Below, piece by piece: positions 1 to 64,000 of a stretch of DNA of 64,000 nt. The notes under the pieces are model-generated. The model saw nothing but the letters and a program-made list of their open reading frames with translations, was not told the DNA's origin and made no database searches. The position numbers and the translations under genes are program-made. This DNA comes from an uncultured bacterium. Lineage in GTDB: Bacteria; Patescibacteriota; Saccharimonadia; UBA4664; SCTI01. The first letter of the stretch is position 1. The number at the start of each line of letters is the position of its first letter. The DNA is taken from contig CAVRJJ010000001.1 in assembly GCA_963721685.1 (NCBI GenBank), positions 212,170 through 276,169 of the forward strand, read 5' to 3'.

Positions 1-290
1 GCATTCACCGATACCGACTTGCACGAACATTTAAAGGATCGTGAGATCAAAACCATTATTGTGGTAGGCGGCTATGGTTCTACTTGTGTACTTGCGACGG
101 CACTTATGGGTCAGATGTTTATGGTTATAACGTCTTCGTGCCAAAAGACTTGACCGCTGATTTAGACTCTGCTGATCCACGGGAAGATCCCTCGTCTCTG
201 TCCGGGAGTATTGAAGGCATTTGGATTAGTTTTTGGTTATACCCCGGAGTCTCCTGCAATTGCAAATACTTGGAAGGAAGCCGCTTCTAA
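1..290 (+). pseudogene. 3' fragment of an isochorismatase/cysteine-hydrolase-family gene (5' end outside window); frame switches from frame 1 (1..153) to frame 3 (84..290) at a GGG run near 108-112
   Basis: Frame-1 translation ...HLKDREIKTIIVVGGYGSTCVLATA fits the isochorismatase-like core (I.TLVV.G.....CV..TA). The downstream GY.V.V..D..A motif (SDVYGYNVFVPKDLTA) lies in the other frame. One extra G would join them. Confidence 0.3.
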
Positions 291-318
291 AATGTAGGTT
301 TAATTCTCGGTATAGGCG

Positions 319-348
319 TTTGCATTTATCGTCCTAATATGATATTAT
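319..348 (+). promoter_or_regulatory. sigma70-type promoter with extended -10 (TTTGCA/TTGCAT at 319..325, TGaTATTAT at 340..348) upstream of high-GC ORF 391..909
   Basis: Spacer of 17-18 nt. The TGn extended -10 is directly visible. A GGGAGAG RBS follows, 7 nt before the ATG. Confidence 0.4.
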
Positions 349-390
349 ATCGAAATCCGTTAACCACCCTCGTTCCTTAGGGAGAGTGCC

Positions 391-909
391 ATGCCCAATC
401 GACCCGAACGCCTCTGGATGTTGATGGACGTCACCGAACTGCCGCCTACGGCGGATCTGCCGACCTCGGACGCCGAGACCCGCTTCTTCAAGGGCGACAT
501 CGATGACCTGATGGCCTCTACTGGCTGGCTCACCGAGGATGACCTCATGGTCTTCCTTGAGAGCTACGACCAGCAGACTGGTCTCGACAACGAGACCGTC
601 GCGGCCAAGATGTTCAAGGCGTTCATGCGGTTCAACGACCGCGCAGCGACGCACAGTCCCGGCATGTCGTATGAGTTCCGCGAAGTCGTCGAAGACGAGC
701 GGGTTGCTCGGGGTCTGTCCGCAAGCCCGCGCTACGTGACAACCCGGCTGACCGTCAACACCGAGACCGAGTCGATCGCACGCGCGAGCGTCATCGACCT
801 CAGTCTCCAGCTCTCGGCAGTGGCCTGCTGGGTGCCGGACGGCAAGGCCGAGTACGCCAGGATCCTCCGCGACTGGGCGATCAGCCTCGAAGAGAAGGCT
901 GCCGTCTAG
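391..909 (+). CDS. hypothetical protein; foreign-composition (about 63% GC, very high GC3) ORF, cassette 1
   Basis: 172-aa ORF with a strong third-position G/C bias (ccc aat cga ccc gaa cgc ctc ...), unlike the flanking AT-rich host DNA. It has its own promoter, RBS and terminator hairpins. I recognise no protein family. Confidence 0.6.
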   Translation: MPNRPERLWMLMDVTELPPTADLPTSDAETRFFKGDIDDLMASTGWLTEDDLMVFLESYDQQTGLDNETVAAKMFKAFMRFNDRAATHSPGMSYEFREVVEDERVARGLSASPRYVTTRLTVNTETESIARASVIDLSLQLSAVACWVPDGKAEYARILRDWAISLEEKAAV

Positions 910-923
910 GCACATCACGTTCG

Positions 924-985
924 GACAGGCTCTCAGCATACCGGAGAGCCTGTCACAGCCCCGCGAGGCAGAGCCCTGCGGGGCT
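924..985 (+). terminator. two consecutive GC-rich hairpins (GACAGGCTCTC-loop-GAGAGCCTGTC at 924..954; AGCCCCGC-loop-GCGGGGCT at 957..985) 3' of ORF 391..909
   Basis: Perfect 11-bp and 8-bp inverted repeats are seen directly. No clear U-tract follows, so they may act as a terminator or an RNA-stability element. Confidence 0.4.
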
Positions 986-1005
986 AAATCATGCCATGGG
1001 CGTAT

Positions 1006-1047
1006 ACATAATTTGTTCGGATAACGTCCCATAGCCCCAGCCATACA
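1006..1047. repeat. conserved 42-bp junction motif ACATAATTTGTTCGGATAACGTCCCATAGCCCCAGCCATACA (copy 1)
   Basis: Near-identical copy at 3951..3992 (ACATAAATTGTTCGGATAACGTCCCATAACCCCAGCCATATA), 39/42 nt identical. Both lie immediately 3' of a high-GC cassette hairpin. Confidence 0.8.
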
Positions 1048-1144
1048 TTTTACATCTGTTAATATTTTTAGGGTAAGTGGGATTGCACAACTCTTTTACG
1101 ATTTCTAGTGAATATTTGTCTGGCCTACAGGTTATACTACATTA

Positions 1145-3235
1145 ATGATTCATAATAAATGGTTTCGCATATTGCTCCCATCAATACTTATAATTCTATG
1201 GCTGGGCTTAGGCTCGGCCGGTGGCCCTATCTTTGGCAAAATTTCTGAAGTCTCAACAAATGATCAAGCTGCATTCCTACCTGCTTCTGCAGAATCTACA
1301 CAGGTGCAGAAACTGCAAAGTAAATTCAATAATGGTCAGGCAATACCTGCAATCGTCATATTTGAATTTGATGAGCAGATAAATCCTGCTGAACTCCCAA
1401 CTTTTAATGCGCTTGGTGAAAAACTGAAAGTAGATGGCATTCAGCAAGTTATAGGTCCAATTCCATCAGATGATTTGATGGCGCTTGAATATATTGCCCC
1501 AGTGTCTAATGATAGCGTACTAAAAACAGTCATTAATGATTTACGCCAAGCTGCTGATAATAATTCACCAGACGGCGCAAAGACATTTGTTACAGGACCA
1601 GCAGGCTTAAGTGCGGACTTGTCTAAAGCATTTGAAGGTATCGACGGAATTTTGTTGGTAGTTGCCTTAGGTGCCGTGTTTATAATCTTGCTACTGGTAT
1701 ATCGTTCATTACTATTGCCTTTTCTCGTTTTGATCAATGCAATGCTCGCACTGTGTGCTGCAATCATTACGGTTTATTTGTTAGCCAAATACAACTTGAT
1801 TGAGCTAAATGGTCAAAGTCAGGGTATATTATCGATTCTCGTAATTGGTGCCGCTACTGATTACTCACTACTGCTTGTGTCCCGCTATAAGGAAGCGTTG
1901 AGCCGCACTAATGATAAATGGGAAACTATCGCATTTGGTATAAAAAGCTCGTTTGAACCGATTCTAGCATCAGCCGCAACAGTTGTTCTAGCACTACTTT
2001 GTCTATTGTTCTCGGATTTAAATTCAAACAAAAGTCTCGGCCCGATTGCTGCCACAGGGATAGCATTCTCGCTATTGGCAACACTCACATTCTTACCTGC
2101 TCTTCTTGCTACTTTTGGCAAAACAGCATTTTGGCCGAGTAAAATTGCCCAACCGGAGAATAAAAAGGCGGTAGCAATCAAGACAGGCCGTGAAGAACTT
2201 TCGGGTATTTGGAACAGGGTTGGAGGTTTAATAACAACTAATGCTCGTACTACATGGATCGTAATAACCGTACTACTGACGATGGCATCGCTCGGCCTCT
2301 TACAGCTAAGGGCTAGCGGAGTACCCCAGTCAGAATTAATTTTGTCACAATCAAACGCAGCCGATGGCCAAAAAGCAATCGCCCGTCACTTCGATGCCGG
2401 ATCTGGCGCCCCGGTAATTATTGCTAGCTCGCAAGCGTCTCAAAAGGGAGTAGTTAATATTCTTGAAACAAATGATAAATTAGCGATGCTCACGGCCTAC
2501 AGCGATCGTGGTCAAACTAATAACCTCAATGAGGCAAAAGTGATCGAAGGCAAAGTATTACTGAGTGCTACATTAAAAGAAGACCCGTACTCGGAGCAGG
2601 CCAGGTCGACTATTTTGTCGCTAAGAGATGAATTGAACCAAGTCGCTAGTGCTCAAGTTGGAGGTACTACTGCTATTGCAGCCGACACGAGCATTACCGC
2701 ACAACGTGATCTGAAATTAGTCGTACCATTAGTACTGCTCGTCATCTTTATAGTTTTAGCACTGCTGCTTCGGGCATTGCTTGCGCCTCTTATTTTGATT
2801 ATGACTGTAGTACTGAGTTTCGCCGCAACATTGGGCGTTTCTGCACTCATATTCAATAATATTTTAGAATTTCCGGGCGCTGACGCAACGGTACCTCTTT
2901 TCGGTTTTGTATTCTTGGTTGCATTAGGTGTAGATTACAATATTTTCTTAGTATCTCGTATAAGAGAGGAGACTTTTAAGTACGGTACACGTGCAGCGAC
3001 GCTCCATAGCTTAGGCAAAACTGGTGGAGTCATAACATCTGCAGGAGTAGTACTGGCCGCGACATTTGCCGCTCTTGGGATTATCCCGATTCTCTTTCTG
3101 GCGCAAATAGCATTTATAGTAGCCTTTGGCGTATTACTAGATACGGTTATCGTTCGGTCATTATTAGTACCGGCCTTATTTACAGATTTGGGCTCAAAAG
3201 TATGGTGGCCATCAATAATTTCTAAAGAAAAATAA
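1145..3235 (+). CDS. MMPL-family (RND superfamily) membrane transporter
   Basis: 696 aa, two blocks of about 6 TM helices separated by soluble domains, a typical MMPL layout. The gene is about 40% GC, lower than the rest of the window. Confidence 0.8.
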   Translation: MIHNKWFRILLPSILIILWLGLGSAGGPIFGKISEVSTNDQAAFLPASAESTQVQKLQSKFNNGQAIPAIVIFEFDEQINPAELPTFNALGEKLKVDGIQQVIGPIPSDDLMALEYIAPVSNDSVLKTVINDLRQAADNNSPDGAKTFVTGPAGLSADLSKAFEGIDGILLVVALGAVFIILLLVYRSLLLPFLVLINAMLALCAAIITVYLLAKYNLIELNGQSQGILSILVIGAATDYSLLLVSRYKEALSRTNDKWETIAFGIKSSFEPILASAATVVLALLCLLFSDLNSNKSLGPIAATGIAFSLLATLTFLPALLATFGKTAFWPSKIAQPENKKAVAIKTGREELSGIWNRVGGLITTNARTTWIVITVLLTMASLGLLQLRASGVPQSELILSQSNAADGQKAIARHFDAGSGAPVIIASSQASQKGVVNILETNDKLAMLTAYSDRGQTNNLNEAKVIEGKVLLSATLKEDPYSEQARSTILSLRDELNQVASAQVGGTTAIAADTSITAQRDLKLVVPLVLLVIFIVLALLLRALLAPLILIMTVVLSFAATLGVSALIFNNILEFPGADATVPLFGFVFLVALGVDYNIFLVSRIREETFKYGTRAATLHSLGKTGGVITSAGVVLAATFAALGIIPILFLAQIAFIVAFGVLLDTVIVRSLLVPALFTDLGSKVWWPSIISKEK

Positions 3236-3311
3236 ACACATAAGCTTAAAGTTTTATTGACTGAAATTAACAAATTCGGTTCTAACATCGTCTATGATAC
3301 TCAGCCAAGTA

Positions 3312-3340
3312 TTGACAGACCAATTGGCTTATGGTATTAT
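3312..3340 (+). promoter_or_regulatory. consensus sigma70-type promoter TTGACA(3312..3317)-N17-TGgTATTAT(3332..3340) upstream of high-GC ORF 3478..3864
   Basis: Perfect -35, 17-nt spacer and extended -10. The -10 overlaps the motif TATTATATATCGATCCG, which resembles TATTATATCGAAATCCG at 343..359. Confidence 0.45.
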
Positions 3341-3477
3341 ATATCGATCCGCCGCATGCAGTACTTATGTTGCTTGCGATAGCGGGGCTCATATTGAAGG
3401 TTAATGATATTGAGTGGTAGCAGTACTTCGGAAGGACCGCGGCGGAAACCGCAAACAACAACCGAAGGGAGTCCACC

Positions 3478-3864
3478 ATGGACACCAAGACCACGAAGAT
3501 CAGCAGCATCACAGGCGGGCGCAGTGCGACCGAAGAGACCACGAACATCACCGGGGTCATCATGGAGCACAGCGTTTCGGACGTGACGTTCAAGGACGTC
3601 ATCGGCCGGAGCATGCCCGACTGGCTAAACAAGCACGGCAAGGTGACGGTGACCGTTCGCGAGAACGGCGACCACAACCTCGTTGTGCTTGAGCTGGAAC
3701 TGACAGACATCAGGCTGTTGACGGAAGACGGCTGGAACAACTCCTTCAGCTATCGCGCGATTGTGCGCGGTGGCCCAAGGGACCGTATCGGCCAAACCGT
3801 CGACGGCAAGATCATCATGCAGTCAGCCGGAGGAACGTCCTTCGGCAACCTGCACGCGGCCTAG
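3478..3864 (+). CDS. hypothetical protein; foreign-composition high-GC/high-GC3 ORF, cassette 2
   Basis: 128-aa ORF with almost every codon ending in G/C, and AGGGAG-like RBS (GAAGGGAG) 8 nt upstream. No family recognised. Confidence 0.6.
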   Translation: MDTKTTKISSITGGRSATEETTNITGVIMEHSVSDVTFKDVIGRSMPDWLNKHGKVTVTVRENGDHNLVVLELELTDIRLLTEDGWNNSFSYRAIVRGGPRDRIGQTVDGKIIMQSAGGTSFGNLHAA

Positions 3865-3913
3865 CCGCAACCGCCCCCGGTTAGGGGATGAGCTCCGCAC
3901 CTACAAGATGAAG

Positions 3914-3948
3914 GAGACGTCCCCGGCAACGGGGGCGTCTCTCTTTCT
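3914..3948 (+). terminator. rho-independent-like terminator: GAGACGTCCCCG-GCAA-CGGGGGCGTCTC followed by TCTTTCT
   Basis: 12-bp stem with one mismatch and a GNRA-like loop, followed by a T-rich tract. Confidence 0.5.
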
Positions 3949-3950
3949 AC

Positions 3951-3992
3951 ACATAAATTGTTCGGATAACGTCCCATAACCCCAGCCATATA
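3951..3992. repeat. conserved 42-bp junction motif (copy 2)
   Basis: See 1006..1047. Confidence 0.8.
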
Positions 3993-4131
3993 GTTTTTGC
4001 TCAATATACATATTAAAATTTTCTTTCCCTCGCCTAAGGCATAACCGCTATTTTCTGTTGTTATGCTCGCTCCGGTTGGCTAAGCATATGCACTATACTG
4101 AACAAGTATCAAAATTTAAGGGAGAGTATAT

Positions 4132-5070
4132 ATGCATAGATTTATAGCAAAGCTAGCAACCACAGGAATAATAGTAGGGGCGCTGGCAGCACCAGCCATG
4201 GCCGCTAACTCAACAGTTGTTGTGACGCCTGCCAACTTGCAAGGATGGGCGCTCAACCGTGATGCCTCAACCTCGACACCGTATGAGTTTACCGAAGCAA
4301 AAGCCAGCATCGGCAACGGCAGTGTTTATGTGAAGCCAATCGGTGGTACCGTTGCGAAAGATAAGTTTATTGCTGAAAAGACATTAGGTTCACTCGCTTC
4401 AGAATTAAATTCTGTTGCATATGACTTTCTGATTGCCGGAAATGGAACAACCGCTAGTGCCAATCATTTTTACCTAAATGTGTACACCAATCTACCCGGA
4501 TCATCTACGTTCTATGATTGCCGATTTGATTACGTACCAACAGCAGGATCGACCTCTGCGTTCACTACCGCATCCTTCACGTCAACTTCAGCCGCGACAG
4601 CCGTAGGTGACCGAGCAGAAGATGGTTTTACCTGTCCTACTACTTGGGGCGCCATGCAGGCAGGAAGCACCATTAAGTTCATTGCGGTAAATGTGGGCGA
4701 CACCTCCCTGAGCGATGCAGGATTGGCTGGTTACCTAGACAAGGCCGTTATCAACTCAGGCGGTAACGTGACTACTTATGATTTCGAGCTAAGGAATGTC
4801 CCAACTAATGCTAACCAGTGTAAGAATGGCGGCTTCGCTAGCCTCACCAACAATAATGGTGTAGTTTTCAAAAACCAGGGCCAGTGCGTACAGTTCGTAA
4901 ACTCAAACCGATGGAGTAACTTCAATATTGTTTCGGTATTCAATACCGTAGTTCAGAAGGCAACATCGGGGAATGCCAACTCGTCATCCAACACTGTTGG
5001 CGGCAGCGCTACGAGCGGCAATGTTTCAAATACCAATAGCACCACAACAACTGTTAAAATCAAAAACTAA
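4132..5070 (+). CDS. secreted Ser/Thr/Asn-rich protein of unknown function with N-terminal signal peptide
   Basis: N-terminus MHRFIAKLATTGIIVGALAAPAMA-ANS is signal-peptide-like, the RBS is GGGAGAG, and a clean terminator follows. Confidence 0.55.
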   Translation: MHRFIAKLATTGIIVGALAAPAMAANSTVVVTPANLQGWALNRDASTSTPYEFTEAKASIGNGSVYVKPIGGTVAKDKFIAEKTLGSLASELNSVAYDFLIAGNGTTASANHFYLNVYTNLPGSSTFYDCRFDYVPTAGSTSAFTTASFTSTSAATAVGDRAEDGFTCPTTWGAMQAGSTIKFIAVNVGDTSLSDAGLAGYLDKAVINSGGNVTTYDFELRNVPTNANQCKNGGFASLTNNNGVVFKNQGQCVQFVNSNRWSNFNIVSVFNTVVQKATSGNANSSSNTVGGSATSGNVSNTNSTTTTVKIKN

Positions 5071-5092
5071 CCACCCAAAACTTAAATAAAAG

Positions 5093-5118
5093 AAAAAGCC
5101 GGCATTGGTCGGCTTTTT
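5093..5118 (+). terminator. rho-independent terminator AAAAAGCCG-gcattggt-CGGCTTTTT
   Basis: Perfect 9-bp stem including an A-tract and U-tract, so it may act in both directions. Confidence 0.7.
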
Positions 5119-5188
5119 CGCTGTCAATATAATTATCATTTAAACTAGAACGCCTCGCCGGAGCGAGGGCTCTAGCGAGACGTGGGGA

Positions 5189-5677
5189 TCAGATGACCCC
5201 GACGAGTTCTTCGAGTTCATCAAGGGAGAGGGAGAGGCGGCCGATGAAGTCGTCCCCCTCAACGATGTACTGCGCGCAGAGGCACCTCAGCCAATTGCTG
5301 TGGCGAGTATTACCTCTCTTGAGCTCATCAATCCACTGCTCGGCCCTGGCGGCTTCGCGCCAAAGCCAGAACTCCCTGATCTCATGGTGGTAGGAACCGA
5401 TCTCCTCGGGCCTAATGCCGTAACCGAGCTTTCTGGCGTCAGAAAGACGCGAGAGCTCGGGATGGATTGTCCGCCCGTAAAGGACGAAGGCGTGTGGTTC
5501 CAGGTTGCCCTGACGGCACTCGGCCAACGCCTTCCTGGCTTCAGCCTTGGCCTCCTGCATCAGCTCAGTGTCTTCGATCTTGGGAACCTCGTAGGTGAGG
5601 GCCACCGAAGCCCAGCCCGCCCCAGTCCTGGCAAGCTTTTTAAGCGCGCGAAATCGGGGGCGATTTTGCAATCCCAT
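5189..5677 (-). CDS. hypothetical protein; high-GC/high-GC3 ORF
   Basis: 162 aa. The minus-strand frame has about 75% G/C at third positions, while the overlapping plus-strand ORFs lack this bias. A CAGGAGCG RBS precedes the ATG. Confidence 0.5.
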   Translation of the reverse strand: MGLQNRPRFRALKKLARTGAGWASVALTYEVPKIEDTELMQEAKAEARKALAECRQGNLEPHAFVLYGRTIHPELSRLSDARKLGYGIRPEEIGSYHHEIREFWLWREAARAEQWIDELKRGNTRHSNWLRCLCAQYIVEGDDFIGRLSLSLDELEELVGVI

Positions 5678-5802
5678 AGGTGTACGCTCCTGGTAGACGA
5701 TTGATGATCACTACAGAGTTTATTTATTAAAGCATAAAGTGAACAATAAGTCCAGTTTGTACATGATAGCAAGTATCAGCGTCAAGGCCTATACTCACTT
5801 AT

Positions 5803-6333
5803 ATGAAGAAGCCACTCATCGCCATACTTGCCGTAGGGATCATTGCTACTGGGGCTTACATTATGATAAGCACCAACGGCCCGCAGCCGGCTAAAGACCC
5901 TAAACCGGCGGTGGTTAAGACGCCGGTAGCTCCGGCGGCGCCGAAGGAAGTAACCATCCGCGCGGCGTTTATGATATTTACCAATGGAACCATTAGAATC
6001 TTTACCGATCCGAAGTACCATAGCCGCTCAGCCGATGTTTTTATCACGCCCGAAACACCTAATGTCTTGCTGGTAAAAAAGGCAGGCATAACCTGGCAGC
6101 AGTTTTTTGATACGCTGCCGGCCCCCATGAAAGTCAGCCAAGACTGTTTAATGACCGGTACCGGCCAGAGCTTCTGCAATGGAAGCGCTGGGACCCTGAG
6201 ATTTTACTTAAATGGCACAAAAGTTGACGATTTGCTAACACGGGAAATCAAGAGCGCCGACAAAGCCTTAATTAGTTACGGGCCAAATGAAGCCCAGCTT
6301 TCGGGACAGCTGCAAGCAATTCCGAATCCATAA
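5803..6333 (+). CDS. membrane-anchored/secreted hypothetical protein
   Basis: N-terminal hydrophobic segment followed by a Pro/Ala/Lys-rich linker. Confidence 0.45.
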   Translation: MKKPLIAILAVGIIATGAYIMISTNGPQPAKDPKPAVVKTPVAPAAPKEVTIRAAFMIFTNGTIRIFTDPKYHSRSADVFITPETPNVLLVKKAGITWQQFFDTLPAPMKVSQDCLMTGTGQSFCNGSAGTLRFYLNGTKVDDLLTREIKSADKALISYGPNEAQLSGQLQAIPNP

Positions 6334-6418
6334 GGGTTTAAATAGCCCGCTATATCTTCTGCATATTGACGAAAATGGTAGAGAAGCATAAGCTTTACGC
6401 AGGAGGAAACAGTTCCTA

Positions 6419-7009
6419 ATGGCTCATGTACTTATCAAACACACCCTGCTGATTGGCGCACTTTCCTTAACGGTTGTTGGCAGCGCTTTGGCCGAACCTA
6501 ATATTAAGGCCCAGGAAGCCCGCAACAGCCAGGTTGCCGCGCAAGATGCGGGGGAAGTTAAGCGCGCGGAAGCTAAACTTAAGTCCGCTGACGCCAAACT
6601 AAAAGCTTGTCAGAAGCGTGAAGCTACTATTAATAAGAAAATGCTGCAAATTGTGGCCCGCGGCGAGAGGCAAATAGCAATCTTTACCCAAATTGCCGAC
6701 CGCACCCAGGCTTTTTACACCGCAAAAGGCAAAACGCTTAGTAATTATGCTGAACTGGTTGCTGAGGTGGAAAATAGGAAAAATCGGGCGCAGTCGGCTT
6801 TGGATCAGATGAAGTCTCACAGCGGGACGTTTATCTGCGATGCAACCGACCCAAAGGCGGTGACCCTCCATTTTAAAGAAAGCTTAAAGCGCGAAATTGA
6901 AGCCTTAAAACTGTATAAGACAGCGGTTAAGAATTTAATTGTCGGTGTCAAAAGCGTGCAGGGAAGTACCGCTTCAACCGAGGGTACGTCTAGCGGGGCA
7001 AGGCCATGA
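6419..7009 (+). CDS. secreted coiled-coil protein, unknown function
   Basis: Signal peptide ending ..SALA-EP, an AGGAGG RBS, a Lys/Ala/Glu-rich heptad-like sequence, and a 4-nt ATGA overlap with the next gene. Confidence 0.5.
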   Translation: MAHVLIKHTLLIGALSLTVVGSALAEPNIKAQEARNSQVAAQDAGEVKRAEAKLKSADAKLKACQKREATINKKMLQIVARGERQIAIFTQIADRTQAFYTAKGKTLSNYAELVAEVENRKNRAQSALDQMKSHSGTFICDATDPKAVTLHFKESLKREIEALKLYKTAVKNLIVGVKSVQGSTASTEGTSSGARP

Positions 7010-7290
7010 AACTGCGCAAAGTTCAATCCGGGTTTGCCGGGCTTGAAATAATCTTGGTTGTGGTGGCCGTTGCCTTTATTGGGTACGTTGCCTACCAGGT
7101 ATACGACGCCAATCAAGCCGAGAATGCAATGGTAAACGAGAAAGCCAAGACAGCCGAGGAAAACATCATCGCTCCAAGCATTAATTCAACGAATGATCTA
7201 ACCACGGCTGAGCAGACATTGGATCATATTGATCCTGAGGCCATCAATACCGATAGCGCTGAGCTTGATAACGAGTTAGCTGCTTTTTAG
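7006..7290 (+). CDS. type IV pilin/pseudopilin-like protein (class III signal peptide)
   Basis: N-terminus ...QSG/FAGLEIILVVVAVAFIG fits the prepilin motif, with G-F at the cleavage site, E at +5 and a hydrophobic helix. Confidence 0.5.
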   Translation: MKLRKVQSGFAGLEIILVVVAVAFIGYVAYQVYDANQAENAMVNEKAKTAEENIIAPSINSTNDLTTAEQTLDHIDPEAINTDSAELDNELAAF

Positions 7291-7485
7291 CTTACGCTCC
7301 AAAGAATAATCTATCCTATTCTGCTAAAATAGTGGTTCTAACCAGGGGGAAGCAGGATGATGAGATACTGGCGGCTGTTCTTAATCTTTAAGGTTGTTAA
7401 GTGGTTATTGCGCCTGCGGAAGCGAGCCTAAATTACCCGCACACAGACGTTTGGCGCGAGTTTTTCTTCCCGCTACGCCCAGCAT

Positions 7486-8328
7486 TTGGGGGTGGATCCG
7501 CAAGCTTGCCTGATTGCCGCCTTAGACGATCTGGGCATCCGCCGCTTCCGTCTTATGGGGCCGTGGGATCTGATAGAGCCAAAACCAGGGAAATACGATT
7601 TTAAGGACCTCGATTGGCAAATGCAGCACGTTGCTAAACGGGGCGGGGAGGTCAGCTTAACCTTAGGGTTGCGCCAGCCGCACCATCCGGAGTGCCACCT
7701 GCCCCAGTGGGCACGCGAGCTGGCACATGATGCGTGGGAAGCGGCGCTGCTGGCGTTTATCAAAGTTGTTGTCAATCGTTATAAAGATAATAAAACGGTC
7801 GTTAGCTGGCAGCTGGAGAATGAAGCGTTAAACGATGATTTTGGCCAGTGTGTAGATTTCGATAAAGAGCGGTTGGAGAGGGAGCTGCAACTCGTCAAGC
7901 AACTGGATGATAGGCCGGTGATTATGAGCTTAAAGAACCATTGGAGTTGGTCGGCGCCCGGGCCGGTGCCAGACATCTATGCTACTTCGATTTATTTGCG
8001 AATTCACCACAAGGGAAAACTGCGGAACCACATTATACCGCCGTGGTATCAACGGCTGCGTGCCCAGTACTTTCAATTGCGATATAAGCGGCCGTTCTTT
8101 ATTCATGAACTCCAAGCCGAACCATGGTGCCCACGGGGAACCCAGCACGCACCAATTAAAGAGCAAGATTTGTCTATGAACCCCAAGCAGTTCCGCTATG
8201 CAATCTCCTATGCACTTCGCACTGGTATTACGCCTATCGATCTCTGGGGACTGGAATGGTGGTATTACCGTAAAATGTTGTTTGATGATCCGGCGATGTG
8301 GAAAGAGGCGCGGAAGGTGTTTAAGTAA
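7486..8328 (+). CDS. glycoside-hydrolase-like TIM-barrel protein (GH5/GH35/GH42-like), TTG start or 5'-truncated
   Basis: The WQLENE segment resembles the NEP catalytic-acid motif of GH clans. The frame is open from 7432 with no ATG before the TTG at 7486. Confidence 0.4.
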   Translation: MGVDPQACLIAALDDLGIRRFRLMGPWDLIEPKPGKYDFKDLDWQMQHVAKRGGEVSLTLGLRQPHHPECHLPQWARELAHDAWEAALLAFIKVVVNRYKDNKTVVSWQLENEALNDDFGQCVDFDKERLERELQLVKQLDDRPVIMSLKNHWSWSAPGPVPDIYATSIYLRIHHKGKLRNHIIPPWYQRLRAQYFQLRYKRPFFIHELQAEPWCPRGTQHAPIKEQDLSMNPKQFRYAISYALRTGITPIDLWGLEWWYYRKMLFDDPAMWKEARKVFK

Positions 8329-8432
8329 GGGGCAGGCAATAGGGTGTAAGCGAGGGCGGGCAGCCTGCCCACATACTTATACCGGGATAAGGAGTATACT
8401 GCTTTGCAGTAACCTAAAAAGATAGTACAGAC

Positions 8433-8924
8433 ATGGACACAAAGCTCACAAAGCAAGTAAAGCAGGCGCGGTTCGACCTTGAAAGCGCTTTACATAATTC
8501 GGGCTTATCAATCTCCCGGCAGGACTTAGACTTGAAATACACCCAATTCGTAAACACGCATCCGGGTATGCCCCGAGAAAATTTAATTGGCAAGAAAGAT
8601 AGCGATTGGCTACATACGGATGAAGCCGCCAAGTTAACTAAAATTAAACAGCGTGCCCTTGATGGCAAACAAGGTATTCGTGAGCTATTTAAAAGCACGC
8701 TTAGCGGGGGTGAAGCCGGCGATGTTTATTACAACGACATTCGGGTGGAGCCCATTTGGGAAAATGACAAGGTCGTGGGCATCTATACCGTAGCAATTGA
8801 TATTACTCAGTTCCAGAATGCCTTAATAAAGCTGGAAAAGCTTAACGGCACCCTGCTTGAACATATGGATGCGATGCTGGGACGTCAGCCCGACCAGCGA
8901 CAACCATATAAAAGTATTATTTGA
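8433..8924 (+). CDS. PAS-fold sensor-like protein
   Basis: The C-terminal 110 aa have a PAS-like pattern (…DVYYNDIRVEPIWENDKVVGIYTVAIDITQ). Confidence 0.35.
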   Translation: MDTKLTKQVKQARFDLESALHNSGLSISRQDLDLKYTQFVNTHPGMPRENLIGKKDSDWLHTDEAAKLTKIKQRALDGKQGIRELFKSTLSGGEAGDVYYNDIRVEPIWENDKVVGIYTVAIDITQFQNALIKLEKLNGTLLEHMDAMLGRQPDQRQPYKSII

Positions 8925-8940
8925 AGAAGATCAGTTTTTT

Positions 8941-9402
8941 ATGAATAGCTTACATTTCACCATTGACGCCCACGCGTCCAAGCAAAACGTTTGGAACGTC
9001 ATGCTCGACAATAGCACCTACCGGGAATGGACAGCCGCCTTTCACCCAGGATCGTACTTTGAAGGAAGTTGGGAGAAAGGGGATAAAATATTATTTTTAG
9101 TACCCGACAAAGACAATAATGTGAGCGGTATGGTCAGCAGGGTTATTGAAAACATTCTTTACAAGTATCTCTCCGTCGAACATGTAGGTGAGGTTATTAA
9201 AGGGAAGGAAATAACCACCAGCGTGCGAGCCAAAGCCTGGGCGGGTATCCGCGAAAACTACAGCTTTAGTGAGAATGATGGTGTGACCACCCTGCAGGTA
9301 GGTATTGATAATGACGGAAAAAATAAGGAAATGGTCGAGATATTCGAGCAAATGTGGCCCCAAGCCCTTGATAAGTTAAAGGAAATTGCCGAACGACCTT
9401 AG
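8941..9402 (+). CDS. SRPBCC (Bet v1/AHSA1-like) domain protein
   Basis: The TIDAHASKQNVWNVMLDNSTYREW..F segment is typical of the AHSA1/SRPBCC family. The start is placed at the internal ATG at 8941, because the 8857 start would overlap the upstream gene. Confidence 0.5.
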   Translation: MNSLHFTIDAHASKQNVWNVMLDNSTYREWTAAFHPGSYFEGSWEKGDKILFLVPDKDNNVSGMVSRVIENILYKYLSVEHVGEVIKGKEITTSVRAKAWAGIRENYSFSENDGVTTLQVGIDNDGKNKEMVEIFEQMWPQALDKLKEIAERP

Positions 9403-9483
9403 ATTGCCATGAACAAATGAGTACAGATTACATTTCAGCTTCTTATGCTTGCTATCAAACCTAGCAGGATAAACAATAGTCGT

Positions 9484-9954
9484 ATGCACAAATTTCTTCA
9501 TATTGGCGAAACCGCCCCAGGCTTTAACTTAATTGATCATAAGGGAAAGCTTTATTCGCTAGACCAGTCACTACGCAAGGGTCCGGTAGTATTGCAGTTT
9601 TATCCATTCGATCAATCACCAAACTGTAAAGAGCGGCTCTGTTTTATTAATCAGCTCCGCGATGAATATTGGTCGGAGGGAATAAGCGTTTTTGGTATTA
9701 ATAACGCCGCGCAAGAATCACACGCTAACTTTGCTGATAAAATTAACCTAACAATGCCCCTCCTTTCAGATCCCGACTTTCAGACGGCGCGATCATATCA
9801 AGCCCTCTTTGAAATTGGACCCATAAAAGTAATCCGCACCACCACGGTCGCTATTGGCACGAACGGCAAAATAATGTTCTATAAACGCGGAAACCTCCCG
9901 GCCAAAAAAGCTCTGATTGATTTTATTTCCCGACCCGACACACCTTCTATCTAA
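9484..9954 (+). CDS. peroxiredoxin, Bcp/AhpC-TSA family
   Basis: TAPGFNLIDHKGKLYSLDQSLRKGPVVLQFYPFDQSPNCKERLC has the thioredoxin-fold peroxiredoxin signature with a peroxidatic Cys. Confidence 0.7.
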   Translation: MHKFLHIGETAPGFNLIDHKGKLYSLDQSLRKGPVVLQFYPFDQSPNCKERLCFINQLRDEYWSEGISVFGINNAAQESHANFADKINLTMPLLSDPDFQTARSYQALFEIGPIKVIRTTTVAIGTNGKIMFYKRGNLPAKKALIDFISRPDTPSI

Positions 9955-11185
9955 CATGGCTGCGCTTAAAGTCATAAATCATTTTTTCATATACCAACAA
10001 TAGTTTTTTGATTTGGTGGGACTGCGCTACGCTATCACGCTTGGCTAGCATAGCCAGGCTCATATTGTGGATGCGGTCCGGACGGCCAATCAACTTCCTT
10101 ATTGACCTCGCAATAGCCGAGGCATCCGGACTTTTCGTTAAGATTCCGCCGCTTTTGGGAACCGTTTCGCTCAAGTCGGGGTCGCAGTAAATCACTGGGA
10201 GGCCGGTGGCGATAGCCTCTAGTAATACAATCCCCTGTGTATCAAAATCGAATGAAGTGTAAACCAATACATGGTGCTTTGCCATCTCCCGCAAAATAAC
10301 CCGCTGGCTCACCGCGCCATGAATTTTTACCACCTTAGCTAGCTGATTGGCTTGAATAAAAACTTGAAGCAACGCCAGCTGCGGTCCATCGCCATATATA
10401 TCAACCTTAATACCGGCTCCCACTTCCTTGATTGCTTTTAAAAATTCAATGGGGCGCTTTTCTGGAGAAACCCGACCGCACCACATAACGCGAAGCGGCA
10501 CATCCTCCCCGTAGTTGCGCGGTTCAACCTTGTCGAGATGTTTCCAGACGCTATCTTCAATCCCATTAGAAATAACAGTGAGCGGCTGGTTCATGCCAAA
10601 ATGCTGCAGTTTGTCGGCAAAATGCTGGGAGGGGACTATCACGTGGTCGGCAAAATTAGCGTGATTAACCATTAACCGCCACATATTGCGGGCGGTTAAA
10701 CTTTTAGTATGGGCACCATCGGTCCGGATGTGTTTTTTCTTATGCGGAATGTGGCCACTATGCAGTCCAACCAGCGCAGAGCTTACCAGCCCGGATAGGG
10801 GAAGCGCTTTTTTGGCAAATACATCCTCCCGGCCATGCATCGTCTGGGCCACCGGAAGATGCAGGGCTTTGGCCGCGAGCAGGCCGGCAACACCAGCTGT
10901 CATGTCGGTGTGGACGTGGACAATATCAACCTTATGGCGCTTAATTTCACGCGTCGCCGCTTCAATAACTTTCCGCGTTCTGCCGGGAAGAGCGTATTTT
11001 CCCAGTTTAAATAATTTAAAAACCGGAAGCGCGACAATTGTTTTATCGTCGTTCGGCTGGTGGCTGGGGCAAAACACCAAGACCTCATGACCAAGCGCCT
11101 CAAGCGCCATTTTTTGTGACCATATAGAAGACTGGACGCCCCCAACCGTTGGTAAGTAATAATCGGTGAATATTGCTATCTTCAT
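9947..11185 (-). CDS. glycosyltransferase family 4 (GT-B fold)
   Basis: N-terminus MKIAIFTDYYLPTVGGV plus a C-terminal E..(8)..E-like motif region typical of GT4. Confidence 0.8.
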   Translation of the reverse strand: MKIAIFTDYYLPTVGGVQSSIWSQKMALEALGHEVLVFCPSHQPNDDKTIVALPVFKLFKLGKYALPGRTRKVIEAATREIKRHKVDIVHVHTDMTAGVAGLLAAKALHLPVAQTMHGREDVFAKKALPLSGLVSSALVGLHSGHIPHKKKHIRTDGAHTKSLTARNMWRLMVNHANFADHVIVPSQHFADKLQHFGMNQPLTVISNGIEDSVWKHLDKVEPRNYGEDVPLRVMWCGRVSPEKRPIEFLKAIKEVGAGIKVDIYGDGPQLALLQVFIQANQLAKVVKIHGAVSQRVILREMAKHHVLVYTSFDFDTQGIVLLEAIATGLPVIYCDPDLSETVPKSGGILTKSPDASAIARSIRKLIGRPDRIHNMSLAMLAKRDSVAQSHQIKKLLLVYEKMIYDFKRSHVR

Positions 11186-11244
11186 AGTTCTTCCGTGTAT
11201 TCTATCAGCTTCACAGCGTTGTGCTAGTGCTAGAATAGAAGCCG

Positions 11245-12396
11245 ATGCACCACTACAAACACAACCATTACCACACCCTTCGGTTAAGCGAGCTCAAGCG
11301 GCTTAATTGGGCGCACACCATAAAATCGCTGTCATCAAGTATGACGCTTATTTTTGTACCTATTTACCTCTATAACCTGGATTACAGCCTTCAGGCAATC
11401 CTGTGGTACTTTTTACTCGCAAACATATTGTGGATTGTATTTTTATATCCTTTTATGAAATTATCCAATAAAATTGGCGCCCATAAAGCCATGGGAATCA
11501 GCCTTATATTTCAGGGGATAGAGGCCCTGCTGCTCGCGACCTTATCGGTTTTCAACTGGCCGCTTTGGCTGCTAGCCGTGTTTTTAGCGTTCGCCTGGAT
11601 ACTGTATTGGCCCAATTTTAGGGCCTGCTTTGCCAAAAGCCTGCTGCATAAAAGAGCCGGGTTGGCCGCGGGGCTATCGGCCGCGCTTACAACGCTGGCC
11701 TACGGCATCGCCCCAGCGATCGGAGGGGCGATAGCCAGTGGTTTTAGCATCATAATTTTGTACGTGGTATCAATCGGACTTTTTGCCTTAGCCGCCATAC
11801 CACTCTTCGGCTCTAAGGAAATTATCCAGAATGACCCGTTTGTTTTAAAGGCTTTGAACGTACGTAAAATTAAACGCGACTTACTAGCCAATATGGGTGA
11901 CAATATCGACGACAGCATCTTGAGTATTATTTGGCCGTTATTTATATTTTTAGTTGTTCCCAGCTATGTGGGGGTGGGCATTTTAAGCTCGGTTTCGGTA
12001 ATTGCCGGGATGCTTATTGCCTTGTACGTGGGTAAGCGTGAAGAACTAAAAGGGGCGCGCAAATACCTAAGACGCGGTACCCTGCTTACCAGTATTACCA
12101 ATGGTATTCGTTTGCTCGCTCAATCAGCCGGTCAAATTGCCGGTGTCAATTTTGTTAATGGTCTGGGGCACGCGCTCATGGCCACCCCGTATAACGCCCG
12201 TTATTACGAAAATGCCGGCAAAGAACCTTTGCTGCCGTATGTTTTTGCCATGATGACAGTTGCCGGAATAGCCAATCTTTTTTTGTTCTCGGTACTACTC
12301 GGCATAAGCCTGATTGCCCCTATTCAAACCGTCTTATTAGTTGGGCTCTTACTTGCAGTGCCAGCCGGTTACGCGGTGAGGCTAATTCGAAATTAA
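11245..12396 (+). CDS. polytopic membrane protein (MFS-like transporter)
   Basis: About 10-12 predicted TM helices. The start may lie at an internal Met. Confidence 0.4.
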   Translation: MHHYKHNHYHTLRLSELKRLNWAHTIKSLSSSMTLIFVPIYLYNLDYSLQAILWYFLLANILWIVFLYPFMKLSNKIGAHKAMGISLIFQGIEALLLATLSVFNWPLWLLAVFLAFAWILYWPNFRACFAKSLLHKRAGLAAGLSAALTTLAYGIAPAIGGAIASGFSIIILYVVSIGLFALAAIPLFGSKEIIQNDPFVLKALNVRKIKRDLLANMGDNIDDSILSIIWPLFIFLVVPSYVGVGILSSVSVIAGMLIALYVGKREELKGARKYLRRGTLLTSITNGIRLLAQSAGQIAGVNFVNGLGHALMATPYNARYYENAGKEPLLPYVFAMMTVAGIANLFLFSVLLGISLIAPIQTVLLVGLLLAVPAGYAVRLIRN

Positions 12397-12508
12397 CATC
12401 AACAAACTTTAAATTTTGACATTCGCAAAATAGTGACTTAGTAAAGCAAAAACTTATCCTTACATACAGGTAATGCTATGATTGCTGTATATGACGATTG
12501 GATAGTTT

Positions 12509-13270
12509 ATGGCCTCAGCAATAGTAGTTAACAGTTTAGTTAAGACTTACGGAAAAGGCGAAGCCCGTTTTACCGCTTTAAATGATATCAGCCTTGAAAT
12601 CCAAGAGGGTGAAAGTGTTGCCATTCTCGGCAAGAGCGGGTCTGGTAAGTCAACCTTAATGCACCTCATGGCACTACTGGACAAACCAACCAGCGGCCAA
12701 ATAGTCATAAAAGGCCAAGACTCATCAAAACTGTCCGGCCGAAAACTAAACCGTCTTCGCAATAAAGAGTTTGGCTTTGTGTTCCAGCAATTTTTCCTAA
12801 ATGCCAACGCCAGCGTACTAGATAACGTCTTACTGCCACTAAAGATTGCCGGCATGAGCCGCCGTGAGCGTAAACAAAGGGGCTTAGAAACCCTGCGCAA
12901 TGTTGAGCTGGAAGATAAGGCCAAAAGCAAAGCCAACAATTTAAGCGGCGGGCAGAAGCAACGGGTAGTTATTGCGCGGGCTTTAGTGAACGATCCGGCC
13001 ATCCTCTTTGCCGATGAACCCACCGGCAACCTTGATAGTGTTACCGGGAAAAACGTGGAAGATCTCTTGTTTGCCTTAAACAAGAATCAAAATATCACGT
13101 TAATTATTGTTACCCATGACGAAGACCTCGCCGCCCGCTGTGACCGGCAAATCCGCATTCGTGACGGCATAGTTCAGTCCGCTTCTTTACCGAAGCCACC
13201 GGTCCAACCCGAACAGCGGGTGAGAACACTACGACCAGCCATAAAGCGCCCCCGAAAGGTTCAGTTATGA
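12509..13270 (+). CDS. ABC transporter ATP-binding protein (LolD/MacB-type)
   Basis: Walker A GKSGSGKST, signature LSGGQKQRV, Walker B ILFADEPT. Confidence 0.9.
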   Translation: MASAIVVNSLVKTYGKGEARFTALNDISLEIQEGESVAILGKSGSGKSTLMHLMALLDKPTSGQIVIKGQDSSKLSGRKLNRLRNKEFGFVFQQFFLNANASVLDNVLLPLKIAGMSRRERKQRGLETLRNVELEDKAKSKANNLSGGQKQRVVIARALVNDPAILFADEPTGNLDSVTGKNVEDLLFALNKNQNITLIIVTHDEDLAARCDRQIRIRDGIVQSASLPKPPVQPEQRVRTLRPAIKRPRKVQL

Positions 13271-14559
13271 AAACTCTCGATCTACTTACCACCGCCAGTG
13301 GCAACATTTGGCGCAGCAAGCTACGAACCTTTCTAACGGTTACCGCCGTCTTCATTGGCGCCTTCACCCTAACCCTTACCACCGGTATTGGCTCGGGAAT
13401 TTCCAGCTATATTGAAAAAGAGGTTAACAATCTTGGCGCTAAAGACGTGCTTATTGTCCAGCCAAAAGGTAGTGATGAAATTCCAGGCAGCACTAAACCA
13501 AAGAAATACGACCCTAATACCAAGGTTGTGGCCGTGAGTGACTTCAGGGGCTCCAGCGCGGTAATTACGGACGCGGACTTAGGGAAAATTGAAAAAATTA
13601 AAGGTATAGAATCGGTTGAACCTGCCAAAAGCGTCGCGCCCGATTACATTGCCGGAGAAAATAACCAAAAGTATCAGGTAAGGATTTCACAGTTTATTCC
13701 CGGCTCAAACTTAACCCTAACCGCGGGTAAGCAAGTTATCTCCGGGACTACTGTTAACCAGGTAATTTTGCCGGGTAGCTATGTTTCAACCCTTGGTTAT
13801 AAAAAAGCTGCAGACGCGATTGGTAAAACCGTTACACTTGGCATTAGTTCGGCTTCCGGCAAGCAGAGAACCACCCAAGCAACTGTTATTGGCGTACAAC
13901 AAAGCGGCCTAGCGGCAGATGGCGGTGTGACTGCCAACCGAACCCTACTAGACCAGCTTTACAAGTTCCAATCCGAAGGCCTACCGCAAGCTTCAACCAA
14001 CCAGTACCAGCTTGTGTTTGCCAAGTTTGATAGCAACTATACCACTCAACAAAAAGCTGAATTAAAGAAGAAGCTTTCGAACGCGGGTTATACCGGCCAA
14101 ACAGTGCAAGACCAAATTGGCACCTTTACCGCTGTCATTGATGGGATTATTTTAGTCCTTAACGCCTTCGCCGTTATTGCTTTGCTGGCTGCCAGCTTTG
14201 GGATCATTAATACCCTTTTGATGTCGGTTCAGGAAAGAACCAAAGAAATTGGGTTGATGAAAGCTATGGGCATGGGCGGGGGACGCATATTCAGCCTGTT
14301 TAGTTTTGAAGCAATCTCATTGGGCTTTTGGGGCAGCGTCATTGGCGTCGCGGTTGCCGCTGGTGTGGGCCAGATTGCGAATAAAATTGTTTCCGAAGGC
14401 TTCTTAAAAGAACTGGTTGGCCTGCAGATCTTTGCCTTTACGCCGCAGAACATTGCCGGGATCATCGCACTGGTTGTAGGTATCGCCTTCTTAGCGGGCA
14501 CGCTTCCAGCTTCTAAGGCGGCCCGGAAAAATCCCATCGACTCATTACGTTACGAATAA
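13267..14559 (+). CDS. ABC transporter permease, FtsX/MacB-like
   Basis: N-terminal TM helix, a large periplasmic domain and a C-terminal FtsX-type 3-TM bundle. Overlaps the ATPase gene by 4 nt. Confidence 0.85.
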   Translation: MKTLDLLTTASGNIWRSKLRTFLTVTAVFIGAFTLTLTTGIGSGISSYIEKEVNNLGAKDVLIVQPKGSDEIPGSTKPKKYDPNTKVVAVSDFRGSSAVITDADLGKIEKIKGIESVEPAKSVAPDYIAGENNQKYQVRISQFIPGSNLTLTAGKQVISGTTVNQVILPGSYVSTLGYKKAADAIGKTVTLGISSASGKQRTTQATVIGVQQSGLAADGGVTANRTLLDQLYKFQSEGLPQASTNQYQLVFAKFDSNYTTQQKAELKKKLSNAGYTGQTVQDQIGTFTAVIDGIILVLNAFAVIALLAASFGIINTLLMSVQERTKEIGLMKAMGMGGGRIFSLFSFEAISLGFWGSVIGVAVAAGVGQIANKIVSEGFLKELVGLQIFAFTPQNIAGIIALVVGIAFLAGTLPASKAARKNPIDSLRYE

Positions 14560-14574
14560 GAAGTTAAGTATTAC

Positions 14575-14946
14575 TTAGGTTTTATTGAGCTTCATATTGG
14601 TAGTAGACGGCGGGGCTATAAATTTTTCCACTACACAATAGTGCTTCGTTCGTTCAAGGACGGTTTCAACTTCCTTTACTTCATGTCCACATTTAACAAT
14701 AAAATGTTTCGCGTTCTTGTGGACTCGGTCGTAATCCTTGGTATTTATTACAATTTTGTCGCTGCAGTCTTCATTCGAGCATTCACAGTAAAGTTCAGTC
14801 GTAAATTCATTTATGCCCGACTGAGCAATCAGTTTTTTAATGCCAGCTTTAATTCGTTGATTCTTTTTTTTGAAAATAAGCTCATTTTCGACAAGGCGAC
14901 GCTTTGATGTTGAATCCATAGTTACATAATACGCCAAATAGCACAT
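14575..14946 (-). CDS. small Cys-rich hypothetical protein in a low-GC (about 35%) island
   Basis: Contains CECSNEDC...KCGHEV...C, a possible zinc-ribbon. The likely start is an internal Met (MDSTSKRR). Confidence 0.3.
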   Translation of the reverse strand: MCYLAYYVTMDSTSKRRLVENELIFKKKNQRIKAGIKKLIAQSGINEFTTELYCECSNEDCSDKIVINTKDYDRVHKNAKHFIVKCGHEVKEVETVLERTKHYCVVEKFIAPPSTTNMKLNKT

Positions 14947-14985
14947 AAATCGTACCCAAAAAAACTGTTATAGTAGAAGCATAAG

Positions 14986-15894
14986 ATGAATAAATTTTTT
15001 AAGGTTTTAGTGGGATCGATACTAGGGTGCGGTTTAATAGGATTGATTGCCTATTTGCTGCAAACCGGGTCGATTGCCGTGCTTGATCCCCGAGGGCTTA
15101 TAGCGTCCGAGCAGTATCAATTAATGCTACTAACCACGCTGTTGATGCTGGTTATTGTGGTACCGGTTTTTGTAATGACTTTTGTTATTGCCTGGAAATA
15201 CCGCGCCAGCAACACCACTGCAACTTATTCACCAGACTGGGACCACAGCCGGCTGGCGGAAACGCTATGGTGGGCGATACCGTGTGTGATTATTGGGATA
15301 TTAGCAATTATCATCTGGAAGAGCAGTCATGACCTTGATCCGTTTAAGCCGCTTGTGTCAGACAAAAATCAACCCATTACCATTCAGGTGGTAGCCCTTC
15401 AATGGAAATGGTTGTTTATCTACCCGGAGCAGCAAATCGCCAGCGTAAATGAAGTCCGGTTTCCCGCGGATACTCCGGTCAACTTCAACATCACGGCAGA
15501 CGCCCCCATGAATTCCTTTTGGATTCCGCAGCTTGGAGGGCAAGTCTACGCGATGGCCGGGATGGAAACCCAATTGCACCTCATAGCCGACAACCCCGGC
15601 ACCTTTGCCGGATCATCAGCTAATTTAAGCGGAGCTGGCTTTGCTGATATGCGATTTGAAGCCAAGGCCACCTCACAAACGGATTTTGACCGGTGGGTAA
15701 AAGCAGTCAAAGAAAACGATCCAAATAAGTTTTTAAATAAACAAGCGTACGCAAAACTGGCAAAACCGGGCAAAGCAGAAATTCCAACTTCTTACGCCTC
15801 GGTAGCGGACGACATATACCGTAGCGCTATTATGAAGTATATGGCTCCCCAGACAGAAACTAACCCGCACCAAATGCATCCGGAGTCGCTATGA
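14986..15894 (+). CDS. cyoA: cytochrome o ubiquinol oxidase subunit II
   Basis: Lipobox-like ILGC, two TM helices and a cupredoxin fold (...[17 protein letters not shown]) that lacks CuA ligands, as in quinol oxidases. Confidence 0.85.
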
Positions 15895-17867
15895 GCCCAC
15901 TAGGACGGCTTGGCATAGATGATGTTATTCATGGGCCCATCGCGACGTTTGGTCAATTAAGCGTGATCCTGGGGGCCTTAACAGCCATTGGTCTGCTGTT
16001 TTATTTCAAACGATGGAAGTGGCTGTGGAAAGAATGGCTTACTTCCCTTGACCCGAAAAAGATTGGCGTCATGTACATCATAATCGCTTTCTTAATGTTG
16101 TTGCGCGGGGTTATGGACGCGGTTATGATGCGGGCACAACAAGCCTTATCGGTAGGGGACGCGAACGGCATTTTATCGTCAGACCATTTCCAGCAAGTGT
16201 TTTCCGCCCATGGCACGATAATGATTTTCTTTGTGGCGATGGGCTTAATGTTCGGGTTAATCAACCTGGTTGTCCCGCTGCAAATTGGCGCCCGCGATGT
16301 GGCCTTTCCGTTTTTAAACTCAGTGAGCTTCTGGCTGTTCGCCGCGGGCATGGCAATGGTAAATGTTTCATTAATAGTAGGGGAGTTTGCCGCGGCCGGA
16401 TGGTTGGCCTATCCGCCCCTGTCGGGGCTGGAATATAGCCCCGGGGTAGGGGTTGATTATTGGATATGGAGCTTGCAAATCGCGGGTGTGGGAAGCTTAC
16501 TGGCAGGCATTAATTTCCTGGTAACCATTATAAAAATGCGGGCACCTGGTATGACACTAATGAAAATGCCCTTGTTTACCTGGAGCGTGCTCTGCAGCAT
16601 GCTGCTTGTTGTGTTTGCCTTTCCTATTCTTACCGCCACGCTGGGCATGCTATCGCTCGACCGGCTAATGGGGATGCATTTTTTTACCTCCGACTTTGGG
16701 GGCAACCCCATGATGTACATTAACTTGATTTGGGCTTGGGGGCATCCGGAGGTTTATATCCTGATTCTGCCGGCGTTTGGAGTCTTCTCCGAGGTGGTCG
16801 CGACGTTTTCCAGCAAACGCTTATTCGGGTATGTGTCGATGGTGTGGGCGCTCGGGGCAATTACGGTGTTATCATTCCTTGTTTGGCTGCACCATTTTTT
16901 CACTATGGGAGCCGGAGCCAACGTCAACGCCTTTTTCGGAATCATGACAGCGGTGATTGCTGTTCCCACTGGCGTAAAGGTCTTCAACTGGCTATTTACG
17001 ATGTACCGCGGGCGCATTCGCTTTACCACTCCAATGTTGTGGTTTTTTGGATTTGTAGTGACTTTTACGATAGGCGGTATGGCCGGGGTATTAATGTCGG
17101 TACCAGCCATCGATTTCCAGGTACATAACAGCCTATTTCTGGTGGCCCACTTCCACACCATGGTAATTGGCGGGGTAGTCTTTGGTTTCTTTGCCGGTAT
17201 TACCTACTGGTTTCCCAAAATTTTTGGGTTCAAGCTCCATGAAAAGTTAGGAGTCTACGCATTCTGGTGCTGGATCATTGGTTTTTCAGCGGCCTTTATT
17301 CCACTTTATATCTTGGGCTTAATGGGGGCCACCAGGCGCCTCGACCACTATGACGCTTCATTAGGATGGCAGGGGCTTTTCATCGTTGCCGGAATTGGCG
17401 TAGCCATCATTTTGCTGGGCATTGGATTCCAAATTCTGCAAATGATTGTCAGTGTCTTGCAACGAAAGAAGAACCGCGACATTACCGGCGATCCTTGGGA
17501 TGGCCGAACCCTGGAGTGGGCAACCGCTTCGCCGGCACCGGTCTATAATTTCGCGGTTACTCCCGAGGTCCGTGATCGGGATCCGTTTTGGGTTTTGAAA
17601 CAATCCTCTGCAAATAAGACTATGCCAACCTACACCGATATAGTCCTCCCCAAAAACACGCCGATGGGACTGTATATCGCGGGGGCGGCGTTTATCATTG
17701 GGTTTGGGCTCATTTGGCATATTTGGTGGCTGGCAGCGGTGGGGTTGATTGGCATGCTTGCCTGTATTGTCTGGCGCTTAGCGGATGAAGCAACCGAATA
17801 TACTATTTCCGCTGCCACCATCGCGCAGCAAGAAGCACACCACGCCAAAAGGAAGGCCGCTCAATGA
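15891..17867 (+). CDS. cyoB: cytochrome o ubiquinol oxidase subunit I (heme-copper oxidase)
   Basis: 658 aa with conserved His ligands ([14 protein letters not shown]) and a GHPEVYIL motif. Confidence 0.95.
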
Positions 17868-18442
17868 CAAAAATCACCGCTCACGTTGAAGAATCAAAAA
17901 CTGTGCTAGGGTTTTGGGTTTACCTGATGACCGACTGTATCCTGTTCGCCAGCCTATTTGCTACCTACGCGGTTTTGCAAAACAACACCTTTGGCGGTCC
18001 GTCAGGTCAGGAATTGTTTAGCTTGCCTTTCGTGTTACTTGAAACGCTTATTTTACTTACCAGCAGCTTTACCTGCGGACTTGGATTACTGGCATCCCAT
18101 CGGGGCAAAAAAAACCAGGTAATGGCATGGTTTGGCGTAACCTTTTTGCTGGGGCTTGCATTTTTAGCTCTAGAACTTAGCGAGTTTAGCCACCTGGTAG
18201 CCGAAGGCAACAGCTGGCAACGCAGCGGCTTTTTATCGGCCTTTTTCACGTTGGTCGGAACACACGGACTTCACATTGCCACCGGCCTTATGTGGATTGT
18301 GGTTATGATGATTAGAGTGTGGCGTGGCGGTTTAACAACGGTGAATCTGCGCCGCTTAACCGTTTTAAGTTTGTTTTGGCACTTCCTCGATATCGTTTGG
18401 ATCTTTATTTTTACCTTTGTTTACTTGATGGGGGCGTTGTAA
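17864..18442 (+). CDS. cyoC: cytochrome o ubiquinol oxidase subunit III
   Basis: 5-TM subunit III pattern, overlapping cyoB by 4 nt. Confidence 0.85.
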
Positions 18443-18443
18443 G

Positions 18444-18818
18444 GTGGGCCACAAATCCTCAGCCCCGGGGAGTGGGCAGGGGTCAATAACTTCATACATG
18501 GTTGGGTTTTTCTTATCCCTCATCTTAACCTATGAAGCTTACCTTTTAGTCACTTACCACATCCTCAGCGACCGACTGCTGCTCGCGGCCGTGGTGGTAG
18601 CAGCGGTCATGCAGCTCGTGGTCCAACTAGTCTTTTTTCTTCATCTCGGTAGTGAGTCCAAACCTCGCTGGAACCTGATAGTATTTTTGTTTACCCTAAT
18701 GGTTCTGGTGATTTTAGTCTTTGGTTCACTCTGGATCATGCACAACCTAGACTACCACATGATGTCCCCGGTAGAAACGGATACGTATATTCAGCATGAA
18801 GAAGGGATTAAGAGATAG
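18444..18818 (+). CDS. cyoD: cytochrome o ubiquinol oxidase subunit IV
   Basis: 124 aa with 3 TM helices, positioned between cyoC and cyoE. Confidence 0.6.
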   Translation: MGHKSSAPGSGQGSITSYMVGFFLSLILTYEAYLLVTYHILSDRLLLAAVVVAAVMQLVVQLVFFLHLGSESKPRWNLIVFLFTLMVLVILVFGSLWIMHNLDYHMMSPVETDTYIQHEEGIKR

Positions 18819-18940
18819 CACGGTTAGCGCGTTACTACTGGCTGGTAAAGCCGGGGATTGTATACGGAAACAGCATAACCGCCAGTGCCGGCTACTTCTT
18901 AGCGGCGCAGGGGCGTCCTTCTCTCACGGTTTTTATTGCC

Positions 18941-19675
18941 ATGTTAGCGGGGATAGCTCTCGTCGTTGCCGCTGGTTGCGTTTTTAATAATATTCTCGAC
19001 CGCGCAATCGATAGCGCAATGGCAAGAACACGTACCCGAGCTTTAGTAAGCGGCACCATTAGCCCCAAGCAGGCCCTTAGCTATGGCTTAATGCTCGGCA
19101 CTATCGGATTGCTTATATTAGCGGTCGGTACCAATTTGCTAACAACCGCCCTGGCTTTGGCCGGCCTGGTGATATATGTGGCGGTGTATGGCTTTTGGAA
19201 GCGGCGTTCAGTGCATGGAACGCTAGTAGGAAGTCTGGCCGGGGCTGTTCCGCTGGTAGCCGGTTACTGCGCCGCTTCTAACCAATTTGATAGGGGGGCG
19301 TGGCTTTTATTTATTATCCTGGCGCTTTGGCAAATGCCCCACTTTTACGCGATTGCCATGTACCGTTTAGGCGACTACAAAGCCGCCAAACTCCCGGTTT
19401 TACCGGCGGTAAAAGGCATGAAAGCCACAAAGCGCTCGATATTGGGTTATATTTTAGCGTTTATCATTGCCACTTCAACCCTAACCGTCTTTGGCTACAC
19501 CGGATACAGTTTCGCGGGCGTTATGATAATCCTTGGCCTAGCCTGGTTTATAAAGGGTGTCCGCGGCTTGCACGTGGAAGATAACACGAAATGGGCACGT
19601 TCAATGTTTAGTTTTTCGTTAGTGGTTTTGATGAGCCTGTCAGTTATGCTGTCGGTTGGCGCGATACTGCCATAA
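18941..19675 (+). CDS. cyoE: protoheme IX farnesyltransferase (heme O synthase); conserved N-terminal region extends in frame to 18812 without an ATG/GTG/TTG
   Basis: UbiA-family motifs (NxxxDxxxD-like NNILDRAIDSAM, YxxxxxR). The in-frame upstream translation ...ARYYWLVKPGIVYGNSITASAGYFLAAQG matches CyoE/CtaB N-termini. Confidence 0.8.
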   Translation: MLAGIALVVAAGCVFNNILDRAIDSAMARTRTRALVSGTISPKQALSYGLMLGTIGLLILAVGTNLLTTALALAGLVIYVAVYGFWKRRSVHGTLVGSLAGAVPLVAGYCAASNQFDRGAWLLFIILALWQMPHFYAIAMYRLGDYKAAKLPVLPAVKGMKATKRSILGYILAFIIATSTLTVFGYTGYSFAGVMIILGLAWFIKGVRGLHVEDNTKWARSMFSFSLVVLMSLSVMLSVGAILP

Positions 19676-19691
19676 CCGTTATAATAAACCT

Positions 19692-19946
19692 ATGATTTTA
19701 CTGCTCCATATTAGCGTTGCCTTGATTAGTATTGCTTACACCACTTATCTTTGGTTCTCGCCGTCAAAGGCCAAGTTTAAGGTAAGTTATATTCTGGTAG
19801 GACTCACCTTAATCAGCGGCACTTTTTTAGTTGCTAGCCAGCCTGCCCACATGATTCAAGCCTGCACCTCAGGCCTTATTTACACCACCTTGGTCTCGGC
19901 GGTTATTGCCGCTTCCCGCCAAAAGGCCGCCCGCGTTCGTGCCTAG
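19692..19946 (+). CDS. small 2-TM membrane protein, unknown
   Basis: Two hydrophobic helices. The start was chosen at the internal Met. Confidence 0.3.
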   Translation: MILLLHISVALISIAYTTYLWFSPSKAKFKVSYILVGLTLISGTFLVASQPAHMIQACTSGLIYTTLVSAVIAASRQKAARVRA

Positions 19947-19985
19947 CGCTTGCCGACCAAAGCATAACTAGTTTATGCTGACGGT

Positions 19986-21590
19986 ATGTCAGACACAATT
20001 CCCTGGTACAAGCATGCCGTGATTTATCAGATTTATCCCCGTAGCTTTGCGGACTCAAACGGCGACGGGGTAGGGGATCTGCAGGGTATAACCAACCATT
20101 TGGATTATTTAGCAGATCTGGGTGTTGACGCCTTGTGGCTATCACCGATTTTTGAATCGCCCATGGCCGACTTCGGATACGATATTTCCGACTACCAAAG
20201 TATTGATCCGGACTTTGGAACACTGGCCGATTGCGAGCGGCTTATTAAAGAGGCCCATCGCTGTGGCCTTAAGATATTAATGGATCTAGTGCCCAACCAT
20301 AGCTCCAGCCAACATCCCTGGTTCCTGGAATCAAAATCATCATCTGCCAATGCCAAGCGCGATTGGTATGTTTGGAAAGACCCCAAGCCGGACGGCTCAG
20401 AACCTAACAACTGGGGAAGCGTGTTTGGTGGACCGGCCTGGACATTTGATGAAACCACTAACCAATACTACCTGCATAGTTTCCTTAAGGAGCAACCTGA
20501 CCTCAACTGGGCAAATCCGGAAGTACAGCGTGCCATTCAAGAAGCAATGCGTTTCTGGTATGACCGCGGGGTAGACGGCTTCCGGGTTGACGCTATCCTG
20601 TTTACCGCCAAAGACGCGGACTTCCGCGATAACCCTGACAGAAATAGCTCAAAAATGATGACAATTGAAGCCGATAGCGAATATATTGAAGAAGTACTTG
20701 AGACAGCTTATAGCTACGGAGTTAGTAAACATCTGGCTGAGTATATTGGCGTACTCACCGAGGTAACCAAAGAATATGACGAACGCTGCTTGTTCCTGGA
20801 GGCCTACCCCGACAACTATCATCCCCAAGGCTTTGCCGACCTTTACAAATATTGTGATACCAGCGTGGCAGCCTTCTTTTACTTCGGTTTGCTGGCGGCG
20901 GCCGAAGGCTGGGAAGCCGATAAGTTTAAACACTGGGTCAACGGGTTTCAGGCAGCCATCCCTCATGACGGCATTCCAACTTACGTTCTTGGCAACCATG
21001 ATATTAGCCGTCTGGTAAGCCGCATTGGGCGAAAGGCCGCGCCGGCGGCAGCGCTAGCATTATTGACCCTGCCGGGAGCAAAGTTTATTTACTACGGTGA
21101 AGAGCTTGGCATGGCTGATGTTTCCATCCCCCCTGAACTGGCCCATGATCCCAGCCCGGTTACCCGCGACCCGGAACGTACTCCTATGCAGTGGACAGCC
21201 GGCCCGCAGGCTGGCTTTTCCAGGCACACACCATGGCTGCCGCTGGAGCGGGACTACAAGCACCGCAATGTTGAAACCCTGGCCCAAGACGAGCAGTCGC
21301 TGCTAAGGTTGTACCGTCACCTCATAAGCCTTCACAGGGACCATCCAGCGTTAAGGGCAGGAGACTATCTGCCACTCACCACCGGCCACGCGCAGGTGTT
21401 TGGCTTTAAACGGACCCTTGGCAAACAATCGGTCACGATTCTCATTAATTTTTCGGCTAAGGCAGTCGTTGCCAAAACAAAAGGGGGTAAAGCAAAGCTG
21501 CTGGCTTCCAGCCGTATGGACGAGCGCGACATTATGATTAACCTTGCCAGCCCTAGCTTGCGCCCCTATGAAGCGATTGTAGCTGAATGA
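19986..21590 (+). CDS. GH13 alpha-glucosidase / oligo-1,6-glucosidase family
   Basis: Motifs YQIYPRSF, DLVPNHSS, GFRVDA and EEVLE. Confidence 0.9.
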   Translation: MSDTIPWYKHAVIYQIYPRSFADSNGDGVGDLQGITNHLDYLADLGVDALWLSPIFESPMADFGYDISDYQSIDPDFGTLADCERLIKEAHRCGLKILMDLVPNHSSSQHPWFLESKSSSANAKRDWYVWKDPKPDGSEPNNWGSVFGGPAWTFDETTNQYYLHSFLKEQPDLNWANPEVQRAIQEAMRFWYDRGVDGFRVDAILFTAKDADFRDNPDRNSSKMMTIEADSEYIEEVLETAYSYGVSKHLAEYIGVLTEVTKEYDERCLFLEAYPDNYHPQGFADLYKYCDTSVAAFFYFGLLAAAEGWEADKFKHWVNGFQAAIPHDGIPTYVLGNHDISRLVSRIGRKAAPAAALALLTLPGAKFIYYGEELGMADVSIPPELAHDPSPVTRDPERTPMQWTAGPQAGFSRHTPWLPLERDYKHRNVETLAQDEQSLLRLYRHLISLHRDHPALRAGDYLPLTTGHAQVFGFKRTLGKQSVTILINFSAKAVVAKTKGGKAKLLASSRMDERDIMINLASPSLRPYEAIVAE

Positions 21591-22039
21591 AAATCCACTA
21601 TAGCTTGCTTATTAAGGCCCCAATAGAAACGGTTTTCGCATTTGTAGAAGTAGAAGATAGCACAAAAAAATGGAATCCCATTCTTGAAGAGGTTACCAAC
21701 CCGGACGGCTTTAATCCAAAGCATCCGGTGGGAACCAAATTTGTCCAGGCCGTCCGCGAACCAAAAGCCGTGCAACACCTTATTGGTAAGGTAACCGCCT
21801 ACAATAAACCCCACTTGCTTGGCTTAACCCTTACCCACTACGACTACACCGCCCGGATGACATATCGCTTAACCCGTGAAAACAAAGGAACCTTGGTTGA
21901 TTTGGAATCTGATTTAACCAGTACTAACTGGTTCCACAGCTTATTCTTACCGGTAATGCAGTTTTTTAATAAGCGGCAAATTATCCGACAAATGTACCAG
22001 CTTAGGATAGCGGCCGAAAAAAAAGTAAAAAAGTCTTGA
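21587..22039 (+). CDS. SRPBCC-superfamily protein (polyketide cyclase/START-like)
   Basis: 150 aa. N-terminus MKIHYSLLIKAPIETVFAFV is typical. Confidence 0.5.
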   Translation: MKIHYSLLIKAPIETVFAFVEVEDSTKKWNPILEEVTNPDGFNPKHPVGTKFVQAVREPKAVQHLIGKVTAYNKPHLLGLTLTHYDYTARMTYRLTRENKGTLVDLESDLTSTNWFHSLFLPVMQFFNKRQIIRQMYQLRIAAEKKVKKS

Positions 22040-22192
22040 CGCCATTTGGACGCGGCGGTGTATACTTCTAAGTACCATCGTTGAGGTGGTAGGTAGACGA
22101 CAGAAATGCCCCTACCGCAAAAAGGAGCCCGTTAAACGGCTTCCTTTTTGTTTTTACGATGTGCTTGAAATATTCACGGATTAGTTCATAGA

Positions 22193-22222
22193 TTGACAAG
22201 TACCATAATAATATGTTATTAT
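22193..22222 (+). promoter_or_regulatory. sigma70-type promoter TTGACA(22193..22198)-N18-TGtTATTAT(22214..22222) upstream of high-GC ORF 22320..22748
   Basis: Same -35/extended -10 pattern as at 319..348 and 3312..3340. Confidence 0.4.
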
Positions 22223-22319
22223 CTCACAAACCAAAAAGGAGCAAAAAACAGTTGTAAACTGCTTATGCCTCAAGTAGTGTAAGGGCAAGGACCTACAACG
22301 ATGGGGAGTTCTTTACCAC

Positions 22320-22748
22320 ATGCCAGTACCAGCGACATCGCCGCTACGGCTCGTCACCGCGAGCCATCCTGCCGTACCAGCCGAACGGCCGCGTCTCAGA
22401 GCTGTACCTGATGCAACCGATGTGACGGCTTTCGATCTCGAGGAGCTCGACCTTGAAGGGGCGGAAGTCGCCTTCGCCGAGATCTACCGCGCATACCTGC
22501 TGTACTTCGGTCCCACCGACGCCAGCCAGCGTCTCGAAGACCTCCGCTTGGAGTTCAGCCTCGGGTTCACGCCCCTGGACGATCTTCTCGAGCAGAACCG
22601 GGCCCTCATCGACGGCCTGAGTCAGGGCATGGGCAACCAGCTCACGGCAGGCTCCAAGTGCAATCCGCTCATGACGCCGGGATCCACATTCCTCAGCGCA
22701 CCGCGGAGCACGGGACGTCGCGACGAGCTCGAGCCGCTCATCGCCTGA
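22320..22748 (+). CDS. hypothetical protein; foreign-composition high-GC ORF (cassette 3)
   Basis: 142 aa, acidic and Leu/Asp/Glu-rich, with strong GC3 bias. No family recognised. Confidence 0.5.
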   Translation: MPVPATSPLRLVTASHPAVPAERPRLRAVPDATDVTAFDLEELDLEGAEVAFAEIYRAYLLYFGPTDASQRLEDLRLEFSLGFTPLDDLLEQNRALIDGLSQGMGNQLTAGSKCNPLMTPGSTFLSAPRSTGRRDELEPLIA

Positions 22749-22764
22749 CGGCACTTCCTGGTTC

Positions 22765-22857
22765 GCCGCCTCCTAATTGCAATCGGATTCGTTCCGATCA
22801 TTAGGAGGCGGCGCAACCGCGGCACCTCTCTTAGCAGCTACGAAAAGGAGGGGTGCC
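22765..22857. terminator. long perfect hairpin GCCGCCTCCTAAT-(22 nt)-ATTAGGAGGCGGC (22765..22812) plus a second imperfect hairpin (22821..22857) between convergent genes
   Basis: 13-bp perfect stem seen directly. Likely a bidirectional terminator for ORF 22320 (+) and cfa (-). Confidence 0.5.
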
Positions 22858-22873
22858 TTCCTCCTGGAATCAT

Positions 22874-24055
22874 TTAAGCTTTATACAAGAATTCCCGGGT
22901 GAGCGGCAAGTCGTTATTAATCCCTTTAGTAAAAACCATTTGTGACAAGTCATTAATGCCATGGCGGAAGGACGCGCTGGAACCTGCTAAGTATAGCCGC
23001 CACATTCGAATAAAGCGCTCATCATACATTTTAGTAATTTTCGGCACATGCTTTTCAAAGCGACGTGACCACTCGTCCAAGGTCATAGCGTAATGAATTC
23101 GCAAATTTTCATAATCGGTAAGGCGGAAATTATAGTTTGGCAATAACGACAGGATCTCCCGGGTGCTGGGGATGTAGCCGCCGGGGAAAATGTACTTATC
23201 AATCCAGGGGGAGGTGCCAACTTCGGTTTGCTGGGTAATGGAATGCAGCGCCGAAACACCGCCCGGCTTTAATAGCCCGTCAACTACGTTAAAATAGTGC
23301 CGGTGATTACCGCGCCCAACATGCTCCAAGATTCCCACGCTCACAACTCGGTCATATTGCTTGGTGGCGGGCAAAAGATCCTGATAATTAATATTTTTAA
23401 AGGTTGCCAGGTCGGCGACGCCTTCTTTTTTAGCAAGTTCGGTCGCGAACTCATACTGTTCGCGGCTTAGCGTCACGCCTAAGCCCTTGGCACCGTAGTG
23501 CTTAGCCGCCCGCACCACCAAATGCCCCCAACCGCACCCAAGATCAACAAACTCATGGCCTGGCTGCAACTGAAGCTTACGCAGCACGTGGTCGATCTTT
23601 TGGCGTTGGGCTTGCTCTAAGCTATCTGTGGGGGTGCGGAAATAAGCACAGGTATAGGTCATAGTGTCATCAAGCCACAGCTTATAAAAATCATTCCCCA
23701 GATCGTAGTGGCTTTGAATTAATTTCTTTTGGTTTTGTCGGACATTCTTATTGGGACGGTACACGCGCAACTTGCCTAAGAATGAGTCTACCAGCGTTTG
23801 GTTCTGGTTAATAATTTTTAGCAAGTCGTCCAATCTACCGGTGCGAAATTCAATCCGCCCGTCCATATAGGCCTCTCCAAAGCCTAAATCAGATTTACGC
23901 ACGAGCTCACCGGCGACCTTGGGGTCTTTCAGCAACAAGCTAACAGTTGGCTTGCCGCGACCATAGGTTTGGCGCTCTTCACCCCAATAATCTATCTCAA
24001 GGGCGCCCGTTGTAAAGCTGCCCAAGACCTTGCCCAGTAGCGTTTTTGCTATCAT
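22874..24055 (-). CDS. cfa: cyclopropane-fatty-acyl-phospholipid synthase family methyltransferase
   Basis: SAM-binding VDLGCGWG, LGFGEAYMDG near the N-terminus and YFRTPTDSLEQAQ. The start is set at the internal ATG (24055) to give a canonical length and avoid antisense overlap with the next gene. The longest ORF starts at 24196. Confidence 0.8.
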   Translation of the reverse strand: MIAKTLLGKVLGSFTTGALEIDYWGEERQTYGRGKPTVSLLLKDPKVAGELVRKSDLGFGEAYMDGRIEFRTGRLDDLLKIINQNQTLVDSFLGKLRVYRPNKNVRQNQKKLIQSHYDLGNDFYKLWLDDTMTYTCAYFRTPTDSLEQAQRQKIDHVLRKLQLQPGHEFVDLGCGWGHLVVRAAKHYGAKGLGVTLSREQYEFATELAKKEGVADLATFKNINYQDLLPATKQYDRVVSVGILEHVGRGNHRHYFNVVDGLLKPGGVSALHSITQQTEVGTSPWIDKYIFPGGYIPSTREILSLLPNYNFRLTDYENLRIHYAMTLDEWSRRFEKHVPKITKMYDERFIRMWRLYLAGSSASFRHGINDLSQMVFTKGINNDLPLTREFLYKA

Positions 24056-24128
24056 ATCCCAAATGGTACACCACCCAAAGGGTCGTGAACAATAGCTATA
24101 ATGGCTTTGCAGTCGTACAATTGACGTT

Positions 24129-24656
24129 ATGATTGTACGAATGGCAGCAGTTTGCTCGATAGATGGCAAAATAACCAGGGGAGCCAACGTAGACACGGCC
24201 AGCTGGGCTTCCCCTGAAGACCAAACTCATTTTAGGTCACTGGTAGCAAGCCATGACGTGGTGGTAATGGGACGAAAAACCTATGAGGCATCCCGGCGCT
24301 TAATTGAACGAAACCCGGGCAAGCGGCGGGTAATCCTTACGCGCCATCCTGAAAAATTTGCCAGCGAAGTCATTCCCGTCGAACGCGAGTTTAGCGCTGA
24401 ATCGCCCCAAGCACTCGTTCAGCGGCTGCAGCGCGACGGTATTGAAAGCCTATTAGTGGTGGGCGGGGGGGAGATAAACGGCCTGTTCCTAGCCTCCCCC
24501 CTGGTTGATGAACTTTACCTCACCATAGAACCGGACATTTTTGGCAAGGGAACCGGTTTAGTAAATAATCAGCCGCTTTTGGTACCGCTTCAGCTCATAA
24601 GCCTCAAGCGGCTTAATTCACAGGGAAGCATACTCCTACATTACGGGAGACGCTAG
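24129..24656 (+). CDS. dihydrofolate-reductase-like / RibD C-terminal-domain family reductase
   Basis: MIVRMAAVCSIDGKITRG...VVVMGRKTYEA...ILTRHP pattern. Confidence 0.65.
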   Translation: MIVRMAAVCSIDGKITRGANVDTASWASPEDQTHFRSLVASHDVVVMGRKTYEASRRLIERNPGKRRVILTRHPEKFASEVIPVEREFSAESPQALVQRLQRDGIESLLVVGGGEINGLFLASPLVDELYLTIEPDIFGKGTGLVNNQPLLVPLQLISLKRLNSQGSILLHYGRR

Positions 24657-24694
24657 CCCAGGGGATGTTATCCGGTATATACTAGGGAAAGCTT

Positions 24695-26206
24695 ATGAAA
24701 CGTATTATTCCGACCACGATGGTGTCACAACACCCCGACCACGCCACTATTCCGTTTTGGCATGACCGGGAGTTTATCCGCACCAACTACGAGCCGCGTG
24801 AAGCATATTTTATGTTCGCTGAACTGGGCGTTGAGGAATATAAGTGGGACTGGGAGGGTAAGCTGGTTGATGAATCGGTAATGGAGCGGTTGCTCAGCGA
24901 CTACTACGATTACTTCAAAAAGCACCCGATTGGGCACGACAAATTCATAACCTTCCGGCTGCCTAATCCAAAAGTTGAAACCGAGTTTAGGGTAGGACGG
25001 GCGTTTATGGCTCTGTTGTCTTCCTCGGTATTGGCCAACCACTTCAATCTACCCTCAAAACCGTTGTTCGAAGTAATTTTGCCGATGACGGAAACAGCCA
25101 CAGAATTAATCGATATCAAGGAAGCTTTCGAGGAAATTGCCAGCCTCAAGCATCCGCTGTATCGTTTTAACGAGCAGACCCTGAAATATGTTCAGATGAT
25201 TCCATTGTTTGAAGAGGTGGATACCATTATCCGCTCCGACGAAATTGTAAAAGAATATGTCGCGCTGCACGAGAAGGCTTTTGGATCGCCTCCCGGTTAT
25301 ATCCGCCCCTATATTGCGCGGTCTGACCCGGCGCTGAATTCCGGCATGGTGGCAACGGTGCTCGCCACCAAAATTGCCCTATCGCGCTACAAGCGCTATT
25401 CCGAAGCCTCAGGCATTCCGATGTATCCAATCCTTGGTTCCGCCTCGCTGCCGTTCCGCGGCGGCCTCACCCCTTATTCAGTGGAAGCCTTTGCAAATGA
25501 GTATAAGGGCATTCGCACCGCCCTGCTCCAAAGTGCCTTCCGTTACGACTACCCCAAGGACGACGTTATCAAAGCCGTTAAGCAACTCCACGAGTTGCTA
25601 CCAAAAGCGCAACCCGCCAGCGTCCCGCCAGCTGATGAAGCCGAGCTGATTAAGATTATTCCGGCTTTTGAAGCCGCCTATCGTTCAACCGTAGAAGGCA
25701 TCGCGGAGACAATCAACCATCTCGCTTCCCAACTCCCCAGGCGGCGCGAGCGGGTGCAACACATTGGCCTATTCGGTTATTCCCGAGGGGTGGGCGGGGT
25801 TAAGCTGCCGCGGGCAATCGGATTTACCGCGGCACTCTACTCACTTGGTACGCCACCGGAATTTATTGGTACCGGACGCGGCCTGCGTGAAGCCAGAAAA
25901 CAAGGAAAGCTGGATCTCCTGGAAAAATATTATCTCAACATAAAGGCAGACCTGATGCGCGCTGGCAAATTTATTAATCAAGACGTTTTAGCCAAATTAG
26001 CCGCCACCAACCCATCGTGGGAAGGCATTCAGGAAGACATTCGAGAGATTGAATCCTACCTGGGCATAAAGTTGGAGCCAGAAACCGACGAGGAACGGCA
26101 GCACCACGACCTAACCACCCAGATTTATGACCACCTAACCAATGAAGGTGAAGCGTTAACAGATCTCATTGAATCGGCGGCGCGTATGCGTCACAGTATG
26201 GGATAG
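24695..26206 (+). CDS. ppcA: archaeal-type phosphoenolpyruvate carboxylase (PpcA family)
   Basis: N-terminus IPTTMVSQHPDHATIPFW resembles the atPEPC signature (MSTQHPDN). The length is about 500 aa, against about 900 for bacterial Ppc. Confidence 0.6.
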   Translation: MKRIIPTTMVSQHPDHATIPFWHDREFIRTNYEPREAYFMFAELGVEEYKWDWEGKLVDESVMERLLSDYYDYFKKHPIGHDKFITFRLPNPKVETEFRVGRAFMALLSSSVLANHFNLPSKPLFEVILPMTETATELIDIKEAFEEIASLKHPLYRFNEQTLKYVQMIPLFEEVDTIIRSDEIVKEYVALHEKAFGSPPGYIRPYIARSDPALNSGMVATVLATKIALSRYKRYSEASGIPMYPILGSASLPFRGGLTPYSVEAFANEYKGIRTALLQSAFRYDYPKDDVIKAVKQLHELLPKAQPASVPPADEAELIKIIPAFEAAYRSTVEGIAETINHLASQLPRRRERVQHIGLFGYSRGVGGVKLPRAIGFTAALYSLGTPPEFIGTGRGLREARKQGKLDLLEKYYLNIKADLMRAGKFINQDVLAKLAATNPSWEGIQEDIREIESYLGIKLEPETDEERQHHDLTTQIYDHLTNEGEALTDLIESAARMRHSMG

Positions 26207-26216
26207 GAGGAATATC

Positions 26217-27428
26217 ATGCTACAAACCGCCCATGCCTTCATTAACCGAGCCGGACACAAACTTAAGCTTAGCGAAGCAGAAATTAAAGATATCCTGCAG
26301 CCAAACGCTGAGCACCAGTTTGATATCGCGCTCAAAGACGGCAAAACATTTAAAGGTTACCGCGTTCAGCACAACAATAAGCGCGGCCCTTATAAAGGGG
26401 GGATTCGCTTCCACCCGGAAGTGAACCTTGAAGAAGTGCGCGCGCTGGCCACCCTTATGAGCTTAAAGACCGCGGCGGTTGGACTTCCGCTCGGCGGCGG
26501 GAAAGGCGGCGTTGCGGTTAACCCGCGTGAACTAAGTGCCTGGGAACTCGAAGAAATCAGCCGGCAGTTTGTGGCCAACCTGCACCCGCACATCGGCCCG
26601 GACAAGGATGTTCCGGCTCCTGACGTGAATACCAATTCAGCCATCATTGACTGGATGGTGGATGAGTATGAAAAACGCACCGGCGATACTACTAAAGCCA
26701 GCTTTACCGGCAAGAGCCTTGGCAATGGAGGGAGCTTAGGCAGGGATGCCGCCACCGGCAGGGGAGGAGTTTTTGCGCTACGCGAGGTATTGCGCCACGA
26801 GGGCAATGAAGGCAAGCCGCTCACCGTTGCCGTTGAAGGTTTTGGAAACGTAGGGTCGTTTTTTGCTACAGTAAGCGCCGAAGACCATCATGAGTGGAAG
26901 TTGCTCGCGGCCGGGGATTCAAAAAGCGGCCTTTACTCAGATGAAGGACTGGCCCCCACCACACTTGCCCATTACAAGCGCGAGGGCGGCAGTTTTAAGG
27001 AATACAACGAGGAAAACGTATCCCTAATTGGCAAAGACGAGCTGCTTGCCATGGATGTCGATGTGTTGGTGTTGGCCGCACTGGGCGATACGATCACCGA
27101 AGCAAACATGGCGACCATCAAAGCCAGCTATATTTTAGAGCTGTCCAACGCGCCACTTAACGAGACCGCCCACGACTATTTATCGAAAAAGGGAGTCGTT
27201 ATTGTACCAGACATTATTGCCAACTCCGGCGGGGTGATTGTCAGCTATCTTGAATGGATGCAAAACCGCCAAGACGAGCATTGGACGGAAGCCCAAGTGA
27301 ACCAACGATTAGAAAAATACATGGTGATGGCAGTTGACGATCTGTGGGATCTTGCCCAAAAAGAGGGCGTTGGACTGCGCGAAGCTGCCTTTATGCTGGC
27401 TATGCAACGCCTTACAGTGCGCGATTAA
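26217..27428 (+). CDS. gdh: Glu/Leu/Phe/Val dehydrogenase family (glutamate dehydrogenase-like)
   Basis: Motifs KGGIRFHP and GLPLGGGKGG, plus a Rossmann GFGNVGS. The ATG at 26217 is preceded by GGAGG. Confidence 0.9.
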   Translation: MLQTAHAFINRAGHKLKLSEAEIKDILQPNAEHQFDIALKDGKTFKGYRVQHNNKRGPYKGGIRFHPEVNLEEVRALATLMSLKTAAVGLPLGGGKGGVAVNPRELSAWELEEISRQFVANLHPHIGPDKDVPAPDVNTNSAIIDWMVDEYEKRTGDTTKASFTGKSLGNGGSLGRDAATGRGGVFALREVLRHEGNEGKPLTVAVEGFGNVGSFFATVSAEDHHEWKLLAAGDSKSGLYSDEGLAPTTLAHYKREGGSFKEYNEENVSLIGKDELLAMDVDVLVLAALGDTITEANMATIKASYILELSNAPLNETAHDYLSKKGVVIVPDIIANSGGVIVSYLEWMQNRQDEHWTEAQVNQRLEKYMVMAVDDLWDLAQKEGVGLREAAFMLAMQRLTVRD

Positions 27429-27464
27429 CTACTCGGTGCTTTACACTGTTTTCCTGATTTAGTG

Positions 27465-27545
27465 TTTGTAGGATACTAAATTCAGGTTAAATTGTTATTA
27501 AAAATGCCCTGCAGTAGTATCCTAGGGACACTATTTTGGTGAAAC
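27465..27545 (+). promoter_or_regulatory. conserved intergenic element, copy A (GGATACT ...38 nt... AGTATCC inverted repeat; candidate promoter/operator or structured 5' leader)
   Basis: 71% ungapped identity over 75 nt with 59652..59726. Lies upstream of the DEAD-box helicase gene. Confidence 0.4.
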
Positions 27546-27723
27546 AATCTAGTGCGCAACGTACCCACGACGAGATCTACTGGTAGGGGTATTGTCAAAT
27601 CCCGTTAGGTATGCTATAGTTACTTTAATTGCTATCATGATAAATGCCGAGTCTTTCTACCTATCTCGTTGTTTGTCTCTGGGCGAGAAACACGAGAACC
27701 AATAATCAGAAAGGCATAATTTT

Positions 27724-28941
27724 ATGCATCAGCGAAGCCTTAAGGCTCCGTCCGGACAACGTAATGGCCGGACATTTCCTAATTCCCGATACCGACCCAA
27801 CCAATCAAGCGGACGACGGGCTGGATTCCAGGGAAGTTATATCAACCCAACCAAGTTTGTAAATAAAGCAACAGAAAAAGCCGACCAGGCAATTTTTGAA
27901 CCAATCCACAAGTTTAGCGACTTTGGTTTCAGCCCCGAGCTGCAACGTAATTTGGCAAACCGAAACTACACCACACCGACTGCCGTCCAGGACGGTTCTA
28001 TTACCGCCATTATGGAGGGAAAAGATTTAATTGGATTAGCCAATACCGGCACCGGTAAAACGGCGGCGTTCGTGCTGCCTATCATTCAGCAACTACAGCA
28101 ACAGCGCCACCAAAACCGGGTATTAATTATGGCCCCTACCCGCGAGCTGGCCATCCAGATTGATGATGAGTTTCGCGCTTTTGCAACCGGCCTCGGGCTT
28201 TATAGCGTGATGTGCGTAGGGGGCGTGGCAATTGCCCGTCAAATCAGCCAGCTCAACCGAAAGCCTCACGTGGTTATTGGTACGCCCGGCCGTTTAAAAG
28301 ATTTAGTTAATCGGCGGGCGCTCAACCTTACCCAGGCCAACATTTTAGTGTTGGATGAAGCCGACCGGATGCTTGATATGGGGTTCGTGCGGGACATCCG
28401 CTTCCTTATTGCCCAGCTGCCTGCCAAACGCCAGTCACTCTGCTTCAGCGCTACTGTTACCCCTGAAATCAAAGTTTTAATGGATGATCTTTTACATAAC
28501 CCGGTGCTCGTATCGGTTCGTGTTAGCGAAACCAGCGAGCATGTGGAACAAGATGTTATTAAAGCTGGTTCGACAACCGAAAAATTATCTATTCTGAACG
28601 AGCTATTGCGCAAGCCAGAGTTCGATAAGGTCCTTATTTTTGGCCAGACCAAGCGCGGGGTTCAAAACCTGGCGGACAAGCTTACCAAAGACGGCCTGCC
28701 AGCTGAAGCCATTCACGGCAACAAGTCCCAGTCTCAGCGCCAACGGGCCTTAAAGGCCTTTAAAACCAATCAAGTAGGGGTGCTGGTTGCCACCGACGTA
28801 GCGGCCCGCGGTTTGGACATCCCCAATGTCAGCCATGTGATTAACTACGACCAACCAAACAACTACGAAGACTATATCCACCGGATTGGGCGAACGGGAC
28901 GGGCCGGTAACAGCGGCCACGCCCTGACGTTTATTTCCTAA
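27724..28941 (+). CDS. DEAD-box ATP-dependent RNA helicase
   Basis: Q-motif region, AxTGTGKT, DEAD, SAT, HRIGRTGR. The N-terminus is Arg/Gly/Ser-rich. Confidence 0.9.
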   Translation: MHQRSLKAPSGQRNGRTFPNSRYRPNQSSGRRAGFQGSYINPTKFVNKATEKADQAIFEPIHKFSDFGFSPELQRNLANRNYTTPTAVQDGSITAIMEGKDLIGLANTGTGKTAAFVLPIIQQLQQQRHQNRVLIMAPTRELAIQIDDEFRAFATGLGLYSVMCVGGVAIARQISQLNRKPHVVIGTPGRLKDLVNRRALNLTQANILVLDEADRMLDMGFVRDIRFLIAQLPAKRQSLCFSATVTPEIKVLMDDLLHNPVLVSVRVSETSEHVEQDVIKAGSTTEKLSILNELLRKPEFDKVLIFGQTKRGVQNLADKLTKDGLPAEAIHGNKSQSQRQRALKAFKTNQVGVLVATDVAARGLDIPNVSHVINYDQPNNYEDYIHRIGRTGRAGNSGHALTFIS

Positions 28942-28973
28942 CGGCTAAAGCATAAATAGTATAGAATAGCTGT

Positions 28974-29915
28974 ATGCACAATATGGTTGGTTTAATGGTC
29001 GCAAGGTTTGAGGCTCTTCCAGCCAAGAAAATCTTACGTTTTGCCTTCGCTGCGATGATTGTCATCATGCTTCTCGCGCATCGAACATTCCTAACACCTG
29101 ATATTTTATTCTTTATGTTGTTCGTCATCATCTTGTCGTTTGGTATGGCAAACCAGTTTATGAAAATGTTTGTTCCCTTTGTGGGGCTTTTGATTTCTTA
29201 TAATGCGTTGAGAAATTTTATTCCCTACGTTACTGAGCGGGTGCATTTCCACGAAATGATTAACTACGACTTAATTATTGGCGGAGGAACGCTACCCACA
29301 ATATGGCTGCAACAACTGCTCTACCATGGCCAGTTAGCGTGGTATGACTTTTACTTTTACGGGCTTTATATGCTGCATTTCATTGTGCCACTAATCCTGG
29401 GGGTACTCATTTGGCGGCGGCGGCCACAAGCTTATTGGCAGTATGCTTGGTCGTTCATAATGCTGTCGTACGCGGCTTTCGTAACGTACGTGTTGTTTCC
29501 GGCGGCACCACCTTGGATGGCATCAGAGATGGACATGATAGCGCCCATTCAAAGAATATCCACCGACATTTGGGCGGCTTTAGGGATACAAAGCTTCCCC
29601 ACAGTCTATGCCCAACTCAGTCCTAATCTTGTAGCGGCGGTACCATCGCTGCACGCGGCTTACCCTACCTTGGTAGCCCTGTTTGTTGGAAAGCTGTTCG
29701 GTTGGCGTTGGGGCGCCCTAGCATTTATTTATCCGGTGTCAATTTGGGTTGGCATTGTGTATATGGGGGAACATTATGTGTTCGACGTGCTCGCCGGTGT
29801 TGGCTACGCTTTAATAGCGTTCTTGGTTATCCCCCAGGTTAGCGGGCTGTGGCGCCAATTGCGGGCGCGCCGAACTCCCGCCCCTAAGCTTAAGGCCTCA
29901 GAACCTCATAAGTAG
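28974..29915 (+). CDS. PAP2-superfamily-like polytopic membrane protein
   Basis: PSLHAA and HYVFD resemble PAP2 motifs 2 and 3. There are about 6 TM helices. Confidence 0.4.
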   Translation: MHNMVGLMVARFEALPAKKILRFAFAAMIVIMLLAHRTFLTPDILFFMLFVIILSFGMANQFMKMFVPFVGLLISYNALRNFIPYVTERVHFHEMINYDLIIGGGTLPTIWLQQLLYHGQLAWYDFYFYGLYMLHFIVPLILGVLIWRRRPQAYWQYAWSFIMLSYAAFVTYVLFPAAPPWMASEMDMIAPIQRISTDIWAALGIQSFPTVYAQLSPNLVAAVPSLHAAYPTLVALFVGKLFGWRWGALAFIYPVSIWVGIVYMGEHYVFDVLAGVGYALIAFLVIPQVSGLWRQLRARRTPAPKLKASEPHK

Positions 29916-30495
29916 CGTCAGCGTTCATACGTATTAAACGGGAGGCCGGGGCAGTAACGGTTCCGCCATCAACATATCCATCAACCTGGTCTCCAAAGTA
30001 TGCTTGGGCTTCGTTAAGGTTTGTGGCCGGTGGCAGGCCTTCCGGATTGGCGCTGGGCGCTATCAACGGGCCGGTTTGAGTAAGCAGTGTTTTCAAGTCG
30101 AACTTATGTGGCAATCGAAACGCTAAACTAAAGCTGCCGCGGTGCAGAAAGCCAAGGTCAGAATCGGGACAGGGCAGGACGACACTGGTTGGTCCGGGCC
30201 ACAACTCATCTAGGACCCGGTGGATAGCGGGGTTAACCGCTACAGAAAACTTTTTTAATTCAGCTACATCCGCGATTAAAATAATCGGCGGTTTTTCCGG
30301 ACTCCTTTGTTTCAAAGCGTAAACTCGTTCAACCGCATCTGGTTTAAGCGCGCTCGCCGCCGCGCCATAAATCGTATCGGTTGGCATTACAACTACGCCG
30401 CCATTTATGATAACGTTAACAACTTCTTGGTAAGATGAATAAATGGAAGACACAATAATTACCAGTATATGCTTGGGATAGACTTTTACAATCAA
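29890..30495 (-). CDS. tsaC: L-threonylcarbamoyladenylate synthase, YrdC/TsaC family
   Basis: MPTDTIYGAAASAL...ILIADV has the YrdC fold signature. Confidence 0.8.
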   Translation of the reverse strand: MIVKVYPKHILVIIVSSIYSSYQEVVNVIINGGVVVMPTDTIYGAAASALKPDAVERVYALKQRSPEKPPIILIADVAELKKFSVAVNPAIHRVLDELWPGPTSVVLPCPDSDLGFLHRGSFSLAFRLPHKFDLKTLLTQTGPLIAPSANPEGLPPATNLNEAQAYFGDQVDGYVDGGTVTAPASRLIRMNADATYEVLRP

Positions 30496-31154
30496 GATAA
30501 CCTGACGGTAGCCAAAGCCTTATTGGGCTGCGAGCTGGTCTATAACCCGCCTAATGGAGAACCAATTGGTGGGCGAATTGTGGAAACCGAAGCCTATGGC
30601 CAAGACGACGAAGCCAGCCACTCGTTTAGAGGACTCACCAAGCGCAATGCGATCATGTTTGGTCCAGGCGGCTACGCCTACGTGTATTTCACTTATGGGA
30701 TTCACTATTGTTTTAACGTAGTGGTGGGCCAACCGGCTACGCTGAAGCAGTTCTTATTCGCGCGCTGGAGCCCACCAGAGCCATCGCGACCATGGAACGC
30801 AACCGACGCACCACCGACCGCCATAATCTTTGCAGCGGGCCGGGGAAGCTGGTTCAGGCCTTAGGCTTAGGCTTAGAACATAACGGCGCCAGCCTAGTGT
30901 CACCTGAATTGCATATACTTAAGCGGTCCGCGCTTCCCCAAATAGTTGCCGGACCACGAGTGGGCATTAGCCGAGCGATTGATAAACCTTGGCGATTTAT
31001 GGTTGCCGGTAGTCCATGGATCACGAAACACAAGCTCAATAACGCCGCCCGGGAGATTCACGTCGTGACCCCACGCTTAAAGCGCAGCTTATTACCTTGG
31101 TTGTCTCTTAGCGCTTTCCGTCTTGGGGTGGGTATTAACCAAGAGGGAGGGTAG
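30469..31154 (+). pseudogene. mpg: DNA-3-methyladenine glycosylase (Mpg/AAG family) split by a 1-nt frameshift near 30721-30745 (ORFs 30469..30864 and 30792..31154)
   Basis: The first ORF carries ...ETEAYGQDDEASHSFRG...GIHYCFNVV. The rest (AVLIRALEP...LCSGPGKL...PRVGISRAIDKPWRF) continues in the +1 frame. Confidence 0.75.
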
Positions 31155-31175
31155 CCGCTGCCCACGAAGCCTTTA

Positions 31176-31634
31176 ATGGTACCTCCGGGCTATTATCCGG
31201 TGGTTGGGGTATCTGATGGCGACACCATTACCGTCACCATTGCCGCTAAAAAAGAAATAGTCCGTTTAATTGGTATTGATACGCCGGAAACCCGGGATCC
31301 ACGTAAACCCGTCCAATGTTTTGGCAAAGCCGCCTCCACCTACGCCCACACCCTGTTAGACGGCAAGGTTGTGCGGCTGGAAAGTGACCCCACCAATAGC
31401 GACCGCGATAAGTATAAGCGGTTGCTTCGCTATGTGTACTTGCAGGATGGCACGTTAGTGAACCGGAGCATGATTGACGGCGGCTACGCCTTTGCCTATA
31501 CCTTGTTCCCGTTTACTAAGATGGAGGAGTTCCGCGCCGCCGAACGGCAGGCCAGGGAAGCTAATGTTGGATTATGGGCGGGTTGTGAAGTAATAAAAGA
31601 AGGGGAGAAGTCCCAAACCCAAGACCAACCGTAA
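31176..31634 (+). CDS. thermonuclease (staphylococcal nuclease, SNase-like)
   Basis: GDTI.V......RL.GIDTPE...P....G..A......LL.GK.V.LE......D.Y.R.L.Y pattern. Confidence 0.85.
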   Translation: MVPPGYYPVVGVSDGDTITVTIAAKKEIVRLIGIDTPETRDPRKPVQCFGKAASTYAHTLLDGKVVRLESDPTNSDRDKYKRLLRYVYLQDGTLVNRSMIDGGYAFAYTLFPFTKMEEFRAAERQAREANVGLWAGCEVIKEGEKSQTQDQP

Positions 31635-31637
31635 GCC

Positions 31638-32078
31638 CTAGTTGTTCGAAGGAACCATTTCCGGCTTACCCACCTTGGCGCTTAAGATGAGCTGGCGGGT
31701 TTCGCCTTCTGAATCTTTAATCGTGGTGTCTTGGGTTTCGTTATAATAGGTCACCAAATGATGGCTCATAATTTCTTGAAGATCTTTTTGCTTAAACTTC
31801 AGTTCCTCTAGCTCACTGTTAATTGCTTGGTAGTCCCGATCAGCCTCAAGCAGCTTTTTAGCTTGTTGACGCTTGGTTTTAAGCTCGGTTAACTCTTCCT
31901 GCATTTCTTTGTACTCCTGGTTTTGCTCAAGGACATCCTTCAAGTTATCCCGCATGGCCTTCATTTTCTGCCGAGTTTCTTCCATTTCCGTCATTAGGCG
32001 ATGAATAGCCGCGACCGTTGTTTCATCTTCCATGTTTGTATTCGCCTCCTTATATCTTGTCCCAGTATATACTATCAA
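31638..32078 (-). CDS. coiled-coil protein, unknown; 4-nt overlap with the upstream helicase gene
   Basis: Heptad-rich Glu/Lys/Gln sequence. Confidence 0.4.
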   Translation of the reverse strand: MIVYTGTRYKEANTNMEDETTVAAIHRLMTEMEETRQKMKAMRDNLKDVLEQNQEYKEMQEELTELKTKRQQAKKLLEADRDYQAINSELEELKFKQKDLQEIMSHHLVTYYNETQDTTIKDSEGETRQLILSAKVGKPEMVPSNN

Positions 32079-33256
32079 TCACCAATAATAATGAGCTTCC
32101 GTTCGGCCCGGGTAACGGCCGTGTACAGCCAGCGCCGCCAATCGTCATCATCCATGTGTTTGTTGCGCTCTTCAAACACCAAAACGGTATCGGCCGAAGA
32201 TCCTTGGGCTTTGTGCACTGTCAGCGCGTAGCCAAAATCAAACAAGTCACCGCGGACCTTTAGCTCGGGCGCTTTGGGAAGACGCGAGACAGTTTCGCGC
32301 GAACCAAACTGCTCGCGTAAGAGATAGCATTGCCGTTCAAGATGGTCAATTAAGATCCCGGCCTCCCACCAAAGGGATTCCGGGTCATTATCGGCCGGCT
32401 GAATCCATTTTACTATCCCCGTCATACCGTTATACAGCTTGCCCTTAGGATTGTTGCGCAAACAAATCAGCTGCTCGCCGGGCTCTGGATCGGAGGACTC
32501 AAATCCACGCCGCGCCCGCAAGTCCCGGTTCAACTTCACTCTCGTATGGTTGTAGCCGCAGAGGATAAGCCAGGAAGGATCCCAAGCTTCCAGCAGGTCC
32601 TCCATAGCGCTCCCCAGATCATCGCCTCGGCGGCTGTATTTTACCACCTCATCGCCATCACCGTAGCGTCCGGGCGGAATATAACCGGTAGTACGAGCCA
32701 GCGTAGCTACTTCCACAATCGGGCTGTCAATCGCCTGGCGGTAGACCTTTTCAAGCTTAATCATTGGCTCATCCATGAGGTTGAAGCTGGCGCCAACCGG
32801 GGGCAGTTGGCCATGGTCGCCCACCGCTAAAATCGGCAGCTTAAAACTGAGCAGATCGTTCCATAAGTCTTCCGTTACCATGCTGGCTTCATCCACAATA
32901 ATCAGGTTGGCTTTCAACGCTTGGCGGCGCCGCCACCCGGTTACCTGGCCGTCACTACCCAGCTCGGTATTGTAAATTAATCCGTGAATAGTTGTTAAAC
33001 TATCATTTTTGCGGCTAATTCCTTGGCGCTTTAAAGTTTGGTCCATAACCCGGACGGCTTTGCCGGTAAAGGCGCAAAAAGCCACTTTTACATCCGGGTC
33101 GTTATCGCGCAAGGCTTGCCGAACATGGCCAACCATAGTGGTTTTACCGGTGCCAGCGTAACCACCCAGGGTAATGAATTGCTGCGAACCGGCGCGGTAC
33201 CACCGTCCAATTGTCTGGAGTGCATTGATCTGGTCGGGTGATAGTTGGTAAGACAT
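32075..33256 (-). CDS. RecD/TraA-family (SF1B) DNA helicase
   Basis: Walker A GYAGTGKTT, DExx LIIVDEASMV, C-terminal YALTVHKAQGS. Confidence 0.8.
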   Translation of the reverse strand: MSYQLSPDQINALQTIGRWYRAGSQQFITLGGYAGTGKTTMVGHVRQALRDNDPDVKVAFCAFTGKAVRVMDQTLKRQGISRKNDSLTTIHGLIYNTELGSDGQVTGWRRRQALKANLIIVDEASMVTEDLWNDLLSFKLPILAVGDHGQLPPVGASFNLMDEPMIKLEKVYRQAIDSPIVEVATLARTTGYIPPGRYGDGDEVVKYSRRGDDLGSAMEDLLEAWDPSWLILCGYNHTRVKLNRDLRARRGFESSDPEPGEQLICLRNNPKGKLYNGMTGIVKWIQPADNDPESLWWEAGILIDHLERQCYLLREQFGSRETVSRLPKAPELKVRGDLFDFGYALTVHKAQGSSADTVLVFEERNKHMDDDDWRRWLYTAVTRAERKLIIIGD

Positions 33257-33385
33257 TATACTAGTTTAGCATTTGCGACTTCCAAAAAATGGCAGCTTTA
33301 GAGCCTACCGGTTTGTGGTAACTACCAATGCGGGCTAACCCACCGCGAGCGTAGAGTGACAATATAGATAAGAGGAGGGTTTGCA

Positions 33386-33592
33386 ATGACGGCAATAAAT
33401 CGAGCTGTTTCCGACGCACAAGCGACGGCAATATTGGGGTCTGAAGCGGCCCCCATCAATAAGGTCCGACAACTGGTCGCAATCGGCTACGAAGAAGAGG
33501 TAGCTGAGTTTATGGTGAGCGGTGTCCAGTCCGGCCAGCATCAAATGCTGTACTATGAGCAGCTACCCCAGGCTGACTACGCCGACGAATAA
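33386..33592 (+). CDS. small acidic hypothetical protein
   Basis: 68-aa ORF with an RBS-like GAGGAGGG sequence upstream. Confidence 0.25.
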   Translation: MTAINRAVSDAQATAILGSEAAPINKVRQLVAIGYEEEVAEFMVSGVQSGQHQMLYYEQLPQADYADE

Positions 33593-33606
33593 GCTATACT
33601 GTAGCC

Positions 33607-34443
33607 ATGAAGTATGGCTTACACATCTCCACCGCCGGCAATTTAAGCACAACTCCCGGCCGGGCTAAGGCGATAGGAGCGGACGCGTTGCAAATTTTTG
33701 CCGGCAGTCCGCGAACCTTTAAGCAGCCTATTTACAACGCTGAACTCACCGCAGGGTTTAAGCAGGCCTGCCAAGAGCTAGCCATGCCTTCCTTCATCCA
33801 CATGCTGTATTTAACCAGCTACGGGTCTCCTGATGACAAGTTGCGGGCTTCATCAATTGGGGCGGCCAAACAAACCATGAAAAACGCCGATTTACTGGGG
33901 GTTAAGGGGGTAGTGACCCACCTGGGCTCCCACAAGGGTCTAGGAACCGCCACCGTCATCGACCGCCTGAGAGACGCCCTTTTGGAAGTAGTGGGCAAAA
34001 CCAGCACCAAGCTGCTTTTGGAGAACTCAGCTGGAGCCGGCGGCAATGTGGGCAACAGCATTGATGAATTAGCCCTTATTTATGAGGCGGTTGGTCGTAA
34101 CCCGAAAATTGGCTTTTGCCTCGATACCGCACATTTATTTGCTTCTGGATATGATGTCAGGACGAAAGACGGATGGAAAGCGGTTTTGGATGAGTTCGAT
34201 AAAAAAATTGGCTTGGAGCATCTCGGGGTAATTCACTTGAATGACTCCAAAGTGGAGCTGGATAGCAAACGCGACCGTCATGAAAATATTGGCCAGGGCT
34301 TTATTGGCGAAGACGGCTTTAAGGTCATTTTGAATGAGTCGCGCCTTCAGCATATGGTCGGATTGCTGGAAGTCCCTGGCATGGACGGCAAAGGCCCGGA
34401 TAAAATCAACCTAGATAAGCTGCGTGAGCTAACCGCTGTGTGA
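33607..34443 (+). CDS. nfo: endonuclease IV (AP endonuclease family 2)
   Basis: TIM-barrel AP endonuclease motifs (HxxY, HLGSH, LENSAG, HLNDSK). Confidence 0.85.
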   Translation: MKYGLHISTAGNLSTTPGRAKAIGADALQIFAGSPRTFKQPIYNAELTAGFKQACQELAMPSFIHMLYLTSYGSPDDKLRASSIGAAKQTMKNADLLGVKGVVTHLGSHKGLGTATVIDRLRDALLEVVGKTSTKLLLENSAGAGGNVGNSIDELALIYEAVGRNPKIGFCLDTAHLFASGYDVRTKDGWKAVLDEFDKKIGLEHLGVIHLNDSKVELDSKRDRHENIGQGFIGEDGFKVILNESRLQHMVGLLEVPGMDGKGPDKINLDKLRELTAV

Positions 34444-34508
34444 TTCCGCAATTCGCCCGGCAAGCTGACCAACCCTTATTTCCGGAGATATTTTGGAACC
34501 GACCTACC

Positions 34509-35300
34509 ATGAAAAACCGGGGCGGCAGACTGCTTGTCTTGGGCGGACAAAAAAACCAGTTTAATGAACTCCAGGCTATTTATCAAATTGCCGAAGCAGC
34601 GGGAATTGGCGAGATTCAGGCAGTTATGCCTGATACGTTGCGCCGGATTGTTGGGGAAACCGGTTTTGCGCGATTCGTCCCGGCCTCCAACTCCGGATCG
34701 CTGGGCAAGACGGCGCTGGGACAGATCCTGCATTTGGCAGGGGATAGCGACGCTATAATAATTGGCGCTAATCTCACCAACAACGCCGAAACCGCGATGC
34801 TGGTTGAATCGCTTATCCGGGAACTTGATTCCCGTATTATTTTTACCGAAGAAGCCTTTGAACTACTGAAATTTCATCCTGAGCTTATTACCGGCAACCC
34901 TAAGGCCTTGGTGATCACCACAATGGGGGGCTTATTTGCGCTCGCAAACAATCATCACATGCCAATTGCAACCAACCCCAGCTCCGGGGTTATAGGAAAA
35001 ATGGAAATCCTGGAGCAACTGGCTTCAATTAGCAAAAGCCAATACTTAGTGTTTGATGGGAAGGTTATGGTAGCCGCCGAAAGCGAAATGAGCTTAACAC
35101 CATTAAGCGCTTCCTTAGGCAGCCTTCCAGCCGCGGCGGTTGGCCTCGCTGCGACCTTTTGGGTCCAACATTCAAGCAAGCCGTTTACAGCCTTAACAAC
35201 CGCGGCATACGTATTGGGAAAGGCTTTAAACGAAGAAACCTCAACCTATACGGAGATCGGCGAACAAATTGCCACCGTTTTGCGGAAACACGAGCAATAG
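34509..35300 (+). CDS. YjeF-C-terminal-like (carbohydrate-kinase fold) protein, degenerate
   Basis: GGRLLVLGG..........AAGIGEIQAV resembles NAD(P)HX-dehydratase N-terminal motifs, but the key residues diverge. Confidence 0.3.
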   Translation: MKNRGGRLLVLGGQKNQFNELQAIYQIAEAAGIGEIQAVMPDTLRRIVGETGFARFVPASNSGSLGKTALGQILHLAGDSDAIIIGANLTNNAETAMLVESLIRELDSRIIFTEEAFELLKFHPELITGNPKALVITTMGGLFALANNHHMPIATNPSSGVIGKMEILEQLASISKSQYLVFDGKVMVAAESEMSLTPLSASLGSLPAAAVGLAATFWVQHSSKPFTALTTAAYVLGKALNEETSTYTEIGEQIATVLRKHEQ

Positions 35301-35318
35301 ATTTTAGCATGGCAAACA

Positions 35319-36116
35319 ATGATACTATTAAATATAGTGGCTATGGTTAAACCAATCTATTTTCGAGGAATTAAAATTGCTTTTTTTGCAGTTATCGCGC
35401 TCCTGTGCGTGGTGTTATTTTTTTTCGGGGCCAACGAACTACGGCCGAAAAACTCCTTTATCCAATCGGCCCAGGCAATTGCGGACTTAAAAAGGGCGAC
35501 TGGAGAATTGAGAATATTACTGCAAGACACCTCAAGTGGTTCCGACCAAATTGCCCGCAAGTATATATTTTATTTGGACCGGATGGAGCAGTCCTGCCAA
35601 CACGTTGCCGTTGCTACTAACGGCCCTGACTTTGCCAGCCTTACATCCGCCGAAATAGGTAGCATGAAGCAAAGCCTGGCCCTATGTAATGATCTGGTAA
35701 TGCTGGTTGCCGCGTCAAAAAAGCAATATGATACGCTGCAACCGCTCTTAACTGCCGATGCCAGCCCCCCGCGGTACCAAACCTTGCCCCCCTTCAAAAA
35801 CCAGATGAAACAACATCATACTAAGGTAGTTGAATCGGCACTTAAGCAGCTTTCTCCAGCATCATCAGACAAAACTGCATTTCCTTCTACCGCTGCAAGC
35901 GAGCTCAAGCAGCTTCGGACGTCTGTCAAGAACAGCCCTGGACTTAGCTACTTGCCAAATTTGGAAGCGTTTCAACTGAAAATGGCCGGGGAGCGCCAAC
36001 ACTATTGGTCGGCTTATGCCGACATTGATTCGCTTGAGCATAGCCTTACGACACAATTATCAAGATATTGCAGCGCTAATGAGGTAAAAAAGAGACTCTC
36101 TTACCAATGCCACTAA
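35319..36116 (+). CDS. membrane-anchored hypothetical protein
   Basis: Single N-terminal TM helix, otherwise a helical soluble domain. Confidence 0.4.
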   Translation: MILLNIVAMVKPIYFRGIKIAFFAVIALLCVVLFFFGANELRPKNSFIQSAQAIADLKRATGELRILLQDTSSGSDQIARKYIFYLDRMEQSCQHVAVATNGPDFASLTSAEIGSMKQSLALCNDLVMLVAASKKQYDTLQPLLTADASPPRYQTLPPFKNQMKQHHTKVVESALKQLSPASSDKTAFPSTAASELKQLRTSVKNSPGLSYLPNLEAFQLKMAGERQHYWSAYADIDSLEHSLTTQLSRYCSANEVKKRLSYQCH

Positions 36117-36126
36117 CCGACGCCGG

Positions 36127-39100
36127 TTACTTATTCCAGAAAAAGCGTTTAGATCCGCCGCAGAACGCCGCCCCATGGCGCAAACGTTTTTCTAAAGTGG
36201 GTACCGTACAGCGGGTAATTTCTGGCCAGGCATTATAAGTAGTGAGTAAAGTTCCGCTGGATTTTACCACGCGCAAGCAGTAGGTACTTTCATAGGTTGC
36301 CTTTGATAGGTCTAAGTCAAAATCCCAGCGCCCATACTCACCTGCGGCAATCGCCTGTGTATTCGTAAAATAGTTGTTGGTAATGTAATTCTGCGGTCGT
36401 ATCGTTGCGCCCCCTTGAGTTGGGTCACTGCCGCTTGAAACCAAACCACCGTAATTATCGGCAGGCTGGCCCCCCCAATTAACCGGTGGGCTCATGGTCA
36501 TGACGCGGTTGCCGGTGCCTGTGGCGGCAACCGCCACGAACACTCCGTTGTTGTAAGTGACGGAGTACCAATCGTTATCCTCGACGCTGGGGCGGATGGT
36601 CCAGGTAATGCCGTCGGGGCTGGTCATCACGCGGTTGTCGGAGCCGGTGTAGCTGACCGCCACAAACAACCCGTTGCCGTGAGTGACGGAGTACCAATCG
36701 TTATCCGCCGCGCTGGTGCGGGGGGTCCAGGTAATGCCGTTAGGGGAGGTCATGACACGGTTGCCGGTACCGGAGGCGGCAACTGCCACAAATAACCCGT
36801 TGCCGTGAGTGACAGATTGCCAAATATTATTAGCTGCGCTGGTGCGGATGGTCCAGGTAATGCCGTCGGGGGAAGTCATGACCCGGTTGCCGGAGCCGGT
36901 GTAGCTGACCGCCACAAATAACCCGTTGCCGTAAGTGACGGAGTACCAATCGTTATCCGCCGCGCTGGTGCGGGGGGTCCAGGTGGTGCCGTCGGGGGAA
37001 GTCATCACCCGGTTGCCGGTACCAGAACTTGCGACCGCTACAAACAAGCCATTGCCGTAGGTGACGGAGTACCAGAGGTTATCCGCGGCGCTGGTGCGGA
37101 TCGTCCAGCTAATGCCGTCGGGGGAAGTCATCACCCGGTTGCCGGTACCGGTGGCGGCAACTGCCACAAATAACCCGTTGCCGTAAGTGACGGAGTACCA
37201 ATCGTTATCCGCCGCGCTGGTGCGTGGGGTCCAAGTGATGCCGTCGAGAGAGGTCATGACGCGGTTACCGATACCAGAACTTGCGACCGCTACAAACAGG
37301 CCATTGCCGTAAGTGACGGAGTTCCAGGAATTGTCCGCGGCGCTGGTGCGGCTTACCCAACCGGCAATACCAACATCATGATAGGTCTCACTATTAGAGC
37401 ACACGCTACCGCTGCGAGCTGCATAATGCAATGCAAAATTACTATCACCAGGGTCGGCATCTCCTGTGGTAGCACCGAGATTCATGCGCAGCCGTAACGA
37501 ATCGCTACTTGCCGCAGTCGTAACGGCGTCTTGTGATGACAGCGCTTCACCCACAGCGGCGTCGACCCCCGGAGCAGTCATAACTCGGTTGCCGGTGCCG
37601 GATGCTGCCACTGCTACAAACAAGCCGTTGTTATAAGTTACGGCCTGCCATAAGTTGTCTGCCGCGGAGGTTTGGGAGGTCCAGGTAATACCATCAGGTG
37701 AAGTCATCACCCGGTTGCCGGTCCCTGATTGCGCTACCGCTACAAACAACCCGTTGCCGTAAGTGATGGACTGCCAGGATTGATCAGCACTGGTGCGGGG
37801 GGTCCAGGTGGTACCATCGGGGCTGGTCATCACCCGGTTACCGATACCAGAACTTGCGACCGCTACAAACAACCCGTTGCCGTATGTAACGGAATTCCAA
37901 GTATTATCCGCGGCGCTGGTACGGGAGGTCCAGGCAGTGCCGTTGAGGGAGGTCATCACCCGGTTGCCGGTGCCGGTTTCCGCCACCGCTACAAACAACC
38001 CGTTGCCATAAGTGACGGATTTCCAATCAATGTTAGCGGCGGCAGTGCGGGGTGTCCAAGTGATGCCGTCGGGGGAGGTCATCACCCGGTCATTAATGGT
38101 TCCGGTAACACTTGGACTTACCGCTACATACAGACCATTTCCATAAGCGATACCGCTCCATGCATTGTCAGCGGCACTGGTGCGGGGGTCCAGGTGATCC
38201 CGTCGGGAGAGGTCATAACCCGGTTGCCGGTCCCGGTAGAACCCACCGCTACAAACAACCCGTTGCCGTAAGTAACAGAGTTCCAATAATTATCGGCGGC
38301 ACTGGTGCGGGGGGTCCAGGTAATGCCGTTAGGAGAGGTCATAACCCGGTTGCCGGTCCCGGTAGAGCTTACCGCTACAAACAGATCTTTGCCATATGTT
38401 ACGGATCGCCAATCATTATTTGCCGCTGAAGTGCGGGAGATCCAGTTACTGGCGGTTGACTGCGTGGTAGTGCCCGAGGTCATTACTCGATTACCGGTAC
38501 CGCTATTTGAGACTGCCACAAACAAACCATTTCCGTAAACGACACCAAACCAAGCATTGTCTGCCGCGGAGGTTCGGGAGGTCCAGGTGATACCATCAGG
38601 TGAAGTCATGACCCGGTTTCCGGTGCCGCTGTTTCCTACAGATACAAATAGACCGCTAGCGAAAGTAACTGACCGCCACAAGTTGTCTGCTGAGCTGGTC
38701 CTTGATGTCCAGGTAATACCATCAGGTGAAGTCATGACGCGATTGCCGGTACCAGTGGTGGCCACTGCCACGAACAAACCGTTACCGAAGGTAATTGAAG
38801 TCCAGTTATTGTCTGCCGCGGAAGTTCGGGATGTCCAGGTGATGCCGTCGGGGGAGGTCATGACGCGGTCACCGGTACCGGAAGCTGCCACTGCCACGAA
38901 CAAGCCATTGTCGTAGGCGACTGATTGCCAACTATTATTAGCTGCACTAGTGCGGATAGTCCATGTGATACCATCAGGTGAAGTCATGACCCGGTTGCCG
39001 GTACCAGAGGTGGCTACTGCCACAAACAAGCCGTTGCCGTAAGTAACGGAGTTCCAGTTGTTATCCGCCGCGGAAGTTCGGGGAGTCCAGGTGGTACCAT

Positions 39101-40141
39101 CAGGTGAAGTCATGACCCGGTTGCCGGTACCAGAGGTGGCTACTGCCACAAACAAGCCGTTGCCGTAAGTAACGGAGTTCCAGTTGTTATCCGCCGCGGA
39201 AGTTCGGGAGTCCAGGTGGTACCATCAGGTGAAGTCATGACCCGGTTGCCGGTACCAGAGGTGGCTACTGCCACAAACAAGCCGTTGCCGTAAGTAACGG
39301 AGTTCCAGTTGTTATCCGCCGCGGGGGTATTGCGTGAAATCCAGTTAACCCCAGCAGTTCTTTCCTCTTGACCAAACCAACGATGTGAAGCTTGTGTATA
39401 ATCGGCGTTTTGAGAATATGTCACTGCCGCATAAACTGAGGCAATTCGAACATCATCATCTTGGGCAGATGGCCCCCCAGAACCCAGCCGATTGCGGGTT
39501 ATTTGAACTTGCATGCTGTCAAGATCGCTTTGAGTCCAGGTGCCGTTGAAGGTTACAGCCGAACACCACGCCCAGGTGTTGAAGGCTGGTGTACAGGTAC
39601 CTGCAGTCTGTAACGTTCCATTTATACGTAAATTTATACTTAAAGAATCTAGTGTACTACCATTGGCATTGGTAGCACTTTGGGCATGCACATTTATGCT
39701 GACCTGAGACACTGATAGTACATTAGAGGCATTGGTTAAACCGAATTCCTCCACCTCACCTCCGGATCCCGCGGTACCTGTGCCTATATAATCGGCCGTA
39801 TTGGCAGTTGCTCCTTCATCCACATGATCACAATGAGGTCCGCCAGAACACGTAGAATCGTTAGTGCCAACCACATTGGGCCAATCAGACGTAATGTCAA
39901 AGCTTGGAACAATATTGCTAGTGGCGGCGTAAACGGGAGTTTGGAACATCACAATTGTTCCCGCCAGCAAAGACAAAATAAATACAATTGCGGGTACTTT
40001 ACTCCGAGAGAGCTTGGCTAACTTGAAGCTTGGTGGTGTTCGCTTTCGTGTTGACCTTAGCCGCCTCAATATTGGCAATAGCACATTGCGTTGCTTTTTC
40101 CTTTGATGCTTTGGGGCACTGTTTTGGATGGGAATTATCAT
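36127..40141 (-). CDS. giant BNR/Asp-box repeat surface protein (about 1338 aa if corrected), currently split into three ORFs by two 1-nt frameshifts in G-runs (about 38185 and about 39207)
   Basis: At least 30 tandem 40-aa units of VMTSPDG(I/T)TWTPRTSAADN.W.SVTYGNGLFVAVA..GTGNR containing the S-x-D-x-G-x-T-W Asp-box. An N-terminal signal anchor is present. Confidence 0.7.
38970..39330. repeat. three near-identical 120-bp tandem copies (one 40-aa BNR unit each); the middle copy differs only by one G fewer in a G-run
   Basis: Identity at the DNA level, seen by direct comparison of 38971..39090, 39091..39209 and 39210..39325. Confidence 0.8.
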
Positions 40142-43100
40142 TAGTTTGTGTACTGGTAACTTATTTCACCAATTCGGACCTTGTTGCTGGACTTCGAAAT
40201 TACCCGCACAGTGATGGTGATTAGGTCGTTGGCGGCATAGGTACAACCACTGAGCGTTACGCTCTGCTCGGTCCAAGTAGCCGCCGTGCCAGGCAGAACC
40301 GATACCGAGCTAGCGCATGCGGTCCCGGCGCCATCCTTAACGGTTACCAGAATATCGTTATTTGCCGTTGAGGTTGAATCGCCATAGGCCCAAATTTTAA
40401 AGGTACCAAATCCCGACGCGTACTCGCTGGGAATCTGATTTCTTACAATAACGTCGTAATCATTGAGAGTCCCGGTGCTATTGAGCCATTCATAATAGTT
40501 ATGAATATTGGTGCCATCGTAATTGGAGGTAATAGAGCCGCTATTATTACTGCCATCGGCTGAAAGTATGCCTCCCGGATATTCAGGGACAATATAGTTC
40601 TTACGCGTCGAGCCGCCTCCTCCGCCGCCACATGATCCAAAGGCGAGGGTACCGGGCGTGGCACTATTTTTCAAACACTCGTTAGCGGCACCCGCGGTAG
40701 TGGGTAAAACTAAATTGTAGCTTGTCGAGGTCGTACCTACGCTTATCGTGACGGTGTTGGCGTTAGCTGAGTTATAAACCACCAGCTTGCCAGTTAGGGC
40801 AGATGCCTTGCCAAAAAGCACTTGGTTTGCCGAGGTATCTACGCCCAGCACCGTATTACCTGCTGTGTTTTGAACCTGAAGTGCAGCCGCTGAATTAGCC
40901 TGGAACTTTACTAAGCCGCTTGAAGACACGTCACCTGCTATGTGAGCGCTCCCACCAACATTTAGGCCACCCTGGATGCTCACACCGCCACCTATGGCAG
41001 CGTTGCCGATGGTAGTCAAAGTGCCAGATTCTATGCCGCCTGCTTCCAGCTGTTGCACGTAAGCTCCGCCGATATCGTAGATAGTCATATTGCTTGAATT
41101 GTAGTTTGCCACGTAAGCGTAGCGGCCTTGGACGTAAACTGAAGTTGGTGCGTCGCCAGTGGCAACCGTTCCAGTTAATACTGGGCTGGACGGGTTTGAG
41201 ACATCAAAGATGTTCATGGAATCCCCAAGGTAGTTTGCCACATAGGCGAACCGATCCTGGACGTAAACTGAAGTTGGTGCGTCGCCAGTGGCAACCGTTC
41301 CAGTTAATACTGGGCTGGACGGGTTTGAGACATCAAAGATGTTCATGGAATCCCCTACGTAGTTAACCACATAAGCATAGCGGCCCTGAACGTAAACTGA
41401 GTATGGATTACTGTCTGTGGCAATAGTGCCGATCTGTGTTGGACTGGCCGGGTTGGAAACGTCATATATATCTAGGTCATCCCAAAAATAGTTCGCAACA
41501 TAGGCATAGCGGCCTTGGACGAAGATTGAGTACCCCCCACTGGTGCTTGCGAATGTTCCAGCAAGAACTGGACTGGACGGGTTAGCTATGTCGTAGATAG
41601 TCATGGAGTCGGAATTATAGTTTGCTACATAGGCATAGCGGCCTTGTACGTACACTGAGGCTGGTGCGTCGCCCGTCGAGACTGTTCCGGCCAATACAGG
41701 CGTGGACGGGTTTGAGACGTCATAGATGGTCATGGAGTCTCCAAGGTAGTTTGCCACATAAGCATAGCGGCCCTGGACGTACACTGAACCTGGTCCGTCG
41801 CCAGTGGCAATAGTCCCGACTTGTGTCGGACTAGAGGGGTTTGAAACATCAAAGATTGTCATTGAATCCGCGCCGTAGTTTGCAACATATGAATAACGTC
41901 CCTGGACGTAAACTGAGTATGGGTTAGTTCCAGTGGAAATCGTCCCTGTAGTGCTAGAAGGAATTTGCCCGGAGACATATAGTTGTCCGGCGGAAGTACC
42001 AATAGCTCCTACCTGGACCCGCATATTGGTTGTGTCTACATTGAAAACATTGGTTCCGCTAGTGGCGTTCTGTATCTTAAAGGCAGAGGTGGAATCAGTT
42101 TGGTTGCGTAAGGTGGTCGCCCCCCCATCAGCGATCTTAAACACATCTTGGGCGGTAGCGGTGGTATCTCGGATTGTAAGTAAGTTGCCACTACCGGCGC
42201 TTTCAATCCTGAGTCCTTCAACCGCTCCGGTAGCAAGCTGTTCAACCTTAAGGACAGCTCCCGAGGAGACCCCGCCGCTTGCGGGGTTTTGGAAGATCAA
42301 GTTACCGTCAATGGCTGTTAAGGCGAGGGTGGCATCGGCACTGTCAACATCCGCGGCATAAGCCTGCTGAAGAGTGGAACCTCCTCCAGCACCACACCCA
42401 AGATCAGTGGTATTACACAAGGTCTTGTACGTCGGGGTTCCCGCAACATCTTCCACGACCATGAACTTCCCGGTTTGGGAGTTGTAAATGAGGCCGCCGT
42501 TGACCGCGGTGGGCAAGTTGGCAGTATTTGAAGAATCAACTACGAATAAGGTGGTGTCAGTGCCGGTGGAGGCGGTGGCGTTACCGACGATAAGCCGGTT
42601 ATTGGTGGTGTCGGCGGTAAAGAGGGTGTCGGCATTACTGCGTTGGATTTTAAAGGCAGTGATTGAGTTAGCAGTATTTTCAAACAATACATCACCTGTG
42701 CCGCTCATGGTGAGGATGGGCCTGGTAAACGTAAAGGTAGTACCGGCGGCAAGGTTAGTTGTGAATGACGCCGACACAGTCAGCGTGGTGTCATTTGTTA
42801 TGACGGCTACGCGGCGAGCTTCGCCGCCGGCAAAAATGGTGTCTCCTACCCTTAGCTGAGTAGTAAACACAGTACTTACGTTACCGGTAACAGTGGTGCC
42901 AGAACTACTAATTGTGCCTGTACCGGCCACGGCTGAGTTCTGAACCTGGAAACGGTTCTGGACATCAGCGAGCAAGCCAATACCAACGCCGCCTGTAGTG
43001 GTACTGGCGCTCAAAACATTCGCCCCTGTAGATGTTTGAACCTGGAAGGCGGAGGTTGAGTTGGTAGTGGTTCTATGCGTGGTGGCACCACCATTACCTA

Positions 43101-45327
43101 CCGTAAATACCGTATCGGCAGTTATGTAATTGCCGGTACCACCATATCGAGTGACCTTAAGCGCGTCAAAGTTACCACCCTGTTCGGCCGTTAATGCCGG
43201 TCCAAGGTAATTGCTCGCCCAGGTTCCAAAGCTGTCAGTTACTTCAAAATAGCCGCCGCCGCCTTTGGCTGTGTATACAAGTTCAGAGTCAGAAATCTGA
43301 AATAGGAGAGCGCCATCAGTCCCTTTTCCTTGAATAAAAGTGCCACCGCCAGCAATAGCAATAGCCGGCGAGCCGCGGCCAGCATTATTTATGTTGAGCC
43401 CACCTTGCAAGTTAATAGCTTTAGCGTTCAACTCTCCATAGCCGGCAGTTGATGAACCAAGCGTGGAGCCAGTTATCACTTCTTGGCCGTTGGACGATAT
43501 CAAGCGTACATATTTGAGACTATTGTTGAAGTAATCATAATAACTAATTCGAGCGAAGCCGTCGGAGCCAAGAGCCAGTGAAGTCTTGTAGCCGACGTAT
43601 CCCGCACTATCCAAGGCAGTAAGGGTTTTCGCGGAACAATCAGCGTTGGTACACTGGCCATACATTAGGGCATGTTTACTGCTATTGTAGTAGCTAATTC
43701 GAGCGAAGCCATCAGAGCCAATGCCTAAAGAGGTATACAGCCCCGTATGATCGGTATTGTCTACGGTGGTGAGGTTGTTGGTGGAGCAATCAACATTGGT
43801 GCATTGGGCAAACTTGAGGCTTGTGTTACTTGAATCGTAGTAACTAATGCGGGCGAAGCCGTCGGAGCCGACCTTAATTGATGTGTCGTAATTAGAGCCC
43901 GTGTCGACCGTTGTTATAACTTTTGTACTACAATCGGCGTTGGTACATTGAGCATACATCAGGTCAAAGTTAGACGTATCCTGATAGGCGATACGGGCGA
44001 AGCCGCTAGCATCCAGATCCAACGAAGCGTAGCTGCCTCGGGTACTTGTAGAGTCCACAATAACATTATTTTTCGTACTACAGTCGGCGTTGGTACATTG
44101 GATGAATTTAAGGTCGGTACCTGAATTGTGCCGGTAGGCTATACGGGCGAAGCCGTCGGAGCCAAGAACTATAGGTGTAGCGGCGTTCCCAGCGACCGTG
44201 CTAAGCACCGTAGTATTTTTAGTACTGCAGTCAGCGTTTGTGCATTGAATGAATTTTAGCTCGGAATCCGTAAAATGCTTGTAGGCGATGCGGGCGAAGC
44301 CGTCGGTACCGATAGCTATCGAGCTATAATCACCTACAAAGTTGGAGCTTTCCAGCGTGGTGATAACAGGGCTGGTGCAATTAGCATCGGTACACCGGGC
44401 AAACATTAGGTCATGGTTGGTTAAGTGTTCGTAGGTAATGCGGGCGAAGCCATCCAGGCCAATGGCAATTGAAGAGCTGGTACCTACCCCTCCCGTATCG
44501 GCAATCTTGGTTATTACGTTGCTCGTTAAACTGCCCGGTGTTATTGATTCTAGGTTGCCAGTTGAAATCTTAAGCGCAGATGTGTCGGCAGTGAACAGGT
44601 TTACAGCGCTGGCGTTTTGGATACTAAAGGCCGTAGTACTTGTTCGGCTAATTAATTGGTCCCCATTTGTAAAAGTATTGGCCGCGTCGTTGCGGGCATA
44701 GCTGGTGCCATCAACCCCGTCAAGCTTGTCGGCGTTGAACGCGTAGGGAGAAGAGCCTAAGGGCTGGCGCGGAGTCATTATTTCGGCGCCACTAAAGACG
44801 GCGCAGCCATTAGTGGCGCAGGTAGCTCCTGATGAGGGCATCTCAACCTCCACAAACAAGCTGGTTTGAGTGAAGTCAAAGGTGGATAGGGAAGTGATGT
44901 CACCGAATTGGATGGAAAATAGGCCGTTGGTTACCTGCACGCGGTTGTCGGTGCCGGTGATGATCCTATCTTCCTGGAAAACGTTACTTCCACCTGACGA
45001 GGCAGTATATATGCGGAACTTGATGTTGTAGAGACCATCCGCAACAGTGTTGCCAGCGGCGTTGGTCAGCCGACCCTGGAAATTAATCTTGTACGGGATG
45101 GTGGAGGCGGCTTGAGCGGGAGGGGAGAGCAGGGGAATAACGGCGCTGAATGTTAAGCCGAAGAAAAGGGCTGCCAAGGCAGCGATAGCCGGTTTCTTGG
45201 TTGAAAAGCTACGTTTGAGCAGGTTGGGCAAAAATTTAAGAGACCTTAAAGCGCCCAACCGAGTCGGGTTCATTGGTAACGGGGTATTCTGACTGCCCGA
45301 AGATCGCTTCTGGTAGTGCCCGTTCAA
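40141..45327 (-). CDS. giant (1728 aa) secreted/anchored surface protein with 8 Cys-containing 50-aa repeats and 8 LVIVD-type beta-propeller repeats
   Basis: TTG start with an AAGGAG RBS 12 nt upstream, and a signal anchor. Repeat A is ..GSDGFARIAY....LKFIQCTNADCSTKN. Repeat B is SVYVQGRYAYVANY.GDSMTIYDVSNPSSPVLAGT, which is LVIVD-like. Confidence 0.75.
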   Translation of the reverse strand: MNGHYQKRSSGSQNTPLPMNPTRLGALRSLKFLPNLLKRSFSTKKPAIAALAALFFGLTFSAVIPLLSPPAQAASTIPYKINFQGRLTNAAGNTVADGLYNIKFRIYTASSGGSNVFQEDRIITGTDNRVQVTNGLFSIQFGDITSLSTFDFTQTSLFVEVEMPSSGATCATNGCAVFSGAEIMTPRQPLGSSPYAFNADKLDGVDGTSYARNDAANTFTNGDQLISRTSTTAFSIQNASAVNLFTADTSALKISTGNLESITPGSLTSNVITKIADTGGVGTSSSIAIGLDGFARITYEHLTNHDLMFARCTDANCTSPVITTLESSNFVGDYSSIAIGTDGFARIAYKHFTDSELKFIQCTNADCSTKNTTVLSTVAGNAATPIVLGSDGFARIAYRHNSGTDLKFIQCTNADCSTKNNVIVDSTSTRGSYASLDLDASGFARIAYQDTSNFDLMYAQCTNADCSTKVITTVDTGSNYDTSIKVGSDGFARISYYDSSNTSLKFAQCTNVDCSTNNLTTVDNTDHTGLYTSLGIGSDGFARISYYNSSKHALMYGQCTNADCSAKTLTALDSAGYVGYKTSLALGSDGFARISYYDYFNNSLKYVRLISSNGQEVITGSTLGSSTAGYGELNAKAINLQGGLNINNAGRGSPAIAIAGGGTFIQGKGTDGALLFQISDSELVYTAKGGGGYFEVTDSFGTWASNYLGPALTAEQGGNFDALKVTRYGGTGNYITADTVFTVGNGGATTHRTTTNSTSAFQVQTSTGANVLSASTTTGGVGIGLLADVQNRFQVQNSAVAGTGTISSSGTTVTGNVSTVFTTQLRVGDTIFAGGEARRVAVITNDTTLTVSASFTTNLAAGTTFTFTRPILTMSGTGDVLFENTANSITAFKIQRSNADTLFTADTTNNRLIVGNATASTGTDTTLFVVDSSNTANLPTAVNGGLIYNSQTGKFMVVEDVAGTPTYKTLCNTTDLGCGAGGGSTLQQAYAADVDSADATLALTAIDGNLIFQNPASGGVSSGAVLKVEQLATGAVEGLRIESAGSGNLLTIRDTTATAQDVFKIADGGATTLRNQTDSTSAFKIQNATSGTNVFNVDTTNMRVQVGAIGTSAGQLYVSGQIPSSTTGTISTGTNPYSVYVQGRYSYVANYGADSMTIFDVSNPSSPTQVGTIATGDGPGSVYVQGRYAYVANYLGDSMTIYDVSNPSTPVLAGTVSTGDAPASVYVQGRYAYVANYNSDSMTIYDIANPSSPVLAGTFASTSGGYSIFVQGRYAYVANYFWDDLDIYDVSNPASPTQIGTIATDSNPYSVYVQGRYAYVVNYVGDSMNIFDVSNPSSPVLTGTVATGDAPTSVYVQDRFAYVANYLGDSMNIFDVSNPSSPVLTGTVATGDAPTSVYVQGRYAYVANYNSSNMTIYDIGGAYVQQLEAGGIESGTLTTIGNAAIGGGVSIQGGLNVGGSAHIAGDVSSSGLVKFQANSAAALQVQNTAGNTVLGVDTSANQVLFGKASALTGKLVVYNSANANTVTISVGTTSTSYNLVLPTTAGAANECLKNSATPGTLAFGSCGGGGGGSTRKNYIVPEYPGGILSADGSNNSGSITSNYDGTNIHNYYEWLNSTGTLNDYDVIVRNQIPSEYASGFGTFKIWAYGDSTSTANNDILVTVKDGAGTACASSVSVLPGTAATWTEQSVTLSGCTYAANDLITITVRVISKSSNKVRIGEISYQYTN
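41101..41357. repeat. two near-identical tandem copies of about 125 bp inside the LVIVD-repeat region
   Basis: 41146..41228 and 41266..41357 are identical over about 85 nt. Confidence 0.7.
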
Positions 45328-45477
45328 ACTAGCTTTTTACTCCTTTGTGTTTGCTCACACCAAACTGCAGCTAACTACAGTGAGATGTAGCTTAAAGTAT
45401 AGTGCTTATGCTTAAGCATTACAAGGCGGTTATGCTTATTTTAGTGTTGGGTTTTTAATATAAAAAACGACTATTTG

Positions 45478-47670
45478 TTAGCGTACCGTCACCGTGACTG
45501 ACTTTGTCCCGACGTTACCAGCAGAGTCCTTGGCCTTGACGGTGATGGTATGAGTACCTTTCCAACGCTTGGGCTTGGTGTTCCACGTGGTGCTAAGATA
45601 GCTGGAACTAGCTGAGGCGTAGAGGGCGTTATCAATGAATATCTGGAGAGAGACTACCCCGACGTTGTCAGTAGCCTTGGCGGAAATGGTCACCGTGCCG
45701 GAGAGGGTAGCGCCGCTGGTGGGGGCGGTTATGGTGACGACCGGCAGGGTGGTGTCGGTGGTTATATTCTTTACCGTCACATTGACAACTTGGGAAGTAC
45801 CGACGTTGCCGGCAGCGTCGTAGGCTTTGGCAGTCAGGCTGTAAGCGCCGTTTGCTACCACAGTGGTATTCCAGCCGTAACTATAAGGAGAGCTAACATC
45901 CTCACCAAGCTTGGAGGCACCTTGGTAGAACTCAACCTTAGTGACACCAACGGCGTCGCTGGCGCTGGCTGTGAGCTGCGCTGTTCCGGAAATGGTAGCG
46001 CCAGCAGCGGGAGTGCTCAGACTCGCGGTAGGGGCGGTGGTGTCACCGGGGACGGGCGGAGGGGTTGGAGCCGGGGGCGGGGTTGTGGAAGCGGTGCCGC
46101 GGTAGGCATTCCACATACTCTTCACGAATAGGCTGTAACGATTGCCGGTATCTTTACTGGTTCCGTGCAGGGCTGGAAAGCGACCAATGCCGTTGCTTGC
46201 ATCAGTATCTTTTATGCAACTCCCTTGACCGTCCGGGCCATATTTAACTCCATAGTTTGTGGAAAAACTAGGATCTAAATATATTACCGGCGCGCAAGGG
46301 TCAGATTGTGTGAAAAATCCAAAATTTACCCAGCGGTCGGCATAATCAAGCAGCGTCTGTGAAGCCCACAGGCTCTTCATTTCCGGCATTAGATGGTGCG
46401 CTATGGCGATTGCCTTATACGGCTGGGCGGTAATCTTTTGATAAGAAGCACTCGGCAAATTACCCCCATCTATATAGCCATACGGGTCGGGCTGGGACTT
46501 ATTTCCAGCACTATTATCTTTCAATGTTTCCCAGTAATTTCGTTCTACAACGCTTGGTCCGGCGCCGCCCCAGAGTAATCGACCCTCTTTGCCAACTCGT
46601 ATATGCGAATCTTCATGCAGGCTTGGCGTAGCCGCGATCTTGGATTTTAAGGTCGCATCATCCAGCAAGGTAGCCGCAAAGACAATTGGCAGTTTGTGCC
46701 CGGGGTCGTGGCCTGCTCCTGCTCCCCAGACTTCACCTTGGATTAGCATGTGGTTCCAGTCAATTCCCGCTTGCACGTAAGCGGTCAGGGCGGGCATTTT
46801 AGCGCTCAGCGGGTCATCAAGCATAAGAGCCAAAGCGCCATCACCGGTTTGCACGGCGTTATCACCGCCATAATTAGGCATACTATCGATGGGACGGAGT
46901 TGTCGGGAGTAGCGACCGCCCAAATGGTCTAGCCTAACCTGCTTAAACCGAGCCGTGGCCACATCGAGGGTCATTTTACTCTCAACGGAAGGCTTGGATG
47001 GTAATAGGCTTGTTTTGAGCTGGCTAACATAGTAATAGGGCTTGGCGGTGCCAATGTATGGTGGCCGGAAAACAGTTGCTCCGTCCCCGGGGGGCGGGCT
47101 AGCGACTACTGTGAGTACCGCGGCTGTCTGAATACAAGATGCGTTAAATCCGGCACAGGTGCTCGTTTCCGGCGCGCTCACCGTCTTCACGACGGATTGC
47201 CCTGGCGCCGCGTTATAGGGTAAAGCTGGGATCATGGCCGGGGTAAAGCTGGTATTACCGGTGCTCCCACCAATCCTAGCGTCGAAACCCTGTTGATCGC
47301 CGGCATTAACATTAGGGTTCACCTCCCAGCCGTTGCGGCCGGTAATATAATCCGGGGATATGCTGGTTATTCGAACCGCGGTATCACCGGCATTAAGCGT
47401 AACCCAGTAGTCGCCGTTGGCAAATGTCCCGCAAGGATAAGGTTTATCAAACGTCCAAGTAATGCCGTGCTGTGCCACTTGAGTACACATTCCCGTAGCC
47501 GCAAAACTACGGAGTACCACAAAGATACCTATCCCAATTAACAGAGCAGCAATAATACTGGCAATGAGTGGATTAAACGATTGGGATCTTAGTAATAGTG
47601 ACTTTGGCGCAGCCTTGGTTTTTTCATCTGCTATTGTAGGTTCCACAAACTTTTCCCTTTGTTTAGTCAT
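45478..47670 (-). CDS. surface protein (730 aa) with N-terminal TM anchor and two C-terminal bacterial Ig-like (Big) domains
   Basis: The C-terminus carries two copies of an approximately 90-aa T.S.T....GAT.SGT..L.A.A.D.VGV..V.F pattern typical of Big/Ig-like domains. Confidence 0.65.
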   Translation of the reverse strand: MTKQREKFVEPTIADEKTKAAPKSLLLRSQSFNPLIASIIAALLIGIGIFVVLRSFAATGMCTQVAQHGITWTFDKPYPCGTFANGDYWVTLNAGDTAVRITSISPDYITGRNGWEVNPNVNAGDQQGFDARIGGSTGNTSFTPAMIPALPYNAAPGQSVVKTVSAPETSTCAGFNASCIQTAAVLTVVASPPPGDGATVFRPPYIGTAKPYYYVSQLKTSLLPSKPSVESKMTLDVATARFKQVRLDHLGGRYSRQLRPIDSMPNYGGDNAVQTGDGALALMLDDPLSAKMPALTAYVQAGIDWNHMLIQGEVWGAGAGHDPGHKLPIVFAATLLDDATLKSKIAATPSLHEDSHIRVGKEGRLLWGGAGPSVVERNYWETLKDNSAGNKSQPDPYGYIDGGNLPSASYQKITAQPYKAIAIAHHLMPEMKSLWASQTLLDYADRWVNFGFFTQSDPCAPVIYLDPSFSTNYGVKYGPDGQGSCIKDTDASNGIGRFPALHGTSKDTGNRYSLFVKSMWNAYRGTASTTPPPAPTPPPVPGDTTAPTASLSTPAAGATISGTAQLTASASDAVGVTKVEFYQGASKLGEDVSSPYSYGWNTTVVANGAYSLTAKAYDAAGNVGTSQVVNVTVKNITTDTTLPVVTITAPTSGATLSGTVTISAKATDNVGVVSLQIFIDNALYASASSSYLSTTWNTKPKRWKGTHTITVKAKDSAGNVGTKSVTVTVR

Positions 47671-47682
47671 AAGATATGAATG

Positions 47683-47990
47683 TTATTTCACTGTTACCGT
47701 TACTGTCTTCGTCCCGACATTACCGGCCGCGTCTTTAGCTTTGACGGTAATGGTATGGGAGCCTTTCCAGCGTTTGGGATTGGTATTCCAAGCGGTAGAC
47801 AGGGAGTTGGAGCTAGTGGAGGCGTAAAGGGCGTTGTCGATGTATACCTGGAGGGAAACTATCTCGACATTGTCGGTAGCCTTGGCGGAGATGGTTACCG
47901 TACCGGAGAGAGAAGCGCCGCTGGCAGGTGTGGTAATGGTAACGACCGGAAGGGTGGTGTCGGTGGTTGGGGCGGGAGGGGAGTGGGGGT
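47683..47990 (-). pseudogene. out-of-frame C-terminal Ig-like (Big) domain of gene 47895..49445; paralogous at DNA level to 45478..45790
   Basis: The reverse-complement translation PTTDTTLPVVTITTPASGASLSGTVTISAKATDNVEIVSLQVYIDNALY...ITVKAKDAAGNVGTKTVTVTVK* is about 85% identical to the C-terminus of gene 45478..47670. The frame is lost inside the C-rich PT-linker at about 47990-48000. Confidence 0.6.
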
Positions 47991-49445
47991 GGGAGTGGGG
48001 GTAGGAGCTGGAGGAGGTGTGGTAGTTGAACTGCCGTGCTCGTAGGCGCCCACGTCAAAGTAAGGCTGTGTCCCGCTACCGGTGTTAGTAATCGCAGGAA
48101 TGTCTATCCGTCCATTGCCGTCCTTGTCCGTAGCGGGAGCCGCTTCACTGGTACCGGCATCGATACCAAGAGAACCTGCGGCTAAATGGTGCTTATTAAC
48201 CGCGTCATAGGTCGGGGATCCAATAACATCCCCGGGAGCCAGAGAAACGCCGGATATCGCGCCTAAAAGGTTGTGCCCTCTTGAGGAGAAGGCGGTACCA
48301 GCTACCTCTAAAGCAGTCATGATGTTATTGGATAAATTCACCCCAGTCGCGCCACCGGAGAAACGGAACTGGCCTGCAACGGTATTGTTCATTATTTTCG
48401 CGTTGGATACCTCATAAATATTAACCTCACGGAACCCGCTAGCCGTAGGGTCCGAACAGGTACGATTTAGTATTATAGCGGAGGTAATGACGTTATTTTC
48501 AAGTGTAAGGCCGCTTACCGGGCCATCTTTAATAAAAAACCCTTGGGCGTCCATGTCATGGATGTAGTTGTCCCGAACAATCAAATTCTCACCGCCGGCA
48601 AATGTCCGCACCGAATCGGTATGAACACACGTCGTGCCCACTAAAGCCCGCCGCTGTCCACTAATGTCATTATTCTCAATTGTTAGATTGGAAAATTTGC
48701 GGGCGTTAACACCAACCACTCCGCCGGTTATAATATTACCGACAATTTTGACATGGGAAATTGATTGCTCACAAGTCTTCGTTCCATCAGCCGCAGTTGT
48801 ACAGCTACCCGATGAAAAAAAGACTCCGGTACGGCTAACAGTTTGGGCAAGGTCATCAAGCTCGATCTGGTTATTTTCAATAGTAACGTTGCTAACTCCA
48901 TCTTGAAGCGTAATACCAAGAGGAAGCTGCTTATTATTCCGAATCGTGATATTTACGACATTGTCGGGGTCGGTGGTCTTAGCTTTCTCTTCACCAATAC
49001 CGATACCGGCGATTTTTCCAAAATTTGCAATTACAATACTAGTTGAATTTTTAATTATATTAACCTGAGACAAACTTGTCTGCGCTTCCTCGCCTTGATG
49101 CGGCTGAAGAGTAAGGGGGAGGTAGCGCATATTTCCTGAAATGGTAATGTCGGGATAGGGCGTACTGGCTTTACGGAAGATTACCGTGCCGGCAACATCG
49201 CCGGGAAGTTGGGCAAGCGCGGGAGTAATGCTGCACCACGGCGTGGAAATAGTAACTTGGGCAGGAGTGCGTGCATCACTGCACTGACCCCCTAGGGAAT
49301 CCTTATCAATAAAGTATTGTGAGCCCTCGGATGCCCGCGTCGCTAGTACCACGAACACGCCCACACCAATTAATAATGCGGCTGCCAGGCCGGCAAAAAC
49401 CGGGTTAAACGGTCGTTTTTGTAATAATGGCGATTTGGGAGACAT
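47895..49445 (-). CDS. right-handed parallel beta-helix repeat surface protein with Pro/Thr linker; its C-terminal Ig-like domain is out of frame
   Basis: Tandem PbH1-like turns NVTIENNQI / NLTIENNDI / GLTLENNVI / NAKIMNNTV, followed by a TTTPPPAPTPTPTPTP linker. Confidence 0.7.
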   Translation of the reverse strand: MSPKSPLLQKRPFNPVFAGLAAALLIGVGVFVVLATRASEGSQYFIDKDSLGGQCSDARTPAQVTISTPWCSITPALAQLPGDVAGTVIFRKASTPYPDITISGNMRYLPLTLQPHQGEEAQTSLSQVNIIKNSTSIVIANFGKIAGIGIGEEKAKTTDPDNVVNITIRNNKQLPLGITLQDGVSNVTIENNQIELDDLAQTVSRTGVFFSSGSCTTAADGTKTCEQSISHVKIVGNIITGGVVGVNARKFSNLTIENNDISGQRRALVGTTCVHTDSVRTFAGGENLIVRDNYIHDMDAQGFFIKDGPVSGLTLENNVITSAIILNRTCSDPTASGFREVNIYEVSNAKIMNNTVAGQFRFSGGATGVNLSNNIMTALEVAGTAFSSRGHNLLGAISGVSLAPGDVIGSPTYDAVNKHHLAAGSLGIDAGTSEAAPATDKDGNGRIDIPAITNTGSGTQPYFDVGAYEHGSSTTTPPPAPTPTPTPTPLPPQPPTPPFRSLPLPHLPAALLSPVR

Positions 49446-49549
49446 AAGCGTGTTATATAGCTTAGCTTAATGGGTTAATTATGCTTATGCTTAACAATAC
49501 ACATTGCTTCTATATTTTGCAAACGAACACGGTTAAGTGATACAGAGTA

Positions 49550-49636
49550 TGGTACCGCTGGTCGGGCTCGAACCGACACGCTATTGCTAGCACGGGATTT
49601 TGAGTCCCGCGTGTCTACCAATTCCACCACAGCGGC
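49550..49636 (-). tRNA. tRNA-Leu (anticodon CAA), type II with long variable arm
   Basis: The reverse complement GCCGCTG-TG-GTGGAATTGGTAGACAC-G-CGGGA-CTCAAAA-TCCCG-TGCTAGCAATAGCGTG-TCGGTTCGAGCCCGA-CCAGCGGT-A-CCA folds as a cloverleaf. It has a GTTCGAGC T-loop and an encoded CCA. Confidence 0.85.
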
Positions 49637-49726
49637 ATATCAGTTGCGGTTGGCTATCGAACCTAAAAAGATTATCATACTTACATACTGATTTAAATTA
49701 CAAAGACTTTATGAGCCAATCTGAAA

Positions 49727-50903
49727 TTGTTCGTTTTCCACAATCATCCACCCGCTAGTCGGGAAAACAACCCAGACGGGGTCAAAGAAGCGCGCCAGCG
49801 CATTGCGGGCTTAAGCAATCCCTACCTAGCCCACGCCGCGCCGTCCAAAGAAGATCTGGTGGGAGCCGTGCAACCGGTTAGCCCGGCAGCAGAGGCAAGC
49901 AATGAGAAACCAAGCCCCTCCACCCCTTTTACCCTTACTTCGTCAGAGCAGCCTTCCGAAACTTCTGAGGCCAGCACTGACGACGCGGTGATAACGCGAG
50001 AAAACGTACTCCCCGAACTTGCGCATTTATTACCGCCTGTCCATGGGGCGGTGACCCAACAGGCAGCTGCCCACCCTGTACAGCCTGCCGCTCCGGTTAT
50101 CCCGGCAAATCCGCTGGAACAGCTGGCAGCAGCCGCCCCTAAAACCACTGCCCGCGCCCGTCGTAAACGTCCTGATACTGCACCAAAAAGCCTTCCCAGT
50201 CGCTTTATGCCGTTAGTAGTTGGTGTTGTAACCTTTGTGCTGGTTCTGCTGGCAGCTAAAGCTCCTGTCTTGCTTAACCAGTTTGGCTACCTAACCCAAG
50301 ATAAGCCCGCCCCAATCGTTGCGCCAGCCCAAGCGGGTGCCGTTACCGTACCCCCTGAGCCGGTTATTAGTATTCCTAAAATAAACGTCAATGCACCGGT
50401 TATTTACACCGACAACAACGCCGAATCGGTAATCCAAAAGCACTTAGAAAACGGGGTGGTCCATTACGACAATACCGCCCTTCCCGGCACCAACGGTAAT
50501 AGCGTAATATTTCGGCCACTCTTCAAATGACTGGTGGGAGCCGGGAAACTACAAATTTGTGTTTGTTCTGTTGGATAAACTGGTGGCCGGGGATACCTTT
50601 ACGGTTAACTACAACTCTAAGCAATACGTGTATGAGGTTACCGGCAGTAAAGTGGTACCGCCCACCGATTTAAGCGTGCTCAATCAAACCGACGAGCCGA
50701 CAATGACCCTAATTACCTGCACGCCCCCAGGTACGAGTTGGCAACGACTGGTTGTTACCGCTAAGCAAATTGGTCCGCCCACCACCAGCGAAACGCCTGC
50801 CCCAAAACCCACCGAAAGTGTAACGCAAAGCGAAAAGTTGCCCGGTAATGCGCCGGGCATTGGCCAGCGCATTTCAGAGTGGTGGCGTAACTTAACCGAT
50901 TAG
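49727..50903 (+). pseudogene. sortase (class E-like, long Pro/Ala-rich N-terminal region plus TM) split by a +1 frameshift in a T-run at about 50510
   Basis: ORF1 ends ...ALPGTNGNSVIFRPLFK*. The next frame reads YFGHSSNDWW... (His motif), and ORF2 carries TLITCTPPGT (catalytic Cys). Deleting one T restores ...NSVIFGHSS.... Confidence 0.7.
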
Positions 50904-51028
50904 GAAGGATATCCCGTACTCCCGTAAGATGATTTTTCGTAAGTGGACAGCTCCAGTGGTGTTCGGCGAAGCCACAATAACCGATTTACTGTCTGCCGAC
51001 GGCGTGGCTGCCAATACGCTAACCTTGG

Positions 51029-52303
51029 TTAGCGTATGCAGGTAGTTCCCGTCGTACTCACCGAGCACTGTGGAGTTGCCTTGTTTAAACAGTAAGTGGT
51101 TGTTGCCAAACCACAGTTGAGTCCGGAAACGTTCGCGGCCGCGACCGCTGACGGGAAGCTGCGGGTGGTGTGCTCCTGGAGGTCATAGGTAGATATATGA
51201 GACTCATCATACTGCAGCAAGTAGCGCCCTTCTTTATTAAAAACCGCCAAGACGCCCGTGGCCGGCAGTTCAATGGGGTGGGGATTGTGATATACGTTGC
51301 GGTAAAGGGTGGTTTTACGGGTATCCTGCGCTACCACCGCCACTACGGGTGTGCGAATATAATTGGTAAAATCAATTGAATAGCTTTGGCTGGGAGGCAA
51401 GCCCGCGACTAGTTGCTTGGTTTCGTCGTTGGTATCCAGCGACCACAATGAAGGCTGTGGTGTGGTTTTTGTGACATATAGCACCCGGCTTCCGTCAAAC
51501 CCAAAGCCGGCAACCTTCGTTGCCAGCACCGGCGAAACGGTACTGTCACTTACATTCAAGCGACGCAAACTTTGCTCATTAAGCCAGTAAAGTTGGCGCC
51601 AATTAGTTGGGCTGAAGGTCAAATTTTCAGGGTTTACAGCAAACGCGGCGGTAATGGAAACGGGTGTTTCAGTTGCCGTGTTTGCCACTAGCAACAAGCC
51701 GGTGTCGCTTCCCTTTGTTCGGCGCACCAGCATATGCGAGCTATCATTTGACCAGCTAAGAACACTGAGCGTCTCAGGTGCCGCAACGTCAGGCGTCGTG
51801 GGCAAGGGGAGAATTCGGCTCTGTGAATCGTTTTCGGTATTAAGCGACCACAAGCCGGCCTGCTCGCCGGTCGGGACAACAAAGGCCACCCGGCTATTGT
51901 CGGGACTGGCGACCATCTGGCTTAGCGCGCTGTGGGTAGCAATAGATTCGGTTTTAAGCCGGTCGCGCAACAATAAGACATACTGGTGCATACTTACCAG
52001 CGAGGGCTTAACATGAATTTTTTTATGCCAGGTTCGATAACCGGTCCGCGACAGGGTAAGATCGTACCACCCCTCCTCAAAACTGTGGCGAAACGGTGTT
52101 GCGGTGCCAAGCACTTTCGTCCCTAGCGTAACCTCGGCACCGTTGGGGGTAGAGCTTAACAGAAGCAAGCCACGCTGAACCAGCTTGCCGGTGGTAAAAT
52201 TATAAGTGTAACCATTGCCGTAAGCTACCAGTAAAACAGTACCCCCGAGAACAATCACGGTGGCGAGAATATAGCTTATAATGCCAAGGAATTTTCGTGA
52301 CAT
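51029..52303 (-). CDS. PEGA-domain membrane protein with C-terminal beta-rich (propeller-like) region
   Basis: N-terminal TM helix, then TPNGAEVTLGTKVLGTATPFRHSFEEGWYDLTLSRTGYRTW, which fits a PEGA fold. Confidence 0.45.
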   Translation of the reverse strand: MSRKFLGIISYILATVIVLGGTVLLVAYGNGYTYNFTTGKLVQRGLLLLSSTPNGAEVTLGTKVLGTATPFRHSFEEGWYDLTLSRTGYRTWHKKIHVKPSLVSMHQYVLLLRDRLKTESIATHSALSQMVASPDNSRVAFVVPTGEQAGLWSLNTENDSQSRILPLPTTPDVAAPETLSVLSWSNDSSHMLVRRTKGSDTGLLLVANTATETPVSITAAFAVNPENLTFSPTNWRQLYWLNEQSLRRLNVSDSTVSPVLATKVAGFGFDGSRVLYVTKTTPQPSLWSLDTNDETKQLVAGLPPSQSYSIDFTNYIRTPVVAVVAQDTRKTTLYRNVYHNPHPIELPATGVLAVFNKEGRYLLQYDESHISTYDLQEHTTRSFPSAVAAANVSGLNCGLATTTYCLNKATPQCSVSTTGTTCIR

Positions 52304-52389
52304 ATCGCTCGTACTATAGTGTAAGACCGTGCATATTACCAGAGTACGAAATGTAGCTGTTAAGCTTTAAACCAGGTATAATCACTGGT

Positions 52390-53397
52390 ATGTTTGGAAA
52401 AAAATTAGCCGTCGATCTAGGTACTGCCAATGTACGCATCTATGAGCCAAAGCAAGGGGTCATTATTAATGAGCCTAGTGTGGTTGCCATTAGTACAACC
52501 GATAATTCGGTTATGGCAATCGGCCTTGAAGCCAAAGAGATGCTTGGCCGGACACCGGATACGATTGTCGCGTCACATCCGCTCAAGGACGGCGTTATCG
52601 CCGACTACCGCATCACCCAAGCAATGATTCATCATTACATTGGCAAGGCTCTAGGTGGGTTCAGACTTACCCGCCCCGACATAATGATAACGGTGCCGGC
52701 CGGAGCCACTTCTACCGAGCGCCGGGCAGTAATCGACGCGACATTGGCGGCAGGAGCGCGAGCTGCCTATATAATCCGTGAACCAGTCGCGGCCGCCTTA
52801 GGCGCTAACGTGCCCATTGCCTCGCCGGCGGGCAATATGGTAGTAAATATTGGCGCCGGTACCACCGAAATTGCCATTATGTCACTAGGAGGTGTGGTAG
52901 CCCAGCACTCAATTCGGGTAGGAGGAAATAAGCTTGACGCCGCTATCGCCGAAGGCATCCGCCGGTCCCACGGGCTGGCTATTGGAGCTCAAACGGCCGA
53001 AGAAATAAAAAAGGAGTTTGGCAGCGCTTTAATCATCAAGCAGGACAAGAAACGTGAAATCCGGGGTCGCGATGTGGTGGCGGGGCTACCGAAAACCATA
53101 ACGATTAATTCTCATGAAATTACCCATGCCATGGCTGATGAATTGGAGAAAATTGTGTTGGCAATCCGCGCTGTTTTAGAAAAAACCCCGCCGGAGCTTT
53201 CGAGCGACATCATTGACCGCGGCATGCTTATAACCGGTGGGGGAGCCTTACTGGGAAACTTGGATAAACTGCTAACCAATATCACCGGTGTCCCCTGTGT
53301 AGTAGCCGAAGAAGCCCAGCTGTGTGTGGTTAAAGGAGCCGGGATAGCGCTTGATAACCTGGATGAATATAAACGCAGCTTGGCGGGACTGAAGTAA
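52390..53397 (+). CDS. mreB: rod-shape-determining actin-like protein MreB
   Basis: Motifs LAVDLGTANV, VVNIGAGTTE and GGGALL. Confidence 0.9.
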   Translation: MFGKKLAVDLGTANVRIYEPKQGVIINEPSVVAISTTDNSVMAIGLEAKEMLGRTPDTIVASHPLKDGVIADYRITQAMIHHYIGKALGGFRLTRPDIMITVPAGATSTERRAVIDATLAAGARAAYIIREPVAAALGANVPIASPAGNMVVNIGAGTTEIAIMSLGGVVAQHSIRVGGNKLDAAIAEGIRRSHGLAIGAQTAEEIKKEFGSALIIKQDKKREIRGRDVVAGLPKTITINSHEITHAMADELEKIVLAIRAVLEKTPPELSSDIIDRGMLITGGGALLGNLDKLLTNITGVPCVVAEEAQLCVVKGAGIALDNLDEYKRSLAGLK

Positions 53398-53401
53398 ACC
53401 T

Positions 53402-54700
53402 ATGAACAAGGCAACCAGTCCTGACAACCTCGTTAAGTGGACGCAACGAGGCCTGTTGCTGCTAATTGCGCTCATGCCCTTCCACGCGTTTTTCAGTATC
53501 TCGCTCGGACATCTCTTTGGTTACCAGGAACTATGGCAAGGCTGGAAGGAAGCCCTGCTGGTTTGTTTACTGGGACTCAGCCTGGTAACTGCCTTTAAGG
53601 ACCCCTCAAGGTGGGAGCGTTTGCGCAATCCCATAACTTACAGCATGGTTGGCTTTGGTGTGGTGGCGCTGGTGGTTACGGCTTTTCATTTCAGTTCCCT
53701 CACCGTCGCTATCTTCGGAATAAAGACTGATTTAGAATTTTTGGTCGCTTTTTTTATTGCCCAGCTGGTTGCCGATAGCCGTTTTGTGGCGCGGGCAATC
53801 AAAACGATTGTCGTAAGCTCCGGGGCAATTATTGGGTTTGGACTTTCCCAGATATTTATCCTACCAAAAGACTGGTTGGCGCAGTTTGGCTACAACGCCA
53901 CCACCATCCAGCCGTATTTGCCGCTCGACCCAGCCGTTGACGCGGTACGTATTGTCGCTACCCTTGGCGGACCCAACCAGCTAGGTTCATTTTTAATCTT
54001 GCCCCTTTGTCTGGTGCTGTGGTTTTTCCTGCGGCGTCCGCGCATATGGCAGGCCCTCTACTTAATCGCCGGATTAGTGGTGCTTTGGCATACCTACTCC
54101 CGAGGTGCCCAAATCGCCCTGGCCGCCGCGTTTGGCATTGTACTACTGCTGCGCATGCGCCGGCTATGGCGCTTGCCGGCATTATTAGGCTTGGTGGCCG
54201 CAGCGGCGGTGGCCCTTAACCTCATAATCACCTATGCCGGGACGTACCCGAAATTACAGTATTATCTTTTCCACCAATCAACCCAAGATACCGGCATTGC
54301 TGCGTCTACCGAGCAGCATAGCACGGCTCTTCAAAAGGGAATTGAGCATGTCGCTAACCAGCCCGCGGGGCAAGGTCTTGGCAGTGCCGGTCCGGCTTCC
54401 TTCCATAGCGATACGCCGATTATTCCCGAAAGCTTTTATTTGCAACTGGGAATTGAAGCCGGACTTCTTGGGCTTATACTGTTTTGCATCGGCCAAGCCT
54501 TCTTGGGACTGCGGCTTTGGCAGCTAAGTTCGCAAAAGCCCAAGGGCAATGAAAAGTGGCTGTCCCCAGCAGCCGGAGCGGCGGTTGCAACACTAACCGG
54601 AATAGCTATTTTGAACCTGGTTTTACATGGCTGGACCGACAGCTCCACCGCCTTGATTTACTGGAGCTTCGCCGGCGCCGTGCTAGGAGCAAAAGCATGA
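53402..54700 (+). CDS. O-antigen-ligase-like (Wzy_C) polytopic membrane protein
   Basis: About 10 TM helices with HTYSRGAQIALAAAF in a large outer loop, typical of the WaaL/Wzy_C family. Confidence 0.5.
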   Translation: MNKATSPDNLVKWTQRGLLLLIALMPFHAFFSISLGHLFGYQELWQGWKEALLVCLLGLSLVTAFKDPSRWERLRNPITYSMVGFGVVALVVTAFHFSSLTVAIFGIKTDLEFLVAFFIAQLVADSRFVARAIKTIVVSSGAIIGFGLSQIFILPKDWLAQFGYNATTIQPYLPLDPAVDAVRIVATLGGPNQLGSFLILPLCLVLWFFLRRPRIWQALYLIAGLVVLWHTYSRGAQIALAAAFGIVLLLRMRRLWRLPALLGLVAAAAVALNLIITYAGTYPKLQYYLFHQSTQDTGIAASTEQHSTALQKGIEHVANQPAGQGLGSAGPASFHSDTPIIPESFYLQLGIEAGLLGLILFCIGQAFLGLRLWQLSSQKPKGNEKWLSPAAGAAVATLTGIAILNLVLHGWTDSSTALIYWSFAGAVLGAKA

Positions 54701-55837
54701 AGGTTGCCTTAGTCCACGACTGGCTCAATACCAAACAAGGGGGAGGGGAAAATGTCTTACTGGAAATGGCGGCGCTGTTTCCAGACGCCCCAATCTATAC
54801 TTTGCTCTATGACGCGGAAACATTTGACGGGAAGCTTGATCCTTCACGGATCCGGCCTTCCAACCTGCAGCGCTTACCGCGCTTCCTGCGAAAGCGCCCC
54901 CGCTACCTGCTGCCGTGGCTGGCTACCGCCATCGAGCAGTTTGATTTTAGCGAGTACGACGTGGTTATTTCTTCCTCCAGCGCCTTTGCCAAAGGCATAA
55001 TTACGAAGCCAGCAACACTGCATATTTGTTACTGCCACAGCCCAATGCGCTTTGTGTGGGATTACTGGCCGGCTTATATCCAGGAACAACGGGTTGGGCC
55101 GTTACGCCGGGCGGCCATCCATTTACTTACCTCCCGCCTGCGGCAATGGGATTACTACAGCGCGGCGCGGGTGGATTGCTGGATTGCCAACTCCCAGACC
55201 ACCGCCAAGCGCATCAACAAATACTACCGCGTTAACGTTGATGCGGTTATTTACCCCGGGGCCGATATCGGCGCTTTTAGCCCCACCGGCCACAAAGGAG
55301 CTTATTTTGTAACGCTCAGCAGCCTAACCCCCTATAAGAAAATTGATTTGGCAATTACCGCCTGCAATCAAATAAAGGCTGAATTAATAGTGATCGGCGA
55401 TGGGCCAGACCGAGAGCGGCTCAAGCAGATAGCCGGCCCGACCATCCGGTTTGCTGGCCGTGTTAGTAACGCCGAGCGGGCCAACCTGCTGAGCGGCGCT
55501 CAGGCTTTGCTTTTTCCTAATGAAGAGGACTTTCGGCATTGCACCAATTGAAGCCATGGCTAGCGGTACCGCGGTTATCGCTTACCGTAAAGGAGGGCTA
55601 ACCGAAACCGTTAAAGACGGGGTGACAGGATCCTTTTTTGACAACCAGCAAGTAGATGAGTTAATAGCGGCATTACAGGCGTTTAAGCCGCGGAACTTCA
55701 AGCAGGCCGACCTCACCCAACAGGCGCACAAGTTTAGCGACACGGCATTTCGTAAACACCTCAAAGAATACGTCGATACGGCTTACCGGAAGCATAAAAA
55801 TCAGCATCATGACCAATTCCTAGCCCGTCCATACTAG
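54697..55837 (+). pseudogene. glycosyltransferase family 4 split by a +1 frameshift in a T-run at about 55531
   Basis: ORF1 ends ...LLFPNEEDFRHCTN*. ORF2 begins ..FGIAPIEAMASGTAVIAYRKGGLTETVKDGVTG (GT4 C-terminal motif). Deleting one T gives EEDFGIAPIEAMA. Confidence 0.7.
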
Positions 55838-55839
55838 GA

Positions 55840-56692
55840 GTGAATGTTAATGCCCTGACGATGGATCAGGCCATAGAGCTCGATTATCCACCAGGCGGGC
55901 GCCAAAACAGTGTCGGCCCAATACGTGGTTAAGCCCTATGTTGAATTTTTTGACCGCGCGTATCATGATCCTGAAATTCGGGTGCTGTTAAACCATGCTT
56001 GGCTGCGGCTGCCCGACGGTGTTTCCGCCCAATGGGCCGCGGCCTATTTAGCCGGTCCGCCAAAACTTAGCCGGGCCCTGAAATTAGCCATTAACATTAT
56101 TACCAACCCGCAGGCCATAAATAACCCTTTGCCTGAAAAATTTGGGGGGGCGGTCTTTACCTGGCGACTTTTGGAAGCCTGTGCCAACCACCATCTAACG
56201 GTCTACCTTATCGGGTCACCGAAAAGCGGTACTATTAAGCAAACCGCTCAGTCTATTCGTAAACGTCTGCCCCAACTGGCAATTGTTGGCACGTGGCCAG
56301 GCCATTGGGGGGGCATGGAAGGCGGGCACTTACGCGCGCGTCTCCAAACCGCCCCGCTCGAAGCTAAGTTACTTGCCGACCTGCAAAAACAGCGGCCGCA
56401 TATTGTCTTGGTAGGTATGGGATTTCCTCTGCAAGAAGAGCTCATGGCTAAACTAGTGCCCCAATTATCTCAAGGGGTGTTGATTGGCGAAGGGGGAACC
56501 TTCGACTATGACAGCTTTGGCGGTAAACGGGCTAAAGCCCCCGCCTGGATCCAGCGCAGCGGCCTTGAATGGTTGTGGCGGCTGCTTTTCGAGCCCTCGC
56601 GCTGGAAACGGCAGCTGGCGATCCCGCGCTTTATGTGGACCGTTTACCGCAGCAGCCAAATGAAGCCCAAAACTTCTTCCACCTTGCAATAA
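55840..56692 (+). pseudogene. WecB/TagA/CpsF-family glycosyltransferase with an N-terminal frameshift at about 55881 (GTG start at 55840)
   Basis: Upstream frame VNVNALTMDQAIEL..., then IIHQAGAKTVSAQYVVKPYVE... in the +1 frame, continuing into ...LRLPDG...VGMGFPLQE...GEGGTFDY. Confidence 0.65.
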
Positions 56693-56728
56693 AGTACTGT
56701 ATGATAGGAAGCATAAGGGTTTTTAGAA

Positions 56729-57829
56729 ATGCAGTGTCCCAATTGCGGGAAATCCGGTTTCGTAGCTATCAATGGTAAGCGCTTTTGCAGTAACTGCGGT
56801 TCAACCGTAGCTGCCGCTTCGGCCACACCGACAATGTCTGAAATTGGCTCTGCCAATAAAACGCTTGATTTGCGCTCTGACCAGGCTATTCAAGATGCGG
56901 TAGCGGCCAAGCCTCTTCCGGCCGGGCAGCTTCATGGCCGGCAGGTAGCCGGCGCCGCTTTACGAGACATTCGTCCTAAGCCATCATCTCCTCCAACTGC
57001 CGCCGTGCCCGTCCCCGCTCTGCCGGTAGCCCCGCCTCCCATAGCTCCCGTACCGGCTGTTGCTGTTGCTCCCGCTACTCCACCGCCGCCAGCGCTGTCT
57101 CCGGCCCAAACCGCGACCACGCCAAGCCAACCGGTACCGGCCGTCCCAGCCCTGGACGCGTCACTACCGTCACCATCATCGATTCCAAGAAGCCCGTATA
57201 TCCAAAAACTGCCGCCGAATCCGGCGCTCAGCAGCCAATCTCAGCCAAATCCACTGCCCAACGCGGTAGCGGCAAATATCGAGGGCCTTTCCAGTATGAC
57301 GCCGGCACCAGCGCCCGTTCCGCCAGTTTCCAGCGAACTGCAGCAGGCGTTAAAAGCCGCTAAGCATTCAAGCGCCTTGCCCAATATCACTAAAGTAGCG
57401 GCCGCAATTGGCGCGATTGGTATTATGTCGGGACTGATTTGGCTTCAAAACGCCCCCAAGCTAGCCTTTAACAATGCCGCTGCTAAGGCTGGCATCAACG
57501 CCAGTTTGCCTACCTATATTCCGTCGAGCTACCGCCAAACCGGCCCAACCACTACCTCAAGTGGACGCATCAGTATAAATTTCGCCAGCACTACCAGCCA
57601 AACACCTTTAAGCATTGTTCAGCGCCGCACCAATTGGGACTCCAACTCGCTGCGCGAAAACTATGTAAGCCAGCAAACCAGTGATTTTTTGGCGGTACAA
57701 GGACAAGGCTTAGTTATTTACCTTGATGATGACCAAGCCAACTGGGTAAACCATGGCGTGTGGTACCAAATTGTCGGAACGTCCAAACTAGGCCGCGAAC
57801 AGGTTCTAAAGATCGCGTACGGACTATGA
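56729..57829 (+). CDS. zinc-ribbon / Pro-rich linker / single-TM protein with C-terminal extracytoplasmic domain
   Basis: N-terminus MQCPNCGKSG...CSNCGS is a C-x2-C...C-x2-C ribbon. A PAPV-rich region and a TM helix (AIGAIGIMSGLIWL) follow. Confidence 0.45.
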   Translation: MQCPNCGKSGFVAINGKRFCSNCGSTVAAASATPTMSEIGSANKTLDLRSDQAIQDAVAAKPLPAGQLHGRQVAGAALRDIRPKPSSPPTAAVPVPALPVAPPPIAPVPAVAVAPATPPPPALSPAQTATTPSQPVPAVPALDASLPSPSSIPRSPYIQKLPPNPALSSQSQPNPLPNAVAANIEGLSSMTPAPAPVPPVSSELQQALKAAKHSSALPNITKVAAAIGAIGIMSGLIWLQNAPKLAFNNAAAKAGINASLPTYIPSSYRQTGPTTTSSGRISINFASTTSQTPLSIVQRRTNWDSNSLRENYVSQQTSDFLAVQGQGLVIYLDDDQANWVNHGVWYQIVGTSKLGREQVLKIAYGL

Positions 57830-58167
57830 CCGATTCTGCCTGGGAACGGTTAATTGACACCATTGACGCTACCCTTGGCATAAGCCGCCATGGGCGCGAG
57901 CAACAACCATTGCCCGACCAGCCACAGCTAACGCAAAGCATTGAATTCTTTGAGTTTACTAAGCAAGGTGAAGATTTCCGCCTTGAACGTAGTTCCGGCC
58001 CTGCCATAGTTGACCGTAAGACTCACTACAGCCACCGGGAGGGAACTGCCAACCGTATCGAATACATTTACGATGAGAACGAAATATCCCACAAAGTAAC
58101 GCTCTATCGTCGGGAGAGCTCCGCCGATGAATGGGCGCCGGTGGATCTGGCAAAACTTGGCCTCTAG
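57826..58167 (+). CDS. hypothetical protein
   Basis: ATGA overlap with the upstream gene. No family recognised. Confidence 0.3.
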   Translation: MTDSAWERLIDTIDATLGISRHGREQQPLPDQPQLTQSIEFFEFTKQGEDFRLERSSGPAIVDRKTHYSHREGTANRIEYIYDENEISHKVTLYRRESSADEWAPVDLAKLGL

Positions 58168-58202
58168 TTGCAGTCAACTAGTGCTCCCGGTAAGCTTATC
58201 CT

Positions 58203-59585
58203 ATGACAACACCCGTACGCGTTCGTTTTGCGCCTAGCCCCACCGGCGCTCCCCACATTGGCAACATCCGTTCAGCTTGGTTCAATTATCTTTTTGCCAA
58301 GCATCATAAGGGTAGCTTTATCTTGCGGATTGAAGACACCGACCGCCAGCGCCTGATACCGGAATCAGTAAAGCAGATCCAAGATAGTTTGCAGTGGTTG
58401 GGTATGGACGCCGACGAAGGTCCTTCATATCAGTCGGAGCGCCTCGAAATCTATGCCAAGCAGGCAGAAATCCTTCTTAACCAAGGTGTCCTGTATGAGG
58501 ACTACACCGCGCCCGAACAGCTGGAGTCCTTACGCGCCACCGCCCGCGCCGCCAAGCAGCCGTTTCGCTTTACGCAGAAGCAAGCCACCCTGGAACCCGC
58601 TAATCCCAGCCAAAGGCCTGTCCTGCGCTTTAAGGTGGCGTCTGGTGACGATGTGGTGTGGGAGGATGCCGTGTGGGGCGAGCAACGCTGGCAGCGGGGT
58701 GTGTTGGAAGATTTCGTAGCCGTTAAAGCCGACGGCTATCCAACCTACCACTTTGCCAATGTGGTTGACGACCATCTTATGAATATCAGCCACGTCATCC
58801 GTGCGGCCGAGTGGATTCCCAGTACTGCCAAGCATTTGCTTTTGTATGAAGCCTTTGGTTGGGACCCCCCGGTGTTTGCGCACCTTCCGCAAGTGCTTGG
58901 CGCCGATAAGGCCAAGCTGAGTAAGCGGCACGGGGCAAAAGCGGTCTTGGAGTATCGTGATGACGGCTATTTGCCCGAAGCGCTCCAAACCTATTTGGCC
59001 AGCCTTGGCTTTAACGACGGCACAACCCAAGAAATTTATACCACTAAAGAACTCATTGAAAAGTTTAGCTTTGAGCGTGTGCATTCCAGCCCGGCCGTCT
59101 TTGATATGGAGCGCTTATCCTGGATAAACGGCGTATACATCCGTAACCTTAGCCTAGACGAACTATATGGCAGATGCCAAAAATTCTGGCCACAAGCGGC
59201 CCATTCCTCGGATGATGCCTACCGCAAACAAGTACTAAGCCTGGTACAGGAACGACTTAAATTCTTAAGCGAACTGCCCGCCTTAACCGGTTTTTTCTTC
59301 GAGGAGCCATCGGTAAATCCAAGTCTTTTCCCCAAGCAGCTTTCAGCTAGTGAGCGGACCAAGTTGCTTGCCAAAGTCATAGCAACGCTTAAGGAGAGTG
59401 ATTTTTCCGAAGAAGACCTGGAAAAGCGGCTGCGTCAGCTGGTATTAGAAAATGAACTGAAAACCGGCGTGGCATTTGGGGTAATCCGCGTGGCCATAAC
59501 CGGAGCGACCGCCGCGCCAGGATTATTTGAAACACTGCATACCCTCGGTAAAGACAATAGCTTGCGGCGGCTTGAGCATGCTTAA
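58203..59585 (+). CDS. gltX: glutamate--tRNA ligase
   Basis: HIGH-type motif PSPTGAPHIGN, KMSKS-type KLSKR, class I fold. Confidence 0.9.
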   Translation: MTTPVRVRFAPSPTGAPHIGNIRSAWFNYLFAKHHKGSFILRIEDTDRQRLIPESVKQIQDSLQWLGMDADEGPSYQSERLEIYAKQAEILLNQGVLYEDYTAPEQLESLRATARAAKQPFRFTQKQATLEPANPSQRPVLRFKVASGDDVVWEDAVWGEQRWQRGVLEDFVAVKADGYPTYHFANVVDDHLMNISHVIRAAEWIPSTAKHLLLYEAFGWDPPVFAHLPQVLGADKAKLSKRHGAKAVLEYRDDGYLPEALQTYLASLGFNDGTTQEIYTTKELIEKFSFERVHSSPAVFDMERLSWINGVYIRNLSLDELYGRCQKFWPQAAHSSDDAYRKQVLSLVQERLKFLSELPALTGFFFEEPSVNPSLFPKQLSASERTKLLAKVIATLKESDFSEEDLEKRLRQLVLENELKTGVAFGVIRVAITGATAAPGLFETLHTLGKDNSLRRLEHA

Positions 59586-59651
59586 TTGTTACACCCTTAA
59601 TTAGTAGCAATAATCCACCCCAAACAGTTTTATTTGGTTTAGTATCCCGAG

Positions 59652-59726
59652 GATACTATTTTCTGGTTAAATATATATTAAAATTGTCTCAAAATAGTAT
59701 CCTTCAGCCACTATTTGCGTAAAAAG
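59652..59726 (+). promoter_or_regulatory. conserved intergenic element, copy B, preceded by an extra AGTATCC-cga-GGATACT hairpin at 59641..59657
   Basis: See 27465..27545. Lies between gltX and the DUF3048-like gene. Confidence 0.4.
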
Positions 59727-59785
59727 AAGATTACTGGGTGCCGCGGACAAGGAGCGAGCAACCATAACCGGCATATGGTACCATT

Positions 59786-60967
59786 GTGTATATGAACGAT
59801 AGCGGCAAAGATCCTGAAATTGAAGATATCCAGATAAGTAGCAACAACGATTCGCCTGCCGGGGGAGCGCCCTTTCCGGCACCGCCGGAGCCGCCGCCGG
59901 AACCAAGTAAATGGACTCGCCTCAAGGGCTTTTTGGCAACCCACCGTACCCGCGTTATTATTGCGGCCGGTCTTCTGCTTATCGCGCCCGTCGCGATATG
60001 GTCATACATGCAGACCACCAAACCGATTACCCCGGTTTCAAAAACCGTTAAAGTCCCCAAGAAGCCGCCCAAGCCAACGACCAAAGCCTCATTGTTAACC
60101 GGTGTAGAGATGGAGCCGGCAATAGCCGACCGCGCCCTGAGGGCCGTTATTATTGAAAATTCTCCTGAAGCGCGCCCCCAATCCGGCCTTAGCCAGGCGG
60201 GCGTTGTATATGAAGCGTTAGCCGAAGGCGGTATAACCCGGTTTCTAACCTTCTTCGTTGAAAACCAACCGCCCTCCATTGGGCCGGTGCGAAGTTTGCG
60301 CCCCTATTTCAGTGATTGGTCACTTGAATACGCTTCTCCCATTGTGCACGCCGGCGGTAGCGCCGAGGCGCTTGGCCAGGTTATTCCCTTGCAAGTGAAA
60401 AGCCTTAACGCGCTTGGGGGCGGGGTGGGCTCGTATTTTACGCGGGCAAGCGACCGCTACGCGCCACACAACCTCTACATCACCAATGAGGCTCTCGACC
60501 GGCTGCTTCAGGCCAACAACTACACCCAACCAGCCCAGTTTACTCCTAATGCCCGCAAGAAAGATGAGCCGCCAACCACGCCGGCCCACGCCATCATCGG
60601 CATCGATTATTCCTATAGCGGGTTTCAGGTTGAGTATCGTTACAACCAGACCTGCAACTGTTATGACCGGTTTATGGCGGGGGGGCCACATATAGACCGC
60701 AATACCGGTGCGCAAATCCAAGTTAAGAATGTCGTGGTTCAGTATATGCCAACCAGCTATGATGGCACCGGTCACGCCATTATGGGCACCCCTGGCAGCG
60801 GAAAAACCATAGTTTTTCGAGACGGGGGAGCGGTAGAAGGAACGTGGACGAAAGCCGCCCACACCGAGCGGACCAAGCTACTGGATCCGGCCGGCAAAGA
60901 AATTCCCCTCAATAGGGGAAATACCTGGTACGCGATTGTCCCGGACAACCGTACCGTCAGCTTTTAG
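59786..60967 (+). CDS. DUF3048 (YerB-like) family lipoprotein/secreted protein
   Basis: PEARPQSGLSQAGVVYEALAEGGITRFLTFF...IGPVRSLRPYF...VHAGGS matches the DUF3048 core. Confidence 0.6.
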   Translation: MYMNDSGKDPEIEDIQISSNNDSPAGGAPFPAPPEPPPEPSKWTRLKGFLATHRTRVIIAAGLLLIAPVAIWSYMQTTKPITPVSKTVKVPKKPPKPTTKASLLTGVEMEPAIADRALRAVIIENSPEARPQSGLSQAGVVYEALAEGGITRFLTFFVENQPPSIGPVRSLRPYFSDWSLEYASPIVHAGGSAEALGQVIPLQVKSLNALGGGVGSYFTRASDRYAPHNLYITNEALDRLLQANNYTQPAQFTPNARKKDEPPTTPAHAIIGIDYSYSGFQVEYRYNQTCNCYDRFMAGGPHIDRNTGAQIQVKNVVVQYMPTSYDGTGHAIMGTPGSGKTIVFRDGGAVEGTWTKAAHTERTKLLDPAGKEIPLNRGNTWYAIVPDNRTVSF

Positions 60968-60977
60968 CGCTCAACTA

Positions 60978-61481
60978 CTACTCTACGCCCAACAGTTCAA
61001 TCTCAAAGACTAGGGTTGAATCGGGCGGTATGCTGGCCCCGGCACCCCGGCTGCCATAACCAAGCTCGGGCGGGATAACCAGCTTACGCTTGCCGCCGAC
61101 CTTCATGCCTTCAACGCCTTGATCCCATCCCTTGATAACCCGGCCACCGCCAAGCGGAAAGCTAAACGATTCGTTACGGTCATACGAGCTGTCAAATTTA
61201 GTGCCGTCAGTTAACGTTCCCACATAGTTAACGGTAACGTTCTTGCCGGCCACCGCTTCAGCGCCGGTTCCTACTTTTATATCGGTTTTTTGCAATTCCA
61301 TAACAGCTCCTTGGTTAGGTTTTTCACTTATCCGGGGAGCTTTTTCACTACCACCACTTAGAGAATCCTGCTGCTTTGAATCAGGAGCAATAGCGCTGCG
61401 GTTAAAGAAAAGGGTGGTTCCAGCTACCAACGCTACAATAACTACCACCCCTCCAATACCCACAGCCGTACTTCGATTCAT
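60978..61481 (-). CDS. membrane-anchored FKBP-type peptidyl-prolyl cis-trans isomerase
   Basis: [62 protein letters not shown]. Confidence 0.9.
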
Positions 61482-61516
61482 AGGTATTTAGTATACCAAA
61501 CGCCGCTTTGTAGCCG

Positions 61517-62158
61517 CTAGTAGCAGGTGCTGGGCCAAGGGCTACAGCCGCGCCGCGCAAAAGTATCGGCGGCTTTAGCGTCCTGAACCTCTGGCGGTGC
61601 ATCCGAAGCTACCCGGTAGCCGCCGTAGTTGTTCCAGGTACCAACATCATACTGGTAGGCGCCGTAGTACCCGTTACCGGTGTTGGTGGCGTAATTGCCA
61701 CCGGATTCACGCATCCGAATGCGGCTTAAAATGTCCCCGCTCGGAGCCGAGCCGGTTACCACTTTGTTCTGCCGGGAGGTGTTGTAGCCTTGCTGAGCGG
61801 AACTGGCAACAGCCACTACGGGTTCACCATAGCCAGCTGGCAGCGGCCGCTCAACGGTAGGCTCGGTTGGAACAATAAGTTCTTGTCCGGGATTAATTTG
61901 GTCGGGGTGCTGCAGATCGGTATTGGCATTCCACAACGGCCGCCAGCTTTCCAGCTGATTGCCTGCCGCTATAGAGGCAAGGGATTCGCCCCCGGCAACT
62001 ACGTGTTTTTGAATTGGTTTTTCAGGTGCTTTTTCTGCCGTTTCCGCGGCAGCTACCGCTTTACCGGGTTTAATCTTAGAGTCCTCGGACTGTACCTTAC
62101 CCACATTTAAGGGAATGGTAGCTGCTACTAGCAGCATCACAAAAATAAATCGACGCAT
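61517..62158 (-). CDS. secreted LysM-domain protein with C-terminal Rpf-like (transglycosylase-like) domain
   Basis: LysM segment HVVAGGESLASIA...GQELIVP. C-terminus ESGGNYATNTGNGYYGAYQYDVGTWNNYGG...CSPWPSTC has the Transglycosylase-like/Rpf pattern. Confidence 0.7.
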   Translation of the reverse strand: MRRFIFVMLLVAATIPLNVGKVQSEDSKIKPGKAVAAAETAEKAPEKPIQKHVVAGGESLASIAAGNQLESWRPLWNANTDLQHPDQINPGQELIVPTEPTVERPLPAGYGEPVVAVASSAQQGYNTSRQNKVVTGSAPSGDILSRIRMRESGGNYATNTGNGYYGAYQYDVGTWNNYGGYRVASDAPPEVQDAKAADTFARRGCSPWPSTCY

Positions 62159-62436
62159 AGTATTCCTTCGTTATTGATTGTAAACCCACTGGCATAAACC
62201 CGATAAGGCCGCTCACACAGGGCACAGGGAGGTAAGCTACCAGAGCCTAAAAAGTAGGTCAATAGGGCATACTCACAAAAATTGACATGATTGACACGCA
62301 AATTACCCACTTTTTAACCTGTTCCAAGCACAAGCTAAAAATGTGGAGTTTTAGGTTTTCAAAACGCTTGAAAGTGGTATAGTAGCTTCACGGCGGCCCA
62401 ATTCGGTGGGTCACCAATCGACCCGAAAGGGGAAAT

Positions 62437-62751
62437 ATGTCGCTCTTTGAGCAGAAGCAGTCACTGCCCGTCAGAGTTAGGCGGCAAGCGGTAGGCGCAA
62501 CTTGCCAAGTGGCAAACGTGGTCTTAAGGAATGCCAGCGGTGGCATCTGGATTGGCTTCGCCGTAGGAGCCAACCAGTACACAAAGAACCTGGCCAAACG
62601 TCAGGAACGGGCAGTCCAGCAGCGGCGCTCACTGCCCAAGTTCTCGTGGACGGAGATGTTCCTCGAGTCCAGCGATTTCGCTTTGGTGGGTGGCTGCGTT
62701 GGCCTTGCAGCCTCCACAGCCAATGGCGTCATCCGCTGGATCACGGACTAG
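62437..62751 (+). CDS. hypothetical small protein with two Gly-rich hydrophobic segments; high-GC ORF
   Basis: RBS GAAAGGGG. Contains GGIWIGFAVGANQY and LVGGCVGLAASTANGVI. Confidence 0.4.
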   Translation: MSLFEQKQSLPVRVRRQAVGATCQVANVVLRNASGGIWIGFAVGANQYTKNLAKRQERAVQQRRSLPKFSWTEMFLESSDFALVGGCVGLAASTANGVIRWITD

Positions 62752-62777
62752 CCCGGCCAGCTTCGAAAGGGGATGTG

Positions 62778-62996
62778 ATGTCTGAACTGCCTGAGTGGCT
62801 GAGGACGATTCGCGGTGCTACGCTTCTGGGGGTAGCATGGGCTGCACTCATCACCCTCGGTAACCCAACCGAGAGGCGCAGGTTCATCTACTACGCGCGG
62901 ATGCTCGGCGGAGGCGGCGCGGCAGCGGGCGCAGCTGTTGTGATCACCAACGCAGCCACTGACTGGACGATGTCGAAGGTGGCATTCTGGCGCTAG
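62778..62996 (+). CDS. hypothetical small membrane protein (glycine-zipper-like 2-TM); high-GC ORF
   Basis: RBS GAAAGGGGATG. Contains LLGVAWAALITLG and GGGGAAAGAAVVITNAA. Confidence 0.4.
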   Translation: MSELPEWLRTIRGATLLGVAWAALITLGNPTERRRFIYYARMLGGGGAAAGAAVVITNAATDWTMSKVAFWR

Positions 62997-63102
62997 CCCA
63001 CCGCCGCTTCAACGAACACGCACGCGAGGGGGAGAGCTTCACCGCTCACCTCCTCGCCGCGTTGACACCCCATTACCGAAACGTCATCATATAATTTGAT
63101 CC

Positions 63103-64000
63103 ATGACAACCACACCAAAACTTCATTTTCTGCCCGGCAACACCATTACAACGCTTGTGAATGGCGAAGAAACCTATCCGGCAATGCTGAAAGCCATCCA
63201 TAAAGCCAAAACTTCAATTTATTTTGCCAATTTTTGCGTCCAAAAGGGGAAAGCTTCCGACTTATTTTACCAACCCCTGCTCAACGCTGCCCGCCGCGGT
63301 GTTAAGATCTACATTCTTCTAGACGCTTACGGCGCTGAAAAAACCGATCCCAAGCATCTGTCCGATATGCGCACCGACCACATTGACATCGCGTGGTTTA
63401 ATCCCAGGCAAAAGCTTCGCCCCCTGCGCTACAATAAGCGTTTGCATAAAAAGTTGTTAATAGTTGACAACATCATTGGATTTACCGGCGGAATTGGTAT
63501 TGCTGACTTATGGTTAAACGGCGCAAACTATCCCGCTCCCTGGCGCGACACCCATTTTCAACTTAAAGGCCCAATTGTCGGAGAGATGGCAGGATCATTC
63601 ATCCGCAGCTGGAATCGCTTTAGTACCGTGCAGCTACCAGAACAAAAGCCCATAACCGCGCCCGCCAAAGAGGGGACAGTCCCGATGGCGCTGGTTGACA
63701 CGGCACCGCTAAGCCCAACGAATAGGGATCTTACCACTCTTTATGAGGAACTTATTCGACAAGCCATCCATTCTATTGATATTTCAACCGCTTACTTCGG
63801 CCCAGCTGCTCGTCTCCGCCGCTCGCTGGTCGAGGCAGCTAACAGGGGAGTGAAGATTCGCATCCTTACCAACGGACCGCACCCTTCCCACCAAGTCGCA
63901 ATGCAAGCCGGCCGTTCCTACTATATGGGTCTCTTAAGAGCAGGTACTGAAATTTACGAGTACCAGCCAACTAAAACCCACAGCAAACTCATTGTTATTG
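63103..64000 (+). CDS. phospholipase D / cardiolipin-synthase-family protein, 3' end outside window
   Basis: Not in the ORF track because no stop lies in the window. Translation MTTTPKLHFLPGNTITTLVNGEETYPAMLKAI...HKKLLIVDN (HxKx4D motif). Confidence 0.75.
   Translation, partial: MTTTPKLHFLPGNTITTLVNGEETYPAMLKAIHKAKTSIYFANFCVQKGKASDLFYQPLLNAARRGVKIYILLDAYGAEKTDPKHLSDMRTDHIDIAWFNPRQKLRPLRYNKRLHKKLLIVDNIIGFTGGIGIADLWLNGANYPAPWRDTHFQLKGPIVGEMAGSFIRSWNRFSTVQLPEQKPITAPAKEGTVPMALVDTAPLSPTNRDLTTLYEELIRQAIHSIDISTAYFGPAARLRRSLVEAANRGVKIRILTNGPHPSHQVAMQAGRSYYMGLLRAGTEIYEYQPTKTHSKLIVI

Follow-up and report, generated by a model that had tools for sequence, protein, structure and literature searches.

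A lineage-specific insertion of some 14 kb, at 35.3-49.5 kb, separates the conserved gene orf34440 from the 3' side of a tRNA-Leu(caa) gene in the 64,000-nucleotide stretch analysed here (the window). In the reading that we regard as reasonably probable, it is a block of exported proteins in which the products of genes A and B would bind glycans, those of genes C and D would process them, and the frameshifts that interrupt the assembled copies of A and D would be errors. Four consecutive minus-strand coding regions do occupy 36127-49445, as an earlier note on this DNA had it. The sizes given then hold for gene B (1728 aa) and gene C (730 aa) but not for genes A and D, which are not open as assembled. 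The main features are:

35319-36116, plus strand: small membrane-anchored ORF of 265 aa without a family, within the inserted block and missing from relatives
36127-40141, minus strand: gene A, open over 1338 aa only if one C is put back at each of two sites
40141-45327, minus strand: gene B, an intact ORF whose exact product is listed in NCBI/ENA as P0001
45403-45415, minus strand: 13-mer TTAAGCATAAGCA within a promoter-like site upstream of gene B
45478-47670, minus strand: gene C, an intact ORF; an identical protein is on a Logan contig of ERR12037361
47683-49445, minus strand: gene D, interrupted by one frameshift, about 587 aa in all
49482-49494, minus strand: 13-mer TTAAGCATAAGCA upstream of gene D
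49550-49636, minus strand: tRNA-Leu(caa), the conserved right border, its 3' end facing the inserted block
49727-50903, plus strand: sortase gene, conserved backbone and not island, broken by a frameshift near 50504-50512

The block is an insertion because five relatives (L006, L009, L010, L015 and L017) keep orf34440 and the tRNA-Leu-sortase segment 0.1-1.8 kb apart, compared with 14.25 kb between orf34440 and tRNA-Leu in the window. Around MreB, roughly 17 Saccharimonadia-type loci were recovered, and no homologue of genes A-D at E<1e-8 was found in any of them. The block thus adjoins a tRNA 3' end and is absent from relatives, as expected of a tRNA-linked island; border repeats of at least 10 nt and a partial tRNA copy were not found, and neither the four genes nor orf35319 encodes an integrase domain. 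With regard to foreign origin, the GC and GC3 of the block lie within the background range. Its tetranucleotide correlation is lower, a measure that is confounded by the repeats. The earlier expectation of an epibiont-type organism was upheld: the window MreB is 74-96% identical to that of Saccharimonadia/Saccharimonadales MAGs, and by this identity the genome is that of an environmental Candidatus Saccharimonadia (Patescibacteria/CPR). Cultivated members of Saccharimonadia are described as epibionts in the available text of PMC11623550.

Within the block, the stop codon of gene B overlaps the start of gene A (TAATG), and genes D and C are spaced 12 nt apart. The 13-mer has exactly two exact copies in the window, upstream of genes B and D, and the promoter-like site upstream of gene B reads TTGTAA-17-TATACT (45424-45396). 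The block therefore probably carries two operons, D-C and B-A, with similar promoters. As noted before, all four translations begin with a signal anchor, read as a basic stretch, a hydrophobic stretch of 18-22 residues and an AxA-like site, from which we infer that all four products would be exported via an N-terminal Sec-type signal or anchor. The label "giant" overstates their size somewhat: proteins of CPR relatives reach 2000-3000 aa.

Gene A starts with a signal/anchor and an N-domain of about 200 aa. Three arrays follow, each of seven 42-aa blades, together with a beta-rich domain that is split into an insert and the C-terminus. The arrays are arranged as follows:

38439-39334, minus strand: blades 1-7, of which blades 1-3 are 92-97% identical at the DNA level
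37552-38438, minus strand: blades 8-14
36472-37353, minus strand: blades 15-21

The repeats had been described as BNR/Asp-box, which Pfam does not bear out: PF02012 had no match at E<=0.01, and the 21 blades (3x7) are of the EPTP/DUF6242 type (EPTP, E 1.9e-30, 105 bits; DUF6242, E 1.3e-11, 45 bits). Their motif, S-P-D-G-x-T-W, is one residue short when compared with the canonical Asp-box, SxDxGxTW. The repeat has >6000 homologues. The best matches cover at most 84% of gene A, and no full-length orthologue was found among them. Gene A most likely encodes three seven-bladed EPTP/DUF6242-type propellers, for which we would predict glycan binding. The 42-aa blade recurs at 50-78% identity in Bacteroidota T9SS proteins and in CPR "tail fiber domain" proteins. 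However, these are anchored by a T9SS C-terminal domain or carry a Peptidase_S74 chaperone, and gene A has neither. Several repeats had also been called identical at the DNA level, which is true of exact stretches of 98-119 nt but not of any whole unit. The longest exact repeats in gene A (119, 114 and 105 nt) lie at 38969-39324, and whole 126-nt units reach a top identity of 92-97% and are mostly 60-85% identical. Because of these exact stretches, recombinational length variation is plausible.

Gene B combines beta-rich stalk segments with two repeat modules:

43489-44535, minus strand: Cys-pair module (aa 265-613) of seven repeats of about 49 aa, a predicted seven-bladed beta-propeller
41068-41937, minus strand: LVIVD array of seven 43-aa repeats, containing a 98-nt exact DNA repeat

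Both repeat types had been recognized before. The roughly 49-aa repeat carries six CTxxDC(S/T) Cys pairs, and the LVIVD units match PF08309 (E 1.9e-42, 142.8 bits against a cut-off of 20.2) in six stretches, with seven units at 43-aa spacing; the 98-nt exact pair lies at 41129/41258. Structure prediction, which the earlier note had proposed, was run on the Cys-pair module and gave a seven-bladed propeller closest to sugar-binding lectins. Specifically, the AF2 model (pLDDT 88, 28 strands) had the Photorhabdus PLL/PHL lectins as its best Foldseek matches (TM 0.72-0.81, E about 1e-16), which have the same seven-bladed fold. The likeness does not go beyond the fold, with 13-18% identity, and the module forms just one portion of the 1728 aa of gene B. 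Modules of ~960-aa CPR proteins share 47% identity with it. The module is most likely a PLL-lectin-like propeller, and its predicted fold suggests that it may bind sugar. The best matches cover at most 39% of gene B, with P0004 as the closest partial homologue and again no full-length orthologue, and no NCBIfam or Pfam family matched the N- and C-terminal domains of genes A and B. Together, the products of genes A and B are predicted to be multi-propeller proteins that would most likely bind glycans on another cell or surface.

The other two genes differ in content. Gene C contains:

46087-47499, minus strand: N-terminal enzyme-like domain (aa 58-528), a beta-sandwich plus an alpha-helical toroid-like part (AF2 pLDDT 92)
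45481-46047, minus strand: two Big_7 Ig-like domains (PF17957, E 1.7e-37; PDB 9kvu, E 2.4e-15)

The Ig-like domains reported earlier were recovered as Big_7 above the gathering score, both in gene C and in an out-of-frame tail of gene D. For the N-terminal domain of gene C, there was no Pfam family and no significant PDB match by fold or sequence; the hints of an (alpha/alpha)6 glycosidase given by Foldseek were non-significant (E >= 0.39). A scan of the genome collection with gene C found no relative. The domain belongs to a family with 3814 clusters at E<=1e-3, in which many polar residues (D, N, R, K, Y, Q) are invariant, among them D33, R148, K156, Y213 and D341 as numbered on a 474-residue query beginning at gene C residue 55, and the T9SS, MYXO-CTERM, dockerin, FN3 and LamG tails of its members indicate that they are extracellular. 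Homologues (E 1e-26) are also found in cluster-J mycobacteriophages, located between minor tail genes and lysin A/lysin B/holin genes. The 706-aa phage protein (Redno2 gp43, Halley gp45) is 32% identical to the gene C domain over 279 aa, with a TM of 0.69 against its BFVD models, but lacks a Big_7 tail and is inconsistently annotated as lysin A, minor tail protein or hypothetical. We rejected a prophage reading of the locus because the PHROGs matches were to families of unknown function only. As a large, well-folded and unannotated family, the gene C domain merits biochemical work.

Gene D is laid out as a signal/anchor, a right-handed beta-helix, a choice-of-anchor-Q segment (32.1 bits against a cut-off of 25), a Pro-rich linker and a Big_7 domain. 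The parallel beta-helix previously proposed matches Beta_helix PF13229 (E 4.7e-11, 43 bits against a cut-off of 25.9). The 516-aa ORF stops in the Pro-rich, C-run stretch, and another frame runs on to the stop at 47683. We take gene D to encode about 587 aa with one frameshift because this continuation carries the Big_7 domain (E 6.6e-17), which is 83% identical to the last Ig domain of gene C. The enzyme-like module of gene D would be a pectate-lyase-type beta-helix paired with Big_7. Genes C and D most likely encode exported glycan-processing proteins that, judging from these domains, may cut or modify polysaccharide of an envelope or matrix.

The breaks in genes A and D fall at three sites:

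39206-39208, minus strand: gene A site 1, a run of C3 here but C4 in the sister repeat
38184-38188, minus strand: gene A site 2, a run of C5 here but C6 in the neighbouring repeat
47950-48000, minus strand: C-run stretch of the Pro-rich linker within which the one-base frameshift of gene D lies

The gene A span (4015 nt) is not a multiple of three and holds ORFs of 333, 343 and 719 aa in three frames. At site 1 the junction is 11 nt compared with 12 nt in the other repeats, and the 119-nt exact pair is spaced 125 nt rather than 126 nt apart. An alternative genetic code was rejected, since the breaks change frame and are not in-frame stops. The sortase, PEGA and GT4 genes nearby are likewise frameshifted in the assembly. 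The sortase and GT4 genes are single-frame in at least seven relatives but split in the window. In a short-read Logan contig the PEGA protein has 461 aa, and 394 of 395 residues match up to the frame shift in the window. Because these three genes are shifted here and yet intact in relatives or in the short-read assembly, and because each gene A site lacks exactly one C compared with its sister repeat and two of the shifts have the string TTTCGGC in common, the frameshifts are most likely assembly or basecalling errors, and genes A and D are therefore probably intact in the organism. An exact look-up of the Logan fragment of gene D in 10 guessed versions (uncorrected plus nine C-run corrections) found none of them. 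In the checked 36-56 kb stretch the assembly has about one indel per 3 kb, so its gene calls need correction before comparative work.

Two other accounts of the frameshifts were weighed. Three of them per 13 kb, and the lack of gene A fragments in the protein collection (as expected if the depositor annotated pseudogenes), would be consistent with a decaying locus, a dispensable island in a streamlined genome where A and D have truly become pseudogenes. We consider this decidedly unlikely, given that shifts are equally frequent in backbone genes (the sortase catalytic region, GT4, PEGA) that are intact in relatives or in the short-read assembly, and that apart from single missing bases the frames are clean over 1338 and 587 codons, free of stops and of other signs of decay. 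It is very improbable that the C-runs are phase-variation switches toggling surface proteins. All three shifts in the locus do fall in C-runs, two of them at the same repeat position. However, these runs are only 3-6 bases long, far short of known contingency-locus tracts, and no coding-region tract of long homopolymer or short repeats marks the shift sites. Similar indels also affect housekeeping-type genes that are not at the surface, as well as non-homopolymer contexts (a 2-nt difference in PEGA; the string TTTCGGC, common to two of the shifts). Basecalling or assembly error remains the preferred reading.

With regard to how the proteins act, the earlier note had pointed to the adjacent sortase gene and had correctly seen no LPXTG-like ending. 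The gene, frameshifted in this assembly, is indeed 280 nt from gene D, which would fit covalent wall attachment of the four proteins as its substrates, but its adjacency is incidental. The order tRNA-Leu-sortase-PEGA-MreB is conserved in relatives that lack genes A-D, so the adjacency carries no functional weight. None of the four hydrophilic C-termini has a sorting motif, a hydrophobic segment or a basic tail, nor was an LPXTG-like signal present in any window ORF of at least 80 aa, and we regard the sortase-substrate account as extremely improbable. A secreted polysaccharide-scavenging toolkit, serving nutrition and unrelated to host attachment, is fairly unlikely. It would be consistent with the wide occurrence of the gene C domain family in free-living polymer degraders (with dockerin, T9SS and LamG tails), with the pectate-lyase-type helix of gene D, and with lectin-like propellers that can act as carbohydrate-binding modules. 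Against this, genes A and B have no catalytic module, the position of the phage homologues beside tail and lysis genes suggests the cell envelope as the substrate of the gene C domain, and cultivated Patescibacteria are all obligate episymbionts, as far as the available text of PMC11623550 goes.

The claim that these are adhesins or host-interaction proteins held in part: the export signals and extracellular-type modules and the lectin-like propeller of gene B agree with it, but genes C and D resemble Ig-tailed enzymes more than adhesins built from repeats. Overall, what had been observed at this locus was partly confirmed and its interpretation partly supported. Adhesin function, and any role in host attachment, are putative. 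To our knowledge, how CPR epibionts recognize and breach their hosts is largely unknown, and blocks that are specific to a lineage and encode exported lectin-like and enzyme-like proteins could reasonably be put forward as determinants of host range. A bolder version, which we think quite unlikely, has a soil Saccharimonadia epibiont use the block as a kit to attack the host envelope, with A and B docking on an actinobacterial (possibly mycolate-type) host and C and D opening its glycan layers. If that were true, the gene C domain would define a new class of enzymes that cleave cell-envelope glycans, from a family of about 3800 clusters, shared with tail/lysis-region proteins of mycobacteriophages and without a Pfam model or a solved relative.

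A seven-bladed propeller as the presumed glycan-binding head of a Saccharibacteria surface protein has a precedent in PilX2 of TM7x, a minor pilin whose heptabladed propeller contributes to host binding, according to the available text of PMC11623550. As described there, PilX2 is a pilin with RCC1-type blades in a pilus locus, whereas genes A and B show neither pilin features nor adjacent pilus genes. Our locus is one more example of a kind common in epibiotic CPR and reveals no new principle: tandem clusters of giant beta-helix/LVIVD/Kelch genes are also found in another Saccharimonadales MAG, GCA_035717985.1. Its tandem genes of 2549, 2008 and 2238 aa have an N-terminal anchor and shuffled beta-helix, LVIVD and propeller modules, as here, but the combination and order of modules are specific to the window genome.

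Minus-strand coding extends throughout 36127-49445, where the earlier note had described four consecutive genes for surface proteins (here genes A, B, C and D). The coding character and the strand both held, but genes A and D are frameshifted as assembled and B and C alone are intact. The features are as follows:

40141-45327, minus strand: gene B, intact ORF of 1728 aa
45478-47670, minus strand: gene C, intact ORF of 730 aa
Gene D modules, minus strand: right-handed beta-helix and choice-of-anchor-Q segment (family profile searches)

A plain ORF of 1338 aa, as previously described for gene A, is not present, since 36127-40141 spans 4015 nt (indivisible by three) and uses three frames, with assembled ORFs of 333, 343, and 719 aa, each in a different one. 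The frame shifts twice, each time at one and the same point of a 126-nt repeat, the junction between TWTP and RTS. In 14 of the 16 junctions recovered by a pattern scan the spacer length is divisible by three, twelve of them having 12 nt, whereas the two shift sites have an 11-nt spacer, each with one C fewer than the neighbouring repeat (CCCGAACTTCC vs. CCCCGAACTTCC; CCCGCACCAGT vs. CCCCGCACCAGT). The two copies of one exact 119-nt repeat have a spacing of 125 nt and not 126. When one C is restored at 39206-39208 and one at 38184-38188, gene A becomes a continuous 1338-aa ORF. With regard to gene D, its 516-aa ORF enters a Pro-rich linker rich in C-runs. Because a Big_7-encoding tail (E 6.6e-17) continues past the linker in another frame, up to a stop at 47683, gene D has a single frameshift and a length of ~587 aa.

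Similar breaks affect backbone genes beyond the locus whose reading frames are clearly undisturbed in other genomes or assemblies. The sortase changes frame at ~50504 (50504-50512), in its catalytic GHSS region, but is a single ORF in L002, L004 (MreB-region loci of Saccharimonadia-type relatives) and other relatives. The GT4 glycosyltransferase is broken at ~55533, while its halves are contiguous and in the same frame in seven relatives. The PEGA-domain protein, which changes frame at ~51105 in the window, has 461 aa on a Logan contig (short-read assembly of run ERR12037361), and 394/395 residues agree up to the frame change. Given these defects, and six shifts counted over 20 kb in a genome that is streamlined (two in gene A and one each in gene D, sortase, PEGA, and GT4), the shifts are best explained, at the level of sequence comparison, as assembly error. 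The string TTTCGGC, common to the sortase and GT4 shift sites, suggests systematic basecalling error. Ten guessed versions of the Logan gene D fragment had no counterpart in the protein collection. The assembly that holds this locus has frequent small indels.

The stop codon of gene B overlaps the start of gene A (TAATG), and 12 nt separate gene D from gene C. The 13-mer TTAAGCATAAGCA has exactly two copies in the 64 kb, at 45403-45415 (5' of B, within a promoter-like TTGTAA-17-TATACT) and 49482-49494 (5' of D), and is probably a common promoter or operator element of genes B and D.

MreB, 3 kb from the block, shared 96% identity with its counterpart in a soil Candidatus Saccharimonadia MAG; identity to the MreB of other Saccharimonadia/Saccharimonadales MAGs was 74-88%. 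The gene order tRNA-Leu(caa)-sortase-PEGA-MreB-Wzy-GT4 (49550-55900 in the window) is kept across relatives (L002, L004, L006, L009, L010, L015, L017), and gene content on the opposite side of tRNA-Leu varies. Specifically, in five relatives a gap of 0.1-1.8 kb separates the tRNA gene from the group of helicase, AP-endonuclease, and the conserved gene orf34440; in the window this gap measures 14.25 kb and contains genes A-D and orf35319, a small membrane-anchored ORF (265 aa, plus strand). Of the relatives with sufficient sequence, the two closest carry sigma factors (L002) and glycogen genes (L004) at this site, and no homologues of A-D were found in any relative locus retrieved. Because the relatives have a short gap, other genes, and no A-D, the block is an insertion specific to this lineage, located at a variable site that adjoins the 3' end of tRNA-Leu. 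It has neither border repeats nor an integrase domain, and its GC and GC3 are ordinary. A sortase does lie close by, as previously pointed out, but this proximity is an accident of the backbone, whose order is conserved without A-D. The sortase (49727-50530) has a ~200-aa N-terminal extension before its catalytic domain, with a low-complexity region and one membrane helix, also seen in L002 and L004. Elsewhere in the window are a CMAS cyclopropane-fatty-acyl/mycolic-acid-type methyltransferase (22874-24196; E 3e-95) and a PEPcase_2 (PF14010) phosphoenolpyruvate carboxylase (24695-26206; E 4e-136), both notable for a reduced CPR genome.

Gene A comprises 21 units of 42 aa, and their 7+7+7 order suggests three seven-bladed propellers. 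The BNR/Asp-box label given to these repeats in the earlier note was not supported: Pfam assigned them to EPTP (E 1.9e-30) and DUF6242, and their SPDGxTW motif is Asp-box-like but short by one residue. Among Bacteroidota T9SS proteins, and likewise among CPR 'tail fiber domain' proteins, this blade is very frequent. Repeats described as identical at the DNA level are so in exact stretches (119, 114, and 105 nt in gene A; 98 nt in the gene B LVIVD array) but not as whole units in gene A, where identity is mostly 60-85%, reaching 92-97% in blades 1-3 and 91-93% in two further pairs.

The other modules named previously were all found. Gene B has an LVIVD array (seven units of 43 aa) and seven ~49-aa repeats, six of which bear the Cys-pair motif CTxxDC(S/T). 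The AlphaFold2 model of the latter (37 homologues in the alignment), with 28 strands at pLDDT 88, indicates a predicted seven-bladed propeller. Among solved structures it most resembled sugar-binding lectins of Photorhabdus (PLL/PHL; TM 0.72-0.81, E ~1e-16), although at just 13-18% sequence identity. Homologues of gene B, from Patescibacteria and 960-3000 aa long, have single modules in common with it, and none spans >39% of B. The parallel beta-helix lies in gene D, and the Ig-like domains include its out-of-frame Big_7, 83% identical to the last Ig domain of gene C. The signal/anchor regions of C (47500-47670) and D (49335-49445) are clearly homologous (FNP..AALLIG.G.FVVL). Together, these likenesses suggest that C and D have ends in common through duplication or recombination.

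Read by eye, all four N-termini have a basic segment, 18-22 hydrophobic residues, and an AxA-like site (VYA/A, AQA/A, SFA/A, TRA/S), in agreement with the signal anchors proposed earlier. The reported lack of an LPXTG-like ending was also borne out, as no C-terminal sorting signal was found in A-D or any ORF in the window. CPR genomes typically have variable loci for surface proteins, and this locus is an ordinary case of them. A separate Saccharimonadales MAG (GCA_035717985.1, DASTHW010000006.1) has tandem genes of 2549, 432, 2008, and 2238 aa with beta-helix, LVIVD, and Kelch-type modules. A heptabladed-propeller pilin has been shown to help host binding in TM7x, and host cell-wall glycans are implicated (PMC11623550); a Gracilibacterium has a repeat-containing surface protein anchored N-terminally (PMC6851277), and an environmental Saccharimonadia parasite lyses Gordonia, a mycolate-bearing actinobacterium (PMC11880426). 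The earlier observation is confirmed in part, and the proposed role of A-D as adhesins or host-interaction proteins is plausible but unproven.

The most interesting by-product of the analysis is the N-domain of gene C (46087-47499), a large uncharacterised extracellular domain family. The first ~470 residues had no match in Pfam, NCBIfam or PDB sequences, and a full HMMER search gave 3814 clusters at E<=1e-3. The family is well conserved (40-53% identity to homologues across many phyla), and homologues bear T9SS, MYXO-CTERM, dockerin, FN3 or LamG tails. The AlphaFold2 model (pLDDT 92) has a beta-sandwich at the N-terminus and, after it, an alpha-helical domain; Foldseek returned no significant solved relative, with weak (alpha/alpha)6 glycosidase hints only, and two viral models matched (TM 0.69). 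In tblastn against phage genomes, all 21 records were cluster-J mycobacteriophages (E 1e-26), in which annotations of the homologue vary (lysin A, minor tail protein, hypothetical). It is flanked there by minor tail genes on one side and by the cassette of lysin A, lysin B and holin on the other, a position which suggests that the N-domain may act on a cell envelope.
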